Part shown: positions 1 to 64,000 of the stretch, in pieces
Layout: the number at the start of each line of letters is the position of its first letter
How positions within the stretch are numbered: the stretch's first letter is position 1
Virus genome (UHGV): UHGV-1358930
Origin: a virus
Reading direction: 5' to 3' (one strand)
Length of the DNA: 64,000 nt
Notes under the pieces: model-generated
What the model was told of the DNA's origin: nothing
Databases searched by the model: none
What the model saw: only the letters and a program-made list of their open reading frames with translations
Position numbers and translations under genes: made by a program

Positions 1-2
1 TG

Positions 3-899
3 AAATATAAGAAGCGGAACTTAGAGCAGAGCCTGAATGCTTCAAATATCTGTCCTATTTTGCATGACGTATGTGATAGATTGACCATAGATAGAGGCGA
101 GTTAGCAGCACAGCTAGATACCGTTGAGACGGAATTGCTTGCTGCGCAGTATAGATACGCAGATATTACAAGTACCATCAATGATTTAACTTCAAAGATT
201 GACAAGTTGTCAAAAAATCTAGACGTCTTAGCTACTAACTACGATGTTAAGCAGCAGCTAATCGATCATAAAGCCGCTATCAAGTCTCAGGTGAGGGATA
301 TGGTTGCTAGTACTGGTCTCAATGCCGAATTTATCGAATCTGAGTTAGATAAGCTTGATAACATTCGAATCAAATTGCTTGCTAACATGGAATACGATAG
401 AATTATGTCTAAAGTTGTTAAAGATAAGTATCAAGCGGAACTGGATCTGGCAGTACTGAAACGCATTGCAGATAAGTTAGGTCCAAATCAGCTTCAAGCT
501 GTCGTATCCGCCGCACCATTCGAGTCTGCAAAGCAGATCATTTCAGATAATCTCAAAGCGTGCGGATTGCTTGGAGATGCGTATTTTGTTACAGATGGAG
601 GCAACAATTCATTTGACTTTGGACTTGTTAGAGATGATTTGCATATCTCTTATAAATCATTGTCATCGGGTGAAAAATGTCTGTACATGTTAGCATTTAT
701 GACAGCATTACTATCTATGAATGAATGCAGTATCAACCTTTTGCTGTTAGATGATGTATTCGATCACTTAGATAACCAGCACACACAGTTAGCTTTAAGC
801 TATATCAGCAATGATGCTAATGTGCAATACATTTTTGCCGGCGTAAACAATGTATTTGTTGAGCAGAAATTTGACAACATCGATGTTGTAAATATGTGA
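3..899 (+). CDS. SbcC/Rad50-like (T4 gp46-type) recombination ATPase, C-terminal part; reading frame is open to the window edge so the gene continues upstream
   Basis: Frame has no stop from nt 3. Coiled-coil-like segment, then ABC signature LSSGEK and Walker B/D-loop LLLLDDVFDHLD near the C-terminus. Confidence 0.5.
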   Translation, partial: KYKKRNLEQSLNASNICPILHDVCDRLTIDRGELAAQLDTVETELLAAQYRYADITSTINDLTSKIDKLSKNLDVLATNYDVKQQLIDHKAAIKSQVRDMVASTGLNAEFIESELDKLDNIRIKLLANMEYDRIMSKVVKDKYQAELDLAVLKRIADKLGPNQLQAVVSAAPFESAKQIISDNLKACGLLGDAYFVTDGGNNSFDFGLVRDDLHISYKSLSSGEKCLYMLAFMTALLSMNECSINLLLLDDVFDHLDNQHTQLALSYISNDANVQYIFAGVNNVFVEQKFDNIDVVNM

Positions 900-916
900 A
901 TTTAGGAGCAGCTAAA

Positions 917-1408
917 ATGACACTAGAAATCGGAAGTATCTACCATGTTAAGGTTATCAAATTGCTTGATAAAGCTATCATAGTTAGATTACCTGACAAC
1001 TCAACAGAATTGATTCATGTATCTAAAATTGCTAATGCATTTGTCAAAGCACCAGAAGAATATGTGTCGATAGATGATGAATTCGACGCTGTTGGAGTTA
1101 AAGGTCAGACCAAGCCTGTTGAATTATCTTTGAGACACTTAGATCTGAAGAAATTTAATGCTACGATAACTGAACCGAAGATTATCGACCCTCCTAGTAA
1201 ACAGAAGCCGAAACAGCATAGTAAGCTATCTCAGAATGCTAGTAATTCAACGAAACCAATACATTCTAAGATCGACAGGAAACTGTCCTTGGATGAGATG
1301 ATCAAGAAAAGCAACAAGCAATTTGAAGATAAGTTTAGAGGTAGGAAAGACTTCACAAAGAAGAACAAGACTCGTAGAAAAAACCAGAGGCCTTACGAAG
1401 AAGATTAA
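917..1408 (+). CDS. hypothetical protein with S1/OB-fold-like N-terminus and lysine/arginine-rich tail (possible nucleic-acid binding)
   Basis: AGGAG 8 nt upstream of ATG at 917. N-terminus GSIYHVKVIKLLDKAIIVRLPDNSTELIHVSKIA resembles an S1 domain. C-terminus is very basic. Confidence 0.4.
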   Translation: MTLEIGSIYHVKVIKLLDKAIIVRLPDNSTELIHVSKIANAFVKAPEEYVSIDDEFDAVGVKGQTKPVELSLRHLDLKKFNATITEPKIIDPPSKQKPKQHSKLSQNASNSTKPIHSKIDRKLSLDEMIKKSNKQFEDKFRGRKDFTKKNKTRRKNQRPYEED

Positions 1409-1591
1409 CTCTGTATGTCTTCTTGATGCTAAAGTGAATGAACTCGAAATCAAACAAATAGATATTGGCCGAGGATTTTTATCTTCAGCCAATATAAATA
1501 TTCTCAGAAATAGTTATCAAAAAATTAAAATTGCAACGATCGTTAAATAAGTATGTAGCAGAAGAAGGTCAGAGCTTTCGGAAGGAGCTGA

Positions 1592-1801
1592 ATGGTGATG
1601 AAGTCTCAGTCCACTAACTATTACGATCAGATTGATAAGGCAATCAAATCTTACGAACAATCTAGACCGTATCACCCTTTGGGTCCTGATAAAATCTGTG
1701 ATAAAATTGATTGGTGCTGGAAATGGAGAAAAATTTCTGAATGTCAGATGCACAGCCTAGTTGACCGAATAGTGTATCTGATGGACAATAACTTAGTTTG
1801 A
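1592..1801 (+). CDS. hypothetical small protein
   Basis: GGAAGGAG RBS upstream; 69-aa ORF with two Cys/Trp-rich motifs. Confidence 0.3.
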   Translation: MVMKSQSTNYYDQIDKAIKSYEQSRPYHPLGPDKICDKIDWCWKWRKISECQMHSLVDRIVYLMDNNLV

Positions 1802-1868
1802 ATTTAGTTTGATGTTACGGCGTCGCTAAGCGCTAAAACATAGTAGAAACCTTTATTCTATATGATGT

Positions 1869-1942
1869 TGGAGATTGGAGTAATGACAGCACATAGGTCT
1901 TTGACACCTACGGAGTAAGTTCAAATCTTGCATCTCCAGCCA
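1869..1942 (+). tRNA. tRNA-Gln (anticodon TTG), CCA encoded
   Basis: Acceptor tggagat/atctcca. Anticodon stem taggt/accta with loop CTTTGAC. T-arm gtaag-TTCAAAT-cttgc. Discriminator G then CCA. D-stem has one mismatch. Confidence 0.7.
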
Positions 1943-2446
1943 ACTGTCAATACTTAATTGACTGATGTCAGAGTAATCAGCTAACCTGACAAAGAATGAA
2001 AATGGTCGCCCTCCACCCGGAGGGCGTGGATGGAAATTACGAGATAAGTCCTCGTTATTTACCTTAGGATAGTGGCTAGTTGATAACGCGTAGCGTGACA
2101 ATCTAAGCGGTAAGCTGATGAACTAAATTATTTACAATCGTTAATTAAGTATGTAGCAGCTAGTAAGCTATTACATAGGAGCTCACAATCCTGCCGAAAT
2201 ATCATCTAGAATATTTCCGCGCAAATTGGCTGAAAAGAGTGAGTGGCAAGGAATATGCCAGGAATGATTCCAAAGTTGATAAGCAACTATAACCGGGTGC
2301 AAAACCAATCCCGGTATGATTAGAATCATACTTCTTAATAAGAATTCCGTATATCCTTGATTGAAGTATACGAAATTCGTTGATCCTAAAACGATAGGCG
2401 TTAACACATGTTTTATAGGTGACACCTCGGAAAGACGAGGATATAC

Positions 2447-2522
2447 GCTGGTGTAGCTCAGTTGGTAGAGCAGCTGATTTGTAATCAGCAGGTCAGGGGT
2501 TCGAGTCCGTTCACCAGCTCCA
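2447..2522 (+). tRNA. tRNA-Thr (anticodon TGT)
   Basis: Acceptor gctggtg/caccagc. D-arm gctc-agttggta-gagc. Anticodon stem gctga/tcagc with loop TTTGTAA. T-loop TTCGAGT. CCA encoded. Confidence 0.85.
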
Positions 2523-3265
2523 TATCGGCCGGTTTCGGGTCGTTAGATAAACACAGTGATGTGTATAAAGCATGGTCGATGATTTCTGAACCATGCGACT
2601 GAAGAAGTTCTTCAGTGCAACGGAAAACCAATATTCACTAATCCAAACCTACGGTTGAGGGCAACTGCTAATGCTATGGCTTGGAAGGAGTCATGAAAAA
2701 GGCTCTATATTAACTCGGAAACGAGTGGATGGGAAATTGCTTCGAGGTGCGAATCCTGTTAAGTTCAGTGCTTCGTTGATTTTGAAAGCTCCCTTAAATC
2801 GAAAGATAGGAGCGCTTTCAGTAAAGCCTGTCGATAACAAGACGGCAGAACGGCGACGATTGGGTCGTGCTCAAAAGGTACGAATGGTCAAACGTACACC
2901 TCGTCGTTCATTGGGATCAATACACACTTTAGCTTTCATTAGCACCAGTGGGGTAAACTGTTATATCAAGCAAAAGTGTGTGCGACTTTAGAGAGACAAA
3001 CGACTTATCGTTCTGAAAAATGAACGCGCGTAAAGCTCGCAAGGCAATACGTGAGACAGTACGAGTAGGTGCAACCGTAGGAGACCGCAATCTCCGCACT
3101 CCGCAAGAGGCGATGTGCTAAAAGGAAATCTATAGTGCTTCAGAGTAAGATTTTGCTGGCTTTTACAAAACCAGTGTCGTTGATGCCTACAGCTTAATCG
3201 GCTGTGTGGTCACTCGCTTCCAACGGCGAGAGATGGCATCGTGGCGGGTCAAGATCTCAGCCCGT

Positions 3266-3345
3266 CGTTCAATATAGTCCAATAGCTTATCACGGTAAAG
3301 CGCGTTTGTAAAACGACGAGTGGCTCGGTTCGAACCCGGCTTGGA
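3266..3345 (+). tRNA. degenerate tRNA-like element (anticodon loop TTGTAAA, GTA/Tyr-like); possible pseudogene
   Basis: 6-bp acceptor gtccaa/ttggac. Good D-stem gctt/aagc. T-loop TTCGAAC. Anticodon stem only about 3 bp. No CCA. Confidence 0.2.
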
Positions 3346-3629
3346 CATCCTATTAGACCCTTGCACGCCTCTCAACGATGCGTACCATGCGAGGGTCGAA
3401 ATTAAATAGTTTTCTTGCCGCATTTGGTACGAAGTATCAAAATATCCGCTGCCTGCGGTAATAGGTGATCTGAATATAGATCAAATTCAGATCAACGGCG
3501 TAGCATTTAACGGGCTTTAGCTACACTACACGGTAAGAGTTGAGAAAGCTGGTTGATGTATCGTGCAAACCTGCGGGTCCACGATCCACAGACGGTTCGC
3601 GATGACTGCTGTAAACGGAATCGCGTTTT

Positions 3630-3721
3630 GGGAATGTACTCAAGTGGTTGAAGAGACCAGTCCTGAAAACTGGGAGGTCGTTCATAGCGGCGCGAGCGTT
3701 CGAATCGCTCCATTCCCGCCA
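3630..3721 (+). tRNA. type II tRNA-Ser-like (anticodon TGA) with long variable arm; position 33 is C (atypical)
   Basis: Acceptor gggaatg/cattccc. D-arm ctc-aagtggttgaa-gag. Anticodon stem ccagt/actgg with loop CCTGAAA. About 20-nt variable arm. Perfect T-arm gagcg-TTCGAAT-cgctc. Discriminator G then CCA. Confidence 0.65.
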
Positions 3722-4276
3722 TCCCCGCTCGACGCAACGCGCCTGAGAATGAAACCGATGCAACTTTGGGAGCACGTCACACGGGCGGAAAAGCCGTGCG
3801 TTGCTAAACCTGCTCCAACGTAATGGAGGAAGTCGGAACGGCTAATCCGTCAAGAGCCGAAGAACTGGATCCTAAGCTCATATTCGATAACAACAGAAGC
3901 GTGTAGGTGGCAGCTCGGAAAGACGAGCAAATATAGGTCAGTACAGTGTAATTGGTATCACCCCGGACTGTAAATCCAGCTTGGCCTACTATAGAGATAG
4001 CGCTAAGACCAGCTATCACGGCGTTGAATCAGTGATCAGGTACAAGAAACGCTTAATCTCGAAGCGAAACAGAGTAGCTAAAAGAACTGTACGTTGCATA
4101 GTAGGCAACCAACCGAAATTGGCCGAACTGGCGTGTCGTGTAGCCATGCGACTTTAAATAACAACGGTGGCACCATTACATACAGATGCGCTGCGAGCAA
4201 AGTATGAGAAAGATTATCTTTCTTTTGTCGGTGGGCAGGTTTGAAGTTATCCTGTTGCAGATAAAACTTCAAACAC

Positions 4277-4350
4277 GCCGGTATAGTGTAGTGGTAACAC
4301 CCAATCCTTCCAAGATTGTATTGCGGATTCGAGTTCCGTTACCGGCTCCA
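4277..4350 (+). tRNA. tRNA-Gly (anticodon TCC), copy 1
   Basis: Acceptor gccggta/taccggc. D-stem gtgt/acac. Anticodon stem caatc/gattg with loop CTTCCAA. T-loop TTCGAGT. CCA encoded. Confidence 0.8.
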
Positions 4351-4460
4351 GCGCGAGAACGTCACTGACTAAGCGTAGCACAGTGCATGGATAGGAGGGA
4401 AGCTTCATGAGAAACGACGCGCACGCCTTCTAAGTCTTGAAAGGGGGGGGGACTTAGAAA

Positions 4461-4760
4461 ATGAGCAGAAGCTATAAGAAAACGCCGTGGTGCGGAGATA
4501 AGAAAGGCAAATGGAAAAAGCGCAGAGCTTCAAAGGTCGTGCGCGGATATCTCAGGCGCCATATCGAAGATCTGTTCCAAGATGCGCAATACAAGAAAAT
4601 CTACTGTTCACGGTACATATGCGACTACGGGTTCTTATATCCATGGGAAGAGCATTGGACGTATGTGCAGGAAGAGAATTCACATGTGCGTGCGAATGAG
4701 CCAAAACGTTCGAAAGAAGATGAGTACCGCCAGTGGTATCAAGAGTACAAAGCTAAATAA
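4461..4760 (+). CDS. hypothetical basic protein
   Basis: G-rich RBS before ATG at 4461. 99-aa Lys/Arg/Trp/Tyr-rich ORF. A hairpin gcgctct..agagcgc follows the stop codon. Confidence 0.35.
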   Translation: MSRSYKKTPWCGDKKGKWKKRRASKVVRGYLRRHIEDLFQDAQYKKIYCSRYICDYGFLYPWEEHWTYVQEENSHVRANEPKRSKEDEYRQWYQEYKAK

Positions 4761-4799
4761 CAATCGGTTATGCGCTCTCCGATAAAAGAGCGCACACGA

Positions 4800-4874
4800 T
4801 GGGCTATGGTGAAAAGGCAACACATCAGACTTTGACTCTGACATTTGTTGGTTCGAGTCCAACTAGCCCAGCCA
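4800..4874 (+). tRNA. tRNA-Gln (anticodon TTG), copy 2
   Basis: Acceptor tgggcta/tagccca. Anticodon stem tcaga/tctga with loop CTTTGAC. T-arm gttgg-TTCGAGT-ccaac. Discriminator G then CCA. Confidence 0.75.
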
Positions 4875-4949
4875 AGTAAAAAGAAGACGTTTTATCTCTC
4901 TTTATCTTTCTGTTTGTGGCATCAGTACAAACAAAATGCCACACAACAT

Positions 4950-5026
4950 GGGAATGTAGCTCAGTAGGTTAGAGCGCATGACTATAGGTCATGAGGTCGA
5001 AGGTTCAAGCCCTTCTGTTCCCTCCA
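4950..5026 (+). tRNA. tRNA of undetermined identity; anticodon loop CTATAGG gives a formal anticodon ATA (A34, highly unusual); Ile(TAT)-like, Tyr-decoding or a pseudo-tRNA are all possible
   Basis: Canonical cloverleaf: acceptor gggaatg/tgttccc, D-arm gctc-agtaggtta-gagc, anticodon stem catga/tcatg, T-arm gaagg-TTCAAGC-ccttc, CCA encoded. Confidence 0.6.
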
Positions 5027-5435
5027 AAGCCTATGTCAGTATAGGTCTTGAAATGATAAATAGACCAATACATTATCTTTCTAAAGATAATGTATCTGAT
5101 GAAAAGAGATCATCAACTCTCGGCGAAATATAACTGTTGTGACGAATGTGTCGCTTGACACAAAGAAGTAGCAGGTTCGTCGCTGCGCTTAATCTACTGA
5201 ACTGCAATGTTGATGTAAGCAGTGATAGAGGTTCCCAAACCCATTCAGGGAGATTAAGAAAAAGTTTGCTTATTTAGTAGAAAGAGGGTTGGAGGGGCAC
5301 AGCAAGTAGAATAAATGCAATAGGGCAACAAATTTGAAAGCTAATAAAGGATGTGCTAAGGAGCAGAAGTAACTACCTCTGTCTACTGTGTATTTCTACT
5401 AAATGAGTTTAACTTTTTATTAAGGAGCTTATAGT

Positions 5436-5648
5436 ATGAAAACATATACTTTTATTTGTTATGATAAGTATCCAAAAACAGTTAAAAAGTTCCACACTTT
5501 TAGAAAGCGATTTTCTTCGTTATCAGATATTGCTAAATTCTTAAAATCTTCAAATAAGCTCTATTTGCATGAGCCACTGAAACAGCTATCTAAAAACGAA
5601 TTAGCAATTCTGTCAAAGAAGCTCCGATCGTTAAATAACATCACATGA
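5436..5648 (+). CDS. hypothetical small protein
   Basis: AAGGAG RBS 7 nt upstream of ATG; 70-aa Lys-rich ORF. Confidence 0.4.
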   Translation: MKTYTFICYDKYPKTVKKFHTFRKRFSSLSDIAKFLKSSNKLYLHEPLKQLSKNELAILSKKLRSLNNIT

Positions 5649-5771
5649 AAAATCAAAATATTTATAAATAAGCTAGAAGGTTTTAATTAAATTTTATTTT
5701 TGACAATTATACTAAAATACTAAATTATCCGTATAATTGAACCTAATATAAATGTAGATAGGAGGTGATAC

Positions 5772-7028
5772 ATGATGAAAACATGGAAGCAAAATCTAAA
5801 ACATCTTACCGTCGATCAATACAATCTGTTAAGAGAATTATGTAGCTTGTCTAGAGCAGTATATAATGAAAGTTTGTATAATATTCGGCAGCATTATTTT
5901 GAAGAAGGTTCTTACTTGAGATATGAAGCAAACTACTATCTTGTAAAGAATTCTGATAATTACAAAAGATTAGGTGCAAATGTTGCTCAGCAATCTATGA
6001 AAGGAGCTGACGCATCCTTCAAATCCTTCTTCGGGTTACAGAAGCTCGCTAAATCCGGCAAGTATCAGGGCTGGAAAATACGAATGCCCAAATATTTGAA
6101 GAAAGATTCGTTTTTCAAAATAGTATTTAGTCAAGCGCAGATATCAGATGACAAATTTCGTGTTCCGGTTTCTTTTGATATGCGAAAAGATTACAAAGAA
6201 CCAATGTTCATAAAAATTCCTCCGCATATTATCGGCAAGAAAATAAGGCAGATTCATATTGTTCCTAAGTACAACGGTAGATACTTTGAAGTTAGATACA
6301 TGTTTGACGATATTGATGTAGAAAAGCCTGAAATCGATGCTACAAGAGCAATGGGAATAGACTTAGGTGTCAATAACTTAGCTACTTGTGTAACCGATAC
6401 AGGTGAGTCTTTCATAATTGATGGTAAGAAATTAAAATCAATAAATCAATGGTACAACAAAGAGTTGGCCAGACTGTCAAGTATTAAAGATAAGCAAAGT
6501 ATCAAAGGTTACACAAAACGCCAATACAACCTGACAACTAAGAGAAACAACAGAGTTAACAACTATATTTATTGTGCAGCTAAGAAAATAGTTAACTACT
6601 GTGTCAATAACAAAATTGGTAATATTGTTGTAGGGTATAATGATGGTTTTCAATCGAGATCCAACTTAGGAAAAGTAAATAACCAAAACTTCGTTATGAT
6701 TCCGTTAGGACGACTGAAGAGCAGACTTGAGTATCTTTGCAATCAACATGGAATCAATTTTGTACTTCAAGAAGAAAGTTACACTTCAAAAGCATCGTTC
6801 TTTGACGATGATAAAATGCCAAAATGGAATCCGCAGAATCCAGAAGAAGCAAAATTTTCGGGAAAACGCGTATACAGAGGATTATACATCACATCAAACA
6901 AAACCAAAATAAACGCAGATGTCAACGCAGCACTAAACATACTAAGAAAAAGTAACTTGACAGACCTAACCGTCTTACAAGCTAGAGGCGCAGTCAGCTC
7001 GCCTTCAAGATGCTATATAGCATCTTGA
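5772..7028 (+). CDS. tnpB: TnpB (IS200/IS605-family OrfB, RuvC-like RNA-guided nuclease family); no tnpA partner
   Basis: GGAGGTG RBS. 418 aa. C-terminal RuvC-III-like motif INADVNAALNILRKS. Overall TnpB architecture. Confidence 0.85.
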   Translation: MMKTWKQNLKHLTVDQYNLLRELCSLSRAVYNESLYNIRQHYFEEGSYLRYEANYYLVKNSDNYKRLGANVAQQSMKGADASFKSFFGLQKLAKSGKYQGWKIRMPKYLKKDSFFKIVFSQAQISDDKFRVPVSFDMRKDYKEPMFIKIPPHIIGKKIRQIHIVPKYNGRYFEVRYMFDDIDVEKPEIDATRAMGIDLGVNNLATCVTDTGESFIIDGKKLKSINQWYNKELARLSSIKDKQSIKGYTKRQYNLTTKRNNRVNNYIYCAAKKIVNYCVNNKIGNIVVGYNDGFQSRSNLGKVNNQNFVMIPLGRLKSRLEYLCNQHGINFVLQEESYTSKASFFDDDKMPKWNPQNPEEAKFSGKRVYRGLYITSNKTKINADVNAALNILRKSNLTDLTVLQARGAVSSPSRCYIAS

Positions 7029-7071
7029 TAAAGATTTTTTTAATGAATTTAATTGATTTATTTAAAATCTG

Positions 7072-7142
7072 CTGATGTAGCGCAGCTGTTAGAGCAACCG
7101 ACTTTAAGCAATGAGTCGTAGGTTGAAGTCTAGCAACCAGCT
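7072..7142 (+). other. tRNA-like remnant directly 3' of tnpB (D-arm-like tagcgcagctgttagagc, 5/7 acceptor pairing, aberrant 8-10 nt anticodon loop TTAAGCAATG)
   Basis: Partial cloverleaf only. Could be a disrupted tRNA, a tRNA-derived insertion target, or part of the TnpB-associated right-end RNA. Confidence 0.2.
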
Positions 7143-7153
7143 AGATTTGATAT

Positions 7154-7227
7154 GCGGATATAGTGTAACGGTAACATCCGACTCTTCCAAAGTCGTGTTG
7201 CGGGTTCGAGTCCCGTTATCCGCTCCA
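7154..7227 (+). tRNA. tRNA-Gly (anticodon TCC), copy 2
   Basis: Acceptor gcggata/tatccgc. Anticodon stem cgact/agtcg with loop CTTCCAA. T-arm gcggg-TTCGAGT-cccgt. CCA encoded. Confidence 0.8.
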
Positions 7228-7421
7228 AGAGGGAGTATGCACCCCGCTACCCATCTAGTATGTCGACTATCTGATGGCGCGAAATTTAACTGAAAAGAGC
7301 ATATATGCAAGCTTGTCGCATATGAGTACAAGTGTCGTAAAGTCAATACGATGTCTAACTATTTTGACAAAGGCAGAGAAGCTGCTATAATCGGGTGCAA
7401 AAACCATTCCCGATACAATAA

Positions 7422-7498
7422 GGGTCTTTAGCTCAGTTGGTCAGAGCATCCGGCTCATAACCGGACGGTCCAGGGTTCAAACCCCTGAAGACCCACCA
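7422..7498 (+). tRNA. tRNA-Met elongator-type (anticodon CAT; Ile2-lysidine identity cannot be excluded)
   Basis: Acceptor gggtctt/aagaccc with 1:72 paired. Anticodon stem tccgg/ccgga with loop CTCATAA. T-arm caggg-TTCAAAC-ccctg. Discriminator A then CCA. Confidence 0.9.
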
Positions 7499-7713
7499 CA
7501 ATTGGTACAACACGACTGTAACGACTCTCGCGGTTTAAAGTTGTATCCCACTTCTTGATTGAGGTGTGAAGTGTCAAGAGAGCTTCCGACGAGTCTTATG
7601 GGCACCACCTAGCGGTGAAAAGATAAGACAATCGTCATTAGATCTAAGTTGTCCGGCAGTGTTAATGTTATTGAATCATGGTGAAATTGTGATCACATCT
7701 GCCGGATACATAT

Positions 7714-7782
7714 CCTCCCGTAGTGTAGTGGTAGCACTAGCGTCCGTCAGGGCGAAGGATCCGTTCGAATCGGAAGGGAGGT
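7714..7782 (+). tRNA. tRNA-like, probably defective (GTC/Asp-like anticodon region but no proper 7-nt loop/5-bp stem; 4-bp T-stem; no CCA)
   Basis: Acceptor cctccc/gggagg. D-arm gtgt-agtggta-gcac identical in style to the Gly tRNAs. T-loop TTCGAAT. Confidence 0.3.
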
Positions 7783-7997
7783 TGTCTGGCACGGACAAAG
7801 TGCAGAACCTATCAAGAGGAATTCAGTGCCTGCCTCGCTTCGGATAGCAAAAGAAGGCGTTTGGTAGTAATCGACAAACTACTCGCGGTTACAGAGAGGG
7901 AGAGGCGTTACAGGTAAACCTCTTAGGTGCTATGATATCAGGCACTTAGCAAAGCACAGCTTGCAGTTAGGACTAATCCGACCAGATATCAAAATAT

Positions 7998-8071
7998 GCA
8001 GCTATAGTGTAATGGTAACACTCAACTCTTCCAAAGTTGTATTGCCGGTTCAAATCCGGTTAGCTGCTCCA
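7998..8071 (+). tRNA. tRNA-Gly (anticodon TCC), copy 3
   Basis: Acceptor gcagcta/tagctgc. Anticodon stem caact/agttg with loop CTTCCAA. T-arm gccgg-TTCAAAT-ccggt. CCA encoded. Confidence 0.8.
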
Positions 8072-8099
8072 CAGAAAGTCTACAGAAAGGGTGATAAAT

Positions 8100-8417
8100 A
8101 TGGCTATTTATAAATGCCCGGTTTGTGAAGGAAGGGGATTTGTTCCTTTCGGATTCTATACAAGTCAACCACATGATGGAAGCTCAATAACTGGTTCTGC
8201 TTCAACTGAAATTTGTAGAAGCTGTGATGGTAGAGGCGTAATATTTGATGAATGCCTTAGAACAGCTTCAAACAATGAGCAAAAGATCTGTAGCAACTGC
8301 GAAATGAATGATGGAATGGTATATATGTCTTATCCTCCTAAGTACAGATGCACTGTATCCGGTTGTTTCAATGAAGGAACACATCTATGCGATCTAGATG
8401 ACGTGATGGATAAGTGA
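8100..8417 (+). CDS. hypothetical Cys-rich zinc-ribbon protein
   Basis: Multiple CxxC pairs (CPVCEGRG, CRSCDGRG, CSNCE). RBS-like AAAGGGTG upstream. Confidence 0.5.
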   Translation: MAIYKCPVCEGRGFVPFGFYTSQPHDGSSITGSASTEICRSCDGRGVIFDECLRTASNNEQKICSNCEMNDGMVYMSYPPKYRCTVSGCFNEGTHLCDLDDVMDK

Positions 8418-8478
8418 AACAACTATCCAATATAATATAGAGATCGGTAGGACGCTGACGTGTGCTGACCGAATCGTT

Positions 8479-8518
8479 CCGTCTGGGTGCGTCAACACCT
8501 GGACGGTTCTTTTTTTTG
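8479..8518 (+). terminator. rho-independent terminator
   Basis: GC-rich stem ccgtctgg..ccaggacgg followed by TTCTTTTTTTTG. Confidence 0.7.
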
Positions 8519-8534
8519 TTGTTAGATGAATCAA

Positions 8535-8588
8535 ATTATTAACGAATTATTAACGGATATTGAATTTTCCATACAAATATCATATAAT
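8535..8588 (+). promoter_or_regulatory. operator-like direct repeats ATTATTAACGA (x2) fused to a sigma-A consensus promoter (TTGAAT-17-TATAAT)
   Basis: -35 at 8560-8565, 17-nt spacer, -10 TATAAT at 8583-8588. Repeats at 8535-8556. Confidence 0.6.
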
Positions 8589-8651
8589 ATAATCATAAAA
8601 AAGCTGGTCCAATCCAACACATCAAAAAGCTTCAAAGCTAAGGAGGACAAC

Positions 8652-8966
8652 ATGAAAGGATACGTTATCAAAGTTACATACCTCACAGGCCCACATGAAG
8701 GAAAGTCTTATTTCCTCCAAAAAGGTGGGTTTGTAACCTCTGATCCAGATAACCAGTGGTCACATAATTGCTACAAGACGGAAAATATCTGCAAGTCGGT
8801 TTGCAGACAACTTGGATGCAATAACAAGATTAACCACATGGTGGAGGAGAAAACCAGAGAGTTTCAGATTCAACACGGTCGAGATGTATCAGATTCAATG
8901 ATCTACGAATTGGAATACTACGAACCGTATTTCGTCAAAAATGTTCGCAATTCATATGTTGACTAA
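8652..8966 (+). CDS. hypothetical protein
   Basis: AAGGAGG RBS 6 nt before ATG at 8652. The upstream part of the listed ORF 8526 is the promoter region. Confidence 0.5.
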   Translation: MKGYVIKVTYLTGPHEGKSYFLQKGGFVTSDPDNQWSHNCYKTENICKSVCRQLGCNNKINHMVEEKTREFQIQHGRDVSDSMIYELEYYEPYFVKNVRNSYVD

Positions 8967-8979
8967 GGAGGTATTCAAT

Positions 8980-9258
8980 ATGATTGTATACAGCAGATCT
9001 GAAGCAAAAGAATTGTTAGATAGAAACTGCGAGATTGCAGAGCACTCCAGCATGGTTGTTGTTACAGTCTTTCACACGGACTTAATTACAAAGGAAGTAT
9101 GCGTTACAGACATATTCAGCCATGATGCAGTGCAGGCAATGATCTGGAAGTCAGATTACCTGAACCGACTCAAATCGCTAAAAGTTCCGTATATCGCATA
9201 TATCGGCAACACCCTTGAATCCGCATATAGCTATGTTGAATTTGAGGAGGACAAGTAA
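8980..9258 (+). CDS. hypothetical protein
   Basis: AAGGAGG RBS before ATG 8980. Confidence 0.5.
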   Translation: MIVYSRSEAKELLDRNCEIAEHSSMVVVTVFHTDLITKEVCVTDIFSHDAVQAMIWKSDYLNRLKSLKVPYIAYIGNTLESAYSYVEFEEDK

Positions 9259-9264
9259 CTACAT

Positions 9265-9459
9265 ATGAAAGAAATCAAATTTTTACTCAGTAATCATGAA
9301 GTAGAAACAATGCGAGCAGCATTCAACAACTCTTTTTTACAAAAACCTGATACAGAAGCAGCAGATAGCGAAATCGATGACACAGACAGCGATATCGCAA
9401 GATTCATTATCTGGAACTACGTTAAATTTTATGAAGCAATGAAAGGTACGGAGGAATGA
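9265..9459 (+). CDS. hypothetical acidic small protein
   Basis: GAGGAGG upstream; 64 aa. Confidence 0.4.
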   Translation: MKEIKFLLSNHEVETMRAAFNNSFLQKPDTEAADSEIDDTDSDIARFIIWNYVKFYEAMKGTEE

Positions 9460-9779
9460 CAATGATGGATAGAAAAGTTGATATGGCTCTGTTTTCTGCA
9501 AACAATTGGATCAATTACCAGCTTGAGATGCAGAAAGCTGCGATTCAAATCATAAGAAACGCAATTGAAGAAACAAGGAAAGCTTACACGCTTCAGAGCA
9601 AACAAAGCCTTGAGGAAGATGAAGGAGTTGAAGTTTTCACAAGCGCCGACATCGCAGAAATCTGCAAGTTGCTCGACAGCTCAGAATCGGAAATCGAGTC
9701 AGTTATATCTAAGCTAGAAGAAGCAAAGGAAATGATGCCTGATTTTGACAGGAGCTTAAAGCATGAAACGAATAAGTAA
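9456..9779 (+). CDS. hypothetical protein
   Basis: GGAGG RBS; overlaps the previous stop (ATGA). Confidence 0.5.
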   Translation: MTMMDRKVDMALFSANNWINYQLEMQKAAIQIIRNAIEETRKAYTLQSKQSLEEDEGVEVFTSADIAEICKLLDSSESEIESVISKLEEAKEMMPDFDRSLKHETNK

Positions 9780-10158
9780 GAAATCTAACATATTGGGAAT
9801 GGCTAAAGAACCGTCAAGAGGTGTTTTCTGGATCGTTGACGGAAAAGTTCTTTCATTTCCATTCTATCATGATATAACGTCTCTCGGCGTTTCTAAATCA
9901 GGATTGACATACAACCACAAAAAGTTGTGGCCAGAGGTTAAACCTAAAGGATGTAACAAGCCGTATAATTACTATCCTCGAGGAAGAGTCGAACTAGGTA
10001 GAAAGTTTCCTATCATCTATGTAAACCCGAATTTTGACAAGTTTGACCTAGCTGAGGTCAAAAAGGATTTTGGACTTGTAGATGAGCCGAAAGTAATATT
10101 TGACAATTCAGATCATTACAAATGTTATCTTGACGACGGATGGAAGCCAGATAAGTAA
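9763..10158 (+). CDS. hypothetical protein
   Basis: 131-aa ORF, start overlaps the previous gene. Confidence 0.45.
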   Translation: MKRISKKSNILGMAKEPSRGVFWIVDGKVLSFPFYHDITSLGVSKSGLTYNHKKLWPEVKPKGCNKPYNYYPRGRVELGRKFPIIYVNPNFDKFDLAEVKKDFGLVDEPKVIFDNSDHYKCYLDDGWKPDK

Positions 10159-10294
10159 CAATCGTTATATGATAAGAGATGAATAAATTGAAAAAAGTTA
10201 TCTACGCTTCTAAACAGCTGGAGGATAAGTACAAGAAATTAGCGTAAAAGCTTTACAAACAGAATAAATCTACAATGGAGAGACTTAAAGATAA

Positions 10295-10738
10295 ATGATA
10301 GATAGACAATTAGTTGAAGCATTTAACTCAAACAAGTCAAATGTAGAAATAATAGAGATTGAATTTTATGCGAATGTAGAGCAACCTAATAATGTCAATT
10401 CTGACAAAGATTCAACCCCTAAAGAACACAAGCAGAGTACTTATAAGAGAATATTCAAAGCCTTTGTAGATAATGCAATAAGACTTATGAAAGAAAGACA
10501 CAGCAGGATTGTAGATATCCATCAATCTAGCAGAGCTGGATCGAATTCTTGGTATGTCGCAATGTACCCAGCAAACAATCAGGGCGAGATAGAATCTAAA
10601 TATTTGTTCATTTTTGTATTCTCTGAATACGCAAAGCAGTTAAATGTTCCATTTGAGATCGTTGTCAAGAGAGACAACAACGAAATTCACATCAAGTCGT
10701 TCGCAGAGGCACTAGACTTCTTAACTATGATAAGATGA
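10295..10738 (+). CDS. hypothetical protein
   Basis: 147-aa ORF after an AT-rich spacer. Confidence 0.45.
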   Translation: MIDRQLVEAFNSNKSNVEIIEIEFYANVEQPNNVNSDKDSTPKEHKQSTYKRIFKAFVDNAIRLMKERHSRIVDIHQSSRAGSNSWYVAMYPANNQGEIESKYLFIFVFSEYAKQLNVPFEIVVKRDNNEIHIKSFAEALDFLTMIR

Positions 10739-10960
10739 AACGAACAGCGTGGATTGATAACTTGAATCAGCTCAAATAGCTGAAAATGAGCAGTCTTGGT
10801 AGAATGCGGGAAGTTGGTAAGGGTATCAACAACACACTACAGCATGGTGGGTTTGCTGTAGACAAAATACAATCAGCTCGATAATAGAGCTGTTAACGAA
10901 GATTCGGTTATGCATGAGCATTTCCGAATCTTTTATTGTGTTTGCTTAGAGGTGATAAAA

Positions 10961-11173
10961 ATGAAAATATTAAGATGTCCTGTATGCAATTCAAAAATCG
11001 TTATTTTACACGATATAGATACTAGATTTGACGAAATCCGATATCGTATACTTTGTTCAGATTACAGCTGTGTAATCAACGATGTATGCGCTTCTAGTTC
11101 AACTAAATTAGGTGCATATAAATTATGGATAGCAATGAGGAGATGGGTCTTACGTGATCACAGAGGAAATTGA
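10961..11173 (+). CDS. hypothetical zinc-ribbon protein
   Basis: GAGGTGA RBS before ATG 10961; CPVCNS ... CSDYSC motifs. Confidence 0.4.
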   Translation: MKILRCPVCNSKIVILHDIDTRFDEIRYRILCSDYSCVINDVCASSSTKLGAYKLWIAMRRWVLRDHRGN

Positions 11174-11663
11174 AGTATGGAAAGACATTCCAGGTTATGT
11201 GAGCTATCAAGCTTCAAGCTTAGGTAGAATTCGTCAATCGTTGCCAAACAGCAACTACAAATACCTAAAGCCCAGTATGACGACAGATGGATATTTAACA
11301 GTACACGTAGTAGGATGTCCGCTTAGATATCCAACAGTTGCTAAACTAGTTTGCTTAGCATTTCATGGACACTCTTCGCTTGATATTATTCATCCCGTTG
11401 TAGATCACATAAACAATAATTCAACAGATAATCGACCGGAAAATTTAAGATGGATATCACAAAGAGAGAACGTCAATCAAGCAATTAAGTACAGAATAGG
11501 TAAATGCCAAATACGATGCAAAGAAATAGGCGAAATATTTGATTCTATTTCTGCAGCGAGTAAGCAGCTTAGCATTCGTTACTATTCGATATATAACAAT
11601 CTGAGGAATAATATTCCAACGCATGGATTATCATTTGAAAGGATAGAAAAGGCAGATGGCTGA
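11154..11663 (+). CDS. HNH homing endonuclease (NUMOD4 + HNH_3 type)
   Basis: WKDIPGY..YQASSLGRIR N-terminus; HNH core VDHINNNSTDNRPENLRWISQRENVNQ. Confidence 0.8.
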   Translation: MITEEIEVWKDIPGYVSYQASSLGRIRQSLPNSNYKYLKPSMTTDGYLTVHVVGCPLRYPTVAKLVCLAFHGHSSLDIIHPVVDHINNNSTDNRPENLRWISQRENVNQAIKYRIGKCQIRCKEIGEIFDSISAASKQLSIRYYSIYNNLRNNIPTHGLSFERIEKADG

Positions 11664-12153
11664 AGAAATATGGAAAGACATCCCGAATTATACACCGTAT
11701 CAAGCTTCTTCATTAGGTAACATCCGAATGAAACTGACTGACGGTTCATTTAAGCTACTCAAGCCGTTCTTAAACATGGATGGTTACTATCAAGTAGCTG
11801 TCAAGAACTGTCCTACAAAACTACCTAACCTTCACAGGCTTGTAGCTTTTGCGTTTCATGGTGTACCAGAAACTAGGATGGTAGTAGATCATTTGAATAA
11901 CATACATACTGATAATAGACCTGAAAATCTAGAATGGGTTACGCAGAAAGAAAATATGCGAAGGGCGAAGGTGATGGGACTGTATGCTAAGAAAACAAAA
12001 ATCAAATGCGTAGAAGACAACATCATCTATGAATCTATCGCAGACTGCGCGAAGAAAACAGGTATTCGACCTGCAAGTTTGTGGAGTACTACAAGAGACG
12101 GTACAGCAATTCATGGTAAACATTATATAAGAATTGAGCAAGAAAATATCTAA
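11656..12153 (+). CDS. HNH homing endonuclease, tandem paralogue of the preceding gene
   Basis: EIWKDIPNYTPYQASSLGNIR; VDHLNNIHTDNRPENLEWVTQKEN. Confidence 0.8.
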   Translation: MAEEIWKDIPNYTPYQASSLGNIRMKLTDGSFKLLKPFLNMDGYYQVAVKNCPTKLPNLHRLVAFAFHGVPETRMVVDHLNNIHTDNRPENLEWVTQKENMRRAKVMGLYAKKTKIKCVEDNIIYESIADCAKKTGIRPASLWSTTRDGTAIHGKHYIRIEQENI

Positions 12154-12206
12154 ATATTAACAAATTATTAACGATAGTTGAATTCACCCTCAAGATCGCT
12201 TATAAT
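12152..12206 (+). promoter_or_regulatory. ATATTAACA/ATTATTAACGA operator-like repeats plus sigma-A consensus promoter (TTGAAT-17-TATAAT)
   Basis: -35 at 12178-12183, -10 at 12201-12206; same architecture as at 8535 and 57041. Confidence 0.6.
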
Positions 12207-12276
12207 ATAAGTATCGACATATAGTTACACATATCAGAAATCAGAAAATAACTGATACAAAAATTGGAGGTACAGT

Positions 12277-12564
12277 ATGGAGAAGAACATTGTAACTTCT
12301 ATAACAGATCAGATTCGAGTACTGCAGGAACATGAAGTCATTGCTTCAAAAGCAGGATTGCACTACGCAGTTATGTTTGTGCAGCTAGATGATAAATCAG
12401 AAGTATTCTGGCACGATATTTGGTCACAAGATAAGAATATACTCATGTGGATGCTAGACCAGCTTGAAGCAAGCTACAACGATATGGAAGATGTCAGATA
12501 TGAATCATATGTTGGTACACATATTCGTAACATCGGTTCGAGTGGATTAGATTTCAGTAATTGA
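12277..12564 (+). CDS. hypothetical protein
   Basis: GGAGG RBS; 95 aa. Confidence 0.5.
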   Translation: MEKNIVTSITDQIRVLQEHEVIASKAGLHYAVMFVQLDDKSEVFWHDIWSQDKNILMWMLDQLEASYNDMEDVRYESYVGTHIRNIGSSGLDFSN

Positions 12565-12646
12565 CGAAGAGTCTGCAATATGTCTTCGGAACAGATCAAT
12601 TCACAAATAGATTCAACTGATGTCAATATTTCTAAAGGGAACTAAT

Positions 12647-12952
12647 ATGAAACGTATCCAGTCTATCAATGAATTTCATAATGCAAAAGCAGATGTTATC
12701 AACAAAGCTAATATGATCAATGGATTCGCAGGTATGTGCTTCTTCACAGATCCAGTAACCGGCTACACTATTATGCTAGATGTAATCAGCTCAGACAGAA
12801 ATGTAGTAGAAGATTGGCTGGATAACTGTAGCAATACATATCGAAGAAATTGTGAAAGTTTTGTAACGTATCTAAATGAAGATCTTTATTATGATGGTGT
12901 AAAACGAGATTGGGCTTGGTCTTTACTTGGAAGCATATTCCAGTTCGCATAA
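12647..12952 (+). CDS. hypothetical protein
   Basis: AAAGGGAAC RBS before ATG 12647. Confidence 0.45.
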   Translation: MKRIQSINEFHNAKADVINKANMINGFAGMCFFTDPVTGYTIMLDVISSDRNVVEDWLDNCSNTYRRNCESFVTYLNEDLYYDGVKRDWAWSLLGSIFQFA

Positions 12953-12986
12953 ACATTGTAAGATACGTTACAATTGGAGATCAAAC

Positions 12987-13406
12987 ATGATTACTAAAAA
13001 AGATTTGTCATATTTTAGAATTGCTAAGCAAACAGCTAAATTGTCTACTTGGGAACAAGTTAGGTATCAAATTGGGTGTGTAGTAGTATTGAACCACAGA
13101 ATAATCAGCGTCGGATTCAACACAACAAAGACAGATACCCTTCAGAAGAAATACAACAAAGAGAGATTCACAGAAGAATCGTGTCATATGGCTCATGCGG
13201 AGCTGTTAGCTTTGAAGCCGTTGTTATACGATAACACGATTGACGCTTCTAAGCTTAAAGTATATGTATACAGAGAGTTGAAAACGGGTAAACTTGGCTG
13301 TGCTCGTCCTTGTAAAAGTTGTATGAAGCTGATAAAAGACATCGGCATTCGTTACATATATTATACAACTTCTGATGGATACGCAGAAGAAAAAATATTG
13401 TATTAA
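12987..13406 (+). CDS. dCMP/cytidine deaminase-family zinc enzyme (dCMP deaminase likely)
   Basis: CDA-fold zinc motifs HAE (CHMAHAELLAL) and PCxxC (RPCKSCMKLI). Confidence 0.7.
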   Translation: MITKKDLSYFRIAKQTAKLSTWEQVRYQIGCVVVLNHRIISVGFNTTKTDTLQKKYNKERFTEESCHMAHAELLALKPLLYDNTIDASKLKVYVYRELKTGKLGCARPCKSCMKLIKDIGIRYIYYTTSDGYAEEKILY

Positions 13407-13420
13407 GTAGGTGAATTACA

Positions 13421-13891
13421 ATGAAGTTGTTCTTAAATAGAGATATTTTCTGTCAAGCTTTTCCGATGTCTAAGGTAAAAGATAAACTACTTGCTGACTC
13501 AAAACAGCTCAACGAGCACATATTGAAATGCGTCATCTATTATGATGAGTTACATTGCTTATCGCATTGGATAGACGAAATTACAAGTTGGGTGTACAAA
13601 GCAAGCACAGTAAGCAGTAAGCACAACATATCGGGTAAAACGTATCAGAATACAATATTCAGCTGGTTTGGAGAAGATCAAAGAGACTGCGAATCTAATC
13701 TATACGACTTTTATGCAAAATTTGTTATGAAACGAAAATCTTACCCAGAGTTTGAAATTTCTGATTACTTGATTGAAAGATTGTATCATGTATATAGAGA
13801 ATTTGAACGTGATATCATCAACATGTATATTAGTAAATACAATTACAGTAAATCCGATTATCTAGAAGCTGTTACAGATATATTGAAGTGA
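13421..13891 (+). CDS. hypothetical protein
   Basis: AGGTGA RBS; 156 aa. Confidence 0.5.
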   Translation: MKLFLNRDIFCQAFPMSKVKDKLLADSKQLNEHILKCVIYYDELHCLSHWIDEITSWVYKASTVSSKHNISGKTYQNTIFSWFGEDQRDCESNLYDFYAKFVMKRKSYPEFEISDYLIERLYHVYREFERDIINMYISKYNYSKSDYLEAVTDILK

Positions 13892-13907
13892 GATAGGAGG
13901 TGACCGC

Positions 13908-14342
13908 ATGAAGAAGTGGATCAACTACAGCCAACCGATATTTGCAATGGCTATAATCAATCCGCAGCTAAATACGGAATTTGGAATATTTGTTGAAGTG
14001 TTTCAAAACAACGAAGGTAGTATTCCGCATGTGCATGTGTATCACGACAAATCTCGAAACAAGCGAAGATGCTCAATAGTTCGATTAGATAAACCAGAAT
14101 ACTCAACACATCACAAGTATAATCCTGCGATGCTTAAAGATGTGAAAGAAAAATTTCTTAAAATAATGACTCAACCCTGGCCCAGTCACATCATTCAGCT
14201 TTCCGATGGATCGTATCGACCTGCAACAGGATACGAAGCTGCAGTTAAAATTTGGGCAGATACATTTGAAAAAGGAAGTTTAGCGAAATTTAATCTAGAT
14301 AAGAATGGTGACATTATCAACATCGACTATTCTAACATTTAA
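13908..14342 (+). CDS. hypothetical protein
   Basis: GGAGGTGA RBS; 144 aa. Confidence 0.5.
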   Translation: MKKWINYSQPIFAMAIINPQLNTEFGIFVEVFQNNEGSIPHVHVYHDKSRNKRRCSIVRLDKPEYSTHHKYNPAMLKDVKEKFLKIMTQPWPSHIIQLSDGSYRPATGYEAAVKIWADTFEKGSLAKFNLDKNGDIINIDYSNI

Positions 14343-14364
14343 GAAAATATTAGGAGGTATTGCA

Positions 14365-14550
14365 ATGAACACGAAATTAGATGTTGTAGTTAAAATGAAT
14401 GAGCTTCAGGCTGAACTTATCCGTAGATATCAGGAAGAGCTCAAGCAGCTTAAAGCTGACATGAAGAAACAAGATCAGTCATACACAGATTCTGAGTTAA
14501 CTCGAGTAGGTTCTATATGCTGTGAGCTAGTTAATTCTAAGCGCAGCTAG
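14365..14550 (+). CDS. hypothetical small coiled-coil protein
   Basis: TAGGAGG RBS before ATG 14365. Confidence 0.4.
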   Translation: MNTKLDVVVKMNELQAELIRRYQEELKQLKADMKKQDQSYTDSELTRVGSICCELVNSKRS

Positions 14551-14605
14551 TAGATGCACAAGTATAACAGCTTGATAGATAAAAGTTTATATGTAGGAGG
14601 ACAAA

Positions 14606-16501
14606 ATGTCATTTAGCGCCTTAGAGAAAAAGATACAGGCAAATGCTCAAAAGTACTATACAGATGGCAGTCAAGAGCTTTCAGATAAAGAATTTGATAA
14701 TCTTGTAGACAAGCTCAAAGAAGAAAATCCAGCTTCTCCGATGCTAAAAACAGGCTGGGGATACGATGTAAACTCAGATACAACATCTGGGCATAAAGTT
14801 AAGCATAAGTATGGAGAAGTTGGCTCCCTCGATAAGGTCCATAACTGGAAAGAATTAAAAAGTTCTTTGAGAAATTCCGAGGTTGTTACTTCCTTGAAAC
14901 TCGACGGACTTTCTGTTGTAATGTACTATGAAGCAGGGCAGTTTAAATCCGCAGTGACTCGAGGAGATGGTGTAACAGGTATTGATATCACAGACAAGAT
15001 CGGGATGATATTGCACAAAAAGACTCTGACTGATAATACATTCAGTGGAGGAGTTAGAGGCGAAATTGTTATGTCTAATGAACAATTTCGACGTTACAAA
15101 TCTCAGCACGAAGATGCAAAGAACGCAAGAAATACAGCTGCAGGTATCATCAATTCTAAAGAATTGTCAGAAGATCTAGATTTTCTATCTGTTGTAGTAT
15201 ATAAAGTTGTTGGAGGTAACAAAGCATTTGACAATTATTCCAGTATGCTGAGTTGGCTTCATTCAAATTTTATCGATGTCGTAGATTGTGATATAACTAA
15301 GCTGTTTGAAGATACACTAGATTCCAGAATGGTTGAATACAAAGATGCTTGGTATGATGAATATCCAGCAGATGGAATTGTAATTGCCAGCCAAACTTTA
15401 AAACTACAAGAAGCAAATAACGAATATATCTACGATTTTGATTCTCAAGCGTTCAAGTTTCCCGCCGAATCGAAATTAACCAGAGTTAAATCCGTAGATT
15501 GGTCGCTATCCAAAACTAAATACATGATACCTGTTATCAATGTAGAACCCGTTCAGTTGTCTGGCACCACTGTTCAGTTTGCAACAGGATTCAATGCGAA
15601 ATACATAAAAGATCACAACATTGGGCCAGGAGCTGAAATTGAGCTTTGCAAAGCAAATGAGATAATCCCTTACGTTCTGAATGTCGTCTCTCCGTCGTCT
15701 GACATGTCAATGCCTACACACTGTCCGTGTTGTGATGCGGAGTTGATTCAGGCTGGTGTGAACTTGATGTGCCCCAACTATAAATGCACTAATTATCAGA
15801 AGACAGACCTCTTGATTTGGTGCAATCTATTGTCTCCAGTTGACGGCATTGGTGATGTACTCAGAGAAAGATTCTTGTATGAGGTATTCGGAGATTTGAC
15901 TACAGTCGATTCTCTCATGTCTAGATCTGTAGAGGATCTAGACCTAGAATTCTCAATGTACAATGGATCTGGAAAGCAGTTTGAGTTATTCAAACATTCG
16001 GTATATATGTTGTTCAATCAATCTGTTGATATTGCAACAGCGTTGCAAGCTTTAAATATTCCTAGATTAGGTCTAGAAACTTCTAGAAAACTGTCTGAAT
16101 ATCTAGATGTAATTGAACGAATACTCAAAGTGAGTCTAGGAGAAGCTCCAGTTTCAGAAATATCGAATCTGGATAGCTTCATTGGCTACGCTAATGCAAA
16201 TTCCATCCTAAGTCACCTAGATAAATTCGCAAGGCTGAAGTATATATGGGATAGAATATCTTGGTCTGATACAACTGCAGATCGAGTTAAAGTTGCAATT
16301 ACAGGTAAATTGTCTGTAAAACGATCTGAATTTGAATCGGAATTAAATCAACATGGATTTGAACTTGGCTCATTGTCTAAAGACACTGTTTATCTAATTA
16401 CAGATGACCCGAATAGCGGAAGTAGCAAGAATATTCAAGCTGACAAATACGGAGTATCTAAAATAACTGAACAAGATTTCCGAAATAAATTCATGAGGTG
16501 A
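14606..16501 (+). CDS. ligA: NAD-dependent DNA ligase (LigA family)
   Basis: Adenylation KxDG motif (SLKLDGLSV). Four-Cys zinc finger HCPCCDAE..CPNYKC. C-terminal HhH/BRCT-like region. 631 aa. Confidence 0.85.
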   Translation: MSFSALEKKIQANAQKYYTDGSQELSDKEFDNLVDKLKEENPASPMLKTGWGYDVNSDTTSGHKVKHKYGEVGSLDKVHNWKELKSSLRNSEVVTSLKLDGLSVVMYYEAGQFKSAVTRGDGVTGIDITDKIGMILHKKTLTDNTFSGGVRGEIVMSNEQFRRYKSQHEDAKNARNTAAGIINSKELSEDLDFLSVVVYKVVGGNKAFDNYSSMLSWLHSNFIDVVDCDITKLFEDTLDSRMVEYKDAWYDEYPADGIVIASQTLKLQEANNEYIYDFDSQAFKFPAESKLTRVKSVDWSLSKTKYMIPVINVEPVQLSGTTVQFATGFNAKYIKDHNIGPGAEIELCKANEIIPYVLNVVSPSSDMSMPTHCPCCDAELIQAGVNLMCPNYKCTNYQKTDLLIWCNLLSPVDGIGDVLRERFLYEVFGDLTTVDSLMSRSVEDLDLEFSMYNGSGKQFELFKHSVYMLFNQSVDIATALQALNIPRLGLETSRKLSEYLDVIERILKVSLGEAPVSEISNLDSFIGYANANSILSHLDKFARLKYIWDRISWSDTTADRVKVAITGKLSVKRSEFESELNQHGFELGSLSKDTVYLITDDPNSGSSKNIQADKYGVSKITEQDFRNKFMR

Positions 16502-16505
16502 TTAT

Positions 16506-17462
16506 ATGCAACTAGTTCAACCTTCTGTAGTGCGAATCGTAGAATCTGATCCGTTGACTCAGATCGAAAACGCCGCTAGAACTTGCTATAAGTCAGAAAG
16601 CAAAGCAGCTGCAGGATCAGCAAAACGAATGTTTGATAATCTAGTCAAAAACAAACATACAGCGATGTTAGAGCATGCTAGTTTAGTTTTTCAAGTATTT
16701 GACACAGATTATTATGATGCGCTTAAACACAATCTTAGCAAGTACATGAATTTCACAGAACACTGGACTATCAGCAAAGCTGATTCTAGATATACAACAC
16801 CTAGATTTTTAATGTCTGGAAATATCAGAGCTATCAATGATTCATGCATTCGTCAGATATATGAAGCAATGATTCAAGCTGGCCTATCTGATCTGTTGTA
16901 CCCTGATAGCTATCCTAAAGAAAATGAAAACTGGCCAAACGATGAACTACTCCCAAACACTAGAATCAAAGTAGTTGATATTGCTGAAATAGACGATTTA
17001 TCTGAATCCGAGAAACTGAATCATGTTTATGCGAGCTTCAAAATAAAAACAGATAGAGCTGTATCACACGAAATCGTCCGTCATAGGACAATGAGTTTTG
17101 CTCAGCAGTCTCAGAGATACGTTAAATACAATTCCGATGATATCGAATTCGTTGAACCTAGTTGGTATAGAAGTTCAACAGACGACATGAAGCAGATATT
17201 TTGCAATTCTCTACTACAATCTGAAAAGTCATACAACGAACTAATGTCAAAGGGATGTACTGCACAAGAAGCTAGATGTGTGCTACCTAATAGTACAGCT
17301 ACAGAAATTGTAGTTACAGGAAATCTCAAAGCTTGGAAGCATTTCATCAATCTTCGATACAAAGGTACAACAGGAAAACCGTATCCGGATATGAAAGTAG
17401 TTGCTGAACAAATCTACAATGAACTTAAAGTGGATCCGTTGTGTAAAGATGTGATTGAGTAA
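16506..17462 (+). CDS. thyX: flavin-dependent thymidylate synthase ThyX
   Basis: ThyX signature RHRx7-8S...QxSQRY (EIVRHRTMSFAQQSQRY). Confidence 0.9.
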   Translation: MQLVQPSVVRIVESDPLTQIENAARTCYKSESKAAAGSAKRMFDNLVKNKHTAMLEHASLVFQVFDTDYYDALKHNLSKYMNFTEHWTISKADSRYTTPRFLMSGNIRAINDSCIRQIYEAMIQAGLSDLLYPDSYPKENENWPNDELLPNTRIKVVDIAEIDDLSESEKLNHVYASFKIKTDRAVSHEIVRHRTMSFAQQSQRYVKYNSDDIEFVEPSWYRSSTDDMKQIFCNSLLQSEKSYNELMSKGCTAQEARCVLPNSTATEIVVTGNLKAWKHFINLRYKGTTGKPYPDMKVVAEQIYNELKVDPLCKDVIE

Positions 17463-17502
17463 TTTTCTACAGCGCATCAACATAACAAACATTAAATTAT
17501 AA

Positions 17503-17552
17503 TCACCTCTAGAACCTATAATAGAAATGGATAGGTCAGAGGTGATTTCTTT
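17503..17552 (+). terminator. hairpin with U-tract overlapping the RBS of the downstream gene (terminator/attenuator-like)
   Basis: Stem tcacctct..agaggtga followed by tttcttt; the 3' arm contains the GAGGTGA RBS of the ORF at 17553. Confidence 0.4.
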
Positions 17553-17786
17553 ATGTGTGAATGCTGCAAGCTACATGTCCCGGATACAAATATCGACATA
17601 GCGAATGATAGTTATGTTAAACTCGGAAGATTTGATGCAACGATCTGGATAATTAAACATGGCTGGTATCAATGTGACGGCAATCGTCCACATTGCGGGT
17701 GGTATTTTCAGCAAAAAGATGACCCTGCTATGATAAAACCTGTATCATTGTCAGATCTATACGATATATACGAAATACAGTTGTAA
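17553..17786 (+). CDS. hypothetical protein with HGWY-CDG-GWYF motif (paralogous domain shared with the next gene)
   Basis: IKHGWYQCDGNRPHCGWYF versus QHGWYIYRGLQKNGWYF in the next ORF. Confidence 0.5.
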   Translation: MCECCKLHVPDTNIDIANDSYVKLGRFDATIWIIKHGWYQCDGNRPHCGWYFQQKDDPAMIKPVSLSDLYDIYEIQL

Positions 17787-17800
17787 AGCGAGGTGATATC

Positions 17801-18460
17801 ATGAACTATATACAAATACCTGGTAGCATTACTAAGTTATACGAAGGCGATGTAGTAACTATCGAAACATATCCAGGAACTAAGTGGATTGTTCAGCACG
17901 GCTGGTACATATACAGAGGACTACAGAAAAACGGCTGGTACTTCTGTTCTGTAGATACGCAAACTACGTTACCTGCTACAAACGATGTGCTGCTCAATGT
18001 TTCAGACGTTTCAGGGTCAACTGGATGTTGTAAACCTGACACATCCTGTACATGCCATTGTCCTCCTCCGCCTGGCCCTCCGCCTCCGTGTCCTCCGCCT
18101 CCGTGTCCTCCACGTCCTATAGATCCACATAGCTTTCAAGTAGAACATGCGTTCATAACTGTAGATACAGAAGCAGAAAGAGACTATCTATTAGCTAATC
18201 AGTTGATTCCTAACGGTAAGATAGTAAAAGTTAATCAGACTACTTCTGGAACTAAATACTTCACCTGGAATCAAGTAGCTTCTAAATGGGAAGAGGAAAC
18301 ATTTGGAATCACTCCAGATAAGTATGTAACAACCGAAAGCTTGCCAGACAAGGTAGATAAGATTATAGAATCAAGCGAAAAAGTTCATGAAGCTATCAAA
18401 GAAGTCTCTGCTGAAACTGTACAGTGGAGTAAACTAGAAGTAAGGAGTAAAATAAGTTAA
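17801..18460 (+). CDS. hypothetical protein, N-terminal HGWY domain plus Cys/Pro-rich linker (CHCPPPPGPPPPCPPPPCPPRP)
   Basis: GAGGTGA RBS; 219 aa. Confidence 0.55.
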   Translation: MNYIQIPGSITKLYEGDVVTIETYPGTKWIVQHGWYIYRGLQKNGWYFCSVDTQTTLPATNDVLLNVSDVSGSTGCCKPDTSCTCHCPPPPGPPPPCPPPPCPPRPIDPHSFQVEHAFITVDTEAERDYLLANQLIPNGKIVKVNQTTSGTKYFTWNQVASKWEEETFGITPDKYVTTESLPDKVDKIIESSEKVHEAIKEVSAETVQWSKLEVRSKIS

Positions 18461-19962
18461 TGGCATCAAAAGTTCTTTTTAGTTATGGCTCAATTGATCT
18501 TTACAAAGCATTGTCAGTCAAAGATGAAAATACATTGTATTTTATCACAGACTCTCATGAAATTTATAAAGGTTCTGAGCTAATCGCGGATAAGACAGAA
18601 CTCAATGTTAAGTTTGTATCCGCAATTCCGTCTACAGCTACTGCTGTAGAAAACGTCTTGTACATTGCTACTGTAGAAGGAAAAACAACGTCTTGGATCA
18701 AGTCCGGGTCAACGATGATTCAAGTAGGTGGTGGAGAAGCTACTGAAATTGCAGACGGAGTTCTGAAGATCACCAATTTTGCCGAAGGCACTATCGCAAA
18801 GACACTAGATGCAGCGACAGACGAGCAGATTCCAACTGCTAAGGCTGTATCGGATGCAATCACTACAGCAGTTGGCCAGCTAGACTCTGCGTTTGTAGAC
18901 GTAGTTACAGAAGCAGCTCCAGAAGGAACTGCAGGTACTGTACTCAAGTTTACAACTAAGGGTGGAGAAACTAAGTCTGTAACTATTGCAGATATTTTCC
19001 TTGCCGGTGCTACATATGACAGCGCAAAGCACATCTTGACTCTAACACTTAATGATGCACAGCATTCTAAGGTAGAAGTTGACTTATCTACTTTTGTCGG
19101 ATCTTCTCTGTCCGATGTATCTGTAGGTGAGGATGAAGCGTTTACAGTAGAACTAGGCGATGGTGCTACGCTTGGTGGATTCAAGACAGGCGACAAGATT
19201 GCAAAGGATATGACAGTTGAAACCATCGTCAAGAAGCTTTTGATGAAACAAGTTCCTCCGACATATGTTCAGCCGTCTGTTGTAATTTCTAACAATGCGG
19301 GCTCATCCGCAGGTAATTACGAAATCGGATCTACTTTGAATGTCAAACTTCATGCTACGTTTACGCAGCATGACGCAGGCCAACTTACAAACATCCAGTT
19401 CAAGAAGAACAGTGTGAATGTGGGTGAAGCTTCTACATCTACTCCTGCAGATTACTCGGAAGAGTCATTGTCCCTCGTTTCTGCTACTACATATTCTGCA
19501 ACTGCTACGTATGCAGAAGGTGATGTAAAGAACGATAACCTAGGACAAGCTTATCCGACCGGACATATTGAAGCAGGTTCTAAGGATACTAGCAATTATG
19601 TATTCACTCCGTACCGTATGGGCTACTTCGCTGGATATACTTCTGACGTAGCTGAATTGACATCTGCAGCAATTCGTAATCTTCAAACAAAATCTAACGC
19701 AGCTTACAGATCAGGATCATTTAAGATCACAGTTAAAGCTGGAGCTAAGCGTGTTGTCATTGCTGCACCTGCAACTAACGCAGGTGTTACCAAGATTCTA
19801 AATGAATCTGCTTTGAACGCAGACGTCACATCTACCTTTGCTATGTCCACTATTGATGTAGAAGGTGCTAACGGCCATGCAGCTATTACATATAATGTTT
19901 GGACATATGTTCCGCTTAACGCATACAGCCAAGATGCTGTTCTTTCTGTTACGCTAGGTTAA
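18460..19962 (+). CDS. virion structural protein (fibre/decoration-like), paralogue 1
   Basis: N-terminal LYKALSVKDENTLYFITDSHEIYKGSEL motif shared with the next two genes; Thr/Ser/Ala-rich beta-rich body. Confidence 0.6.
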   Translation: MASKVLFSYGSIDLYKALSVKDENTLYFITDSHEIYKGSELIADKTELNVKFVSAIPSTATAVENVLYIATVEGKTTSWIKSGSTMIQVGGGEATEIADGVLKITNFAEGTIAKTLDAATDEQIPTAKAVSDAITTAVGQLDSAFVDVVTEAAPEGTAGTVLKFTTKGGETKSVTIADIFLAGATYDSAKHILTLTLNDAQHSKVEVDLSTFVGSSLSDVSVGEDEAFTVELGDGATLGGFKTGDKIAKDMTVETIVKKLLMKQVPPTYVQPSVVISNNAGSSAGNYEIGSTLNVKLHATFTQHDAGQLTNIQFKKNSVNVGEASTSTPADYSEESLSLVSATTYSATATYAEGDVKNDNLGQAYPTGHIEAGSKDTSNYVFTPYRMGYFAGYTSDVAELTSAAIRNLQTKSNAAYRSGSFKITVKAGAKRVVIAAPATNAGVTKILNESALNADVTSTFAMSTIDVEGANGHAAITYNVWTYVPLNAYSQDAVLSVTLG

Positions 19963-19985
19963 ATTATAGAAAGGAGTGAAACTTA

Positions 19986-21554
19986 ATGGCTACAATCAAT
20001 AAAACAAACGCTTTCATGGAGTTCCCTCTTCAAATCAGCCGTCAGTATAGCGGTCCAATTGAAAGATATTCCGTATTCTATTCTCTAGAAGAGGCTACTA
20101 CATATGCTACCACTAATCCAATTGCATATGTAGGTCAGATTGTAACAGTTGTTAACGAAGCTAAGAAGAATTCTGTTGCATATCAGATTTCTAATACAGA
20201 TGGCGATCTAGTTGAAATCGGTGCAAGCAAGCCGATGCTGTTCGTCGACAACGAATCTGCTATGCTAGCTCTAAAAGATCTTGAAGCTGGTCAGCAAGTT
20301 TACAGAGAAGATACCAGCACGGTATGGATCTTTGCTGGTGGCGATGCAACTCAGCTTGTAAACTGGCGCGAATCTGCTGCACACAGCGATACAATCTGGC
20401 AGGGTACCGAAAATAAAGTTATTTTCAATGCTATTACAGAAGCAGCTTATAAAGCTCTTGATGCAAAAGATGTAAATACACTTTATTTTATCACGGATGC
20501 GGGCAGAGTTTGCAAAGGTTCAGCAGACCTAACGAAATCTGTCATTGTAACTGACACGGTACCAGCAGTATCGGATGCAATTCTAGATAAGCTTTACATC
20601 AATTCTACTACATTTGAAGCAAAGATAACGACAGATAACGCAAGCTGGATTGTTCTTACTCCCGGTTATCTAACAGATGGTGCTAACTGGGCAGATGCAG
20701 ATTCTAACAAGTTTGCTACTATTGGTCTCATTAAGAAAGGAATCAAAGCTGCAGTAGATGCGATTTCACTTGCTACTACGTTTGATGCTATCACAGGTAG
20801 TGTCAAGGTAGGCGAAGGTACAGCTGCTACTCTTACCGGTGTTGCTCACGGAATCACCTATGATGCGTCTACGCTTACTATCACTATTCCGCAGTATGGT
20901 TCTGATAATCTAGTTGTAAACATTCCAAAGGACAAATTCGTAACTGCTGGTAAGTATTACGAAGATTATCCAGAAACAGATCCAACACAGCATAAGGTCA
21001 TTGTTCTAACTATTGATGGTCAGGCTGATCCTGTTATCATCCCTGCAGAAGCGCTTGTAAATATTTACAGTGCAGACAATACCAGCAAAAACGTTGTAAT
21101 TTCTGTATCCGATGACAATAAGATTTCTGCTCAGATCCTCATCGATCCGAATACTAAGAATGCACTTACGTATTCAGATGCCGGATTCCTTGTAGACATT
21201 TCTGGTAAGCTGGACAAGCTAACTTCTGCACTTGGTGACAAGATTGTCATCAGTGATGCAAATGGAAATGTAGTTGAGAGCAAGTTCTCTATCCAGTCTG
21301 AGGGCGAATTATCAGTCTCTTCAGAAAACATTGCAACTAACAATGTTGTATCTGCTGCAATCGCTAAGAAAGTTACAGCAGTAGCTGGAACTGAGAACAA
21401 CATCATTACATTTGGCACAGATGGTGCTATCAAAGATTCTGGTAAAACTATGGGCGGTGCTACGCTTTCTGAAACAGTTTCTGCCGATACTCTTGCTTCA
21501 GAAGCTGCCGTATCTGCGGCAATTGACGAAGTAATGAGCTGGCATTCTCTCTAA
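19986..21554 (+). CDS. virion structural protein (fibre/decoration-like), paralogue 2
   Basis: AYKALDAKDVNTLYFITDAGRVCKGSADL motif; AGGAG RBS. Confidence 0.6.
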   Translation: MATINKTNAFMEFPLQISRQYSGPIERYSVFYSLEEATTYATTNPIAYVGQIVTVVNEAKKNSVAYQISNTDGDLVEIGASKPMLFVDNESAMLALKDLEAGQQVYREDTSTVWIFAGGDATQLVNWRESAAHSDTIWQGTENKVIFNAITEAAYKALDAKDVNTLYFITDAGRVCKGSADLTKSVIVTDTVPAVSDAILDKLYINSTTFEAKITTDNASWIVLTPGYLTDGANWADADSNKFATIGLIKKGIKAAVDAISLATTFDAITGSVKVGEGTAATLTGVAHGITYDASTLTITIPQYGSDNLVVNIPKDKFVTAGKYYEDYPETDPTQHKVIVLTIDGQADPVIIPAEALVNIYSADNTSKNVVISVSDDNKISAQILIDPNTKNALTYSDAGFLVDISGKLDKLTSALGDKIVISDANGNVVESKFSIQSEGELSVSSENIATNNVVSAAIAKKVTAVAGTENNIITFGTDGAIKDSGKTMGGATLSETVSADTLASEAAVSAAIDEVMSWHSL

Positions 21555-21640
21555 TATCTTACAATAACCAAATATGTATGTTGTGTGTTCTCACAAGTAC
21601 GCACAACATACTAAATATATTTTATGAAAGGGCTAAATAT

Positions 21641-23236
21641 ATGCCTTCAACTTCAGGAATTATTGAATTTAAGTATGGTCTGCAGGCTGAGTATAACAGT
21701 GCAGCCAAAAACGCAAACACGATCTACTTTACGACAGATGCTCAGAGACTCTTTGTAGGTGATACTGAGTATACTCGTCCAGTTTCTCATGGCGCTGCTC
21801 TGCCTTCTAGTTTCTTGCCTCCGGATTCACTGTTCGTGCTGGAAGCGGGTACCGCTCGTTCACTCTACTTCAGCAAGGATGGCAAGACTTGGGAACTCAT
21901 TGCTAAGCTCAACGCTACGATCGCTAATGGTGTAGTTGGTAACAACACAGAGGGTGCTGTTGACTTCGGTGGTAGCTTCAAGATTCCGAAGGTTACTTAT
22001 GATGACCGAGGTAACATTACTGCAGCAGAAGATGTAACTATTACGCTTCCTGCAAATCCTGCCGATATCAAGAATACCGTTGAGGTAGATGGAACCGGAA
22101 ATGCTGTTACGGGTGCTACCTTTGATACTGCAGGTCATGCACTTACTCTCACAAAGGGTGAGACGTTTGCAACTAAGGCTTCTGTTGACGCAATTGCAGA
22201 GAAGCCGGCAATGGATATTACCTCAACTCAGATAACGAACTGGGACAATGAGGTAGGTGCAAAGGCTATTGCCAATGCTGCTGTAAAAGCTAATACTGCT
22301 ATCACCGGAGGTACACATACTAAAATCACGTATGATGCAAAAGGCCTTGTAACTGGTGGTACAGATCTTACTGCTGCAGATATCCCGACGTTAACACTAG
22401 CAAAGATTTCAGACGCTGGTGATGCAGCTAAGAAGGGTGTAGCTACCACTGTTACAGCTGGTGGCACGGACCTCCCGACTGCTGGTGCTGTTCAGACTGC
22501 AATCAACTCTGCTATTTCTGGTGTAACGCAGTTTGAAATCGTGAAGGTCGAGTCTTTCGACAAGCTTCCGTCTACGGGTGTAAAGGGTGTAATTTACCTT
22601 GTTCCGCATACTCATGGATCAAACGATACATTTGATGAGTATATCTGGAACACATCAGCAGCCGAACCGGCATATGAGAAGATCGGCAACACTGATGTTG
22701 ATCTATCTGGATATGTTCCGACCTCTCGTAAGATTAACGGTCAATCACTTGATGCAGATGTCAATATTACTACAATTACAGGTAATGCTGGATCTGCAAA
22801 CAAAGTAAATCATGCAATCACGATTGATGGTCAGAAATTCGACGGTTCTGCAGCAGTAACAATCAGCACCGCAAAGAGCGTCAGCTCTCTCACGGATACA
22901 ACTATCACATCAGCTGCAAACGGCAATTCTCTTGTCTACAACGGTACTGCCTGGGTAAACAAGACGCTTACTAAGGCTGATATAGGTCTTGGAAATGTAG
23001 ACAATACTGCTGACTCTGCTAAGTCAGTTGCGTCTGCAGGTAAGCTGACAACTGCCAGAACTATCACGCTTGAGGGTGATGCAACTGGATCTGTTTCCTT
23101 CGACGGATCTGAGAATGTGTCTATCGCAGTAACAGGTGTTAAGGCTGCAGCAGATGGAGAAGGTAACAACATTGTAGCTACGTATGCTACAAAGGCAGAA
23201 GTCGCAGCTGCAGCGCTTAAGTGGCAAACCATCTAA
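21641..23236 (+). CDS. virion structural protein (fibre/decoration-like), paralogue 3
   Basis: AAAGGG RBS before ATG 21641; NTIYFTTDAQRLFVGDTEY motif; repeated TGGT/ITGG segments. Confidence 0.6.
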   Translation: MPSTSGIIEFKYGLQAEYNSAAKNANTIYFTTDAQRLFVGDTEYTRPVSHGAALPSSFLPPDSLFVLEAGTARSLYFSKDGKTWELIAKLNATIANGVVGNNTEGAVDFGGSFKIPKVTYDDRGNITAAEDVTITLPANPADIKNTVEVDGTGNAVTGATFDTAGHALTLTKGETFATKASVDAIAEKPAMDITSTQITNWDNEVGAKAIANAAVKANTAITGGTHTKITYDAKGLVTGGTDLTAADIPTLTLAKISDAGDAAKKGVATTVTAGGTDLPTAGAVQTAINSAISGVTQFEIVKVESFDKLPSTGVKGVIYLVPHTHGSNDTFDEYIWNTSAAEPAYEKIGNTDVDLSGYVPTSRKINGQSLDADVNITTITGNAGSANKVNHAITIDGQKFDGSAAVTISTAKSVSSLTDTTITSAANGNSLVYNGTAWVNKTLTKADIGLGNVDNTADSAKSVASAGKLTTARTITLEGDATGSVSFDGSENVSIAVTGVKAAADGEGNNIVATYATKAEVAAAALKWQTI

Positions 23237-23275
23237 GTTCCTGTAATCTATAGTTACTAGAATATGTAGCATTTC

Positions 23276-23314
23276 GCCGAGTTGATTCAAATCAACTCGG
23301 CGATTTGTTTGTTC
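23276..23314 (+). terminator. rho-independent terminator
   Basis: 12-bp stem cgccgagttgat/atcaactcggcg, loop tcaa, then ATTTGTTTGTT. Confidence 0.8.
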
Positions 23315-23365
23315 ACCTTTAATACAACTGACGATAAACTACTACTAAACATATGTGGTGATGAC

Positions 23366-23710
23366 ATGAAAGATGTAAAATTAGAAGATGTATCGTTTAG
23401 CCGAGGACCTTCGAGCACAATTCCAGAAACTAAGATACCTGGAAGATTATTAGTAGAAACAGACACAGGAAATGTATTTTTAGATGATACAAAAGAATCT
23501 AGAGTACAATTAACAGATACATCAAAGTTATCTAAACACGGTGATGTATTAGATGATGGAGCGTCAATGGAATTTAAATCAGGTGAAGATTTTATACGCA
23601 TCTCAGGAAACTCGATTGAAGGCACAGCTTTATCCATCAAAAACATAAGAGAATCATTAGGGATTTCCGATAACAGACTTGTATGGACACCTATAAACGA
23701 GGAGAGATAA
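23366..23710 (+). CDS. hypothetical protein
   Basis: The ORF listed from 23282 overlaps the terminator; the likely start is ATG 23366 after GGTGATGA. Confidence 0.4.
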   Translation: MKDVKLEDVSFSRGPSSTIPETKIPGRLLVETDTGNVFLDDTKESRVQLTDTSKLSKHGDVLDDGASMEFKSGEDFIRISGNSIEGTALSIKNIRESLGISDNRLVWTPINEER

Positions 23711-23717
23711 CATAAAC

Positions 23718-24236
23718 ATGGATGAGATTCTGAAATACATTCAATTAGTTGCATCTTTGGTGTGCTCTATATCTGCTGCATCTGCAATAATTATCAAAAT
23801 TCTCAAAAAGTCGTTGATAAAGGTTACAAAAGAAGCAATTGATACTCACATGACCGAAATCAAACGAAATCAGCAGCAGAATATCAAGTCACTAGAATCT
23901 AAGATGCAAAGTAAGTTAGACGACATTAAATCATCTACTGATACACAGATGACTGCACTAACAAATCAGCTTCAAAGTTTATCTGAATCTCAATCAGATA
24001 CAAATGCCAAGCTTAAAGCTTCTTTGCTAGCATCTACGAGAGACAGAATAAATCAAGCGCATGACTATTACCTTAAAAAAGGATTCATAGGTACGCACTC
24101 TTTATTTATTGTAGAAGAATTATATTCCTCTTATACTGCATTGGGAGGAAACTCTTTTATAACACATCAAATGGAAGATATCAGAGAACTTAAGCTTACC
24201 AGCGCTGAGATGGAACAGTATGACAAAGAAAGCTAG
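23718..24236 (+). CDS. membrane-anchored coiled-coil protein (N-terminal TM helix)
   Basis: GAGGAGAG RBS; hydrophobic segment LVASLVCSISAASAIIIKIL followed by a Q/S-rich coiled coil. Confidence 0.5.
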   Translation: MDEILKYIQLVASLVCSISAASAIIIKILKKSLIKVTKEAIDTHMTEIKRNQQQNIKSLESKMQSKLDDIKSSTDTQMTALTNQLQSLSESQSDTNAKLKASLLASTRDRINQAHDYYLKKGFIGTHSLFIVEELYSSYTALGGNSFITHQMEDIRELKLTSAEMEQYDKES

Positions 24237-24324
24237 TTGTTTCTGCTCTGCAATACTTTCGTCACCTTTTATCTAATATATAGCAGGTGCTATTACATTA
24301 AACAATTTGTTGGAGGATGATTAT

Positions 24325-24537
24325 ATGCCGAGTGATAATACCATGATGTTGCCAATAGAAAACAATTCAATTAAGATCAAATTCGGAAGTCAATTGCCAA
24401 GCGCACCTGACAGAGATTGCATCTATTTCATAGCTGATGGAGAGACTAACACCTACAAACTCTATTTAGGAAACTATCCTATATATGCTAACGTGTCCGC
24501 AATAACTGACACTGAAATTGACGAAATTTGTAAATAA
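24325..24537 (+). CDS. hypothetical small protein
   Basis: GGAGG RBS 8 nt before ATG 24325. Confidence 0.45.
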   Translation: MPSDNTMMLPIENNSIKIKFGSQLPSAPDRDCIYFIADGETNTYKLYLGNYPIYANVSAITDTEIDEICK

Positions 24538-24560
24538 TTCTAGATGCAAGGAGGATTATT

Positions 24561-25647
24561 ATGGCGTTTTTAGATAACTCTGGATTGTCTAAGCTTTGGG
24601 CAAAAATAAAAGAACAGCTAAACAGCAAAGCAAATGCTTCGCATGATCATACATCAATTTCTGGTACTGCTTCTAATATCACAGGAGTTGTAGATTTTGC
24701 GCACGGAGGAACTGGTAGATCAAATAGAGATAGCGGATATTCGGCTTTGATGTCGGGGGGTGTACAAGGGAAATCTAAACGACGCTCAAAACGCAGGTGT
24801 TTATATGTTCACAACTGCGGATACTACAAATTATCCTACGTATGCTGGTAGAACTGATACTTGGGCAAGACTAGAAGTAACTACATCAGCTAGAGATTCT
24901 GCAGAAGTGATGCAAAGAGTGATATACAGTAGAGAAGGTGTAGAGTTTACTCGATTACATGCCAATGGAACAACTTGGACTCCTTGGCAAATTGTTGTAA
25001 GTGGCGCAGTTGCACATAGACAATTTGTGCAGAGTATTCCGTCTGGCGCAAATCTAAATGATTATATGATAAACGGTTCATATGTATCTACATCTAGTGA
25101 AAATATTATCGCTAATCTACCACCATTCTTTGGCGATGGTAAAGGTGCATTCACACTTCTTGTAACTGGAATTAGTACAGACTCTATGTATACTAATCAA
25201 ATCTTAATTGCTCTCGACAATAAACATGTATACATGCGATCTCAAACGAATTGGCAACTTCCCTGGGTCTGGACAGATTGGGCTCCAGTACCTATAGATT
25301 TTGTATCTAAAAATACAGGTAAATCTGAAATGCATTTGAACATAAGTAAACTCAATATAGAACCAAATCTGTATTTTGATAGAAGTGTTAATGGAGATAA
25401 ATATACTAGAATGTATGAAGCAAATACACAAGCTGCAGAATTAGCATTTGCACAAAAACCTGTAAATGGAACTGAAGCCATATCTAGATTAGCATGGGAT
25501 GGAGACCACATTGAGTTTAGAGGAGACAATAATACAATGTGGTTAGGTTCAAACTATCATCCGATGGCAAGATTCTACACATCAGACTACGGAACATCCC
25601 TACCAGCAGCTGGTTCTAAAGGTAGAGTCTTTTTCAAGAAAGTATAA
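24561..25647 (+). CDS. tail fibre protein (MAFLD-type), interrupted by a frameshift inside the G6 tract at 24755-24760 (listed ORFs 24561..24851 and 24760..25647 are the two parts)
   Basis: N-terminus MAFLDNSGLSKLW..SHDHTSISGTASNITGVV..GGTG is colinear with the paralogue at 25683. Removing one G restores LMSGVYKGNLNDAQNAGVYMF, matching the paralogue GDFNNLTTPGVYWV. Confidence 0.55.
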
Positions 25648-25682
25648 CAACACACAATTTATATGAAAGATAAGGTGAAAAC

Positions 25683-26561
25683 GTGGCGTTTTTAGATCAT
25701 GACGGATTGGTCAAAGTTTGGAGTAAAATGCTAGAGAAAGTAAATGCAAAAGCCGATAGTTCGCATGACCATAACAGCATATCGGGAACAGCTTCCAATG
25801 TAACAGGAGTTGTTAGCATCAGTAACGGAGGTACTGGTTCAGACTCACGTGGAGAGGGATATCAAGCTCTCCAGTCTGCTGGAACATTTTCAGGTGACTT
25901 TAATAATCTAACTACTCCAGGTGTGTACTGGGTAGATTTAAGAGAATGCACAAATGTTCCGCCTCGTCCAAATGGAATCAATCACGGAATACTAGAAGTA
26001 ATAAACAATGTCAATGTTTATCAGAGATTCACTTGTTTTGAGTACACGATGTATATCAGAACATATGCAAATAACATCTGGCAGGATTGGATTTGTATAT
26101 ATTCTTCTAAAGATATTATCGGACTAAATAATGGTGGTACTGGTGCATCTACTAGCTATGACGCTCAAATGAATTTAGGTATAATGCACGTTCACGATAT
26201 AGCAGCATCTGATCAGAATGACTGGAGAACTAAAGTGCTTTCTCAAATTTTACAAAATTCTATAAATTATGGTGGTGGCTTCCAATGTGGTAGTATTGGA
26301 TGGGCTGGTATTCAATTTGGTCAATACTTTGCTACTTCAGTCGGAAGTGGTGATAATCTATCGAATAGAATTTTGGCGCTAATCTACAATTCGGCTGGAA
26401 CAAACTGGGCATTAGAAGTATGGAGATGCGACGCAGGTACGTGGAATCCATGCGCAGTTAAAGGAGCATCACTACAAACAATGCCAGAAATTGGCTATGG
26501 TACAGCTGACCAAAGACCTGGTCCTGGACTCCCAGGAAGAATTTACTTCCAAAAGGTATAA
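25683..26561 (+). CDS. tail fibre protein (MAFLD-type) paralogue, GTG start
   Basis: AAGGTGA RBS; MAFLDHDGLVKVW..SHDHNSISGTASNVTGVV..GGTG; C-terminus GRIYFQKV similar to the first copy. Confidence 0.65.
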   Translation: MAFLDHDGLVKVWSKMLEKVNAKADSSHDHNSISGTASNVTGVVSISNGGTGSDSRGEGYQALQSAGTFSGDFNNLTTPGVYWVDLRECTNVPPRPNGINHGILEVINNVNVYQRFTCFEYTMYIRTYANNIWQDWICIYSSKDIIGLNNGGTGASTSYDAQMNLGIMHVHDIAASDQNDWRTKVLSQILQNSINYGGGFQCGSIGWAGIQFGQYFATSVGSGDNLSNRILALIYNSAGTNWALEVWRCDAGTWNPCAVKGASLQTMPEIGYGTADQRPGPGLPGRIYFQKV

Positions 26562-26590
26562 TATTAGAAACAACAAAAAGAGGTGATTGA

Positions 26591-27118
26591 ATGGCTTTAC
26601 AATCTAAAACAATTACTGGCAATGGTTCAAGAGGACACCATAAATTTACATTAACTGTTACAGAGAACAGTAAAAATGATAGTGCAAACACATCCAATAT
26701 TAGCTATACATTTAAAATTTCGCCTATTCAATCTGGATGGGGATGGAATACGCAAGGAACAAATATCAGTTACACTATCACGATAAACGGAACTAATTAT
26801 ACTGGAACAATTCCTGATTATAATGGTTCAAGTACAGTTACGTTGAAAAGCGGTACATTAAACGTTGCACATGATGCAACAGGTACAAAAACAATGAGTT
26901 TCAGTTTCAGTGTACGTGATAGAGACGGAGAAAGTTACACTTGCGGCTCAGCATCAGCTAGCGGATCTATGGTATTAACACCAACCACTGGTCAGGGACT
27001 TGTTTACATTGATAATGGGTCTGGTTGGGATGCATATCAAGTATATATCGACAATGGATCATCGTGGGATAGATACATTCCATATATTGACAACGGATCT
27101 GGCTGGGACATGTATTAA
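26591..27118 (+). CDS. structural protein with C-terminal triple repeat YIDNGSGWDxY
   Basis: AGAGGTGA RBS; Thr/Asn/Gly-rich; three tandem about 11-aa repeats at the C-terminus. Confidence 0.5.
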   Translation: MALQSKTITGNGSRGHHKFTLTVTENSKNDSANTSNISYTFKISPIQSGWGWNTQGTNISYTITINGTNYTGTIPDYNGSSTVTLKSGTLNVAHDATGTKTMSFSFSVRDRDGESYTCGSASASGSMVLTPTTGQGLVYIDNGSGWDAYQVYIDNGSSWDRYIPYIDNGSGWDMY

Positions 27119-27236
27119 GTGAATCAATGCTAGCAATAACTGTTGAAACTATTCAGCAGTTATTGTTATGTACACCTTTAATATCGACAAATGTATACAA
27201 ATTCGTTCAACTATGATACTAGGAGTTGATTCGTAT

Positions 27237-28856
27237 ATGCCAAGACAACTATGGAATGAAGGACGAGTTGTAGGCTTGTCCGCATATGAAGTCTATCTCA
27301 AACAACATCTGTCAAAAAATCCTGATATAGAACCTGCTACTGAAATTGAATGGTTAGCTGCTTCGATTGCATCTGGATCTTCTATGATACTGAAAATATC
27401 TGCTCACAAAACTGCAGGTAGACACATAGTAGATTACCCATTACCTGCAGATAGTAGACTATGTGCAGCTAACCTGATTTTTGGTAATTTTTTCTCTGGA
27501 GATGTAGATATATCCGACGCCTCATCTCCATTTGGTTATAGATTGTCATCTGTAGGTCAAACTGTTTCAAATACTGAGCACAGCCATCCGATTGGATCTG
27601 CTACGGACGCTACAAGTATTCCGAATCAAGTTGATGATACAGATTTATTTAACTCTAAAGCAAACGAATACAATAAAATTTTAGATGGTGTAGTCATTCA
27701 ACCAGGTAACTGGGAAGATACAGGTGCGGCAGCTCCTGCAGCAGATCTAATTCCAAACATGAAACTTTCACCTACTGTCCGTATACTATTCAAAGACAAA
27801 GTAGATGTAGATTTCTATGTTATATTAACTGGATTCACCAATAGATCTGTAATATCTGGAGTAGCTGGAATGGGAGGATCTTTTGATCCTATTGCTCCGC
27901 TAGACGGAACAGCATTTGGACCCGCACAGTTCCCTTGGGCTGCTAAAATCATATTCAATACGTCTAACTATACATTAGATCAGGCTGTATTATCTAATTA
28001 TTCTCGAAAGCTTCCTACTTCTGCAGCTGAAGTATCTGTAAAAGGCAAACCGATTATAGATATGGCTACAACTGACCCAAACAGCTACTATCATGCAAAT
28101 CTACCAGATGCGCAAGTTACAGAAAATGTCGTTAAATATAGCTCTCCAGACAACCAAATCAATGTACTAACTACATATACAAAGAAAGATAAATATCCGC
28201 CTGCGTTGTATGGAGGAATAGTAACTAAAACAGGTGAAAACACTATAAGTCCAATAGGTGTTGTATCCGAAGGTTCAGTTAAGATATTTGACAAAGATGC
28301 AACGAAAGATGATATAAAGGATTATGAAGACACGTATCCGGGTACATCTGGAATTCGTAAAAACGATGACGGAACTATGGATACTCTAGATAACGCTGAT
28401 AATCTAGTTAAAGTCGCTGAAGTGTCGCATAGAAGGCTTGTGTATAACAACATAGTCGCAAGCGACAACTATGTGAATGGCGTAGTAACTAAGACTGGAA
28501 ATAAATCTGCGATATCTCTATCACTATCGCCTAGCAGTAACGACACGCAGTATACGCTAGGAAATGATGGAGATAACAACAAGACCATAGGAAACACAAC
28601 ATTCGGAGTAGGTAACCTGCAGAAGCTGAGTCCAAATTCTTCTAATATCACATTCCCTTATATACTAGAAGCTATGTCTAATAATAAGTCAATAGACATT
28701 CTAGGAGATAACATGAAATTGCTGAAAGCTGGTCTAAATAAATCGGAACCATATGTCCAGCTTCCTAACGGACTTCGATTCTACATATCCGCAACAAAAC
28801 CAACTGCAACTGATGTCCCAATCGGGTCTATTGGAGTAGGCTGGACAGAGGAGTAA
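27237..28856 (+). CDS. tail/baseplate structural protein, hypothetical
   Basis: TAGGAG RBS before ATG 27237; 540 aa, Gly/Asn/Thr-rich. Confidence 0.5.
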   Translation: MPRQLWNEGRVVGLSAYEVYLKQHLSKNPDIEPATEIEWLAASIASGSSMILKISAHKTAGRHIVDYPLPADSRLCAANLIFGNFFSGDVDISDASSPFGYRLSSVGQTVSNTEHSHPIGSATDATSIPNQVDDTDLFNSKANEYNKILDGVVIQPGNWEDTGAAAPAADLIPNMKLSPTVRILFKDKVDVDFYVILTGFTNRSVISGVAGMGGSFDPIAPLDGTAFGPAQFPWAAKIIFNTSNYTLDQAVLSNYSRKLPTSAAEVSVKGKPIIDMATTDPNSYYHANLPDAQVTENVVKYSSPDNQINVLTTYTKKDKYPPALYGGIVTKTGENTISPIGVVSEGSVKIFDKDATKDDIKDYEDTYPGTSGIRKNDDGTMDTLDNADNLVKVAEVSHRRLVYNNIVASDNYVNGVVTKTGNKSAISLSLSPSSNDTQYTLGNDGDNNKTIGNTTFGVGNLQKLSPNSSNITFPYILEAMSNNKSIDILGDNMKLLKAGLNKSEPYVQLPNGLRFYISATKPTATDVPIGSIGVGWTEE

Positions 28857-28860
28857 TCGT

Positions 28861-30531
28861 ATGGCTACTTCAAATTTTACAACATTCAACAACGACTGGA
28901 CTTACTGTGCACAAGAGGGCTATATATCTGCGGGCACATTCAAAAACACAAATTCGAGTAAGATTCATATTTCTAGCGTATCGCTGTGGCTTGGTACTCT
29001 TAGTGGATATGTAAATGCAGGCGATACGACTACTGGAAATGGCAAACCAATTTCAACCACAGTTAAGATTGGAAACACAATATCTACTGCAGTAAACGTA
29101 ACAGCTGTAACTGGTACAGGTTACGATTCTAGTGTAGGATACTACCCTACGCATAAAAATAACCCCGAATATAAGTTTCCGATATCCGCTACCGTAAATC
29201 CAGGAGCTACAGTAACAATATATGTGCATGCTCCAAATGGAATAAATACCTCCACAGGAAATTGTTTAACAAAAACGCAAAACAAAGGCACAGTGACGTA
29301 TGAAGTAGTTCCGGACTATTATACTGTATCCTACGATGCTAACGGAGGTACAGGTGCACCAGCTTCTCAACAAAAAATACATGATGTTAATCTAACTCTG
29401 TCCTCTACTGAACCAAAAAAAGCATCAACGTCTGTTTCAAGCTACCGTGTTACATTCAATGCCAATGGAGGTTCATGTGATGTAGCTTACAGAGACTCGA
29501 CCAAAACAACTACTTACACATTTATTTGCTGGGCTGCAAATAAAGATGGATCAGGTACAACCTGGTTTCCAGGAGGTACGTATCGTCAAAACGCTTCCAT
29601 AACACTATATGCAAGTTACGTAGGAGTAGAGACACAAGATTCAGTCGGACTCCCGCACGCTTCTAGACCTGGATACGTGTTTAAAGGTTGGGCAGAATCA
29701 CCATCGGAAACTTCTGGTGGCACACTATGGTACACTCCACAGCAGAATATTACCCTATATGCAACATGGGAGCGAGCTTCTATCACAATTACATATAACG
29801 CTAATGGTGGATCTGGAGCTCCTTCAAATCAATCAGGTGTACCGCCAATTACAATCAGTTCAACTATACCTACTAGATCTAATTGCAAATTTAAATGTTG
29901 GAATACTAGATCTGACGAATCTGGTACATCATACAATCCTGGAGATGTATACAATGGGTTCTCTAATGTCACATTGTATGCAATATGGCTATATAAATTC
30001 ACAATAGGTGGAACAGATGGAACAGTGACGTATAGCGGATCTTCGTTATCTCTCGCATACTCCGCAGACAATTCTACGCTTACTGCGTATCTGGATAAGG
30101 GTACACACATACCGTTATCTGAGTTCAGGTTCAATTGGGACTCGTACTCAGGAAAAACTTTACAAAGCTGGAACACCAATACAGCAGGAAGTGGAACTTC
30201 ATACAGCTTAACTCAGACAATACAATTATCATCTGCATTGACGTTGCATGCAATAGCAGCTCCGCTACACACATATACTGTATCATTTTACGATGGAAAA
30301 TCTCCTGTAAATTCTGTGATCAGCTCTATTCAAAAACCATACGGATCCGAATTGGTTGATTCAGATTATCCTACTCCGCCTACTTGGCCTGGTCACAAAT
30401 TTTCTGGTTGGGTAGGAGGATATTCGATAGTAATGAAAGACATGACAATAACTGCGATGTGGGGATCTTCTCCCGTATGGATATTCACTACATCTGGGTG
30501 GGTCAAATATTCACCGAAGGAGAAAAAATAA
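28861..30531 (+). CDS. receptor-binding/tail protein with Listeria-Bacteroides (Flg_new-like) repeats
   Basis: Repeated Yx(A/D)NGG(T/S)GAP strands: YDANGGTGAPASQ, FNANGGSCDV, YNANGGSGAPSNQ. Confidence 0.6.
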   Translation: MATSNFTTFNNDWTYCAQEGYISAGTFKNTNSSKIHISSVSLWLGTLSGYVNAGDTTTGNGKPISTTVKIGNTISTAVNVTAVTGTGYDSSVGYYPTHKNNPEYKFPISATVNPGATVTIYVHAPNGINTSTGNCLTKTQNKGTVTYEVVPDYYTVSYDANGGTGAPASQQKIHDVNLTLSSTEPKKASTSVSSYRVTFNANGGSCDVAYRDSTKTTTYTFICWAANKDGSGTTWFPGGTYRQNASITLYASYVGVETQDSVGLPHASRPGYVFKGWAESPSETSGGTLWYTPQQNITLYATWERASITITYNANGGSGAPSNQSGVPPITISSTIPTRSNCKFKCWNTRSDESGTSYNPGDVYNGFSNVTLYAIWLYKFTIGGTDGTVTYSGSSLSLAYSADNSTLTAYLDKGTHIPLSEFRFNWDSYSGKTLQSWNTNTAGSGTSYSLTQTIQLSSALTLHAIAAPLHTYTVSFYDGKSPVNSVISSIQKPYGSELVDSDYPTPPTWPGHKFSGWVGGYSIVMKDMTITAMWGSSPVWIFTTSGWVKYSPKEKK

Positions 30532-31266
30532 ATGGGATGGATAATGTCTTCAAAATTTCCTGGAAAAGCTATCATCTACAACTACTACAATCAGGATGTA
30601 GGTAGTTCAAAGAAGGGAACATATACGAAAGCGGATCCAGAATTCTTCAACTGGCAAATAGGTGAATACTGGCTCCAGCACGATCAATGTATAAAATATA
30701 TCAACACTGCCGAAAGTGCGATACGATTGACACGTGTAGGAATAAAAACCATGTCATGTAACTCCAATGGTCAAAGTTACTGGTCATACGGAGGTGGTCC
30801 GAACCCGCCTGTAACTGGCAAAGGTGGAAAATATTATGCGTTTATACAGCATTTTGATGCAAATGAAAACTTGCTAGATAGATCATATATTGGAGATACT
30901 AAACCTGCGATTGATATTCCCGACGTTGGACCTAACATGATATGGGCAGGAGACGGAAGTACGCTAGGGCATACTGCAATATTTGATTCAACAAAGATGA
31001 CGATGAACACATATGAAACACCAGATTGTCCTGCCATACAGCCAGGAGAAGGATTCTATCTTCATTTAGGCATCGGAGAATTCACTGAAACTTGGCTACC
31101 TGCAGTAAACATCATGTTTTCATTAGTGCCTGGAGATATGGATATATATATTGAACCTGCAGAACAGCCGGCAATATGGAGATTCGAAGAGGATAGAAAA
31201 TGGCACTTAGTTAAACGCTTATACAAGATGACAGGATCCGGATGGACAAGCATGTACGACAAGTAG
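30532..31266 (+). CDS. hypothetical structural protein
   Basis: AAGGAGAAAAAA RBS; 244 aa. Confidence 0.5.
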   Translation: MGWIMSSKFPGKAIIYNYYNQDVGSSKKGTYTKADPEFFNWQIGEYWLQHDQCIKYINTAESAIRLTRVGIKTMSCNSNGQSYWSYGGGPNPPVTGKGGKYYAFIQHFDANENLLDRSYIGDTKPAIDIPDVGPNMIWAGDGSTLGHTAIFDSTKMTMNTYETPDCPAIQPGEGFYLHLGIGEFTETWLPAVNIMFSLVPGDMDIYIEPAEQPAIWRFEEDRKWHLVKRLYKMTGSGWTSMYDK

Positions 31267-31274
31267 GTGAAATC

Positions 31275-31661
31275 ATGAAAATATTTACAAGCAAGACAAC
31301 AAAATTAAGTGCTAATCAGCAAGTAAATAGAGTTGGTAAATACTTATTTAATCACATTGACAGCGCATACAACTATAAAAAATCTGGAAATATGTTTGAT
31401 GTGTATATCACAGCATACTATCAAGATACAAGTAGACTCGACTCTAGTGTAGAAGAAATGAATATTGACATCAACATAACTACATACAGCAATAAGCTCC
31501 GAATAAATATTATTTCTTTAGATGAAAATGAGAAGACTATCGGATCTGATGTGTATACGCCTGAGTTTCTTGAGGACTTGCCGAAAGCTTACAGCAAAAT
31601 AATGAACCGAATAAAGTACAGGATGTCTAAAGAGTTCTCGAAATACGAATTTATTTTCTAG
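31275..31661 (+). CDS. hypothetical protein
   Basis: AGGTGA RBS before ATG 31275. Confidence 0.45.
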   Translation: MKIFTSKTTKLSANQQVNRVGKYLFNHIDSAYNYKKSGNMFDVYITAYYQDTSRLDSSVEEMNIDINITTYSNKLRINIISLDENEKTIGSDVYTPEFLEDLPKAYSKIMNRIKYRMSKEFSKYEFIF

Positions 31662-31929
31662 ATTCGTTATTTATATCGGAGGAGAATCTACAAATGAGAC
31701 TATACATCAAATCAAGTGAAAACACATCCGAAGAATTTGAAACGTTCAACACATTTGAAGTTAGTAGCATATCCGATGTACTTTCAGCTCATGCCTGATG
31801 AATTTCACTATAAAAGACCTCTTAGACAAGGAGGTCCGATGCTTGTGAAAATAGCTTATAGAACAATTCAATGGTAATCAGTTTTCACGCGTTAACATAA
31901 CATCATTCTAACTAGGAGCTGCTGAATCA

Positions 31930-32709
31930 ATGAAAAAACGAATATATCCAATATCTGCTGGAATTCGTGTTGAGAACAACAAATTTATATTTAAGAATGA
32001 AAATTCACCTGATGATATAATTGATTTCAAATATCCTCAGATATATCAATCGAAATTTGGAAAATACACTTATTGGTTCGGTTACAAGTTCAATGACACA
32101 GTTTCCTCTAAAGACAGATCTAAGTTCTTGCACGCTATCAAAGGATTATCCGAAGATCAGATATCTGATAATGATATTGTTGACTTTATAGACAGGCCAA
32201 TATTTGAGTTAGACAACTATATAAATACGTACAGCATATCTGCAGTTATTTACCCAGTATCTGGAAGAAGCAAGTTAGTTTCTAAAATAATAAGTGAAGT
32301 AGGGAGATTCACTTCACATGATACAAAGAGGCTGTCGTTTGAGTTTGTTAAAAATATTCCAAATAAAATTGAATTTGATTGGGAGCAATTTGAATCCGAT
32401 ACGTCGAATGATCTCAACAAATACAATCAAATGAAGAAATATGTAACAGAGGAATTGTTACCAGCTATTCATTCCTTAGATTACTTTTCTCTTGCAGAAA
32501 ATGTGAAACCTAAATATCGAAAGTATATAAAAAACTATTTGGCATTGTCTGAATCAGATGTAGCTAAACTAGCTTCGTTAAAAGGTGAAACTGTTCTTAT
32601 TATAGACGATATAAATACATCAGGTGCTACACTAGATGAGCTTGTCCGAAACATCAGACTACTAAATAACACGTGCAAGATTTTTATTTATACGCTTATC
32701 GGTAAATAG
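31930..32709 (+). CDS. type I phosphoribosyltransferase-domain protein (C-terminal PRPP-binding motif) with unknown about 150-aa N-terminal domain
   Basis: PRT type I signature VLIIDDINTSGATL near the C-terminus; TAGGAG RBS. Confidence 0.6.
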   Translation: MKKRIYPISAGIRVENNKFIFKNENSPDDIIDFKYPQIYQSKFGKYTYWFGYKFNDTVSSKDRSKFLHAIKGLSEDQISDNDIVDFIDRPIFELDNYINTYSISAVIYPVSGRSKLVSKIISEVGRFTSHDTKRLSFEFVKNIPNKIEFDWEQFESDTSNDLNKYNQMKKYVTEELLPAIHSLDYFSLAENVKPKYRKYIKNYLALSESDVAKLASLKGETVLIIDDINTSGATLDELVRNIRLLNNTCKIFIYTLIGK

Positions 32710-32904
32710 CGAACCAATCGTTAATTTATATAGTAACTTGACGAAGAGTATACTCAATATCGTGCACATGGAGTAAAAAAAATAACATTGACACATGCCG
32801 ATGATCACATAGATAGAATACCGCTTGTGTTTTGTAAGAAACCTTGACACCCACAAGCCCAGCAGAAATGCTGAAATAAACAAAAATAAAAGGAGTTAAT
32901 AATT

Positions 32905-33654
32905 ATGAGTAAATTACGAAAGATCATTGTTTCAGAAATTGAGGACTACAGAGTTCTCTTGCGCAATGCGCCAGCTGTTACAATGATCTTTTTCTGTGTG
33001 TCTGTTATCTTAATGAACCTATTTGCGTCTAAAGAGCTACTAAATATTGAATATTTAGGGCTAGATTGCGGATTTTTGCTATCATGGCTCAGTTTTCTTT
33101 GCATGGATATGCTGACAAAGCGATTTGGTGCAAAACCCGCGATCAAACTTTCATTGTTTGCTGTTTTCCTCAACTTGCTTACATGTATATTCTTCTTTAT
33201 AGTTGCACACATCGGAAACAACTGGGCAGCTTTCTATACATACGAAAATGACATTGCTAACTCCGCTATAAATGAAACAATCGGAGGTACCTGGTATGTG
33301 TTAGTGGGATCAATGACTGCTTTCGTTGTTTCGTCAATTGTAAACGCACTGCTAAATGAAGGAATTGGTAAATTAGTTAAGAGGAAAAATTTTGTCGAAT
33401 ACGCTCTTAGGTCATATGCTTCTACAATGATTGGTCAGTTTGTAGACAATCTTGTTTTTGCAAGCTTAGTATCTAAGATTTTCTTTGGGTGGACATGGAA
33501 GCAGGTAGTATTTTGCTCACTCGCTGGAGCTATCGCAGAACTTCTATCCGAAGTAATTTTCAGCCCGATCGGATTTAAAGTTTGCAAGAAATGGGAGAAG
33601 CACAATGTAGGCGCGGATTATATCAAGTACACGCTTAGCAAAGAAAGGAGATAA
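32905..33654 (+). CDS. yhhQ: YhhQ/DUF165-family membrane protein (queuosine-precursor preQ0/preQ1 transporter family)
   Basis: 6-7 predicted TM helices; CMDMLTKRFGAKPAIKLSLFAVFLNLL resembles the YhhQ core (D..tEvyG motif); AAAGGAG RBS. Confidence 0.6.
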   Translation: MSKLRKIIVSEIEDYRVLLRNAPAVTMIFFCVSVILMNLFASKELLNIEYLGLDCGFLLSWLSFLCMDMLTKRFGAKPAIKLSLFAVFLNLLTCIFFFIVAHIGNNWAAFYTYENDIANSAINETIGGTWYVLVGSMTAFVVSSIVNALLNEGIGKLVKRKNFVEYALRSYASTMIGQFVDNLVFASLVSKIFFGWTWKQVVFCSLAGAIAELLSEVIFSPIGFKVCKKWEKHNVGADYIKYTLSKERR

Positions 33655-33660
33655 TTAAAC

Positions 33661-34341
33661 ATGTCAAATAACAAAGGAGTAGTAGTTGTAACTGGATCTT
33701 CTGGAGGTATTGGAGAGGCCATATGTAAAAAATTTCTATCCGAGGGGTTTGAAGTTCACGGAATTGATGTAGTAACTCCTTCGACAGAACTTCTACATGA
33801 TTTAAACTTCTATTCACACATAAACGATATTAGAAATTCTAATGATCTGCCAGACATTGACAAAGTGGAGTACTTGATCAATTGTGCAGGTACTCAAAAT
33901 TCATACGATGATATCGGAAATAATCTTATCGGTCTAATGAATACTACAGAGAAATATGGACTTCAATATTGGATTAAATCAATTGTAAACATGGCATCTG
34001 TATCCGCGCACAACGGATGTGAATTTCCTAAATACGTCGCGTCTAAAGGTGGTGTGCTCGCTTATACTATATGGACAGCCAAAGAAATTGCTACATACGA
34101 GAATCACCCAACATGTAACAGCCTATCATTTGGCGGAGTACTGACAGCACTTAATTCGGAAGTTATCTGTGACAAAGAAAAGTTCAACAAGATTATGGAC
34201 ATGACTCCGTTAAGGAAGTGGGCTACAGCTGAAGAGTGTGCAGAATGGACATACTTCATCTCAGTTGTAAATAAATCAATGTCAGGACAAGATATCATTA
34301 TCGATAACATGGAAACTAGAAACAATCAGTTTGTTTGGTAA
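33661..34341 (+). CDS. short-chain dehydrogenase/reductase (SDR) family oxidoreductase
   Basis: Rossmann TGSSGGIG at the N-terminus; catalytic YxxxK-like YVASK; AAAGGAG RBS. Confidence 0.6.
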   Translation: MSNNKGVVVVTGSSGGIGEAICKKFLSEGFEVHGIDVVTPSTELLHDLNFYSHINDIRNSNDLPDIDKVEYLINCAGTQNSYDDIGNNLIGLMNTTEKYGLQYWIKSIVNMASVSAHNGCEFPKYVASKGGVLAYTIWTAKEIATYENHPTCNSLSFGGVLTALNSEVICDKEKFNKIMDMTPLRKWATAEECAEWTYFISVVNKSMSGQDIIIDNMETRNNQFVW

Positions 34342-34350
34342 AGTATTCAA

Positions 34351-34406
34351 AGAGAGTTTTGTATTCCTTTGAAACCCTCTCTGAAAATAAAAATAATAAG
34401 GAGAAG
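34351..34406 (+). ncRNA. candidate preQ1-I-type riboswitch-like leader (hairpin + A-rich tail + SD) upstream of queF
   Basis: agagag..ctctct 6-bp stem, then gaaaataaaaataataaggag with the SD in the tail; architecture only, no model scan possible. Confidence 0.3.
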
Positions 34407-34413
34407 TAAAAAA

Positions 34414-35925
34414 ATGCTAAAATCAAACAATGGAAGAACATCCGAAGACTTATCAGGAGTAACTCTACTTGGTAATAACAACACTGAGTACAACTACGAC
34501 TATACTCCAGAAGTTCTAGAAACATTTGTAAACAAGCATCCTGACAACGATTATGTTGTCACATTTGATGCTTATGAATTTACAAGCAAGTGTGTCACCG
34601 GAGACACTATGATAGATGTTGCATGTAATGAAACTGACAATCCGGATGGAATTCCAATCAAAGATTTGGTAGGTACAGAAGGATATGTGTTTTGTGTAGA
34701 TCCCACTACATTACAACCATTATGTAGGAAGTATCGAGATGTACGAAAGACTGGAGAAAGTGTACCTGTAGTTAAAGTACTCATGCAAAGTTTGAGAACA
34801 GATGGAAAGGGTAACACATACTATGAATCTTCTGAAATCAAGTGTACACCTGATCATATGATATTGGTGAAAAAAGGATTCCATGATAGCGAATGGGTGT
34901 GTGCAAAAGATCTCAAACCTGGCATGAGGTTGATTGCAAATCAAAGAAGTGGAGATGTAATACGATCTAAACTTCGACACAGACTTATTGGGGAAGCAAT
35001 TTTTGATGAAGATATTATGAATATTCATCATATAGACGGTAATCATTACAATAATGACCCATCTAATCTATCTAATTTATCTTCTCATGATCATCACCAT
35101 CTTCATAGATCTCAAGAATATGGATACGATAATTTAGATGTATCATACTTAGTTGATCTGTATAACTCCGGAGAAAACTTCAACTCCATAGCAAAGATGT
35201 TCAACTGTGATGTATCTACCATTGAATCTAGAATAGGTAATATAGTTGGAAGACGGACACAATCAGAGTCATTATCACTACGAAATAACTTGTTGAATAA
35301 AGAGCGGGATAGCGAAATCTGTGAATTGTACAACAAAGGATACTTGCTATCTGAAATTGCAGATTACTTAAATATCCACAGTACAACAGTGTTAGGAGCA
35401 CTAGAAAGACACGGCATCCCTCGCAGAGAATCGAACTTCTCTAGGTACAATCGAAAGAAATTGAACCTCCCACCATTGAATCATAAAGTACTAGCTGTAC
35501 TAGATGGTGGATATGAAGATGTGTACAACATGGAAGTAGAAGGAGTTGAAAACTATTTTGCCAATGAAGTGATAGTCCATAACTGCCCAAAAACGGGGCA
35601 GCCAGATTTTGCAAAAGTTGTAATTAGTTACATTCCTAATGAGAGAATGGTTGAAAGCAAGTCCCTAAAGCTTTACCTCTTTTCTTTCCGCAATCATGGA
35701 GATTTCCACGAAGACTGCATGAACATCATCATGAAGGATCTAATTCATCTTATGGATCCGAAGTACATTGAAGTAAAAGGTATTTTTTCTCCAAGAGGAG
35801 GTATCTCCATCTTTCCCTTTGTTAACTACGCGAATCCGAAATTTAATTATCAGGATTTTGCAAAGTCTCGAATGCTGGAGGCGCTTAGAGATTCGAGCAA
35901 TAGAACAGTAAGATACGATATGTGA
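34414..35925 (+). CDS. queF: NADPH-dependent 7-cyano-7-deazaguanine reductase QueF (YkvM type), interrupted by an intein (extein 172 aa)
   Basis: N-extein ends ..AYEFTSK, C-extein starts [18 protein letters not shown]..; spliced junction [14 protein letters not shown] matches the QueF catalytic motif E(F/Y)TSLCPxTGQPD. Confidence 0.8.
34591..35583 (+). mobile_element. intein (331 aa) within queF carrying an HNH endonuclease domain and two HTH modules; inserted immediately before the QueF catalytic Cys, which serves as +1 residue
   Basis: Block [11 protein letters not shown] at the start; terminal VIVHN followed by extein Cys; HNH core [23 protein letters not shown]. Confidence 0.75.
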
Positions 35926-36023
35926 AACAACGGGAAGATATAAATATAGTAAAGTCTGTAGATACGTACAGCAAAAAAAAGCAGCAAACTCTAGAATAGA
36001 TTACAATTACTTAGAAAGGTTAG

Positions 36024-36767
36024 ATGAAAATGGAAAACAAAAGAAATTCAAACAAAAAAGCGTTGGTGCTCTCGTCAGGTGGAGTAGACTCCACTACTTG
36101 CGTAGGTATTGCTGTAAATGAATTAGGTTCTGAAAATGTTAGCACTGTATCGGTGTTTTATGGACAGAAACACAATAAAGAACTTGAATGCGCTGAAAAA
36201 GTAGCTGAATTTTATAATGTAAAGCACTATGTTCTTGACTTGTCTAATGTCCTTCAGTACAGCAACTGTTCTCTAATGAAGAACAGCACAGAAGAAATCC
36301 CTATGATGAGCTACGCAGAGCAGATTGAAAAGAATGGTAAACCATCAACAGAAGTTCCATTGAGAAATGGACTCATGCTCATGGCAGTTGGCTCATTAGC
36401 TATGCAACTTTATCCAGAAGCTGATGTCGATATTTACATTGGAGCACATGCCGATGATGCTGCAGGTAATGCTTATCCAGATTGCTCTGCAGAATTCATT
36501 CAAAACGTAAAAGAAGCAATATTGATTGGATCTAGATATAAAGTTAACTTAGTTTCTCCATTTGTGAATCATAACAAATCAGAAGTTGTTAAATTAGGGT
36601 TATCTATAGGTGCTCCGTATGAATTAACAACTTCCTGTTACAATGGCAGAGAGAAAGCTTGTGGATTGTGTGGAACCTGCAGAGATCGTATAGCTGCATT
36701 CAAAGCAAACAATGCAATTGACCCAATTGAATATGAAATTGACGACCCATTCAAAGAAATGCGATGA
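36024..36767 (+). CDS. queC: 7-cyano-7-deazaguanine synthase QueC
   Basis: PP-loop [14 protein letters not shown]; C-terminal zinc Cys cluster [10 protein letters not shown]. Confidence 0.9.
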
Positions 36768-36774
36768 TGTTCAA

Positions 36775-37371
36775 ATGGAAATATGGCGACCTGCTAAAGG
36801 ATATGAAGATAAATATGAGGTGAGCAATTTAGGACGAGTAAGAAATTCAAAGCATTATATCATGAAACCACATCTACAAGATGATGGATATCTTTGGATA
36901 TACCTTGCGTCTAAAACTAGTCCTAACAACACATCAATTCATAGGCTAGTTGCTAAAACGTTTATTCCGAATCCAGAAGGCAAACCGCAAGTAAATCACA
37001 TAGACGGGAACAAAACAAATAATCGAGTTGAGAATCTAGAATGGGTTACAGGATCTGAAAATGTTAAACATGCTTATGCCAATAATCTAATTGCAGACAA
37101 ATCTCCTGAAGGCATCAGAAATATTGTAGCAGCAGCTAGAAAATCATTGAAGAAATATTGCAACATCCCGATAATATGTGAAACTACAGGGCAAGAGTTT
37201 GAATCTATTCATCATGCTGCACTACATTATGATGTAGACGATACCACTATTCAAAACATCGTAAGAAATGTAACAAAAAGATCCAGAAAACTACCTGGAT
37301 TGAAATTTAGATTCAAATATCCAGAGATTACTTGTAGATCACCTCATAGAAAGAAACATTTAATTAAATAG
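36775..37371 (+). CDS. HNH homing endonuclease inserted between queC and queD
   Basis: [23 protein letters not shown]; [25 protein letters not shown]; C-terminal IENR/NUMOD-like module. The ORF listed from 36712 overlaps queC; the likely start is ATG 36775. Confidence 0.75.
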
Positions 37372-37387
37372 CTTTGGAGGAATGAGA

Positions 37388-37825
37388 ATGTATACAGTAA
37401 AAACAAAAGTATCTTTTGAAGCTGCGCATCGTCTATACAATGTAGACACATACTCAAAAGAATGCAGAGATAATCTCCATGGGCACTCATACAAAGTAGA
37501 AATTGTCGTAGGCGCAGATAACTTGAACTCTGCTGGAATGGTTATTGATTTCAAGCTGCTAAAAACAGTTATTCGAGAAGAGATTGAATCTAAATATGAT
37601 CATTCTTGTATATTGAGAAAATGCGATCCAATTGCAAATACTATCAAGGAAAACTGTAAGAAAGTTATCCTTGTTGACGAAAGTCCTACTGCAGAATGGA
37701 TGGCAAAAGAATTCTATGACATGATTGAATCTAAAGTTCATACGTATTCTTCTGATTTACATGTTGTTTCAATTGGAGTACAAGAAACAGAAAATAACAT
37801 TGCGTATTATCTTCCGGAGGAATAA
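37388..37825 (+). CDS. queD: 6-carboxy-5,6,7,8-tetrahydropterin synthase QueD
   Basis: CRDNLHGHSYKVEIVV zinc/catalytic motif; GGAGG RBS. Confidence 0.9.
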   Translation: MYTVKTKVSFEAAHRLYNVDTYSKECRDNLHGHSYKVEIVVGADNLNSAGMVIDFKLLKTVIREEIESKYDHSCILRKCDPIANTIKENCKKVILVDESPTAEWMAKEFYDMIESKVHTYSSDLHVVSIGVQETENNIAYYLPEE

Positions 37826-37827
37826 AC

Positions 37828-38469
37828 ATGAAAGTTATCGAATTATTTAATAGTATTGATGGAGAGGGCAAACGAGCTGGTATGCTCGCTACGTTTATAC
37901 GTCTGTCTACGTGCAATCTTAGATGCAGTTACTGCGATTCCGCTTACGCTTTCGATGATAAGCTTGCTGAAGAGATGTCAATTCAAAGTATTGTAGCAAA
38001 CTGCGACAAATATGATTGTCCGCAAATTACGCTAACTGGTGGAGAGCCTTTGATTTCCAGAGACGTAGAGCTACTTTTATCCGAACTTGATTCTCATGGA
38101 TATGACGTCAATGTGGAAACAAATGGGTCTATTGATCCATCCGCATATCATAAATACAAAAATGTTTGGTTCACAATTGACTGGAAATGCCCTTCTAGCG
38201 GTATGGAGTCAAAAATGAATCCGAAAGCATTTGAAACACTTCGTGAGCAGGATGTACTAAAATTCGTAGTAGGGTCAAATGAGGACTTACAAGATGCGTT
38301 ACACGTCATCAAGAAGTACAACCCAAAATGCTCAATCTATTTCAGTCCGGTATTTGGATATGATGCAAAAAATATCGTAGAATTCATGAAAGATCACAAA
38401 CTGAATGATTGCAAAGTTCAGCTTCAAATTCATAAGTATATCTATGACCCGAATGCTAGAGGAGTATGA
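37828..38469 (+). CDS. queE: 7-carboxy-7-deazaguanine synthase QueE (radical SAM)
   Basis: [10 protein letters not shown] radical-SAM cluster motif; GGAGG RBS. Confidence 0.9.
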
Positions 38470-38486
38470 TCAAAGAAGGTGTTGAT

Positions 38487-39062
38487 ATGAAAAATATTGA
38501 TAAAAACAAAATTGAAAAGCTGACAAGAGAGCTCTTAGTAGCTTTAGGCGATGATCCTGACAGAGAAGGGTTGAAGAAGACTCCAAGTCGAGTTGCAAGA
38601 ATGTGTGATGAATTATTTGAAGGTATGACACATTCGAATCACGAGATAGCTGAAATGTTCAATACATGTTTTGAAGATGTAAAAACTGGAGATCTTGTAG
38701 TGGAGAGCAATATTCCGATTCACTCCTGCTGCGAACATCATCTCATGCTGATGTATGATATGTCAGTAGCTATTGGATACATTCCAAATGGTAAAGTTAT
38801 CGGATTATCTAAGCTTGCTAGAATTTCTGACATGGTTGGAAAGCGACTTCAGTTGCAAGAACGAATCGGTTCAGATATCGCAGATATTCTCCACGAAATT
38901 CTCAATACCAATGACATCATTGTTGTCATTCAAGGAAAGCACGGATGCATGACAGCACGCGGCATTAAATCAAGAGAAGCAATAACTCGAACAGCTACAC
39001 TTAGAGGAAGATTTGAGTCAGATTCAGATCTACGATCCGAATTCTATTCTCTCATCAAATAA
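38487..39062 (+). CDS. folE: GTP cyclohydrolase I FolE
   Basis: CEHHLM active-site motif; N-terminus aligns with B. subtilis MtrA-type FolE ([17 protein letters not shown]). Confidence 0.9.
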
Positions 39063-39101
39063 CTTACTTCTGGATACAGATAAGTAGATTGAATCGTTAA
39101 T

Positions 39102-39137
39102 GTAGACGTACTAAACTATAGTGCGTCTACAATTTTA
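39102..39137 (+). terminator. possible terminator hairpin
   Basis: gtagacg..cgtctac stem followed by AATTTTATAT. Confidence 0.35.
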
Positions 39138-39188
39138 TATACTTAGTTAAATTTTACGAAAATAATCTAAAGAAATGAGGTCAAATAA

Positions 39189-39800
39189 TTGAAAAAGCTG
39201 ATTAGATCTTCAACAACTGCTGTATATTCAACGCAGATCGCACCAAAAATATTAGAAATTTGGATTGTAGATGATGTTCGGCACTGCAGCGCATCCATAG
39301 CAGCTGCAGACGAAACTGCCGAAACTCGTGAAGGGCTAGAAACAGAGAAAACATCACAAAATAAAAATTCTAGAATAAGACGAATTGAGCCAAGTGCTGA
39401 TATCGAAGAATTTCTAAATAGTATGAAGAAAGCTCCTATTCTATTTATAGAAAGATCTGCAAAAAATTCGGCATTTTTGAAGTTATATAAAACATTATCT
39501 GGAAAATTGTTTGATGTGGCTGTAGCAAAAGAACTTCTGAATCAGCTTACAGTTTCTGATTATGTATATACTACGGAAAGTGATTCAGCTAATTACAAAG
39601 GAGATGAGTTAATTGTATTTGAACCTGTGCATGATCTAGTATCTAGAAAAAATGGAGTTGTATTGAAAAATGTCGTAATCTATATGAAAATAGATAAAAC
39701 AGAGTCAAACGAAGATGAGACAGTTTTAGTATCATTTCATTCCGCTGAATTTGAAGATGACAAACCGTATAGTTCTGCGAACAACAAGGAGGATAGATGA
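39189..39800 (+). CDS. hypothetical protein (TTG start)
   Basis: GAGG RBS; 203 aa. Confidence 0.4.
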   Translation: MKKLIRSSTTAVYSTQIAPKILEIWIVDDVRHCSASIAAADETAETREGLETEKTSQNKNSRIRRIEPSADIEEFLNSMKKAPILFIERSAKNSAFLKLYKTLSGKLFDVAVAKELLNQLTVSDYVYTTESDSANYKGDELIVFEPVHDLVSRKNGVVLKNVVIYMKIDKTESNEDETVLVSFHSAEFEDDKPYSSANNKEDR

Positions 39801-40276
39801 GGTACATGAAAATTTTTGCATTTGCGGATAAGAAAGATAGCATCAAAGACAAATTGAAAGAGAAATCAGATGATTTAGTATATCACCTCGTGAAAGTATT
39901 TTTGTTCCCTAACTGCGAAGTGAAACCTCACTGGTGTCAAGAAATCTACGGATTTATTCACAGCGTACCTAAAACTAAAAACAAGAATAAGTTCCCAGAC
40001 AAGACTTTCATCTTCAATAACACTTACGAAATCTGGGGAGATACAATTGAATCCTGTATCATAACTGCTATAAAGGATTATCCTAGTATAGTGCCATTAT
40101 TTGATCAGCACACCGGGTTAGCTATCTGCGAAACTGCAGTTAGAGAGTATTTTGAATGGTTATCTGAGGAGCTATCTAGTATCGGAAGAGTCGCATCTTC
40201 AGATGTATACAAGAAGATTGATGAGCTAATCGAAGAAGTAGTTCAAAAATTGAATAACACAACATATGCACTATAA
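39797..40276 (+). CDS. hypothetical protein
   Basis: AAGGAGG RBS; 159 aa. Confidence 0.45.
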   Translation: MRYMKIFAFADKKDSIKDKLKEKSDDLVYHLVKVFLFPNCEVKPHWCQEIYGFIHSVPKTKNKNKFPDKTFIFNNTYEIWGDTIESCIITAIKDYPSIVPLFDQHTGLAICETAVREYFEWLSEELSSIGRVASSDVYKKIDELIEEVVQKLNNTTYAL

Positions 40277-40332
40277 GGAAAAGAAATCTGAACTGAATCA
40301 TCAAAACGATAGGAATAAAGGAGAATTTGCTT

Positions 40333-40803
40333 ATGTATGTTAGGAAAATTATGACAGACACAACAAAGCATGCAATGGAGACATTGATGCGAAACATTGG
40401 AGGACCGTTTGGAGCTGCAATTGTTAAAAACGGAGAAGTAATCTGTGTAGAATCAAATTCGGTGTTAAGGGATAAAGACCCAACAGCACATGCGGAAATG
40501 AATGCTATTCGATCTGCATGCAGAAAGTTGAAGACTTACGATCTAAGTGACTGCGAATTGTATGCAACTGGCAGCCCTTGTCCTATGTGCTTAAGTGCAA
40601 TAATCTGGGCAAATATCAAGACAGTATACTATTCTGGTACGTACGAAGATTGCAAGAAGATTGGATTTAGAGATGACTTCATTTTCAATTTCATCAAGAA
40701 TGATTGCAAGAACGATGATATTGTTAAACTAGAATTGCATGACAATGATCTGGCAAATACATTGTACAACGCATATGAAACATTCTCAGGAGAATTATAC
40801 TAA
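40333..40803 (+). CDS. CDA-fold nucleobase deaminase, closest to guanine deaminase GuaD/TadA family
   Basis: IGGPFGAAIV..DPTAHAEMNAIR..SPCPMCLSAIIWA: zinc-ligand HAE and PCxxC motifs with spacing typical of Bacillus GuaD-type guanine deaminases. Confidence 0.65.
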   Translation: MYVRKIMTDTTKHAMETLMRNIGGPFGAAIVKNGEVICVESNSVLRDKDPTAHAEMNAIRSACRKLKTYDLSDCELYATGSPCPMCLSAIIWANIKTVYYSGTYEDCKKIGFRDDFIFNFIKNDCKNDDIVKLELHDNDLANTLYNAYETFSGELY

Positions 40804-40804
40804 C

Positions 40805-41203
40805 ATGTACAGCATGCAAACTTCAGAATTTAATCTAACTGAACACTTGAAACGATACGTCAATTACACAGAGGTTATAATCTTTCCAGACGGACACATT
40901 GAATATGCGATTCCTTCGCACCAAGAGAAACTTATTTCTATATTGTGTAGTATGGAGCACAAATCGCGACAACAAGTTATAGACGAAACACCCCCAGAAT
41001 ATTATTTTGATTGGCTGAACTATTTACTCAATAAAACAGGATGTATTTCGGTTTGGTTTGATTTCATCATCACTACAAATCGCATGACAGATGCGCAAAA
41101 CGACACAATTATCAACTTGATACAATCTGGAGCAGTGCGATTAGACAAGAATAAGAATGAACCTAATATTTATTTGAAATATAGCAAATATGCAAGAAAG
41201 TGA
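40805..41203 (+). CDS. hypothetical protein
   Basis: GGAG RBS before ATG 40805. Confidence 0.4.
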   Translation: MYSMQTSEFNLTEHLKRYVNYTEVIIFPDGHIEYAIPSHQEKLISILCSMEHKSRQQVIDETPPEYYFDWLNYLLNKTGCISVWFDFIITTNRMTDAQNDTIINLIQSGAVRLDKNKNEPNIYLKYSKYARK

Positions 41204-41208
41204 TTCTT

Positions 41209-41586
41209 ATGAAAAAACGAGTAATAGAAATTCCTGAAATATCAAATTTCGCATTTGTGCTCAATTCCTCCGAGATATTGTCTTCTATATCCACTCGAGA
41301 TCTTCTCAAAAATATTGTAAGGTGTAGATCATCTAACATATGGGGATATGGTATAAATGTCAAGGATAAAAAAGACAGAGTCGGAAACATGATCATTCAA
41401 TTCAAAAACAAATACGGCGGACCTGACGATGTATACATGTATTACGATGTACCTATTGAGGTGTATAGAAGGATGATAACCGCACCAAGTAAGGGTCACT
41501 ATATGTGGTACAATATCCGTAACAGATACAAGTATTCAAAGTTAACTGGAAATAAGCGTGGAGTTTTACCTAATGCAGTGAATTGA
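41209..41586 (+). CDS. KTSC-domain protein
   Basis: YDVPIEVYRRMITAPSKGHYMWYNIRNRYKY matches the KTSC domain consensus. Confidence 0.55.
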   Translation: MKKRVIEIPEISNFAFVLNSSEILSSISTRDLLKNIVRCRSSNIWGYGINVKDKKDRVGNMIIQFKNKYGGPDDVYMYYDVPIEVYRRMITAPSKGHYMWYNIRNRYKYSKLTGNKRGVLPNAVN

Positions 41587-41657
41587 AGAAAATGGTATCA
41601 CAAGAAAAATCAAAATATCTGTAAGCAAAATAAAATTTCTTAGATGGATGTGTATGT

Positions 41658-41945
41658 ATGAGATATTTGATTGCGTATGTTCCTTATACTAGACGAGAGG
41701 AGAACATTGAGCTTATATTTTGCGATACGGTAAGAGAACTGCTACAAGTGATTGTAGAAAATATCGGATGTGCTCCTGTGGAATATTATGAAGACGGAGT
41801 TTTCTACGATTACGACGGATATGAAGTTGATTTCTCGTTGCAGTCCTGCTTGTCTTACTTGAAGGAGCATTTCGTCGGTGATGGGTCTTACGGTGCTGTT
41901 TTGCTAACTATCGCAAAGGGCAGAACTGTTCTGTTCCAAGGCTGA
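41658..41945 (+). CDS. hypothetical protein
   Basis: 95-aa ORF. Confidence 0.4.
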   Translation: MRYLIAYVPYTRREENIELIFCDTVRELLQVIVENIGCAPVEYYEDGVFYDYDGYEVDFSLQSCLSYLKEHFVGDGSYGAVLLTIAKGRTVLFQG

Positions 41946-42169
41946 TAGATTCTACAATAAGGCTAAGTCAAAATAAAATAAGGATCGTTAAATACATTGC
42001 AAGTAGATCTATTCAAAATAACTTGCAATGTATTTATTATTTTGAGGAGATGATATAGGAAATTTGAAACGATAACATAATCAATATAAGAATACACATC
42101 AAAACCGTAACTAACGATCTGCGCCAAGCTCGCAAAGATCGCAGCCTATCAAGAAAGGAACATTTATCA

Positions 42170-42823
42170 ATGGATGTAGTAAAGAATATGCGTGGAAGTA
42201 TTTGGTGGTTGAAAGACGAATTTGATAAATACAAAGGTGAAAGAGGCATCCTTAGAGGTTCTAGGCCGGTTATCATTATGAATAATCCAGCAAACGAATA
42301 TAATGATTGCACTATTACATATTTGCCGATTTCTAAGTGCGAATCTCATGCTGGTGATGATAGTCGAATTCAAATGTTTTATCAGGTACCTATTCAGATT
42401 CCTGGTAATAAATCTAGTTATGTATGTTGTAATAGCATCATGACTACAACTACTTCTCATCTTGGAGAATATGTTGGGCAGATTTCAGAAGATAAGCTAA
42501 AAGAAGTCGAAGCCGAATTGATGCGTTATCTTTCTCTTTCTGAAAAAGTCGTTACACGAGAAGTAATAAAAGAGGTTAGGGATACAGACAAGGCAACGAA
42601 AACAACTTCTTTTTCTATTACAGACGCTGTCGCTTGTCCAGAACTCAAAAAAGTATATTCTAGTTGTACTGAAATGGCTAAAGATCTTAACTGCTCTCCT
42701 GCGTCTATCAGCAAGTCGAGTAGATGGGGAAGTAAGCTGATGCACAAATACACAGTGTTTAAAGTAGCAACGGCTGCTGGAAACTATGTTTGCAAAACTA
42801 AGGAGGAAATCAAAAATGAGTGA
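42170..42823 (+). CDS. protein with N-terminal PemK/MazF-like (toxin endoribonuclease fold) domain fused to a C-terminal putative DNA-binding module
   Basis: GSIWWLKDEF..KGERGILRGSRPVIIMNN...CTITYLPISK resembles the MazF/PemK core (G.E..G.RP..v.s ... v.PiTs). Confidence 0.45.
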   Translation: MDVVKNMRGSIWWLKDEFDKYKGERGILRGSRPVIIMNNPANEYNDCTITYLPISKCESHAGDDSRIQMFYQVPIQIPGNKSSYVCCNSIMTTTTSHLGEYVGQISEDKLKEVEAELMRYLSLSEKVVTREVIKEVRDTDKATKTTSFSITDAVACPELKKVYSSCTEMAKDLNCSPASISKSSRWGSKLMHKYTVFKVATAAGNYVCKTKEEIKNE

Positions 42824-43775
42824 GCTACTTAATATTCCTGGAATTCTTTGGCAAGACCTAGGAACACGAACTGATTCAGAAAACACAACACTTGACAGCT
42901 TGATGACGAAAGCAGGTGCAAACTACACTGTATCTGCATACAAGATGTATACAGAAGTAGCAAACAGCGTACAAGGATATCATGCTATTTACAGAAATGA
43001 CGACAAACGTCTGATGTGTGTAGTAAATAATTTCTACCCTGAACTTGTTCAGAATAACATGACGTTTGCTCTCATGGAACCTCTGATGGCTGCGGGACTT
43101 GTATCATTTGAATTTTCGTCTGTAGCATCAGGTGGACTGTATCACTACGGTGTATTCAAATCTAATAAGACATGTAAGATCCTTAATGAAGATATTGAAC
43201 ATTATTTTCTTGTAGTGAATGATCATAGCAAGACTGATAGAAAAGTTTCTGTATTCAATCTGCCTGTACGAAAAAAGAATGAAACTATTCTTTTCTGCTC
43301 CATGACAAACAGTGCTTATAAGCTTCGTATGCCAGTTTCTGAAGATAACCTGTCCAATGAAGCTGCTGGCACTATGATCATGTCTTCGATTGATGACGCA
43401 TTCCTTTGGTGCGAAATCAAACTAAAAAAGCTATATAATAAGAAGATTGAGCTTGAGGACGTTGCTAAGGTTATGGACGAGTTGTTTCCTTACGTTTCTG
43501 CTTCAAATGGAGATCCGTTGGATACAAAAGCAAACGAAAAAGTTGACGAGCTCAGAAGCACCTTCCAAGAGTGCATTGATTCAGATGATAATGATGAATA
43601 TCGTCAAACTGCACTATATCTTTACCTTGGTATGCTAGATTATACGCAGCACTACTGGGCAAGTGCAGAAAAAGGATACGACATCAACAAGAAGATGACC
43701 GTAGTACCTGGATTCTTTACTTCGATTGATACAGAAGGTGCTAAAGTAGCTAAGCTGCTAAAAATGCTGAAGTAG
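42816..43775 (+). CDS. hypothetical protein
   Basis: AAGGAGG RBS before ATG 42816; 319 aa. Confidence 0.5.
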   Translation: MSELLNIPGILWQDLGTRTDSENTTLDSLMTKAGANYTVSAYKMYTEVANSVQGYHAIYRNDDKRLMCVVNNFYPELVQNNMTFALMEPLMAAGLVSFEFSSVASGGLYHYGVFKSNKTCKILNEDIEHYFLVVNDHSKTDRKVSVFNLPVRKKNETILFCSMTNSAYKLRMPVSEDNLSNEAAGTMIMSSIDDAFLWCEIKLKKLYNKKIELEDVAKVMDELFPYVSASNGDPLDTKANEKVDELRSTFQECIDSDDNDEYRQTALYLYLGMLDYTQHYWASAEKGYDINKKMTVVPGFFTSIDTEGAKVAKLLKMLK

Positions 43776-43796
43776 TAAAATACAAAGTAAAAAATT

Positions 43797-43834
43797 GAGC
43801 CGAAGCGTGACAACTTCGGCTCTTTTATTATTTT
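43797..43834. terminator. bidirectional rho-independent terminator between convergent genes
   Basis: gagccgaag..cttcggctc 9-bp stem flanked by A-run and TTTTATTATTTT. Confidence 0.75.
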
Positions 43835-44601
43835 AAGGAGAAAGTTTCTCTAACATTCATTGACGTATGTAATCTATTGTAAAGCATTGTTTCTGCAGTT
43901 TTTAGTTTACTTTTTACTGTTTTGCTATCTAATCCATACATATCACATATTTTAAATATATCAGAATCTGTAAGTTTGTGCTCTCTATCTATCATCTCTC
44001 TCATCAGAAGTTCTTCAATAGTATCATAATTATCAGAAGATAGGGAGGTTAATTCAATCGACGGGATGTCCTCAGAAGTCAAGAAGGGTTCATGCTTATC
44101 AAGATCAGCTATGTATAAGGTTCCAAATATGGCTTTTAATGAATCCATCTTATCTACAGGTAAATGTAACCTTGGATCGGATAGATCTTCGTATTTAACT
44201 TGACCCCAATGTTTACCTAACTGTTCTCCGACTTCCATACATAAAGATCTACGAATGGAGTATTTAACTTCGTTCAACTCTCTTTCAATCATCTCTCCTA
44301 TACGAAGTAAATAAAATACTGAAAACGATAGATCTTGTCTATATCCTTTATGTGTTTCATCACCCTGCCATTTGTACCACCAAAAACATTCACAAAAATG
44401 AGTCAGAGCTGATTGAAGTTTATCTTCATATGTAACAGTAGAATTGTTGATAAATGTTCTACTTGCTACATATCCAAAAAACGCATAGTTAAGCTCTATT
44501 ATCTCATCGCGTTGTTTGAAACATTTCATTCGCTCTGCTTTATTTTGTGGCATAGTCGAATATATGTCTAAGGTTCGTTGTTTTATTTCCTCATTAGTCA
44601 T
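43828..44601 (-). CDS. sigma-70-family phage sigma factor-like protein
   Basis: Region-2-like IELNYAFFGYVASRTF and C-terminal HTH-like region; sole sizeable minus-strand gene, facing a large regulatory region. Confidence 0.55.
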   Translation of the reverse strand: MTNEEIKQRTLDIYSTMPQNKAERMKCFKQRDEIIELNYAFFGYVASRTFINNSTVTYEDKLQSALTHFCECFWWYKWQGDETHKGYRQDLSFSVFYLLRIGEMIERELNEVKYSIRRSLCMEVGEQLGKHWGQVKYEDLSDPRLHLPVDKMDSLKAIFGTLYIADLDKHEPFLTSEDIPSIELTSLSSDNYDTIEELLMREMIDREHKLTDSDIFKICDMYGLDSKTVKSKLKTAETMLYNRLHTSMNVRETFSLK

Positions 44602-45810
44602 TTTCTAGCACTCCCGTATCAATTGATGAAATTCTGAAATATTGAAATATTTAATAAACTGAGTAATGTGTAGAATATTGTGAAAACTGAAAATATGAAC
44701 CTTTGTTAATCTTACATGTAGAGGTATGTTTAAATCTACAAATATATTATATGAACTTAGTTAGCAGAAGTCAATGTAAATTAGCCAATTCATATCAAAA
44801 TTTTTATTGAAATCAGCAGATTTTCAGAATTTTGAAGTTTTACACAATTTGATCTAACTATAAAGCTAGATAGGAAATAACTATAACAAGCTGTTTGGCA
44901 TATAGATATGTTATAGCGAGACTTGAATAGCACTATAAGATAAATAACACGAACTTATCGCAATATCCGAAATTTAGAAATATTGAAGATTTGTGTATGG
45001 ATCATCTTAAACATTGAAATCTACAAAATCTACAATATCTGAAATTTTGAGATATTGTAAATTTGAATACTTTAACATACGTATATTGAATGTGCTTAAA
45101 AGATTAAATTTTCGTAAATTATTTTATTTATAGTTAAAATTTATGATTTGTTAATAGTTATAAACAGTATAAAAGTGATCTATTATTATAAGTGTCACCG
45201 TCTAGGTATATATGTATTCAATATATCATATAGTAGATATGTAAGTATTATATATCAAGCACATATCAAAATACTATAGCAAACTAAGTTATATAGGTAA
45301 TCCCTATATCAAGGTGTAATCTATATACAGTAATCCCTCACAGCGTAAGTTGAGCATAAACAATGAAATTGAGACATGTAGATATATTATCGCTATATAT
45401 CTAAACAAATTGATATAGTATTGACATATAGAGAATCACGTGATATTATAGCAAAACTTCATGGTTATGAAACTTCTATGTAACAAAATCAGTCAGAAAC
45501 CACCAAAATTTGAATATTTCAGAATATTGAAATTTCAATAATATGTAAATTTTACAATCTTTCAGAATCGTGAATATTTCAAAATATGAAAATTTCAACT
45601 TTCCGCTAAAATCACCAGAATTTAGTAAAATTGAAAGAATATGAAAATTTGATGCCTTCAATCTTTCAGAATCTGGTCATTTGGCCGCTTTAATATTATT
45701 AAAGAAATTAAAGTAATTAAAGTTATAATGTTATTAAAGTTATTTTAAAGGAATTAGCCAATTAAAGTAAAAAAGAATTAAAGTAAAAACTCGCAAGCTC
45801 GTTTTTACTT
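44602..45810. repeat. AT-rich repeat-rich intergenic region (iteron-like TTTCAGAAT / GAAATATTGAAAT units; ATTAAAGT x6 at 45690-45780; internal TTGACA-17-TATTAT promoter around 45420-45450)
   Basis: Multiple imperfect direct and inverted repeats, no credible ORFs. Confidence 0.6.
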
Positions 45811-46119
45811 TTTGGTTTGTAATCTGAGAACATAAATTCTGTCAGTAGATACCTCTATGCTGAAACGCATTGACGTACTTTTATGCGATCATGCGAAACA
45901 CATAGACGTGGGCGTGACCTAAACACTACAGTTGATACTGCACATGGTCGGTTCAAACTACGTAGTAGTTGAATTTTTGAGTAATTTGGTGGCGCTTGCG
46001 TTGAATATCTGTCTTCGTCTCGTGTATGCAACGCACGTATGAGTCTCATATGCAAAAAAAATATTCGCCAGCGCATTGGCAAATATCTGTTAGATTTCAA
46101 AAATTTATAAAATTCGGGG

Positions 46120-46148
46120 TTGACTTTTTGAAGCAGATACCTTATACT
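46120..46148 (+). promoter_or_regulatory. sigma-A consensus promoter (TTGACT-17-TATACT) driving an about 460-nt untranslated leader/ncRNA before the ORF at 46616
   Basis: Exact -35 hexamer, 17-nt spacer, near-consensus -10. Confidence 0.6.
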
Positions 46149-46615
46149 ATGGGTGTAGGTTCACCTAACAAGTTAAAACTCAGTTGAGCGTAGCACCTCG
46201 ACTACTTACTACTTCTGCTAGGCAGCTTCATGATAGAGTCAGCGCAAGATCGTCGAAGCAGGTAACTTGTTAGAAACCGAATCGTTAATGTACTTAGCAA
46301 ACCGCCACCAGGTAACTCCTATCGAGCTTGAAATTGAATAATCTCAAGATTGGTCAACAAAATCTTCTTTCAGAAGAGGCGCCAGTTTTGTACTCATCTT
46401 CTACTCACTTTTCGATAGGGGTGCTGGTAGTTGCTAAGCTATCAGTTTAGGTTTGCTAAAGTAGAAATAATCATCTACGTGAATTAGCCGGTATCTAGAG
46501 GTCGCTACTCGACGGTACGACGTTGTAGCATGCGTAGAAGCTGCAGCTGATGTGATGAGTGCAAAACTGACGCCTTTCTTTTGTTTATTTAGTAGTTCGG
46601 AGGGCTAAAGCATAC

Positions 46616-47983
46616 ATGGATATCTACACCGCAATGAATTCTATAAATAAGCTTGAAAATTTCATTATCAACGAATTTGATTTTGCAAAAGGAATGTATA
46701 GATCTACAATGACTAAGCTCAAAGAGATTGATAAGAAATGTAACGCAATTTCGACTAAATTGAATTCTTCTTTATCTGATGCAGGTGTAGAAGACAAAGT
46801 TAGTAAAGCTATCGAATTGACAAATCAGCTGAATATTTTGCTATCTGAGTTATCTGCGTCAGAAATTGAAAGTTCTAGAGAATTGAAAGAATCTTTCAAG
46901 TCTTGCGCAGCTATTTTTGTTATAGACGAAGATAAACCTCCAGCGACTGATAAGAGACTAGAAAATAAGCTAGATGCAATTTTAGATATATTGAAGAATT
47001 CTTCAATTTCTGATAAATTTACTAGTATTGAATCTAATCAATTTAATAAGCCTCTTGAAATTACAGAAAATGAGGATTCTAATGCGGTTGTGAGCAGATC
47101 CAGCGTTGCTGCAGATCAAATGAACGCATCTGAGACAGATTGCACTACTGTTGTTGATGTTAATCCTGTTTCATCATCTAACAATGAAGAACACACAAGT
47201 GCTTCTAATTCACTATCTTCAGATGTCAACCGGCGTCAGATATTCAAACGATTTGTCTCTACAATGGAGTATGCAAAGACTCATTCTACAAATTATCCAT
47301 TGGCTGACGTTGCAAAAGACTTGATTGTGGAGTGGTTTCAAGCTAGATTTTGTGATCCGACAACGCATTTCAAGTATAGACATCGAACTATTATAACTGG
47401 TATGTTGTCAATTACACTAGAAGTCGCTAGGAAGTATGCGTCATATTGTAAAGAGTCTTGGAGGCAGATATTAGATGTTTGGCCAAAGGTTAAGACGTCT
47501 GATATCTTAAGTGTCTCTTCTTTGATATCTGATATTCGTTCAAATAACATGCAATTTGCTTTGAGTTACGAGCTACAGTCTGCTATGTCAGATCCTGATG
47601 TTTTTGTTGAACGGTATGGTGAATATAAATTTACAGCAGTATGCGCTGAATATGTTTGGTACATACTTACTACTACAGTTTTTAAGAAAATCTGTGCAGA
47701 CGATGCATCTAACCATTTCGGAGTATCTGCAAGCTACTACATTACAAAACACAGTTTATGGGACTTGCTACTTAGCCATGAGGATAGCATCTATTTAGGT
47801 AATAAGGATATGTGTGATGTAGATGGTTACATATTTTCACCTGAAGGCATAGAATTCTGCGAAGACATGGAACTTAATCCGCATAAAATGGTTACTCATA
47901 TTGAAACGTATGACGCAGTCGATAAACATGATAAACATGTTGCAGCTAAGCAGGCGGAGAAGTTAGAGGAGGGCTTGATTTGA
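46616..47983 (+). CDS. hypothetical protein
   Basis: GGAGGG RBS; 455 aa; Ser-rich central region. Confidence 0.55.
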   Translation: MDIYTAMNSINKLENFIINEFDFAKGMYRSTMTKLKEIDKKCNAISTKLNSSLSDAGVEDKVSKAIELTNQLNILLSELSASEIESSRELKESFKSCAAIFVIDEDKPPATDKRLENKLDAILDILKNSSISDKFTSIESNQFNKPLEITENEDSNAVVSRSSVAADQMNASETDCTTVVDVNPVSSSNNEEHTSASNSLSSDVNRRQIFKRFVSTMEYAKTHSTNYPLADVAKDLIVEWFQARFCDPTTHFKYRHRTIITGMLSITLEVARKYASYCKESWRQILDVWPKVKTSDILSVSSLISDIRSNNMQFALSYELQSAMSDPDVFVERYGEYKFTAVCAEYVWYILTTTVFKKICADDASNHFGVSASYYITKHSLWDLLLSHEDSIYLGNKDMCDVDGYIFSPEGIEFCEDMELNPHKMVTHIETYDAVDKHDKHVAAKQAEKLEEGLI

Positions 47984-49302
47984 AACGTATATTTAGCGAA
48001 GCGGGGTTAGAGAACTACTCGCCTATTCAGTTAAAACGGTCTCCGATGCAAATGGTAATACGAGACGAAATAGCCCGTATTATTCAAAATTTTAGAAATA
48101 CTCAGAAATACAAAAAATCTGCGTTGCGTGCACTGAACATATTGATGTATGCCACATTCTCAAACTCGTATCCGCCTGGCTGGAGCTCTGATGATGGATC
48201 TGCTCCTGTAGTATCATATTTTTCTAAGTTATCTGAAGAAGATATTCGAGCAGAGATTGGAGATTACTATTTAGATTATGTGGATGTTAAGTGGATTGAT
48301 ATTCCAGAATCTAATAGTTCTGATAACGCAAGTATAGCGCCTACGAAGTCAAAAAAGCTTGCGCAGAATTCTATTGATAATAATTCTAAATCTGATAGTA
48401 GTACTCCAGATGACAAAATATTTGACAGCCTAGAAACTGTTGACCTAGATGAAGCACTTAGCGCATTAAATGATAAAAGCACTTCAGCGTCTAGCAGTCA
48501 ATCCAAAGAAGCTGGCAGCACTTTAGGTAGTAATCATCTTGATACGATCTATGATGAAGTTAGACCAAATTCTAAGCCGGAGGATCTTTGGTTGAATGGG
48601 CCCGCAGTACCACAAATTGATACGTCTAAAATCTGGAGACGAGGTATTGTAGACGATACTGAATTAGTGATATATCATAGTTTACCTGAAATTCCTACAC
48701 GTCAGTGTGAAATCTCCATCACTACAGATTCTAGTAAATTAGCTAAGACAGATCTAATGAAATTATATCCAGACTGTATGTTTTATACTAGGCCGATGAT
48801 ACTATATTCCGAATCTTGCGGATTGAAGATGCATAAAACCTTTGGTGGCATAATACCAATCAAAGGCTTCACACAAAAGCAGATCATTGATAATATCGTA
48901 AAATATCCAGTAGTTACTGGTATGACTAGAGAAGGCAAAAAGCACGGACGGTCTATATTTGTTGAATTTGAAAAATTCATAGAAATTGACGGTGAGTTAT
49001 ATAAGACAACAGACATGATTGATAAATTACCTGACCTGAAAACGCTGAAGCCTTCATGGTCAATTATCGCTGAATACGTCGTTCGTCGTTATTTACTTGA
49101 GAGAGACATCTTACATATAGACCATAAGTACAAGATGTATGGAACGCTAGATCCATACTTAACATTGTTCATGCCGTCTCAAGATTATGTATCTGCTGGG
49201 CACAAAGATGTTGTAGCTATTGCAAAACATTGCGTAGAGTCTAGAGTAAGCTATCTCCAGAGTAGAAGTCCCATCATTCGGAGGTTAGAAGAAAATGCAT
49301 GA
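47980..49302 (+). CDS. hypothetical protein
   Basis: 440 aa; start overlaps the previous stop. Confidence 0.55.
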   Translation: MKRIFSEAGLENYSPIQLKRSPMQMVIRDEIARIIQNFRNTQKYKKSALRALNILMYATFSNSYPPGWSSDDGSAPVVSYFSKLSEEDIRAEIGDYYLDYVDVKWIDIPESNSSDNASIAPTKSKKLAQNSIDNNSKSDSSTPDDKIFDSLETVDLDEALSALNDKSTSASSSQSKEAGSTLGSNHLDTIYDEVRPNSKPEDLWLNGPAVPQIDTSKIWRRGIVDDTELVIYHSLPEIPTRQCEISITTDSSKLAKTDLMKLYPDCMFYTRPMILYSESCGLKMHKTFGGIIPIKGFTQKQIIDNIVKYPVVTGMTREGKKHGRSIFVEFEKFIEIDGELYKTTDMIDKLPDLKTLKPSWSIIAEYVVRRYLLERDILHIDHKYKMYGTLDPYLTLFMPSQDYVSAGHKDVVAIAKHCVESRVSYLQSRSPIIRRLEENA

Positions 49303-49879
49303 TTGTATATATACACCATATTGTACATACAAACAATGCGACTTAGCTTGTCCTAATAGAGCTGAAGTGAATTGTTGGTTCAAACGATGCCGACTTGATA
49401 TGTCAAATAATTGCTTGCATACTAATATCCGAAATATTGAGAAAGCCGAGGATCTACTAAGTAACAAGTATGGAGAAACTGTGTGGTTTCCCACAGATAA
49501 TCCTTCAGATGCAAGCGACACTATTTGCTACGTAGCTATTTGCAAATATGGTAAAGGTACTGCTCTTGGAAACGGAATATACAATCTGGATTTTGCAAAA
49601 TTTATAGATATGATCAAGGAGTCCTGGAATACGCATTTTGAAACAGATAACTTAATTCAGATGCGTGTGTGGTCTTTGTCTGCAAATTACCTAGTTATCT
49701 CAAATCTAGATTATGTTAGATTTCAAGATTTTGAAAGTCAAACGTTGCTAAGGCTTCTGAATGATCGAAGAGATTATACAAAGACAACTGTAGTAGTTAC
49801 TAGTAAAGAACCTTTGGTCGGCAGCGGAAATTTCTTTCCTAGATTGACTTCTTTGCTAAAGGGGGTCAAGAGCAATTGA
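49295..49879 (+). CDS. hypothetical protein, Cys-rich N-terminus (possible helicase-associated factor)
   Basis: 194 aa immediately upstream of the helicase gene; function not inferable from sequence alone. Confidence 0.45.
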   Translation: MHDCIYTPYCTYKQCDLACPNRAEVNCWFKRCRLDMSNNCLHTNIRNIEKAEDLLSNKYGETVWFPTDNPSDASDTICYVAICKYGKGTALGNGIYNLDFAKFIDMIKESWNTHFETDNLIQMRVWSLSANYLVISNLDYVRFQDFESQTLLRLLNDRRDYTKTTVVVTSKEPLVGSGNFFPRLTSLLKGVKSN

Positions 49880-52299
49880 CGAATTCAGTAGAACTTCAAG
49901 TTATTTGTAAAATTTTAACAAGTCAAGATGATTCTGAAATTGATAGGCTGTGTGCGTTTGATGAATCCTATTACGCAGTATTCAAAGATCAGATCAAATT
50001 TATTCTAGATCATAGAGAAAAATATCATACTGTCCCAGACTTGTTTACGTTCCAAGCTCAATTCGAAGACATTGTTTTGATTGATGTAAACGAATCTGCA
50101 GATTTTTTAGTAGACGGACTTCGGAAAAACAAGCAGCAGATCATACTCTTACAAACATTCAATAAGCTATCTGAGTTAGGTTCTGCAGACGTTTCTGAAG
50201 CTTGGCAGTTCTTACAATCCCAATGCGACAAAGCTGCTCAACTTGATAATTCTAACCCGATGGATATCATCAAAGAAGCTCACAAGCGAAGTGATCAAGT
50301 TTTATCGCTAAGTAATCAAACAAGAATTCCTACAGGATTCAAAGAAGTAGATGAAACAATGTATGGAGGATTGTCAACTGTTGAAGAACTTTGTCTTGTA
50401 GTTGCTAGAACTAACACAGGTAAAGCTCAGCCTCTTTGGAGTAATATCTTAACACCTACTGGGTGGAAGCGTATGCGAGATATTCAAGTAGGAGACATTG
50501 TATGCGGTAGAGATAATGACAATGGTAAAGTAGTTCAAATATTTCCGCAAGGTACAATTGACTACTATCGTGTAAAGTTTGATGATGGTACTTATACGGA
50601 GTGTTCTGCAGATCATCTTTGGGAAGTTCTGGATAGTGAACGAAGGAAGCATGATAGAAAAACTTATGGTCAGTATCTTACATTGACTACTCGAGATATT
50701 CGGAATCATATGTATCGCAGATACTCTGTTGATATGTGTGAACAAATTGAATTCGAGAGTGCTTTTGATACAGATAGTGAACTTGACGGATATTTTTTAG
50801 GAGCATTTATCGGGCATGGTAGAAATGTAGGTAACAAGCTATATATTCATTCTCTGTCCGATGTTTCAAAGCGACGTATAATTGATGCATTGTCTAAATA
50901 TCGTTGTCAATTCACAGAAAATGATCCAAATACACTCGTGATTGAGGATAAGAATGATGGTAAGCTTATCCAAAAGATGTTCGAGTACAACTTGATGAAC
51001 TGCAAAGTCATTGATAGACATATTCCGGATATATATTTTCATAGCCCTGTAAATGTTAGAAAAGCTCTGTTATCAGGTCTCTGCGATACAGATAGCACAA
51101 TGTTATCAAAAAATCATAGAGGTTGGGTTTTCGTTACATCTTCAGATCAGCTTAAATCTGATTTTGTTTACATTGCTAGATCTTTAGGTGTAAAAGCAAA
51201 GGTGTCGACTGCAAGATCTGGTAGATGGGTTGACTTAGGTGTATCGCACGTTGCGAATACGTACCACAGGGTTATGTGTATCTCAAAATTCAATCCGTTT
51301 TATGGTTCACCAAATTACACAGAATTTGAACGCAGACAGGATAAAACTAAATTTAAAAATCGCAAGCGTGTTTGCAAATTCATTGATTCTATTGAATACG
51401 TAGGTAAGACGGAATGCCAGTGTATCATGGTAGACAATAAGACGCATACATATATTACAGATGATTTTATTGTCACACATAACACCTGGGTTACTACTAA
51501 GATGATGGAGTCTGCACAAGCGAATGGATTTCCTGTACTATATTATAGCCCAGAGATGCAATCTGCTTTCATTGGCACACGATTTGATACCTGGAGAGGT
51601 CACTTCCGAAATAGCGATATTCAACGAGGTAAATACAGCGAAGACTACATTCAGTACATCAAAGACATTGTTAAAGAGGAAACTGGTGCATTTGTTGCAG
51701 AAGACAAAGATATGCCAGGAGGAAAAACAACTGTCAGGTCGATTGAAACTCTAGTCAAGCGACATCATATAAAGCTTGTTATCATTGATGGTCTGTCTTA
51801 TATGGCAGATACAGAAAAGTCTGATAGCGATGTTATTAAGTATAAAAATATATGTACTGGACTATTCCGAATGTCTAAAACATATGGATGTGCTGTAGTA
51901 GTATCTGTACAAGCTAATAGAGACACTAAATCTAATGTCGATGACAAAGGAGTCCCGTGGCCTGATATGTATTCGATTGAAGGCTCAGACCATCCAGGAC
52001 GTATTGCAACTCAAGTATTTGCGCTTCGACAATTGTACGAAGAGCATACATTAGAGATAAAGCTGTTGAAGACTAGAAATGCAAAGAATGCAAATCCTAC
52101 GTTCGCATATGTATGGGATCCAAATACAGGAAACACAGAGTTTGTTTCGGATGATGCATCGGCTGCTCCTCCTTCTGCTCCTGCACAGCCTAGCAAGTTC
52201 TCAACGCCGACAGTGTCAGCAAAGATTGTACACACCGATATAGATGATAATCTAATCGATGCCAGTACAGATGACGATCTAGATGACGTTGAGTTTTGA
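49876..52299 (+). CDS. DnaB-like replicative helicase (T4 gp41-like), interrupted by an intein in the P-loop
   Basis: Exteins join as ..LVVARTNTGK|TWVTTKMMESAQANG (Walker A GxxxxGKT). C-terminal RecA-like motifs: Walker B LVIIDGLSYM, SVQANRD. Confidence 0.8.
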   Translation: MTNSVELQVICKILTSQDDSEIDRLCAFDESYYAVFKDQIKFILDHREKYHTVPDLFTFQAQFEDIVLIDVNESADFLVDGLRKNKQQIILLQTFNKLSELGSADVSEAWQFLQSQCDKAAQLDNSNPMDIIKEAHKRSDQVLSLSNQTRIPTGFKEVDETMYGGLSTVEELCLVVARTNTGKAQPLWSNILTPTGWKRMRDIQVGDIVCGRDNDNGKVVQIFPQGTIDYYRVKFDDGTYTECSADHLWEVLDSERRKHDRKTYGQYLTLTTRDIRNHMYRRYSVDMCEQIEFESAFDTDSELDGYFLGAFIGHGRNVGNKLYIHSLSDVSKRRIIDALSKYRCQFTENDPNTLVIEDKNDGKLIQKMFEYNLMNCKVIDRHIPDIYFHSPVNVRKALLSGLCDTDSTMLSKNHRGWVFVTSSDQLKSDFVYIARSLGVKAKVSTARSGRWVDLGVSHVANTYHRVMCISKFNPFYGSPNYTEFERRQDKTKFKNRKRVCKFIDSIEYVGKTECQCIMVDNKTHTYITDDFIVTHNTWVTTKMMESAQANGFPVLYYSPEMQSAFIGTRFDTWRGHFRNSDIQRGKYSEDYIQYIKDIVKEETGAFVAEDKDMPGGKTTVRSIETLVKRHHIKLVIIDGLSYMADTEKSDSDVIKYKNICTGLFRMSKTYGCAVVVSVQANRDTKSNVDDKGVPWPDMYSIEGSDHPGRIATQVFALRQLYEEHTLEIKLLKTRNAKNANPTFAYVWDPNTGNTEFVSDDASAAPPSAPAQPSKFSTPTVSAKIVHTDIDDNLIDASTDDDLDDVEF
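50425..51483 (+). mobile_element. intein (353 aa) with LAGLIDADG homing endonuclease; class-3-like (Ala1, WCT motif)
   Basis: Starts AQPLWSNILTPTGW; ends FIVTHN|T. Block B ..ADHLW, block F ECQCIMV, block G Thr-His-Asn. LAGLIDADG motifs LDGYFLGAFIGHG and LLSGLCDTDS. Confidence 0.65.
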
Positions 52300-52305
52300 T
52301 ATACT

Positions 52306-52337
52306 CCCGCCGAATCAATATTCGGCGGGTTTGCTTT
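52306..52337 (+). terminator. rho-independent terminator
   Basis: cccgccgaat..attcggcggg stem followed by TTTGCTTT. Confidence 0.75.
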
Positions 52338-52514
52338 GGTGCGATCGTTAGATAAACTAAGAAGGGAGTTAACATCACACCAGATTTGAAAATAAACATT
52401 AAATACCTTTATTTTCTTAATCTGTTCCTCTTTCAACGACCTTGCTTGACAAGTCAAGTCTTACTAGATCTCCAGAGGCGTTAATTTCCGCTTGTGCAGC
52501 GGTATTTGTTATTT

Positions 52515-53651
52515 TTAGGAGAAAGCTATTCTCAAGCCCTCGTTCAATATATTCTTTGATGCATTGATATCTCTATCATGTGTTGTTTGACAATTAGGAC
52601 AAGTCCAATTTCTAACTTCAAGATTTTTGACTTCTGGATTTTTGAATCCGCAACAGCTACAAGTTTGAGAAGACGGAAAGAAGGCGTCTATTTTGACAAG
52701 TTGTTTTCCATACCAGCTGCACTTGTAAGTCAATAGTTCAACGAATTTTGACCAGCTTGCGTCTGAAATTGCTCTTGCTAGTTTATGATTCTTGACCATA
52801 TTTTTGACTTTCAAGTCTTCAACACAGATTATGTCGTGGTTTTTGACAAATTCTGTTGACAGCTTGTGCAAGAAATCATTTCGTTGATTTGAAACTTTCT
52901 CAAATTGTTTAGCAAGTCTGATTCTTGATTTGTTTCTGTTATTAGATCCTTTTTGCTTCTTCGAGAGCTGTCTTTGAAGTCTTCTTAACTTCTTAGTAGA
53001 CTTTGAAAGGTATTTCGGATTTTTGATCTTTTCACCGTCTGAAGTTATTGCGAAATCTTTGATGCCGAGGTCAATTCCTACAACAGATCCAGTTTTGTCA
53101 AACTCTTCAATTTCAACATCTTTGCAACAGATACTTGCAAAATATTTTCCTGAAGCTGTTTTTGAGATGGTTGCCGAAAGCGGAGTTCCTTTGACATTTA
53201 AATTTCCTTTGAATTTAACCCATTTCAATTTAGGCAAGAAGATCTTGTTATCTAAACAATGAAATTGTGCAGGTGTGGAGTATGTAGCCTTATATGACTG
53301 TCTACTTGAAAGTTTCTTCTTAAATTTAGGATAACCTGGTTGCTTTCCATTCTTTACGTTTCTAAAGAAGTTTTGATACGCAGTATCAAGATCTCTAAGA
53401 GACGATTGCAAAGCCATTGCTTCAGGTTCTTTCAACCATGAATATTCGTCAAGCTTCTTGAGCTTTGTTAAATCTGCAGAATTTTGATTATATGTATTTG
53501 ACTTTCTTGCCTCTTCATAATCTTTGATGGATTTAGCAAGATAGTAGTTGTAGACAAATCTGCAGCAGCCAAAGGTTTTTGCAATTTGCTCAATCTGCTG
53601 CTTGTTCGGATATATCCGTATTTTATAAGCTTTCAGAATCATTTTGGTCAT
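52515..53651 (-). CDS. tnpB: TnpB (IS607/IS605-family OrfB, RuvC-like nuclease with C-terminal zinc finger)
   Basis: N-terminus [23 protein letters not shown]; zinc finger [24 protein letters not shown]. Confidence 0.85.
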
Positions 53652-54243
53652 CTGAAAGTGCCTCCTTGATTTTAGCTACGCTTCTCTTAGAATACATTTT
53701 CATTGAGTAACAGTGCAGTAAACTTACGATTTCTTCAAAAATTTCTTCAGAATCAAGTTTTTCGGATCCTAGTTGGGACGCAACAACTATCTCTGTTCCA
53801 AATTTTCTAAAAAGATGATAAAATAGATCAAATCCTACTCTAGACAGTCTGTCTTTATAATTGATAACTACTTTCTCAACTTTATATTCCAATACATCGT
53901 CTAATAGTTCAAAAAACTGTTTTCTGTTTTCAAAAGAAATTCCGGAAGCAACCTCTTGAAAAACACCATCGACTTGAATTCCGGAATTCATGCAAAAACT
54001 GTTCAAAGATTCAAGTTGGTTCGCTAGATCCGATTTTTGAGATATTGTAGAAACTCTAGCGTAGATATAATTTTTTCTTGTTTGACCGTTATTTAATATA
54101 GAGTAGACGTCTTTATCATGATAGATGCGCTTACCTGTAGGTGTTAAGTCATAATGAATGAGTCCTCTTTTGCAATAATGACCAAGTGTTGGCTGTGAAA
54201 TATTCAATAGTTGTAACACTTGTTTAGCTTTCATATTGATCAC
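53623..54243 (-). CDS. tnpA: IS607-type transposase TnpA (small serine recombinase with N-terminal MerR-like HTH)
   Basis: [26 protein letters not shown]; catalytic serine motif [14 protein letters not shown]; 29-nt overlap with tnpB. Confidence 0.85.
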
Positions 54244-54295
54244 CTCAAAATAATTTAAGGTTAAAAAATAATATCATCTTAATATAAAAAAGGAA

Positions 54296-55303
54296 ATGCT
54301 ATATATGAATATTGATACCATAATTGATAAACTTTCATCTCAAGGGTTTATACGCCTAAATAGGCATATAGGCGACTACTATAGCTGCTATTGCCCATTT
54401 CACAGTGATGGAAAAGAGAAAAAGCCGTCCTCTGGTATATTGCTAAGAGACCAGTATCGCAATGGACAGCACTATCCTGCTGGATTCTTTAACTGTTTCA
54501 CTTGTCACCATGCATATCAACTGGAAGAGTTCATCACAGAGCTATTGAAAGTTAATTCTATCCACATGTCTGGTAGAGATTGGCTCATCAAGAATGATCC
54601 AGATTATGATCCAGATACAGAATTTGAATATCTCTTACCTAGAGATATGATGCAGTCTGTCGTGAATTCTTTTGCATTAAAGCAGATATCTAGTAAGTCG
54701 GGAGTTCAAAAACCTTCATTCATATCTGAGTCAGAACTTTCTAAGTATAGATACACAGTACAGTATATGTATGACCGAAAACTTACAGACACTGTGATCG
54801 ACTTATTTGACGTAGGGTTTGATGCTAATTTCGTTCCAGCAGGAAGAAAGAAATCAGTTCCATGCGTCACATTCCCGGTAAGAGATGTCCACGGAAATAC
54901 GCTGTTCATCTGCAGACGATCGATTGAAGGAAAATCATTCTATCTACCGTCAAACATAGAAAAATCTGTATATGGGCTGTATGAATTACCTCAAGGATGT
55001 AAATCTGTTATCATCGCGGAAAGCTGCTTCAATGTTCTAACTTCTTACGTTTACGGTGTACCTGCTGTAGGTCTACTAGGTACTGGTACTCCTCATCAGA
55101 TTTCTCAGCTTAGAAGTTTAGGTGTAAATGAGTTTGTATTAGGATTAGATCCAGATGAAGCAGGAGATAGAGCTTGCAAGCGATTGAAACGAGCACTCGG
55201 CGATATTGCTATTATCCGACGCATGAATGGAATACCTGAAGGAAAAGATATAAATGACCTCACCAAGTCTGAATTTTTAGACATATACAGAAGTAGAATG
55301 TGA
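54296..55303 (+). CDS. DnaG-like DNA primase (zinc-binding + TOPRIM)
   Basis: Zinc finger CYCPFH..CFTCHH; TOPRIM VIIAESCFN ... LGLDPDEAG. Confidence 0.8.
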   Translation: MLYMNIDTIIDKLSSQGFIRLNRHIGDYYSCYCPFHSDGKEKKPSSGILLRDQYRNGQHYPAGFFNCFTCHHAYQLEEFITELLKVNSIHMSGRDWLIKNDPDYDPDTEFEYLLPRDMMQSVVNSFALKQISSKSGVQKPSFISESELSKYRYTVQYMYDRKLTDTVIDLFDVGFDANFVPAGRKKSVPCVTFPVRDVHGNTLFICRRSIEGKSFYLPSNIEKSVYGLYELPQGCKSVIIAESCFNVLTSYVYGVPAVGLLGTGTPHQISQLRSLGVNEFVLGLDPDEAGDRACKRLKRALGDIAIIRRMNGIPEGKDINDLTKSEFLDIYRSRM

Positions 55304-55344
55304 TAGATCGTTAAAATTAAATGTACTAAATACTTAGGAGTGAT

Positions 55345-55632
55345 ATGTTGATTACACTGAATATTAGAAATTGTAAGATTTTAGACACTGCGACTTTATC
55401 TAAATTGACAGCATATATTGATAAGTTGCAAAATAAACTTGAAGCTGCTGAGATGGTTGAATCGCAGCAGAATATGTTGATCGACGCGTTGATCGAAGAA
55501 AATCAAAGACTTCATACTTTAGTAGATACTGGGCGGGATACCAATGAAACTAAACAAACAGCAAGAAAAGCTAATAGATCTATCGTTTCTGTCCGATATA
55601 AAACAAGCTCAAGTTATGCAGACATGCGATAA
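55345..55632 (+). CDS. hypothetical coiled-coil protein
   Basis: TAGGAGTGA RBS; 95 aa. Confidence 0.4.
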   Translation: MLITLNIRNCKILDTATLSKLTAYIDKLQNKLEAAEMVESQQNMLIDALIEENQRLHTLVDTGRDTNETKQTARKANRSIVSVRYKTSSSYADMR

Positions 55633-55840
55633 GATTATCGAAGATTTGACAAGCAACCACTCTAGCATTAGACAATGTTCTGATAACATAGGAGTGCCTA
55701 AGTCTACAATTCATCTTTATATTCACACTTATATTAGAGAATATTATAACAGCGATTATAAGGAGATCCAGCATCTTTTGCAATTCAACAAGAGATACAG
55801 ATGCAAATGTAGAAGATGCTGGACAGAAAGGTACTGGTGA
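55544..55840 (+). CDS. hypothetical protein with HTH-like segment (overlaps the previous ORF in another frame; true start uncertain)
   Basis: SIRQCSDNIGVPKSTIHLYI resembles an HTH; Cys-rich C-terminus. Confidence 0.3.
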   Translation: MKLNKQQEKLIDLSFLSDIKQAQVMQTCDKIIEDLTSNHSSIRQCSDNIGVPKSTIHLYIHTYIREYYNSDYKEIQHLLQFNKRYRCKCRRCWTERYW

Positions 55841-55844
55841 TATT

Positions 55845-57035
55845 TTGAATTATGCTTGGATGTTGAGGCAAGACGGTACGGCATTCAGCTGCACACATCA
55901 TTTATATTGCATGGATGACGACGATTTATCTTCTGAAGCAGAGTGTGCTGCATTTATTTTAAATAGCAACTCTAAAGATTCTAAATTAGCCGAATTGATT
56001 CTAGACGCTTGGATGGCATTAGGGATTGAAAACTCTGTCAACTACGATGCGGATGAAGAAGACATTGAAAATGCAATCATCAAATTTGCAAACTCCGTTC
56101 CATATCATTTTCAATTTGAGTTAAAGTTAAGCAAGCTGTTACAGATTCACAAATCTGCACATAATTATAGCGATGTGGACAGCTTGTATGAGTTCTGTGA
56201 CTATGTTAGATCTGAGTTATCTACGCTTCAAAGACAGATAAAACATTCTATCAATCAGCAGTTTTGTAGAGTTAGATTTGGAGGGCAGTATGACTCAATC
56301 AATCCTACTAGCACACTTTGGTTTAGAATCTCTAGTGTAGGATTCAATTGGGCTGATACTATATACATTTTCGCTTCAGAATGCAAGAAGTCTTATCATG
56401 TAGCATACATTACCATATGTAGAGATCATGAATCTGACAATGGTATAGATTCAGACGCAGATGAATATTTCTACAAGGCTCGAGATGGAGCTATCTATTA
56501 CAACATGCCGATTGAAGAGTTCCTTGCTGAAGAACATGAACATTCTTTAGTATTTTCTAACAAGCAGATAAATGTCATGAAGGGCTACGTGAAGACCATT
56601 AGAGATTGCTTCAAGTTTGGTAAAACCGAGCAAGAAACTGCAGATATTTTATTGTCGCACGATATTAACTATGATCCGATGATGTGGGATAGATTGAAGA
56701 ATAGAGACAGAGCGCGTTTCTGTATTGCAGCGTCACAATACTTTGATGAGGCAAACAACAGGACAAAGAACCGATTGAACAAGATTATGAATATGATCAT
56801 CAATCGCTACCCTGAAATCAAATCTGTGGATATTGACTACAAATACAGAGACAAGGTGAGAGGTAAAACACCTGGATGCGAATATCTATTCTATTTGACA
56901 TCTAACTTTGATGAAATTGATAGACTAGAAATATCAACTGTATTCAATCGTCTAGAAACAAACCCGGATATTATCTTTAGAAGATTCAAACAGGAATATG
57001 AATCGTATAAAGAATACTCAAACTTGAATATCTAA
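55845..57035 (+). CDS. hypothetical protein
   Basis: 396 aa, TTG start as listed. Confidence 0.5.
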   Translation: MNYAWMLRQDGTAFSCTHHLYCMDDDDLSSEAECAAFILNSNSKDSKLAELILDAWMALGIENSVNYDADEEDIENAIIKFANSVPYHFQFELKLSKLLQIHKSAHNYSDVDSLYEFCDYVRSELSTLQRQIKHSINQQFCRVRFGGQYDSINPTSTLWFRISSVGFNWADTIYIFASECKKSYHVAYITICRDHESDNGIDSDADEYFYKARDGAIYYNMPIEEFLAEEHEHSLVFSNKQINVMKGYVKTIRDCFKFGKTEQETADILLSHDINYDPMMWDRLKNRDRARFCIAASQYFDEANNRTKNRLNKIMNMIINRYPEIKSVDIDYKYRDKVRGKTPGCEYLFYLTSNFDEIDRLEISTVFNRLETNPDIIFRRFKQEYESYKEYSNLNI

Positions 57036-57040
57036 ATCTA

Positions 57041-57104
57041 AATATTAACGAATTATTAACGAACGGAAATAGGTATTGACTTTTTAGCCATTTTATCTTA
57101 TAAT
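57041..57104 (+). promoter_or_regulatory. AATATTAACGA/ATTATTAACGA operator-like repeats plus sigma-A consensus promoter (TTGACT-17-TATAAT)
   Basis: -35 at 57076-57081, 17-nt spacer, -10 at 57099-57104. Confidence 0.65.
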
Positions 57105-57165
57105 AATAGCATAATAAGTCAACCAAATAACACATATCAAAACACATCAATTGGAGGATTTACAA

Positions 57166-57858
57166 ATGGCTAAGAGAATCAGATTCAACGATATTTCCCG
57201 TTTCGACAAAAACAACAGAAGAAGAATTGCTCATGGCTCAGATCCTATTCCGGTTGTTAGACCCTTCCGTGCAGCGTATCTGATGTTCCGTGACTATCTC
57301 GATTATGACAGACCGCTGACTTATAATGAATGGATGAATCGTCTGGAATCAGATAAGGCAGCGGCTTTATATGTTCAGTTCTACGATCAGATTCAGCTTG
57401 CTTGGTACAAAGCAAAAAGCTTCTATGCTGTTGAAGAAGATGGCGTGTCTACAATGATGCAATATCTTATGAAGAATGTTCCTGTCATCAACAAAGACGA
57501 AAAGCGCTTCACACCTCGTTATATATATCGTGTAGCTTACAACTGCTTGTATTGCATCTGTCATGACATCAAAGTTGATAAAGACAGATGGGAGTTAGAG
57601 AGCAGCAATATTACATCTAATTCCGATGAAGAAGAAGTAGATGTGTTCAATTTCATTCCGTCTAATTTTGACATTGAGCGAATGATGAATGAAGAAAAAT
57701 TCTGGAAGGCTATCATGTCTCAAGACGAAGATACAATTACATATGTGGATTGCGTCATCAATCATACAAGATTTCCTGCGGGTATGAAAGCTAGAAGTCC
57801 TAAGATCATCGCAAAGTTAAAGGTAGTTCTTTCAGAACTGGCTGATGAGGAGTTCTAA
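57166..57858 (+). CDS. hypothetical protein (possible transcription factor)
   Basis: GGAGG RBS 8 nt before ATG 57166. Confidence 0.45.
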   Translation: MAKRIRFNDISRFDKNNRRRIAHGSDPIPVVRPFRAAYLMFRDYLDYDRPLTYNEWMNRLESDKAAALYVQFYDQIQLAWYKAKSFYAVEEDGVSTMMQYLMKNVPVINKDEKRFTPRYIYRVAYNCLYCICHDIKVDKDRWELESSNITSNSDEEEVDVFNFIPSNFDIERMMNEEKFWKAIMSQDEDTITYVDCVINHTRFPAGMKARSPKIIAKLKVVLSELADEEF

Positions 57859-58285
57859 AATGAAACGTACTATCACTCAAAGTATACGAGTAGAGCTCAG
57901 CTATCTGATGAAGCTAAACGGAAAGCCTCTATTGAATTCACATGCCTATCGAGTTGAAGCTACGATTTGCAATAATTCTAACATTGGCAGGATGATGGAT
58001 TTCGAGGATATATCAAAACTACTGTTTGAGGCTATCCCAACGAATTCATTTCTCATTTCTACATCAAGCGAAGAAGCTGAGTTAGAAGTAGCTAAAGCGC
58101 TGAAGCAGTTTGGAGTTCCTGTAATTGTATATTCTGAAGAGCTCTGTACAGAGAACTTGTTGATGCTATTCGTCAAATCCATAAATCAAAAACTAGCAGA
58201 ATATTCAGACAGTTTAAGTTCATACGAACTGGTAGAGCTTAAGCTTTGGGAAACCGATAATTATTGTGCTACTTACGTAGCATAA
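57845..58285 (+). CDS. hypothetical protein
   Basis: 146 aa. Confidence 0.45.
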   Translation: MRSSKMKRTITQSIRVELSYLMKLNGKPLLNSHAYRVEATICNNSNIGRMMDFEDISKLLFEAIPTNSFLISTSSEEAELEVAKALKQFGVPVIVYSEELCTENLLMLFVKSINQKLAEYSDSLSSYELVELKLWETDNYCATYVA

Positions 58286-58331
58286 TGAAATTTATAGCAT
58301 ATCTAGATATATCAAATTAGGAGGCAATAAT

Positions 58332-59042
58332 ATGGCATTCAAAACAGTAGACAGCTACAACGAAGCACGATTTGGTGGATTCTTCCTTCTTAGAAACGAT
58401 GGAGATTACGCTGATGTAATCTTCATGTATAGAAGTAGAGAAGATGTACTTGTTGCAGATACACATTACATCAAGTCTGCTGACTATCAGGGATACGTTC
58501 ATTGCTGTGGTAAGGGTTGTCCTGCGTGTCAGAAGGGCATCAGAGTTCAGACAAAACTGTTCATCCCTCTCTACAACATTTCCGAAGGTAAGATTGAATT
58601 CTGGGACAGAACAATGCGATTCGAGCCGCAGCTGATGAACGATGTATTCAAGAATTTTGCTAATCCTTCCGAATATGTATTCAGAGTTACGCGACATGGC
58701 GCAGCTGGATCTATTGATACAACCTATGAGATCCAAGCTATTTCTAGAAACAACGTCATGTCCTACGCGGATATCCTTGCATCTAACAATGTAACTTCTC
58801 CTGAGTATTATTCGGAAGTTTGCAAAGAAGTCGATAGTTTCCATCTTTCTGACATGCTAAATGAACGAGCAGATAATGTATCTACTCCTTCAACTGCTGC
58901 GTATAGCGCAAATCTTCCGGATTATCAGATTAAGCCTAGAGCTGTTGCAACTACGTACACTGATCCAGCTCCCGCAATTGAAATTCCGGACGACAATGAT
59001 TCTAGCTTAGAATCTTTAGACGAAGACGATGTTAATTTTTGA
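58332..59042 (+). CDS. putative single-stranded DNA-binding protein (Cys-cluster plus acidic C-terminal tail ending in Phe)
   Basis: HCCGKGCPAC cluster; C-terminus DDNDSSLESLDEDDVNF resembles SSB protein-interaction tails. Confidence 0.4.
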   Translation: MAFKTVDSYNEARFGGFFLLRNDGDYADVIFMYRSREDVLVADTHYIKSADYQGYVHCCGKGCPACQKGIRVQTKLFIPLYNISEGKIEFWDRTMRFEPQLMNDVFKNFANPSEYVFRVTRHGAAGSIDTTYEIQAISRNNVMSYADILASNNVTSPEYYSEVCKEVDSFHLSDMLNERADNVSTPSTAAYSANLPDYQIKPRAVATTYTDPAPAIEIPDDNDSSLESLDEDDVNF

Positions 59043-59131
59043 TCTAATCTAAGCTATCAGAAGCCGATTCACTTTTCATTATCAACAACAACAAAATATT
59101 TGACCTGTAATCGTTATATATCTTGAGGAGG

Positions 59132-59174
59132 GCTTCACACATTAGATAGACTTAATTGTGTGAAGCTTTTCTTT
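59132..59174 (+). terminator. rho-independent terminator
   Basis: 10-bp stem gcttcacaca/tgtgtgaagc followed by TTTTCTTT. Confidence 0.75.
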
Positions 59175-59207
59175 ATACAAAAATAAACTGATAAGGAGGA
59201 CATTAAG

Positions 59208-60476
59208 TTGAGTTTATTTACCAAGTCACAAATGGCGAAATTCAATGAAGTTGCCGAACGAAGCAAACAGCTTAACAAAGAAAAACCAAAGTCTGTAAAT
59301 GTATCTACAGTAAATGCGGAATTGAAGTCGATGTCAGATTCTGTGCTAGAATACTTCAAAGACTCCCCTGCTATCTGCATTCGAACCGCTGATCAGCTAC
59401 ATGAATACATTGATAAATGTATCGAAGCTGGATACGCTGGTATAGATACAGAAACAACGGGACTAGACAGACAAAGAGATTACATTGTAGGCGCGTCTTT
59501 ATATTATCCGGATGGTACAGAATGTTATATTCCGATGAAACATAAGATCCCTATTTTCGAAACTCCTTACAAAAATCAACTGTCTTATGAAGAAGTAACT
59601 AAAGAATTCAAACGACTAGAAAACAGCAACATACGACTCATTTTTGCAAATGCTGACTTCGACTTAGCAATGATCTACAAGGATCTAAAAGTTGATTTCA
59701 ACGATAGATTCTATTATGATGTTATTCTTGCATGGCGTTGTTTGAAGGAGAATGAGTTACACAATGACTTGAAATTCCTTTACAATAAATATGTATTGAA
59801 AGGAAAAGGAGATCCTAAACGTTTTAGCGATTTCTTTTCTGTAAAGCTGTTCCCATATTCTGATCCTGAAATCGCTAAATTGTACGCAGCAAACGACGCA
59901 AAAATCACATTTCAACTGTTCAAGTGGCAGCTTCCTTATGTTACAGAAAGTCATCCTAAGTGTCAGAAAGCTCACCTAGAAGCAATATCTAGACTCATTT
60001 GGAACATAGAGTTTCCACTGGTTAAAGTCTGCCAGAATATGTATAGAAGAGGTTCATACATTGATTCTAATGTTGCTAGTGTTTTGAAAAAGCGATACAG
60101 AGATGAATACAATGTAGAAGTCAAAAAGCTACAAGACATGGTACAAAAAATCATTGATAATACGAATATAGCATATTCAGGTAAACGTCCATTTACTAGA
60201 GGAGCAGATTTCAACCCATCTTCACCTCCTCAAGTTAAATATTTGATATACAATCTACTTCAAATTCCTAAAGGATCGTCTTCTGGAACAGGTAAAGAAG
60301 TATTGAACGAACTTAATCTGCCTGTAACAAATCAGATACTGAAGGTAAGATCTCTATCTGTACTTATCAATACATTCGTAGAGAAGCTACCAGCTGCCGC
60401 AAGTCTGGATCATAGAATTCATGGTCAGTTCAAGCAGGTGGGTGCAGCCACGGGCAGGTTGTCTTGTGCCGAGCCT
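59208..60476 (+). CDS. family A DNA polymerase, exon 1 (3'-5' exonuclease domain and start of the polymerase domain; TTG start)
   Basis: Exo I motif GIDTETTGL; ends at ..KQVGAATGRLSCAEP (PolA motif TGRLSSxxPNLQNIP), then out-of-frame sequence and a stop. Confidence 0.75.
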
Positions 60477-61382
60477 AAACATGATAAATCAGATTGGGCT
60501 CGTAAAATCGAGTTAATTCAGGGAAGGGTAGCAGCTTGACGCTGTGAGATAACCCTGAGCCAAGGCTCTCATATATCTACTTAGGAGGTACACGATATGA
60601 GAAAGATTCAATTCAATGAAGAGACCATCAATGCAATTAAAAATTTTATAGAGTCTGGTCACACAATGGAAGAGACATGTAACAGATTTACGCTCAAATA
60701 CGATACATTGAAACGTGTAATGTTTGAGAACAATCTGAAGCCGTATAGAGCAGATAAATCACATCCCGTTATCTTCACTAGAGATGAGGAAAACATCGTA
60801 TGTAAGCTATATTCGACAACTTCAATGACAATGAAAGATATCTGTAAAGAAGTGAAGCTACCTGATTACGCTGTGCAGAAAATACTATCGGATAATTTTT
60901 CTGAAAAATACAGAAATGAAAGGAAAGCAAAGCTTTATAGATTGTCCAAACGGTGCGAGAATAGTCCGTGGTTTCAGAAATACGGAGCAGACTCTTCTCA
61001 GTGGGTCGGAGGCGTTGTAGACGATGGCAACGGATATGATATGATCAAAAAACCTGAGTGGTACACAGGTAGAAAGTGTTCTGATTATGTCTTTTTACAT
61101 ACAGTTGTGATGTGTGAGCACTTAGGTCTAACTGAACTTCCTAAAGGATATGTAGTACATCATATCGACGGAAACAAGAAAAATAACACAATAGATAATT
61201 TAGCGTTGATGACCGTGTCAGGACACAGTAAGTTACATTTGTTGATGAAGAATCTATGCAAGGTGCAGAGACTATCCGAACAGGAGTAAGCGAAAGCTGA
61301 AATGCTAGACAATGGTTGTGTATGACATCTATCATTCCTACTAGTTATACAAGCCATCGAAGATATAGTCCACAAATAATTG
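60477..61382 (+). mobile_element. putative group I intron 1 in the DNA polymerase gene (encodes HNH endonuclease)
   Basis: Exon 1 ends after U (cct|); the intron ends in G immediately before exon-2 codon AAC; free-standing ORF with its own RBS inside. Confidence 0.6.
60597..61289 (+). CDS. intron-encoded HNH homing endonuclease
   Basis: TAGGAGG RBS; HNH core VVHHIDGNKKNNTIDNLALMTVSGHSKLH. Confidence 0.8.
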   Translation: MRKIQFNEETINAIKNFIESGHTMEETCNRFTLKYDTLKRVMFENNLKPYRADKSHPVIFTRDEENIVCKLYSTTSMTMKDICKEVKLPDYAVQKILSDNFSEKYRNERKAKLYRLSKRCENSPWFQKYGADSSQWVGGVVDDGNGYDMIKKPEWYTGRKCSDYVFLHTVVMCEHLGLTELPKGYVVHHIDGNKKNNTIDNLALMTVSGHSKLHLLMKNLCKVQRLSEQE

Positions 61383-61450
61383 AACCTGATGAATATCCCG
61401 TCGCATGCGGTTGATATTCGACATATGTTCAGAGCAACTCCCCAGAAAGA
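61383..61450 (+). CDS. DNA polymerase exon 2 (3' boundary uncertain)
   Basis: Begins NLMNIPSHAVDIRHMFRA, completing the PolA motif P-NLQNIP..IR.aF; the downstream read-through does not match the expected DYSQIELR region. Confidence 0.5.
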
Positions 61451-62848
61451 TTACACAGTTGAATCAGAAGTAGATGACAATAACGAAGTATCATTCGTTA
61501 TTGATAATGGACATGAATTACAAACATCTGAAGGATATAAGCCAGTAGTAGATATTGTTCCCGGAGATGTTGTAATGTTTGATGATAAGGAGGTATCAAG
61601 CTTAATTGTCAAAGAAGTTGAAACTAAAGGTACGTCAACCCGAGTACGTTTTGATGTCATCTGACTACAGTTTACGAAAGTTGGCTGTAGTAAAACCTTG
61701 TTAAGTCGATGAATACTTGATAGATAATTCTATAACCTAAATACAAGAATTGGTTCGACTATCAAGTTAATATCGAGCAAAATAGGACCTTTTATCTTGT
61801 TGAGTATAGTCTCTTAAAAATTGGAGGTATTCGACATGATAATATATAAAATATACAATGATGTTAATTCTAAGCTTTACATCGGTCAAACAACAAAATC
61901 GCTTGAAGAAAGAATAAATGGGCATCATTCTTCTATGATAGGAGGGCAAGATACTCATCTATATCGAGCAATGCGAAAATACGGATGGGAAAAGTTTCAT
62001 TTTGAAATAATATCCAGAGCTGATAGTCAAGATGAATTAAATTATCTTGAAGAGTATTATATCCGTAAGTTAGATACAATAAGAAATGGATATAACATGG
62101 CTCCAGGAGGATCAAAAAATGTTATGTACTCATCTATCGTAGCAGCTAAACATGATGCTAAAATGAGAACAGATTCTGTAAGAAAGAAAATATCAGAATC
62201 AATGAAAAAGTCTTATGCTTCACGCGGTGGTCCCTCAGAAGAACACAGGAAGCATCTTTCACAAGCCAAGAAGGAATATTATCAAACTCCTGAAAGCGAA
62301 TTGACACGAGAAAGGTTTAGAAAGTCATTCAAGCTATCTCCTGAGCATTATAAGGCACTGAATGACGCGAAAAACAAAAGTGTATATTGCATAAATGAAT
62401 CTAATGAAGTAGTTGCAAAATTTGATAGGGTCAAAGATGCAGCTATTTGGTGGATGTCTACTGGGTACAAAGTTAAACATTATGATCAACTTTGTGACAA
62501 AATAAAAGAGTCCAGCAAGCAAAATAGATTCATAAAGGGGCTAAAATGGTTCTATTGTGTGTAGAGACTATCGAAAGCTAGAAATTGACATTCAGAGAAA
62601 TCTGTAAATGATTTTAGGTAAATCAGGTCAGTTGAGATAACCAAGTGAGTAGAGTACAGCTCAAGTGAGTTAGCATCTGCATGATATTAGTGTAGAGTAA
62701 GCCTATTGAATGGAAATTCAAGGGTTCATTTGAATTGGTGATAGATTCAAATGTTCAAGAGATAGTCCGGCACTCTTGGTGACAAGAGAAATGTTTAACG
62801 AACATTCAACTAATTAAGCAGCAAGAACCAAAAATTTGCGCATACGTA
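61451..62848 (+). mobile_element. putative group I intron 2 (encodes GIY-YIG endonuclease); boundaries approximate
   Basis: Non-coding flanks around a free-standing GIY-YIG ORF; exon 3 resumes at about 62849 after an in-frame stop. Confidence 0.4.
61821..62564 (+). CDS. GIY-YIG homing endonuclease
   Basis: YKIYNDVNSKLYIGQTT GIY-YIG motif; TGGAGG RBS. Confidence 0.8.
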   Translation: MEVFDMIIYKIYNDVNSKLYIGQTTKSLEERINGHHSSMIGGQDTHLYRAMRKYGWEKFHFEIISRADSQDELNYLEEYYIRKLDTIRNGYNMAPGGSKNVMYSSIVAAKHDAKMRTDSVRKKISESMKKSYASRGGPSEEHRKHLSQAKKEYYQTPESELTRERFRKSFKLSPEHYKALNDAKNKSVYCINESNEVVAKFDRVKDAAIWWMSTGYKVKHYDQLCDKIKESSKQNRFIKGLKWFYCV

Positions 62849-63025
62849 GGTAACATCAAAGAACTTTGCGAAGGTTTTGCAAACGGGAAAGATGCTTACG
62901 CGATGATCGCAGCTGTTTCTTTCAATAAGTCATATGAAGAATGCTTAGAGTTTCACCCTGTTACGCATGAGTATCAGCCTGAAGGTAAAGCAAGAAGAAC
63001 AGAATCGAAGTCCGTACTTTTGGGT
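62849..63025 (+). CDS. DNA polymerase exon 3 (boundaries approximate)
   Basis: GNIKELCEGFANGKDAYAMIAAVSF..RRTESKSV aligns with the PolA region NLIEAFRRGLDIHTKTAMDIF..RRQAKAVNFG; the frame then diverges and stops at 63067. Confidence 0.5.
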
Positions 63026-64000
63026 GAACGTAAAAGTTATGCCCCATATTTCAAGTTCTCGCATTAAATTTGCTTGAAATATGAAAATCTTGTGAACTAC
63101 ATTGCTCATAGGTGTTGAGAACACGATTAGGATATACAGGAAATGGTATATAGGTTCTCAGCTAACTGGGGATACTCAAAAGAGTGAATCCAGTGCCAAG
63201 CATCAAGTCTTCACGGAGTTCTATACCTTACATCATATCGGAGGTGTAGAACTTGAACAATTATTCATCATACATCATAACTTGTAAGGACAATGGAATG
63301 CAATACATCGGAATAACTTCTATTGGTTTAAGAAATAGGTGGTATGCACATGTTTCATGTTCTCGAAATTTAAGTAGTAATAATCCAATGTATAAGGATA
63401 TGAAAGAATTTGGAGAATCCTCTTTTGAAATACATGAAATTGAATCTGGGTTATCAAAAGAAGAAGCCGATGCGCGTGAAAAGGAACTAATAAAGATTTA
63501 TAATACAAAGTGGCCTAACGGATACAACTTAACAGACGGTGGATTCAAGAATGATGGACAGTTATTACCAGAAGGTCGATCGGCTAGAATATCTTGTAAG
63601 CTACGCGGAGTTCCTAAATCAAGCGAGCATAGATTGCATCTAAGTCAGTCTAGGATTGGAAAATACAAAGGAGCAGACAACGCCTTCTATGGTAAACATC
63701 ATTCTGATGAAACTATATTGAATCTTCAGAAGCTATTATCCCACGGAAAGGTTTATCAGTTAGACAAAAAATCTAAATTAGTTGTAGGCACATTTGATAG
63801 CGCAGCGTTTGCAGCAAGATACATATCTGAAAACAAATTATCTTCTGCAAAAATAGATACTATAAATGCTAGATTATGCGAAGTTATGAACAATGATAAT
63901 CGTTCCGCATACGGTTTTATGTGGAGACGCGATGAAGGTCAATCGACTAAGTATTAGAAGAGAAAATAGAGCTACTCTTCGAAGCGCAAGACATTAAGCG
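63026..64000 (+). mobile_element. putative group I intron 3 (encodes GIY-YIG endonuclease); runs to the window end
   Basis: Polymerase homology is lost after ..SVLLG; free-standing GIY-YIG ORF follows. Confidence 0.35.
63253..63957 (+). CDS. GIY-YIG homing endonuclease
   Basis: YIITCKDNGMQYIGITS..RWYAH GIY-YIG motif; GGAGG RBS. Confidence 0.8.
   Translation: MNNYSSYIITCKDNGMQYIGITSIGLRNRWYAHVSCSRNLSSNNPMYKDMKEFGESSFEIHEIESGLSKEEADAREKELIKIYNTKWPNGYNLTDGGFKNDGQLLPEGRSARISCKLRGVPKSSEHRLHLSQSRIGKYKGADNAFYGKHHSDETILNLQKLLSHGKVYQLDKKSKLVVGTFDSAAFAARYISENKLSSAKIDTINARLCEVMNNDNRSAYGFMWRRDEGQSTKY

Follow-up and report, generated by a model that had tools for sequence, protein, structure and literature searches.

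The element at 50425..51483 of the 64,000-nucleotide stretch of the viral genome UHGV-1358930 that we analysed (the window) is very probably a bifunctional class 3 intein that sits at the GK|T (DnaB-b) site of a replicative helicase and, judging from sequence and homology, would be spliced by the class 3 route. The helicase precursor gene, which like all of the features below lies on the plus strand, extends over 49876..52299 (807 codons and a stop, with a TTG start), as defined by the ORF listing and the Pfam DnaB_C and AAA_25 matches. It comprises an N-extein of 183 aa (49876..50424) that ends in ...VVARTNTGK, i.e., the Walker A motif as far as its Lys, which is residue -1, the intein itself and a C-extein of 271 aa plus the stop (51484..52299), which contains the remainder of the RecA-like core of the helicase as well as an acidic tail. 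The intein runs from Ala1 to Asn353 and consists of a HINT splicing domain into which a LAGLIDADG domain is inserted, as was delimited using the intein-free allele, the homologs and an AF2 model. Codon 184 of the ORF, GCT (Ala) at 50425..50427, is intein residue 1, while the last intein codon, AAC (Asn) at 51481..51483, is followed by ACC (Thr). The insert of 1059 nt, or 353 aa, is in frame, has no stop codons or frameshifts and splits the Walker A motif as ARTNTGK|AQPLW...IVTHN|TWVTTK. In a DNA alignment with L005, an intein-free ortholog whose exteins have a 70% nucleotide identity to the window gene, the only gap was exactly 50425..51483, and the sequence of L005 around the junction reads ...ACTAATTCCGGAAAG|AGCTGGGTTTGC... 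Intein-free orthologs are contiguous at this site (ARTNSGK|SWVCTKMME), and an in-frame insertion that is precisely missing from the orthologs is one of the characters by which inteins are recognised. The original prediction, in which a 353-aa element at 50425-51483 splits the helicase Walker A motif as GK|...|T, was exact to the base in its coordinates and frame. The insert separates the invariant Lys of the Walker A motif from the Ser/Thr that follows it (GK|S/T); this position is the DnaB-b or 'classic' P-loop site as defined previously (PMC6195587, PMC5050341). The GC content of the intein (36.5%), the exteins (38.5%) and the window (37.6%) gave no sign of a recent acquisition. As 8,920 cluster representatives matched the intein at E<=1e-10, the best homolog at E=7e-94, a chance resemblance is excluded.

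The host protein belongs to the DnaB_C family and is a DnaB-family replicative helicase. After splicing in silico, the DnaB_C score rose from 48 to 68 bits, the match became contiguous across the P-loop and the restored P-loop 'artntgkt' aligned with 'arpsmgkt' of E. coli DnaB, which bears out the initial description of a DnaB/gp41-like helicase. The precursor has 807 aa and the predicted mature helicase 454 aa, and it is the latter length that annotation pipelines should report for the mature protein. The exact precursor protein is present on metagenomic phage contigs of 108-162 kb. It also falls into a 143-member cluster (90% identity) on contigs of 34-162 kb that come from many samples, and because of this distribution the phage carrying the intein allele is evidently viable. 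The intein resides in an uncultured phage of approximately 160 kb. A megablast search using the 45-56 kb region of the window against isolated phages gave no match, and since the closest helicases of cultured phages had an identity of only about 30%, no annotated reference genome could be used.

In class 3 inteins, residue 1 is not a nucleophile, B:12 is occupied by Trp, F:4 by Cys and G:5 by Thr, and the +1 residue is Ser, Thr or, rarely, Cys (Tori et al. 2010, PMC2807308; Tori & Perler 2016, PMC5222942). All of these residues were found in the window intein as Ala1, Trp66, Cys333, Thr351 and Thr+1. Block A (AQPLWSNILTPTGW, 50425..50466) begins with the non-nucleophilic Ala1, confirming that the element starts with Ala, encoded by GCT, and lacks an N-terminal nucleophile; Ala occupies residue 1 in 101 of 144 full-length relatives and a non-nucleophile in 133. 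Block B (GTYTECSADHLWEV, 50587..50628), whose ADHLW stretch had been noted for its Trp, contains His64 at B:10 (50614..50616) and Trp66 at B:12 (50620..50622). In block F (ECQCIMVDNKTHTYIT, 51412..51459), Cys331 (51415..51417) and Cys333 (51421..51423) form a CxC pair. The original prediction placed the signature cysteine in ECQCIMV without choosing between the two; both are present, and from the sequence comparison the F:4 residue, which is the predicted first nucleophile, is the second Cys of ECQC, Cys333, because it aligns with Cys320 of the Bethlehem prototype and is invariant in 144/144 relatives. Cys331, on the other hand, is conserved as Cys in only 52 or 53 of about 145. Block G (DFIVTHN|T, 51463..51486) comprises Thr351 (G:5), His352 (G:6), Asn353 (G:7) and Thr+1 (G:8, 51484..51486), so that the expected C-terminal Thr-His-Asn is found at residues 351-353 and Thr+1 doubles as the Walker A Thr. 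The element therefore has blocks A, B, F and G together with the C-terminal His-Asn and the Ser/Thr/Cys at +1 by which an intein is defined (His352-Asn353|Thr+1), and its match to the NCBIfam intein_Cterm model was slightly under the cut-off (14.4-14.6 bits vs 15.6). Across the 144 relatives, His64 was invariant, Trp66 and Thr351 were each found in 143, and the +1 residue was Thr in 114, Ser in 28 and Cys in two.

These residues are in register with those of the Bethlehem prototype, whose roles were established biochemically (PMC2807308). In a MAFFT alignment, His64 and Trp66 corresponded to His65 and Trp67, Cys333 to Cys320 and Thr351-His352-Asn353 to Thr339-His340-Asn341, and both block F sequences had the same spacing to an Asp, a His and an aromatic residue. 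Moreover, Cys333 aligned with Cys124 of MchDnaB1. The AF2 model of the intein (pLDDT 89.3, pTM 0.89) has a HINT fold according to Foldseek; the entire model matched PI-SceI and the VMA inteins with a TM of up to 0.74, its splicing domain matched 6BS8 and 6RIX, and the hedgehog domain 1AT0 was also retrieved. Among the known helicase P-loop inteins, the closest solved ones are class 3 DnaB P-loop inteins, i.e., MchDnaB1 and Msm DnaBi1, and gp41-1 was the other close solved sequence. The class 3 assignment, including the WCT signature that had been reported for this element, is thus supported by its sequence and its full-length homology to the prototype, and from the signature we infer that Cys333 would be the obligate first nucleophile. 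The signature alone is no proof of splicing competence, because transferring the WCT residues to a class 1 intein was not enough for splicing (Beyer et al., PMC7664689).

By homology to the characterised class 3 inteins, the Cys333 thiol would attack the Lys(-1)-Ala1 peptide bond, with assistance from two block B residues, His64 and Trp66, and from Thr351 in block G, and a thioester-branched intermediate would be formed. Cyclisation of Asn353 with the help of His352 would then release the intein, and an O-to-N acyl shift would re-form the Lys-Thr bond to give the 454-aa helicase. Its GKT P-loop would then be intact, with Thr+1 acting as the Mg-ATP ligand. Until splicing, the 807-aa precursor with its split Walker A motif is presumably inactive as an ATPase. 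The LAGLIDADG domain would be either a vestige or the engine of homing. A class 2 (KlbA-like) route, in which Thr+1 would attack the N-terminal junction directly and Cys333 would have only a structural or assisting role, is very improbable. Ala1 is common to the KlbA inteins, and inteins with the class 3 signature might in principle follow either route until Cys F:4 is mutated (Tori & Perler 2016, PMC5222942). Class 2 inteins, however, combine Ala1 with the lack of the WCT triplet (PMC2807308), whereas in the window intein the triplet is complete, the F:4 cysteine is the invariant one described above and the +1 residue is Thr, a poor nucleophile for the direct attack on an amide bond.

It is less probable still, to the point of being hardly credible, that the insert no longer splices, so that the helicase would be either a pseudogene or functional as a precursor with the insert in place. 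Given the established geometry of the Walker A motif, a large insert between its Lys and its Thr is incompatible with a working P-loop, for which the RadA intein is a precedent (PMC6195587), and here there are 353 aa between these two residues. The catalytic splicing residues are all intact and invariant, including in the 15/15 members of the 143-member cluster that were listed, there is strong purifying selection on the HINT domain and the exteins, and near-complete phage contigs carry the allele widely. Additionally, no second DnaB-family ORF was seen among the subset of the window ORFs that was scanned. In favour of such a loss of splicing, one class 3-like element, Arsp-FB24 Arth_1007, has been described as a pseudogene (PMC3196547).

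Four known systems are closest to the window intein. The prototype, named 'MP-Be DnaB' of phage Bethlehem, is really located in the large terminase (gp10/gp11, site TerL1-c). The gp52 intein in the right arm of the same phage was considered as the prototype and ruled out, as it is another element, of class 1, located in a phosphoesterase, and the prototype lies in the large terminase gp11. Similarly to the window intein, the Bethlehem intein is phage-borne, inserted into an ATPase domain, full-length and bifunctional with a LAGLIDADG domain (341 aa vs 353 aa) and has H-x-W, Cys F:4 and T-H-N|T in the same register. The two differ in that their overall identity is only about 23%, residue 1 is Pro in Bethlehem and Ala in the window, and the Bethlehem intein is found in a poorly conserved TerL helix rather than in a P-loop. 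Furthermore, the Bethlehem endonuclease was shown to cut (PMC5050341), whereas that of the window lacks one catalytic Asp. The mycobacterial DnaB-b mini-inteins, Msm DnaBi1 (PDB 6BS8), Mle DnaB and MchDnaB1 (PDB 6RIX/6RIY), share the DnaB host, the GK|S/T Walker A site, Ala1, the WCT triplet and the His-Asn with the window intein. They are, however, located on bacterial chromosomes, have about 139-145 aa, no endonuclease and a Ser at +1, while the window intein has a 200-aa LAGLIDADG domain, Thr+1 and a phage helicase host with only a distant relationship to bacterial DnaB. In Msm DnaBi1, the Cys48-Cys118 disulfide is a redox switch; the candidate partner cysteines in the window intein are different (Cys331 and Cys60). 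The best whole-model fold matches, i.e., PI-SceI (the yeast VMA1 intein), the archaeal VMA inteins and PI-PfuI, are likewise HINT domains with an inserted LAGLIDADG domain, but this group is class 1 (Cys1, Cys+1) with the canonical Asp218/Lys301/Asp326, resides in V-ATPase or other hosts and has about 15% identity to the window intein. Finally, gp41-1, which comes from a metagenomic cyanophage-like gp41 helicase (PDB 6QAZ; WCT-grafted variant 6RIZ), has a closely similar N-terminal HINT half (E=6.7e-7 for the native protein), the THN end and a phage DnaB/gp41-type helicase host. Unlike the window intein, it is a naturally split class 1 mini-intein with Cys1, and its WCT graft did not splice (PMC7664689).

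The LAGLIDADG homing-endonuclease domain covers 50770..51369 (approximately residues 116-315), with matches to Pfam Hom_end, over the cut-off, and LAGLIDADG_3 and fold matches to PI-SceI and I-DmoI. It was aligned with PI-SceI residues 207-454 using a family profile, which was required for these correspondences as a single-sequence PDB search using the endonuclease domain alone was uninformative; in the profile, the Bethlehem row was cut two codons off register, which did not affect the PI-SceI correspondences. Both of the LAGLIDADG motifs of the original prediction were found, and the domain is real in fold and sequence, but motif 1 proved to be degenerate. Motif 1 (YFLGAFIGHG, 50791..50820) has His131 (50815..50817) in place of the catalytic acidic residue that corresponds to Asp218 of PI-SceI; of 145 relatives, 129 are acidic here (Asp 127, Glu 2), 11 have Asn and none has His. 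Motif 2 (LLSGLCDTDS, 51067..51096) retains Asp223, the equivalent of PI-SceI Asp326, followed by Ser224 in place of a near-invariant Gly (PI-SceI Gly327; Gly in 141/145 relatives). At the position of the conserved block D active-site Lys (PI-SceI Lys301), there is Arg198 (51016..51018), an exchange seen in five relatives, compared to Lys in 139. The substitutions of Asp218 and Lys301 in PI-SceI reportedly abolish cleavage. Part of the definition of LAGLIDADG enzymes is that the penultimate residue of each motif is acidic, and this residue is described as essential for their catalysis (PMC3384342). Since one of the two catalytic acidic residues is missing, 'LAGLIDADG endonuclease' is the name of the domain here and not necessarily of an activity, and on the evidence of these positions the domain is most likely catalytically impaired.

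The selection analysis weakens the claim of an impaired endonuclease. The dN/dS of the endonuclease domain was 0.11-0.29, which is well below neutrality (P<=3e-4), compared to 0.06-0.09 for the HINT domain and 0.03-0.07 for the exteins, and His131, Arg198 and Ser224 were fixed in 15/15 of the listed cluster members. What is new in this intein is, as read from its sequence, a non-canonical endonuclease active site (His131, Arg198, Ser224) in a domain that is nevertheless under purifying selection. Among the cluster members, variable sites accounted for 25% of the endonuclease domain vs 1.5-6% of the exteins; an interpretation of this amino-acid variability as neutral decay is weakened by the dN/dS, which gives no support to free drift. 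The same pattern of selection would also be seen if the non-canonical active site were functional or if the domain had acquired a new function. It is possible, though rather doubtful, that the domain has kept an enzymatic activity, as an endonuclease cutting both strands or as a nickase. His131 would then serve as metal ligand or general base and Arg198 would take the role of the Lys, and the intein would still be mobile or would rely on nicking-induced recombination. This would agree with the dN/dS, significantly lower than 1, and with the unusual residues being fixed rather than scattered and accompanied by Asp223 in 14/15 listed members. The intein dS, which in some pairs is 2-4x that of the exteins, could also reflect an exchange of intein alleles; we did not accept it as proof of horizontal exchange, since the neighbouring primase had a similar dS in some pairs. 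Against a working enzyme are the unique His at a position where an acidic residue is essential, the reported effect of the PI-SceI substitutions, the higher variability of the domain and the D223G exchange in the remaining cluster member. Moreover, the intein is present in all 15 of the listed members of the 143-member cluster, leaving no nearby empty targets, and in the lineage of the window the intein is fixed. The identity to orthologous inteins was 57-78% for the HINT domain, which is at least as high as that of the exteins (52-66%). The domain is probably retained mainly since its correct folding is needed for the essential helicase to be spliced. A more far-reaching and decidedly unlikely idea is that the domain is a selected, repurposed module (a His/Arg LAGLIDADG acting as a nickase, with another metal, or purely in DNA binding or regulation) that, together with Cys331-x-Cys333 and Cys60, would make helicase maturation conditional on the redox or metal state of the host. 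If true, this would resemble the way in which Msm DnaBi1 is controlled by a disulfide and by zinc.

The window intein is a further member of a very large family that has already been described. GK directly precedes the intein in 109 of the 144 full-length relatives, the site being GK|T/S. Among the best 120 extein homologs, 63 lack an intein and have an uninterrupted GK|S/T, while the other 57 are interrupted by an intein at this very position; 54 of these 57 inteins are mini-inteins of 175 aa, in which the LAGLIDADG stretch is deleted. The literature since 2010 has covered class 3 inteins, the WCT signature, their preference for the Walker A GK|T and how abundant they are in phage helicases and terminases, and as an intein alone the window element adds little. 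At one helicase site in an uncultured phage lineage, in turn, alleles without an intein occur besides full-length, intermediate and mini-intein ones. They form a clean natural series for the homing and decay cycle, and this series supports the proposed phage reservoir of the DnaB-b class 3 inteins. The endonuclease domain, which has a non-canonical catalytic centre and yet is under purifying selection, bears on why intein endonucleases persist after fixation.

The helicase precursor is encoded by a frame of 807 codons with a TTG start (49876..52299, + strand), which was the sole long ORF spanning the region in the ORF listing. Codon 184 (GCT, Ala; 50425..50427) stands immediately 3' of GGT AAA (Gly-Lys) and codon 536 (AAC, Asn; 51481..51483) is followed by ACC (Thr); therefore, the insert measures exactly 1059 nt (353 aa), and its junctions, marked with slashes, read ARTNTGK/AQPLWSNILTPTGW...ECQCIMVDNKTHTYITDDFIVTHN/TWVTTKMMESA. 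In Pfam, the flanks matched DnaB_C and AAA_25 and the interior of the insert matched Hom_end/LAGLIDADG_3; NCBIfam returned phage_DnaB/DnaB and, near threshold, intein_Cterm. Once the insert was removed, the DnaB_C score rose from 48 to 68 bits with a match that was continuous over profile positions 2-240, and phmmer aligned the spliced "vartntgktwv" to the E. coli DnaB P-loop "aarpsmgkttf". The 454-aa protein that was spliced in silico had 1,136 homologs; among the best 120, 63 carried an uninterrupted ARTNSGK/SWVCTKMME in about 450 aa, and 57 had an insert at the identical point, starting with AQPLW and ending with VTHN. When the nucleotide sequence was aligned with that of the nearest gene lacking an intein (L005:3118-4491; 70% identity in the exteins), one long gap remained, exactly at 50425..51483. 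The element is an insertion with unambiguous boundaries, and the original prediction of a 353-aa element that splits the helicase Walker A motif as GK/.../T agrees with the frame, the codons and the single gap relative to L005.

Class 3 inteins have a non-nucleophilic first residue and usually Ser or Thr at +1, and their block F cysteine is obligate and makes the first attack (PMC2807308, PMC5222942). The prototype, which goes by the name MP-Be DnaB intein, was recovered from the large terminase gp11 of Mycobacterium phage Bethlehem (QDQ/PLALNTEV...ILTHN/T, 341 aa); this location is consistent with the reported Gln-1, Pro1 and Asn341 (PMC2807308) and the TerL1-c assignment (PMC5050341). In the MAFFT alignment, His64-x-Trp66 (intein numbering, Ala1 to Asn353) corresponded to its His65-x-Trp67, Cys333 to Cys320 and Thr351-His352-Asn353 to Thr339-His340-Asn341, and the block F spacing was the same in both (Asp at Cys+4, His at Cys+8 and an aromatic residue at Cys+10); of the two cysteines in ECQC, the second is therefore the predicted nucleophile. 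With a single-sequence query, the top PDB matches were MchDnaB1 (6RIX/6RIY), Msm DnaBi1 (6BS8) and gp41-1, all of which the family profile matched more strongly (E about 1e-20). Every sequence-level test thus pointed to membership of class 3: the proposed signature (Ala1, block B Trp, block F Cys and a Thr-His-Asn end) was borne out against the prototype, and the comparison with known helicase P-loop inteins, which had been suggested as a check, returned class 3 DnaB P-loop inteins among the best PDB matches. In the Bethlehem genome, the translation of gp52 (L001:7578-9296, - strand; annotated as a phosphoesterase) contains an apparent class 1-type intein (HDC/SW...HLTGN/S region) that is separate from the class 3 one in the terminase, and gp62, labelled "DnaB-like" in the record, has only 273 aa and no intein.

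By analogy with homologous inteins, for which the pathway has been established (PMC2807308, PMC6195587, PMC7664689, PMC5222942), Cys333 would attack the Lys(-1)-Ala1 amide bond to form a block F thioester branch, the N-extein would be passed to Thr+1 by transesterification, cyclisation of Asn353 would free the intein and an O-to-N shift would re-form Gly-Lys-Thr. Because the P-loop is split until splicing, the precursor would be expected to have neither ATPase nor helicase activity; the RadA intein is the cited precedent (PMC6195587). Cys333 (51421..51423 within 51415..51423) pairs with Cys331 as C-x-C (ECQC). Position 331 is Cys in about one third of the relatives and Ala in another third, and Cys60 (block B:6; 50602..50604) is Cys in 113 of 145. 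Through these three cysteines, splicing could be under disulfide or zinc control, as in Msm DnaBi1 (PMC6195587).

The element occupies the known DnaB-b site. Mycobacterial class 3 DnaB inteins lie in the P-loop, "site b", where the +1 Ser doubles as Mg ligand and splicing nucleophile (PMC6195587) and the N-extein reads ...SVGK (PMC7664689); Kelley et al. termed the Lys/Thr position the "classic" P-loop intein insertion (PMC5050341). Although the site is identical, our element retains an endonuclease domain, has Thr+1 and has as its host protein a helicase of an uncultured phage lineage. The nearest helicases of isolated phages (about 30% identity) came from Bacillus, Clostridium and Streptococcus phages, which weakly suggests that the host is possibly a member of the Bacillota.

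Other features of the window were noted. An IS607-like unit (52515..54243, - strand) lies between the helicase and the Toprim primase (54296..55303) and consists of TnpB (52515..53651, -; HTH_OrfB_IS605, OrfB_IS605 and Cas12f1-like TNB) and an overlapping serine-recombinase/MerR-type TnpA (53623..54243, -). It is present in the 162-kb contig L002 and absent from L005, L006 and L008-L010, in which the primase lies within about 80 nt of the helicase end. A second intein (331 aa; about 34591..35583; TSK/...EVIVHN/CPKTGQPDF) lies in a QueF-like gene (34369..35925, +). This intein matched Intein_splicing in Pfam and looks like class 1 because of its Cys1 and Cys+1; the latter opens the conserved CPxTGQPD segment of QueF, and the inserted region matched an HNH-endonuclease (PHROGs) and HTH_38/HTH_7, not LAGLIDADG. 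The DNA polymerase I gene is apparently interrupted (59208..63957, +): the 5' ORF (59208..60539, +; 3'-5' exonuclease and the start of DNA_pol_A) stops within ...ATGRLSCAEP and ...NLMNIPSH... resumes in frame at 61380..61661 (+), with an HNH_3 ORF between the two pieces (60597..61289, +) and two GIY-YIG ORFs 3' of the continuation (61821..62564 and 63253..63957, +). This arrangement looks like splitting by an intron or homing endonuclease; Rfam gave no group I intron at the locus at the gathering or E<=0.1 threshold. A second TnpB-like ORF (5772..7028, +; OrfB_IS605 and TNB) is embedded in an array of eight tRNA genes (1869..8068, +), and 3359..3395 was a marginal abiF RNA match (38.3 bits; gathering score 37).

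The identical 807-aa helicase was found on metagenomic contigs of 108-162 kb, and its 90%-identity cluster has 143 members, with all 15 of those listed being 807 aa long. More distant orthologs (52-72% extein identity) had several alleles at this site: no intein; a 175-aa mini-intein, which was the commonest form (contigs of about 140-145 kb); intermediate forms (152-218 aa) that retain remnants of the endonuclease; and a full intein whose endonuclease is canonical (GDG, DKFIP and DTDG in ortholog P0136; P0003 and P0004 likewise). The mini-intein deletions were confined to the endonuclease region (50756..51352). The identity of the splicing core to the orthologous inteins (57-78%) equalled or exceeded that of the exteins, a pattern that accords with long residence and with selection for splicing. 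Among the 15 cluster members, variable sites made up 1.5% of the C-extein, 2.6% of the C-terminal HINT, 6% of the N-extein, 14% of the N-terminal HINT and 25% of the endonuclease; the splicing residues were all invariant. Nei-Gojobori dN/dS for the window and the closely related L008, L009 and L010 was 0.03-0.07 in the exteins, 0.06-0.09 in HINT and 0.11-0.29 in the endonuclease, for which the three tested pairs that included the window rejected neutrality (P<=3e-4). Constraint on the splicing domain is therefore about equal to that on the essential helicase, and the endonuclease is relaxed, yet without free drift. In the same comparisons, dS was 0.12-0.47 in the intein vs 0.08-0.15 in the flanking exteins, up to 2-5x higher in some pairs (Fisher P down to 8e-10); because primase dS was similar in some pairs, the cause may be the usual mosaicism of phages and not an exchange of intein alleles.

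The AlphaFold2 model of the intein, built from an 18-sequence alignment (mean pLDDT 89.3, pTM 0.89), matched PI-SceI, the Tli and Pho VMA inteins and PI-PfuI over its whole length (Foldseek against PDB; query-normalised TM up to 0.74) and class 3 DnaB inteins, gp41-1, I-DmoI and hedgehog HINT over sub-domains, which indicates a predicted two-domain, PI-SceI-like bifunctional intein. The endonuclease with two LAGLIDADG motifs that had been read from the sequence thus stood as a domain by Pfam, profile and fold; its active site is non-canonical, with His131 in place of the motif-1 Asp and Arg198 in place of the lysine. In the family profile alignment, His131, Arg198, Asp223 and Ser224 correspond to Asp218, Lys301, Asp326 and Gly327 of PI-SceI. 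At these positions, the 145 relatives had Asp (127), Asn (11), Glu (2) and never His; Lys (139) and Arg (5); Asp (141); and Gly (141), and an Asp/Glu-Lys-Asp/Glu triad was intact in 123. The His131, Arg198 and Ser224 departures were shared by every one of the 15 cluster members examined, one of which additionally lacked Asp223. Judging from these residues, we lean slightly towards cleavage activity having been lost or reduced; alternatively, the site may work non-canonically or have a new role. If activity was lost or reduced, the fold would be retained because a misfolded 200-aa insert would jeopardise the splicing of an essential protein.

When 1.84 billion cluster representatives were scanned exhaustively with HMMER, 14,692 fell in the intein family at E<=1e-3, 8,920 at E<=1e-10 and 1,095 at E<=1e-30; tblastn found full-length relatives (about 30% identity) in 851 records of isolated phages, located in terminases, SNF2/DarB-like helicases, DnaB and primase-helicases. 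Across the 144 full-length domains within the best 150 representatives, His64 and Cys333 were present in all and Trp66 and Thr351 in 143 each; residue 1 was Ala (101), another non-nucleophile (32), Ser (9) or Cys (2), residue +1 was Thr (114), Ser (28) or Cys (2), and GK preceded the intein in 109. The homologs P0009, P0010 and P0015 include inteins outside P-loops, in a CHAP-domain protein (VEGN/AQPLW...THN/T) and a PD-(D/E)xK/Cas4-like protein, and a P-loop copy that is apparently Ser-first (AGK/SNVCSS...), retains Trp, Cys and Thr and resembles the "WCT inteins with Ser1" of Tori et al. This kind of element is very common and already recognised, and the copy in the window is typical; its sole mildly unexpected feature is a fixed His/Arg/Ser active site under purifying selection.

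Follow-up and report, generated by a model that had tools for sequence, protein, structure and literature searches.

Insertion sequences of the IS607 family, such as IS607 of H. pylori, IS1535, ISXfa1 and CboIStron, encode TnpA, a serine recombinase whose N-terminus carries an HTH, and next to it a tnpB that overlaps tnpA. They have no terminal inverted repeats, produce no target duplication and carry an identical dinucleotide at both junctions. Their ends contain short repeated motifs, and the right end provides an omega-RNA with the flank as guide. In IS607, ISXfa1 and CboIStron the junction is GG (PMC6188088, PMC10711439, 10.1101/2023.11.20.567912), and the characterised elements combine GG with the G-rich TAMs TGGG, GGG and AGGAG (PMC6188088, PMC10711439, 10.1101/2023.11.20.567912, PMC13565253). 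Excision and integration by TnpA-Ser, together with TnpB homing, have been demonstrated experimentally for an IS607-family IStron (bioRxiv 10.1101/2023.11.20.567912), and there is an experimental precedent for TnpB homing in IS605 elements (bioRxiv 10.1101/2023.03.14.532601). A 'Ser-1' branch, in which typical-clade TnpBs have independently been joined to a serine-recombinase TnpA, has also been described (Altae-Tran et al. 2023, PMC10691335); in the parts of that article considered here, neither ends nor a TAM are given for the branch.

We analysed a 64,000-nucleotide stretch of a viral genome (UHGV-1358930), here called the window, in which the replication module is interrupted by a tnpA–tnpB pair. 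Between the helicase and primase genes a first-pass annotation had placed an IS607-type tnpA with an overlapping tnpB, on the minus strand, and both the open reading frames and the family matches agree with this. We put the probability that this is an intact, recently mobile IS607-type insertion sequence, of a known kind but with unusual ends, at about 85%. The shared features listed above for the IS607 family all recur, the omega-RNA and its guide as predictions. Unlike the IS607-family comparators, the window element has no group I intron and its replicon is a large uncultivated gut phage.

Extent and ends of the element

The principal features are as follows.

49876-52299, plus strand: DnaB-type helicase gene (from the ORF list)
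52374..54304, minus strand: whole IS607-type element, 1,931 bp with one copy of the shared AT counted
52515..53651, minus strand: tnpB, predicted RNA-guided nuclease, 378 aa
53623..54234, minus strand: tnpA, serine recombinase transposase, 203 aa from ATG
54235..54304, minus strand: non-coding left end, without an inverted repeat to the right end
54305..55303, plus strand: primase gene (Toprim), its start codon abutting the left end

The element lies antisense to the replication genes, in the order left end (LE), tnpA, tnpB, omega-RNA/right end (RE), and its insertion point separates the primase gene's Shine-Dalgarno sequence from its ATG. Its extent is shown by a contig (L081) that is 96–98% identical to the window in alignment and carries the empty site, AAGAAGGGAGTTAATATGAAT. 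Window positions 44387-52372 align to positions 3-7999 of this contig and positions 54303-60442 to positions 7999-14138. Because L081 carries the empty site, the 1,931-bp element can be placed at 52374-54304; the span first proposed, 52440-54280, had found the element without reaching its ends, which came from the comparison with insertion-free relatives that the same annotation had suggested. On its sense strand the element reads TTC-AT/ATATAGCATTTCC...CAAATCTGGTGTG-AT/GTTAAC, the slashes marking the boundaries.

The geometry is the same in a second pair of occupied and empty sites (L118/L121). In both comparisons the flanks rejoin without duplicated or lost bases, the 2-nt AT ambiguity aside, and neither shows a target-site duplication. 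No inverted repeat pairing the two termini was found in a repeat search of 52340-54340. The right-end boundary, ...GTGAT, is invariant across 13 different flanks, and the left-end boundary, ...CAT, across 16. The left end carries a conserved ATTTCC motif and two TTATTTT motifs, and the right-end hairpin contains the latter too, there in inverted orientation to each other; these sequences are candidate TnpA-binding sites.

Two other placements of the junction were considered and rejected. Boundaries at 52372/3-54302/3, chosen by pure parsimony, need no SNP but are contradicted by the 13 right-end flanks, which diverge immediately after GTGAT. If the crossover lay at the two bases that follow CAT/GAT, a G/A difference at the window site could be put down to heteroduplex resolution; however, L118/L121 would then need a fully mismatched GT/TC crossover, and the two positions are alike in just 3 of 12 elements.

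These comparisons also bear on whether tnpA and tnpB are domesticated, that is, vertically inherited resident genes without functional IS ends. The first-pass annotation had itself named this scenario as one that would refute its reading; nothing was found in its favour, and it is almost certainly wrong: a phage 96–98% identical to the window has an uninterrupted site and lacks exactly these 1,931 bp, more distant relatives (71% primase identity) are without the insertion as well, and at least 16 other sites are occupied with identical boundaries.

Transposase and nuclease

The ORF list contains a 206-aa frame spanning tnpA at 53623-54243 on the minus strand. The start is most likely the ATG at 54234, which is preceded by GAGGTG, rather than the GTG at 54243. 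The 206-aa protein matched the NCBIfam transpos_IS607 equivalog over residues 7-190 with 173.6 bits (cut-off 110) and Pfam Resolvase with 73 bits. TnpA has an N-terminal HTH, a C-terminal catalytic domain and a catalytic serine, Ser62, within YARVS, and its matches in the PDB were IS607-family TnpA catalytic domains (6dgc, 6dgb). A MerR-HTH serine recombinase had been proposed; the serine recombinase and the HTH are borne out, but for MerR the score was a weak 19.9 bits, short of the cut-off of 28.2. There is no Y1 (HUH) TnpA in the element, the only ORF besides tnpB being the serine recombinase.

The tnpB frame overlaps tnpA by 29 nt. Its 378-aa product matched Pfam HTH_OrfB_IS605, OrfB_IS605 and Cas12f1-like_TNB, scored 514 bits against NCBIfam IS200_TnpB (cut-off 425) and reached the guided_TnpB cut-off. 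In contrast to the TnpBs of the IS607 family, it fell below the IS607_TnpB cut-off (208 versus 350). In phmmer searches it aligned end to end with the ISDra2 TnpB structures 8exa/8h1j (E ~1e-111, ~50% identity). Alignment to the ISDra2 motifs gives a RuvC triad of D194, E278 and D361 and places the zinc finger, which had been noticed in the initial reading, at C331/C334 and C351/C354. By its family scores, above the cut-off for IS200_TnpB and below that for IS607_TnpB, this TnpB is assigned to the ISDra2-like 'typical' clade. The resemblance to ISDra2 (IS200/IS605) thus covers the full length of TnpB, the D-E-D triad and the zinc finger, whereas the partner transposase is a serine recombinase here and a Y1 HUH enzyme in ISDra2. 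This pairing fits the description of the 'Ser-1' branch, as far as the published description, rather than a phylogeny, allows the two to be compared.

Copies at different sites gave dN/dS values of 0.07-0.11 for tnpA and 0.05-0.11 for tnpB; both genes are under strong purifying selection. Such values weigh against a dead relic, that is, a real insertion that no longer moves or cuts but whose genes have not yet degraded. Transposition-defective relatives do exist: tnpA is deleted in some copies (L001/L120), 5'-truncated copies without a left end are found on 11 contigs (L128-L135), and the tnpA ATG is changed to ATT in L118/L121/L122. The window copy, however, has both ORFs intact, all catalytic residues and complete ends, selection acts on both proteins across copies (dN/dS 0.05-0.11), and copies 94-97% identical lie elsewhere in near-identical phages, indicating recent movement. 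We therefore regard a relic as improbable and keep to an intact, mobile element.

AT junction, predicted right-end RNA and guide

The features on which target choice and guide production would depend are listed below.

52354..52373, minus strand: predicted omega-RNA guide, GUUAACUCCCUUCUUAGUUU, directly 3' of the conserved boundary
52374..52574, minus strand: predicted omega-RNA scaffold, formed by the last ~60 nt of tnpB and the 141-nt right end
54305..54309, minus strand: flanking target motif and inferred TAM, TTCAT, from 16 independent left-end flanks

Every copy reads N-Y-CAT/LE...RE-GTGAT/flank, so that the shared junction dinucleotide is AT and not GG. AT was present in 16 of 16 left-end flanks, in 13 of 13 right ends and in both empty sites, whereas the two junctions, TTC-AT and GTG-AT, place no GG at either end of the element. 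The GG crossover and G-rich target that are typical, though not universal, in the IS607 family are therefore absent here. The left-end flanks read TTCAT in 12 of the 16 cases, TCCAT in two, and CTCAT and ATCAT in one each; in both empty sites TTCAT is followed directly by the right-end flank. Unlike the characterised IS607 elements, then, this one has an AT junction and the flanking motif TTCAT, which would be the TAM read by TnpB, with AT the probable crossover dinucleotide. A 5-nt AT-rich TAM is again like that of ISDra2 (TTGAT, compared with the predicted TTCAT). AT is palindromic and alone would not set the orientation for a serine recombinase.

The predicted scaffold comprises a stem-loop (CCGCU/AGCGG), a nested helix (GCCUCUGGAGAUC...GGUC...AGAGG) and a terminal hairpin, long and AT-rich, whose loop is AUUUA, followed by the tail GGUGUGAU. 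Mean column identity among 13 copies was 90%. At 60 loci a covariance model (R1) matched tnpB at its 3' end; in the model-fitted alignment on which these counts rest, 85.6% of cells were paired, against ~39% with the partners slid, and 42 pairs showed compensatory changes. An independent MAFFT/RNAalifold run recovered the central helices only, with 12 of 14 pairs compensatory. The structured RNA stops at the right-end boundary, GTGAT. No Rfam family matched in 51500-55000 (E <= 1). Taken together, the model and the covariation support the identification of this conserved structure as a putative omega-RNA scaffold. It had been expected in the 3' flank at about 52340-52515; the covarying scaffold and the guide are indeed predicted there, but the scaffold begins at ~52574, within tnpB. 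Conservation of the right end could in part reflect TnpA-binding DNA rather than RNA.

The order of helices is like that of the ISDra2 omega-RNA, which likewise ends in a UUUA-loop hairpin. In the window element this terminal hairpin is longer and AT-rich, and the tail before the guide is GGUGUGAU rather than of the GGUUCAA type. A scaffold with its end at GAGGAACAG would have an internal, fixed guide; it was rejected, since the AT-rich hairpin that follows aligns as the homologue of the IS605-type terminal UUUA-loop hairpin. A long-range pairing between AUCAAYG in the ORF and the right-end tail was likewise not adopted: support for it was weak (79.7% paired), and its partner in the ORF lies in protein-constrained codons.

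The predicted guide reads GUUAACUCCCUUCUUA... and consists of phage DNA flanking the right end, including the displaced primase Shine-Dalgarno sequence; it has no second match within the window. The L081 empty site is TTCAT followed by the guide sequence, but with A instead of G at guide position 1. Because of this mismatch, the sole empty allele of the window site may be a poor target.

For the window element we infer RNA expression, cleavage, TAM recognition, AT crossover and homing along the following lines. TnpA would excise the element as a double-stranded circle and integrate it by a 2-bp crossover at AT between the target TTC-AT and the right-end GTG-AT, leaving no duplication. In the IS607 family the intermediate is a circle of double-stranded DNA, and TnpA by itself suffices for transposition. 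The predicted circle junction is ...AAATCTGGTGTG-AT-ATATAGCATTTCC... and the predicted donor joint TTCAT-GTTAACTCCC. The tnpB transcript would be processed to an omega-RNA composed of the right-end scaffold and a guide of ~16-20 nt from the flanking phage sequence, and TnpB with this RNA would cut DNA bearing TTCAT followed by a guide match. Such DNA would be a vacant site, whether left by excision or offered by a co-infecting phage that lacks the insertion, and recombinational repair from an occupied copy would restore or spread the element (homing).

The same guide bears on whether TnpB has been exapted, so that nuclease and RNA serve the phage as an anti-competitor weapon or a TldR-like regulator. 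Regulatory phage-encoded TnpB derivatives are known (TldR; bioRxiv 10.1101/2025.07.22.666180), but TldR proteins are nuclease-dead and the RuvC triad is intact here. In addition, the guide differs at each insertion site and is always the local flank, the window guide has no other match in the window, no guide was seen that is conserved independently of the site and matches a gene of a host or competitor, and the element is mobile. We consider exaptation very improbable and the use of TnpB by the element itself the better account.

Spread among phages and the primase start

Members of the element family are inserted at 16 or more different sites in related gut-phage contigs of 70-170 kb, and the family has moved among these phages. 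Copies 94-97% identical are found at other sites, including in the closest relative; because they occupy different sites in near-identical phages, the movement is recent. An IS607-type TnpA was found by tblastn in 73 GenBank phage records and the family is common in the phage clade of the window, so the earlier remark that IS607 is uncommon in phages was overstated. A megablast search of 49800-56000 against GenBank phages gave no match, and the distant mode returned only short tnpB fragments. An exact right-end 19-mer had two MAG matches in genome contigs, with ~4 expected by chance, and a left-end pattern was found at only three loci in metagenome contigs.

It is possible, if on balance unlikely, that the element spreads mainly by RNA-guided homing between co-infecting phages, with TnpA transposition rare or dispensable. 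TnpB is intact and under purifying selection in copies without tnpA (dN/dS 0.049 in L001), and likewise in the copies without a left end (L128-L135, on 11 contigs). Divergence from L081 reaches ~5% in 500 nt by the guide-side flank against a background of 1-2%, a pattern resembling co-conversion, although the peak could be merely a variable helicase C-terminus. The window genome also holds other homing elements, among them inteins in DnaB and QueF. Homing cannot make new insertion sites, however; the 16 or more sites require a transposase, and tnpA is also under purifying selection. Spread by homing would complement, rather than replace, an element mobilised by its own TnpA.

At the window site, the insertion has separated the primase gene from its ribosome-binding sequence.

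52306..52329, plus strand: terminator-like hairpin that follows the helicase gene and lies 44 nt beyond the right end
52364..52368, plus strand: original primase Shine-Dalgarno sequence, GGGAG, now 1.9 kb from the start codon
54291..54295, plus strand: outward-facing AGGAA in the left end, ~9 nt before the primase ATG

The hairpin, which the empty-site relative also has, is phage sequence lying outside the element. For the primase the most likely start is 54305, giving MNIDT as in the empty-site relative; the ORF-finder start at 54296 falls within the element. On the plus strand, 54305..54309 reads ATGAA, in which two bases follow the primase start codon. Reverse-complemented, the left ends of 14 of the 16 copies show GGAAAT, GGAGGT or GGAGAT at a constant spacing from the boundary, and the AGGAA at 54291..54295 is a candidate substitute ribosome-binding site for the primase.

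Seven of the 16 insertions are at start codons. Enrichment at start codons beyond survivorship is not supported: start codons account for 17 of the 285 TTCAT sites in the window and for 17 of the 38 that are non-coding-disrupting, and the observed 7/16 agrees with the second of these shares.

A broader reading, tentative and rather doubtful, is that an IS607-type lineage took up an IS605-type TnpB/omega-RNA module with an AT-rich TAM and retuned its crossover from GG to AT. It would often dock at start codons, TTCAT being the reverse complement of ATGAA, and an outward GGA(A/G)(A/G) in the left end, ~10 nt from the junction, would replace the displaced ribosome-binding site. If so, the element could stand ahead of genes that are essential to the phage (primase, clamp loader, lysin) and leave the phage alive, and TnpB would act as an RNA-guided gene drive, carrying the element through populations of co-infecting phages.

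Elements of this kind and the logic by which they work are well known, and current understanding is not overturned; what sets this member apart is its junction and predicted TAM, atypical for an IS607-type element. A serine transposase that apparently crosses at AT, not GG, bears on the co-evolution of TnpA and TnpB specificity. The locus is a clean natural case of an IS607-type TnpB element in large uncultivated gut phages, for which the ends are exactly placed and two empty sites and many insertion sites are available. It provides a compact TnpB of the ISDra2-like type, together with its predicted TAM (TTCAT) and a defined predicted omega-RNA, and a case in which RNA-guided homing from one phage genome to another can be tested.

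As a selfish nuclease cassette among conserved replication genes, present or absent in close relatives, the element resembles the free-standing homing endonucleases (T4 Seg/Mob type) and inteins of large lytic phages. Those of the Seg/Mob type rely on protein recognition, whereas the target here would be read by the predicted RNA guide and TAM, and the element, with a transposase of its own, is able to settle at new sites. The window genome is rich in other homing elements, and in one relative (L124) an HNH endonuclease gene lies directly upstream of the primase gene, on the same side as the insertion sequence in the window.

The element and its exact ends

The first-pass annotation had described a serine recombinase gene overlapping a zinc-finger tnpB gene on the minus strand between the helicase and primase genes, an arrangement borne out by the six-frame ORF list of the window, the NCBIfam and Pfam matches and the CxxC pairs.

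Features of the element and its neighbours
52374-54304, minus strand: whole IS607-type element (empty sites and end comparison across copies)
53623-54243, minus strand: tnpA ORF, 206 aa (six-frame ORF list)
52515-53651, minus strand: tnpB ORF, 378 aa, containing CSCCG...CPNC (six-frame ORF list)
49876-52299, plus strand: DnaB-type helicase, one neighbour of the tnpA/tnpB pair
54296-55303, plus strand: Toprim primase, the other neighbour
52373 down to 52354, minus strand: predicted guide GUUAACUCCCUUCUUAGUUU, in the flank beyond the right end
54291-54295, outward strand: outward AGGAA in the left end, about 9 nt from the primase ATG

The 206-aa ORF matched the NCBIfam equivalog 'IS607 family transposase' (173.6 bits, cut-off 110) and Pfam Resolvase. 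The MerR HTH match was sub-threshold. A GAGGTG Shine-Dalgarno precedes the tnpA ATG at 54234, which gives a 203 aa product, the length called in other loci, with Ser62 as the nucleophile. The 378-aa ORF matched Pfam HTH_OrfB_IS605, OrfB_IS605 and Cas12f1-like_TNB and NCBIfam guided_TnpB; it passed the 'IS200_TnpB' model (514 bits, cut-off 425) and failed the 'IS607_TnpB' model (208, cut-off 350). Its full-length alignment with ISDra2 TnpB (PDB 8exa, 8h1j, 8bf8; E about 1e-111) shows that the RuvC residues D194 in GIDLG, E278 in CVEDL and D361 in HDRDIN and the two zinc-finger CxxC pairs are kept. When copies from different sites were compared, dN/dS was 0.05-0.11 for tnpB and 0.07-0.11 for tnpA, in comparisons where dS reaches 1.5-2.6, and therefore both genes have been under purifying selection during movement of the element. 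Judged by their sequences, TnpA and TnpB look functional.

A search of window 49800-56000 against GenBank phages gave no close relative at the DNA level. The IMG/VR contig IMGVR_UViG_3300029032_000001 (L081, 124 kb) matched both flanks at 96-98% identity, with window 44387-52372 corresponding to L081 3-7999 and window 54303-60442 to L081 7999-14138. Since the two alignments meet at L081 7999, this contig lacks about 1.93 kb precisely at the position of the element. The vacant site, AAGAAGGGAGTTAAT/ATGAATATT (slash, junction), consists of the Shine-Dalgarno of the primase gene and, separated from it by a six-base spacer, the ATG.

TnpB relatives with 70-97% identity were recovered in a protein search, most of them on human-gut metagenome contigs of 60-170 kb, and the ends were compared in the DNA of these relatives and in IMG/VR loci, on the tnpB-sense strand. 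At the right end, 13 different flanks each started directly after ...CAAATCTG(R)(Y)GTGAT. At the left end, all 16 different flanks finished in N-Y-CAT (12 TTCAT, 2 TCCAT, 1 CTCAT and 1 ATCAT) and were followed by (A/G)(T/G)A...YYTCC. A second occupied/empty pair of loci, L118 (...TTTTCCAT/IS/TCACTCC...) and L121 (...TTTTTCAT/TCACTCC...), had the same geometry. As the flank boundaries and the two pairs agree, we place the element at 52374-54304. The comparison with relatives lacking the insertion, which the first-pass annotation had proposed, thus gave exact boundaries; the element was correctly recognised there, and its ends (52440-54280) are revised. With these boundaries the window differs from L081 by one base, G versus A, at the first flank position. 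Two alternative boundary models were weighed and dropped. AT is present at both junctions (TTC-AT ... GTG-AT), and the window element lacks both a target duplication and a terminal inverted repeat.

Vacant sites in relatives and identical ends at many different sites argue for an IS607 element rather than a domesticated gene pair. The window carries a genuine IS607-type TnpB element that is intact and recently mobile, and the original interpretation was right in substance; its ends, target motif and predicted omega-RNA are now precisely defined.

Predicted omega-RNA and target motif

The 141 nt from the tnpB stop codon to the boundary are about 90% identical among 13 copies whose proteins are 77-97% identical. 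A covariance model built from these copies had a single window match, 52374-52574 on the minus strand, and also matched the tnpB 3′ end in 59 other loci with G+C from 0.27 to 0.61. In the alignment, which was fitted to the model, 85.6% of cells were paired, compared with 38-41% when partners were slid by 1-3 columns, and double (compensatory) changes occurred in 42 of 52 pairs. Pairing reached 100% of cells in the stem-loop CCGCU/AGCGG and at the base of the nested helix, where CG-GC, UA-CG and AU-GC swaps were present. An unfitted analysis of 14 diverse sequences with MAFFT plus RNAalifold recovered the same two central helices (12/14 pairs compensatory).

Side-by-side inspection of the last hairpin showed a conserved (A)UUUA loop and a stem that is wholly different between families (UCUCGUGGC/GCCAUGAGAG and UCCCCCGGA/UCCGUGGGGA; GAAAAUAAAGG/UGUUUAUUUUC in the family of the window element). 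The tail that follows is GGUUCAA in IS605-type relatives and GGUGUGAU in this family. Therefore, as in TnpB systems already characterised, the predicted scaffold extends as far as the boundary of the transposon. An omega-RNA with a flank-derived guide would thus lie at the right end, where the first-pass annotation expected it (about 52340-52515); the covariation supports a predicted scaffold at 52374-52574, with the guide at 52373-52354. The guide sequence is unique within the window, and TTCAT plus the guide constitutes the vacant site. Rfam contained no family for the predicted RNA. The left end contains two TTATTTT motifs, and an inverted pair of the motif forms the right-end hairpin; these are candidate TnpA-binding sites, and right-end conservation may partly reflect such DNA.

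RNAalifold and the covariance model also paired AUCAAYG (52561-52567, the RuvC-III DINA codons) with the boundary tail (C/U)GUGAU (52374-52380, minus strand) in 79.7% of cells across 51 sequences, with some double changes; the case is weak because one partner is under protein constraint.

In the papers compared here, IS607 elements have a GG crossover and G-rich target-adjacent motifs (TAMs): GG in IS607 itself (PMC6188088), GG with a GGG TAM in ISXfa1 (PMC10711439), and GG with TGGG in CboIStron (10.1101/2023.11.20.567912). According to a 2026 review, 'most' members end in GG, with AGGAG or GAGGG as TAMs (PMC13565253). In contrast, the family studied here has an AT junction and TTCAT, and this junction and predicted TAM are atypical. 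TTCAT is of the AT-rich pentanucleotide type found in IS605 elements (TTGAT for ISDra2, TTCAT for ISGst5 IscB; 10.1101/2023.03.14.532601), which agrees with the ISDra2-like nature of the TnpB. The architecture is not new, because the Ser-1 branch already documents that 'typical' TnpBs have joined up with serine recombinases repeatedly and independently (PMC10691335). The claim that IS607 is uncommon in phages is an overstatement: IS607-type TnpA genes are present in 73 GenBank phage records, among them T4-like Campylobacter phages, Lactobacillus phage 521B and Lak megaphages.

Insertion at start codons

On the opposite strand TTCAT reads ATGAA. At 7 of the 16 insertion sites, the junction CAT provides the start codon for an outward-facing ORF of 72-541 aa (the window primase, a 396-aa protein, a clamp-loader subunit, a CHAP/lysozyme protein, a DUF6948 protein and two others), and in each the element splits the gene from its own Shine-Dalgarno. 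On the outward strand, the left end carries GGAAAT, GGAGGT or GGAGAT in 14 of 16 copies, at a constant distance from the boundary; its counterpart in the window is the AGGAA at 54291-54295. The window has 285 TTCAT sites, 17 of them at start codons and another 21 in intergenic DNA; the 7/16 share is as predicted from survivorship among non-disruptive sites. This expectation is valid only if start-codon insertions are harmless, which argues for the hypothesis that the left end supplies a candidate replacement ribosome-binding site. Alternatively, this motif may represent a subsite for TnpA: the left end has GCATTTCC, and the inner right end, in reverse complement, AGATTTGA.

Proposed mechanism, variant copies and phage background

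By homology with experimentally studied systems, the most likely mechanism is that TnpA-Ser would cut out the element as a double-stranded circle with re-sealing of the donor, TnpB and the omega-RNA would cleave TAM-plus-target sites without the element, and recombination off an occupied copy would restore or spread it. These steps have been demonstrated for the IS607-type CboIStron (bioRxiv 10.1101/2023.11.20.567912) and for IS605 elements (bioRxiv 10.1101/2023.03.14.532601). In phages, the abundance of genome copies and the frequency of co-infection should work in favour of this mechanism. Three observations fit it, as hints and not proof. TnpB is intact in copies without tnpA (L001/L120) or without the left end (L128-L135). 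The 500 nt beside the guide-side flank (51870-52373) diverge from L081 by about 5%, compared with a background of 1-2% elsewhere and of about 2% towards the primase; this peak could be a co-conversion tract or merely a variable helicase C-terminus. In the related locus L124 (5044-6908), a NUMOD4/HNH_3 homing-endonuclease gene lies directly upstream of the primase, the IS side in the window; the junction between the helicase and primase genes is an apparent hotspot for selfish elements.

The sole nearby difference in each occupied/empty pair falls within the predicted recognition region: guide position 1 (G at window 52373, A at L081 7999), and the TAM (TCCAT in occupied L118 at 2843, TTCAT in empty L121). 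With divergence at 2-7%, these differences may be coincidental, or they may be left over from escape or co-conversion.

Several related loci carry variant copies. L122 has tnpA and tnpB 96% identical to the window copy, and its right end and downstream flank (4640-4800) are those of a second IS607 family, the L094 type (5720-5890; TnpA 65% identical), an apparent chimera of two families coexisting in these phages. The non-autonomous L001/L120 copies have an internal tnpA deletion that joins the tnpB leader to about 28 nt of left-end sequence. The non-autonomous L128-L135 type (e.g. L129 1150-2631), 5′ truncated within tnpA and lacking a left end, adjoins a GTP cyclohydrolase I gene and was present on 11 contigs. 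In L118, L121 and L122 the tnpA ATG is ATT around 2915 (GAGGTGATAAATATTAAAGC), leaving only a GTG within the Shine-Dalgarno or a non-canonical start, which may lower transposase expression. L148 (1-1644) holds a second, distinct IS607-type pair (198-aa resolvase and 413-aa OrfB) about 1.3 kb from a copy of the studied family.

The best primase matches were to Clostridium, Bacillus and Streptococcus phages (35-38% identity). The phage has an array of tRNA genes, inteins and a complete replication module; no integrase was seen among the few phage proteins scanned. The helicase owes its length of 807 aa to an intein that contains a homing-endonuclease domain (Pfam Hom_end, residues about 383-448); that of L082, a more distant relative, has 457 aa without an intein. 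Divergence from L081 is highest, at about 10%, in the intein region (about 50620-51370). A QueF-like gene of the 7-deazaguanine pathway (34369-35925, plus strand) is also split by an intein (Pfam Intein_splicing, plus HNH and HTH matches), and the QueD, QueE and GTP cyclohydrolase I genes in relatives suggest that the phage DNA contains a modified guanine. Nine tRNA genes (Gln x2, Thr, Ser, Gly x3, Tyr(ata) and Met) lie at 1869-8071 on the plus strand. Within this cluster, a second, divergent TnpB-like ORF of 418 aa (5772-7028, plus strand), missed by tblastn with the first TnpB as query, matched Pfam OrfB_IS605 (84 bits), Cas12f1-like_TNB (34 bits) and phrog_506 'transposase', and is without a cysteine zinc finger or an adjoining tnpA.

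Follow-up and report, generated by a model that had tools for sequence, protein, structure and literature searches.

A family-A DNA polymerase gene of an uncultured gut phage, probably invaded by mobile group I introns and divided into two overlapping reading frames

Introns in the polymerase genes of SPO1, Twort, and the Bastillevirinae are a well-known phenomenon. A 64,000-nt stretch of the UHGV virus genome UHGV-1358930 (hereafter the window), whose positions 59,208 to 64,000 contain a PolA-family gene in several pieces, raises the question of how a polymerase could be made from such a locus. The original prediction, drawn from the letters and their open reading frames, held that the gene is fragmented by at least three intron-like insertions, each with its own homing endonuclease, and this picture is borne out by the precise absence of the insertions from relatives and by their covarying group I helices. 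It is highly probable, in our assessment, that mobile group I introns have invaded this polymerase gene, that they account for all three insertions in the window and bring a homing-endonuclease gene with each, and that the gene is further split into two ORFs.

The polymerase ORF begins at 59208 with a TTG codon directly preceded by taaggagga, and Pfam recognizes a 3′–5′ exonuclease and a DNA_pol_A domain in it. Exon 1 matches both DNA_pol_A_exo1 and DNA_pol_A and is 83% identical to uninterrupted homologs. The polymerase belongs to phrog_17 and is only ~30% identical to that of any phage isolate, its source being an uncultured gut phage; a megablast search against GenBank phages returned zero matches. 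The window contains the 5′ two-thirds of the gene, and the remainder lies downstream, where it can be followed in a contig (L004) that shares 100% identity with the window across 8,748 nt and extends past its end. Taken together, the exons constitute an intact 855-codon reading frame of a phage family-A DNA polymerase, with zero internal stops and 81% identity to the intact L011 gene. This spliced frame is under purifying selection: it shows 23 synonymous and two non-synonymous differences from L017, and a pN/pS of 0.17 against L011.

The intron boundaries are exact to the base because near-identical genomes, 96.6–99.4% identical in flanking and exon DNA, lack single introns. L001 is without introns 2 and 3 and L017 without introns 1 and 2, the genomes being otherwise near-identical, and the polymerase genes of L011–L013 are fully uninterrupted. 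Each intron site is empty in 40–46 related loci. Site 1 is empty in L017 and in 46 loci; site 2 holds the intron in 16 loci but not in 43 others; a complete intron 3 occurs in L004, L017, and L010, and L001 has none. Pattern searches at site 3 also yielded several false pairs with gaps of >2 kb, which were disregarded. Such precise presence/absence polymorphism at conserved sites marks the introns as mobile, and we propose that near-identical genomes came to hold different intron sets through homing into intron-less alleles.

With the boundaries fixed (Table 1), several earlier placements can be refined. The polymerase ORF had been said to end at TGRLSCAEP; the conserved polymerase sequence does stop there (60476), but the ORF runs 20 codons further into the insertion. 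The placement of its resumption at NLMNIPSHAVDIRHMF (61383), after an interval of exactly 906 nt, was correct. The second resumption is real, but occurs at QQEPKICAYVGNIKEL (62819), 30 nt upstream of the claimed GNIKEL. A third break indeed follows SVLLG (63025), the end of that intron (64047) being outside the window and seen in L004. Exon 2 is identical in L001, L004, and L017, while the boundaries of exon 3 derive from alignment to intact homologs and from the empty sites of L001 at both ends.

Table 1. Features of the interrupted polymerase gene (positions in the window; intron and endonuclease assignments are predictions)
Feature	Position	Strand	Description
Polymerase exon 1	59208..60476	+	423 codons; 3′–5′ exonuclease and N-terminal polymerase part, to TGRLSCAEP
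Group I intron 1	60477-61382	+	906 nt; HNH ORF; last base G
Intron 1 HNH ORF	60597-61289	+	230 aa, HNH motif near C-terminus; 3′ end overlaps P7 5′ strand
Exon 2	61383..61671	+	289 nt; end of N-terminal ORF and start of C-terminal ORF
N-piece tail	61443..61664	+	73 aa and stop codon; partial Hint (intein-like) beta domain
C-piece start signals	61586..61608	+	SD TAAGGAGGT 61586-61594; TTG 61606; product MSKKLKLKVRQPEYVLMSSDYS...
Group I intron 2	61672-62818	+	1,147 nt; GIY-YIG ORF; last base G
Intron 2 GIY-YIG ORF	61836-62564	+	242 aa, P6 loop; alternative TTG start 61821
Exon 3	62819..63025	+	69 codons, QQEPK...RRTESKSVLLG; second half of motif A to start of motif B
Group I intron 3	63026-64047	+	1,022 nt; GIY-YIG ORF; last 47 nt past window end (64000)
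Intron 3 GIY-YIG ORF	63253-63957	+	234 aa, TTG start, weak NUMOD3 match

The RNA features of the insertions are those of group I introns. All four introns, if one beyond the window end is counted, begin right after a U that is matched with a G of the guide as the U·G pair of P1, and their 3′ end is a G; the U and G noticed earlier at junction 1 are shared throughout. The guide of intron 1, GGGCUCG (60496–60502), pairs with exon CGAGCCU, with the U·G at the splice site, and its P7 consists of 61270–61275 paired with 61365–61370. Three lineages, which use three different exon/guide pairs, show covariation of P1, P10, and P3 of this intron with the exons, and P10 tracks the codons of the 3′ exon; RNAalifold recovers P1, P4, P5, P7, and P8, with 13 of the 63 pairs compensatory. 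Intron 2 (guide GCUGUAGU at 61684–61691; P7, 62566–62570 with 62763–62767) comprises 17 helices, including P1, P10, P3–P9, and the P3/P7 pseudoknot. Its covariation leaves 95.7% of cells paired versus 31–41% when slid, and 59 of 89 pairs are compensatory, a level reached by none of 500 shuffles; both controls were clean. The 8-bp P1 of intron 2 includes one compensatory change while its U·G is invariant in 14/14 sequences, and P10 covaries with the 3′ exon (CAGC/CAAC with GUUG/GCUG; GCAC with GUGU). Versions of this intron without the ORF, in L014, L029, and others, have exactly the P6-loop ORF deleted. Among six homologs of intron 3, 44 of 80 pairs are compensatory by RNAalifold, the P7 3′ strand, P9, and terminal G of the window's copy falling 9–47 nt beyond the window end. 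The J8/7–P7 element GAUAUAGUC and its GACUA partner are present in all four introns, the conserved core (P3–P8, P4–P6, the P3/P7 pseudoknot, and J8/7–P7) is found in the introns, and in both P1 and P10 changes of the host exon codons are accompanied by changes of the guide sequences. On these features the introns would be expected to splice.

A check with group I covariance models, suggested by the original prediction, gave a divided outcome: scores with Rfam stay below threshold, but helices P1, P10, and P3–P9 are nonetheless supported by covariation. In the region scanned, RF00028 (Intron_gpI; gathering score, 50 bits) left introns 1–3 unmatched even at E ≤ 10, and it likewise missed the ORF-less homologs of intron 2. 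Weakness of Rfam-type models on phage IA introns has been reported, covariance-model matches often being partial (PMC11878797). Rfam matches to mir-1902, greA, and RFPL3-AS1 were discarded, since they scored far under the threshold and fall within coding sequence. By its architecture, intron 2 is IA2-like, lacking P2 and possessing P7.1 and P7.2, both of which covary. As described (PMC3428280), subgroup IA2 has no P2, and its P7 and P3′ are separated by P7.1 and P7.2 with a G-U-A linker; the linker in intron 2 is a longer conserved GAGUAGAGUAC, not a bare GUA. Members of IA2, including the T4 td intron with its I-TevI and those of Pf-WMP3, PhiI, and W31, display the same P1–P10 without P2 and the same P7.1/P7.2, a likeness assigned by architecture only, with RF00028 sub-threshold. 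The introns at site 3 have a P2 hairpin.

One HNH and two GIY-YIG ORFs with strong ribosome-binding sites had been anticipated in the gaps, and all three pass their Pfam cutoffs and have ggaggt 7 nt upstream of the start (taggaggt and 7 nt in the case of HNH). The intron 1 product matches HNH_3 at 48.2 bits (cutoff, 24.8) and phrog_7545, HNH endonuclease, at E = 1e-33. Those of introns 2 and 3 match GIY-YIG at 41.0 and 42.6 bits (cutoff, 22.6) and phrog_314 at E = 1e-29 to 1e-30, and are 27% identical to each other. In a PDB sequence search the intron 2 enzyme weakly matched 1mk0, the catalytic domain of I-TevI (E = 2.5e-4), and no solved homolog emerged for the HNH or the second GIY-YIG protein. 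The last codons of the intron 2 ORF also form P6 3′, J6/7, and P7 5′. Given these domains and their location inside mobile introns, the three proteins are predicted homing endonucleases, and they probably cut DNA and promote homing.

Further along the gene, L004 shows two more elements: an intein-like insert that keeps the reading frame, and an ORF-less fourth intron of 358 nt. The Rfam Intron_gpI model aligns to this intron over its full length at a sub-threshold 23.9 bits (E = 0.0076) and scores 26.5 bits on a site-4 relative; 27 of 75 pairs are compensatory in the RNAalifold analysis of site 4 introns. The insert, 336 aa within exon 4, sits exactly between ...RQCVN and SIIQG of intact alleles; five related inserts share its Cys1, its TDNH, the Asn at its end, and the Ser at +1. 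It has zero Pfam matches, and its PDB profile matches to Hint proteins are weak (E = 0.006–0.06); its conserved residues suggest that it may splice. L017 bears a true intein (Intein_splicing and LAGLIDADG) 9 codons from site 1. The fourth intron and the insert were absent from the original prediction, as were the exon 2 and 3 boundaries and the two-ORF split.

That split lies in exon 2, where after RATP the gene is divided into two overlapping ORFs with no intron in between. The N-terminal ORF continues in the frame of 61383 through a 73-aa tail, lacking in uninterrupted homologs, to a TGA at 61662–61664; the C-terminal ORF runs from 61606 in the +1 frame and includes PEYVLMSSDYS (61639–61671), the N-terminal half of motif A, which the original prediction had missed. 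The frames overlap by 59 nt. After splicing, the N-piece is 516 aa long, and the C-piece, of about 423 aa, supplies motifs A–C. The break after RATP had been read as an intron boundary, a reading overturned by the continuation of motif A in the +1 frame, which together with the empty sites of L001 and L017 rules out both the 5′ end of intron 2 and an intein at this point. The window allele and eleven broken alleles from relatives have the same arrangement of SD plus start; these 12 result when near-identical pairs and triplets are merged among 14 distinct sequences of broken alleles, each of which has it. In every distinct broken allele examined, the C-piece starts 11–17 codons ahead of YVML and uses the +1, +2, or 0 frame, and the spacing between N- and C-pieces ranges from a 56–65-nt overlap to a 218-nt gap. 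Three relatives have the N- and C-parts fused in frame.

The tail resembles an intein fragment without qualifying as one. About 54 of its residues superpose on Hint domains of 130–170 residues; tail and leader contain no TxxH and no terminal HN/Asn, and the junction residue is Pro. Hint labels from Pfam on relatives of 519–520 aa (P0068, P0093) were rejected as evidence for the tail, as they come from true inteins at the site between TGRx and S. The comparison of pN/pS between tail and flank is confounded by 110 "flank" codons that hold introns or inteins in several loci; the tail values alone are usable, and these are weak. The two polymerase pieces presumably assemble non-covalently. It is conceivable, if rather doubtful, that across a large gut-phage clade the polymerase is normally two polypeptides and the half-Hint tail an exapted docking module, whose beta sheet the conserved leader of 11–17 residues completes and which keeps the halves together non-covalently. 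We found no description in the literature of a family-A polymerase naturally split immediately ahead of motif A and bearing a Hint-fold tail, nor of either a naturally split PolA or an exapted intein fragment.

Other accounts of the broken gene have to be weighed against intron invasion. A dead, pseudogenised polymerase without splicing, to which the many pieces and the lack of a threshold Rfam call of introns might point, is hard to reconcile with a stop-free 855-codon frame 81% identical to intact homologs, with 23 versus two changes relative to L017 and a pN/pS of 0.17, or with intron helices kept by compensatory changes; we give it very little credence. We attach just as little to free-standing endonuclease genes among polymerase pieces that are separately translated in the absence of RNA splicing. 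Genes in pieces are known from T4-like gp43 and Aeh1 nrdA (PMC2677866), and the exon 2 break is itself of the two-ORF type, but exon 3 cannot be translated by itself, its first 28 codons being without a start codon (open frame from 62783, earliest ATG 62903), an SD is absent from exons 2 and 4, the sequences on either side of the endonuclease genes form covarying group I structures with guides that pair with both exons, and ORF-less versions of the same insertions occur at the same sites. The chance that the three window insertions are inteins removed at the protein level is close to nil: they do not keep the frame, stop codons occur in them, and they enclose independent ORFs with their own ribosome-binding sites, so that the reading frames refute a possibility that the original prediction had raised, even though relatives have true inteins at a distance of 9 codons from site 1 and an intein-like insert lies downstream.

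For the break in exon 2, two routes to a single polypeptide come into question. Programmed +1 frameshifting, with the internal SD as stimulator, is unlikely: the second ORF of other alleles lies in the +2 or 0 frame, in some cases as much as 218 nt beyond the first, an own SD and start stand at a constant distance from motif A in broken alleles, and no conserved slippery site was seen, although the 59-nt overlap, a strong upstream SD as at known sites, and the in-frame fusion in three relatives would all suit it. Protein trans-splicing by an active, atypical split intein made of the tail and the C-piece leader is very unlikely. The Hint-like fold and sequence motif speak for it, and adjacent split-intein halves are known among fractured genes (PMC2677866). 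Such genes, and genes in pieces split by homing-endonuclease genes, are what the present case resembles in having a replication enzyme in two adjacent same-strand ORFs, a Hint-fold end, and a stop/start overlap. Here, in contrast, no endonuclease lies between the halves, the tail amounts to about half a Hint domain without a TxxH block, and the splicing residues are gone: there is no C-terminal HN/Asn with a Cys/Ser/Thr junction, the residues after the leader being Pro-Glu or Pro-Ala, and the window allele lacks a Cys seen in many relatives.

According to the explanation that we favor, mobile group I introns together with a two-ORF split, the introns would fold after transcription into the group I core, excise themselves, and join the exons into the 855-codon frame. 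Genes in the P6 loops of introns 1–3 (HNH, GIY-YIG, and GIY-YIG, respectively) would provide endonucleases that cut intron-less alleles of co-infecting relatives and thereby lead to copying of the intron into them. Exon 2 would be translated as two coupled ORFs, yielding an N-piece with a half-Hint, intein-derived tail and a C-piece initiated at its own TTG.

The introns of SPO1 gene 31 (I-HmuI), SP82, Bastille (I-BasI), and Pf-WMP3 (I-PfoP3I) occupy a common position (PMC3428280). The comparison with SPO1 made at the outset holds to the nucleotide: intron 1 interrupts the gene exactly where the SPO1 gene 31 intron does, after ...TGRLSxxEP (gagcct) and before N-x-Q-x-x-P, and both encode an HNH protein. 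However, there is no significant nucleotide similarity between the two introns, and the HNH proteins are 33% identical over 46 residues only. The HNH motif is C-terminal here, as in I-PfoP3I, whereas it is N-terminal in I-HmuI (PMC3428280). The Pf-WMP3 ORF extends from the P6 loop through P6 3′ and P7 5′ (PMC3428280), as does that of intron 2. In the Bastillevirinae, the phrog_17 polymerase also contains several IA-type introns, most of them with a loop-borne HNH or GIY-YIG (phrog_314) gene that breaks up the ribozyme model; that survey, in which no insertion-site coordinates are given, found ≤3 introns per gene, compared with four introns, an intein-like insert, and a split here (PMC11878797).

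A known phenomenon is thereby extended to an uncultured gut-phage lineage, in which four introns, an intein-like insert, and a split in one gene make an unusually dense case. Near-identical genomes with different subsets of these elements offer a natural system for the study of homing, competition between introns and inteins for adjacent target sites, and co-conversion. If functional, the split and its intein-derived tail would represent a new way to build a replicative polymerase, and the half-Hint tail might furnish a small natural protein-docking module. The locus also carries a warning for annotation, in that Rfam misses the introns and gene callers give the polymerase as at least five unrelated fragments.

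The family-A (PolA) DNA polymerase gene is densely invaded by group I introns carrying homing endonucleases, as the original prediction held and as empty insertion sites, U/G ends and covarying helices bear out. Its first ORF encodes the 3′–5′ exonuclease and the N-terminal polymerase part, and its conserved sequence halts after TGRLSCAEP (60476) with free-standing endonuclease ORFs behind, again as predicted and now borne out by the ORF listing and Pfam. Public assemblies supplied related loci. One of them, L004, matches the window at 100% identity across 8,748 nt and runs past its end, where the gene continues as exon 4, intron 4 (358 nt, no ORF), and exon 5. The exons of L001 and L017 are 96.6–99.4% identical to those of the window, with different insertion sets.

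Coordinates of the polymerase exons, introns, endonuclease ORFs and tRNA cluster
Feature	Coordinates	Strand	Remarks
tRNA cluster	1869–8071		nine tRNA genes
Polymerase exon 1	59208–60476	+	TTG-initiated ORF; bounds from L001/L017 comparison
Intron 1	60477–61382	+	906 nt
HNH_3 ORF (intron 1)	60597–61289	+	above Pfam threshold
Exon 2	61383–61671	+
Intron 2	61672–62818	+	1,147 nt; exactly absent from L001 and L017
GIY-YIG ORF (intron 2)	61836–62564	+	above Pfam threshold
Exon 3	62819–63025	+
Intron 3	63026–64047	+	1,022 nt; final 47 nt past window end; exactly absent from L001
GIY-YIG ORF (intron 3)	63253–63957	+	above Pfam threshold

All four introns are inserted between codons; in 79 related loci, a site either has no insertion or is filled at the identical codon boundary. 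Site 2 is occupied in 16 loci (insertions of 307–398 nt without an ORF or 1,047–1,147 nt with one) and empty in 43; sites 1, 3, and 4 are empty in 40–46 loci each, and wholly uninterrupted genes occur, for example in L011–L013. Both this population-level variation in intron presence and the density are notable: one polymerase gene is split and also holds four introns and an intein-like insert. A DNA-level search of GenBank phages returned nothing resembling the polymerase region; the polymerase protein of the nearest isolates is ~30% identical, and metagenomic proteins include relatives at 81–83% identity.

Joined, the exons read through 855 codons with zero internal stops. They are 81% identical to the uninterrupted gene of L011 over 852 codons, with a pN/pS of 0.17 (synonymous sites being saturated), and differ from L017 by 23 synonymous and 2 non-synonymous changes. 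Judged by its sequence, the polymerase gene is alive. The first 28 codons of exon 3, among them that of the motif A glutamate, contain no start codon, so without RNA splicing the exon cannot be expressed.

The Rfam curated model gave no match for introns 1–3 and sub-threshold scores for intron 4 (23.9 bits, E=0.0076, full-length alignment) and a site-4 relative (26.5 bits), and structures were therefore derived from the sequences themselves. Every intron is preceded by U, ends in G, and contains the J8/7–P7 element GAUAUAGUC (GAGAUAGUC in intron 2), whose GACUA(U) partner falls within the final codons of the endonuclease gene. For intron 2, 14 distinct homologs were aligned with the L6 ORF trimmed, and P1, P10, P3, P4, P5, P6, P7, P7.1 (two sub-hairpins), P7.2 (with extensions), P8, P9, and P9.1 were scored. 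Standard pairs fill 95.7% of cells, versus 30.8–40.5% with partners slid by 1–3 columns; both sides have changed in 59 of 89 pairs, and the covariation score is 0.573 versus 0.07–0.11 when slid, values matched by 0 of 500 shuffles. The guide tracks its exon (GAAGU replaces GUAGU where the exon has UUC for UAC), exons starting CAGC or CAAC pair in P10 with GUUG or GCUG and those starting GCAC with GUGU, and L005 carries two compensatory changes in P7. The absence of P2, the presence of P7.1/P7.2, and an ORF running from the P6 loop through the 5′ strand of P7 agree with IA2 phage introns (PMC3428280).

RNAalifold independently recovers the group I topology at site 3 (44/80 pairs compensatory, n=6 sequences), site 4 (27/75, n=5), and site 1 (13/63, n=3). 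In intron 1, the P1 variants CGAGCCU/GGGCUCG, CAACCCU/GGGGUUG, and UGACCCU/GGGGUCA shift in step with the exons, as do P10 and P3 (UCGAG/CUAGA, UCAAG/CUUGA, UUCGG/CCGAA). The introns are predicted to splice and home.

The predicted complement of one HNH and two GIY-YIG ORFs with strong ribosome-binding sites stands, each ORF having ggaggt 7 nt upstream. In every ORF-bearing intron the endonuclease gene lies inside the P6 loop, flanked by covarying P6 strands. L018 (10703–11232) and L072 (10743–11114) carry the same site-4 intron, but ~160 additional non-coding bases in the P6 loop of the L018 copy may be left over from an endonuclease gene that has decayed. The two GIY-YIG enzymes share 27% identity and both fall in phrog_314; the polymerase matches phrog_17. 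The same families are reported for polymerase introns of Bastillevirinae, in which a single gene is known to hold as many as three introns (PMC11878797). Mapped onto the polymerase, the SPO1 gene 31 intron lies between TGRLSSNEP (gagcct|) and NAQQFP, the identical nucleotide position to intron 1, at a site common to SPO1, SP82, Bastille, and Pf-WMP3 (PMC3428280); the intron sequences are unalignable, and the HNH proteins are alike in the HNH motif only. L081 and L086, whose polymerases form a distant family ~30% identical to the window's, carry a group I-like insertion ending gatgatatagtcc directly before NLQQIP, and the SPO1 site is therefore used in very divergent polymerases in these metagenomes.

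The original prediction, which accounted for the gene's breaks by intron-like insertions, misread the one after RATP (61442). Intact homologs read on there as GYVMLGSDFSQQEPK (motif A); in the window, 73 additional codons, a half-Hint (intein-like) tail, lead to TGA (61662–61664), and PEYVLMSSDYS, the first half of motif A, lies in the +1 frame (61639–61671), in an ORF starting at TTG 61606, 11 nt after TAAGGAGGT. The break is no error, because L001, L004, and L017 agree and a family survey shows further broken alleles: 14 distinct sequences (12 alleles with near-identical sequences merged), beside 16 distinct alleles lacking the insertion and three with it fused in frame. All broken alleles have a second ORF with a strong Shine–Dalgarno sequence and a start 11–17 codons before YVML, in frame +1, +2, or 0, beginning anywhere from 56–65 nt before the upstream stop (overlapping) to 218 nt past it. 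A programmed frameshift fits poorly with such varying frame and spacing beside a constant Shine–Dalgarno sequence and start; the variability fits two translationally coupled genes, whose products would assemble as two polymerase subunits. About 70 of the best 120 database homologs are 511–544 aa, most of them terminated by the tail. This two-ORF organisation with an intein-derived tail is previously unnoticed.

In L017 the 60476/61383 junction is uninterrupted, and a true intein (Intein_splicing and LAGLIDADG) sits nine codons upstream instead. The 14 codons spanning both sites (60435–60476, 61383–61388) hold nine differences between L017 and the window, all synonymous, against ~1–2% divergence elsewhere, a pattern expected from co-conversion of donor exon sequence or from selection for immunity of the target site. 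At site 1 of L049 (9255–10632), an apparent intein start (GRMS|CIEGSQLID) and a group I 3′ core (agagatagtcc) directly ahead of NLQNIP may form a nested or adjacent intein-plus-intron arrangement. Exon 4 of L004 holds an in-frame 336-aa insert (9276–10283, window-equivalent 64528–65535, outside the window; CVDFDTEIL...FLTGN|SIIQG) with Cys1, TDNH, terminal Asn, and +1 Ser. Inserts at this site are conserved in five forms of 250–342 aa; the 336-aa insert is undetected by Pfam, matches Hint structures weakly, and may represent a divergent intein family. Elsewhere in the genome, a DnaB-like helicase ORF (49876–52299, +) is 807 aa long, versus ~447–450 aa in L005 and L007; Pfam places a Hom_end (homing endonuclease) domain at aa 383–448, before DnaB_C, and the extra segment probably represents an endonuclease-bearing intein. 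Another probable intein is the insert of a 518-aa QueF-like (7-cyano-7-deazaguanine reductase) ORF (34369–35925, +), which has an Intein_splicing domain with HTH at aa 152–405.

Amid the tRNA genes lie a TnpB-type ORF (OrfB_IS605 and Cas12f1-like TNB; 5772–7028, +) and an Rfam abiF RNA match (3359–3395, +) just above the gathering score (38.3 vs 37 bits); ARAGORN assigns one tRNA-Tyr (4950–5026) an odd "ata" anticodon. The phage also encodes an NAD-dependent DNA ligase with adenylation and OB domains (14606–16501, +).
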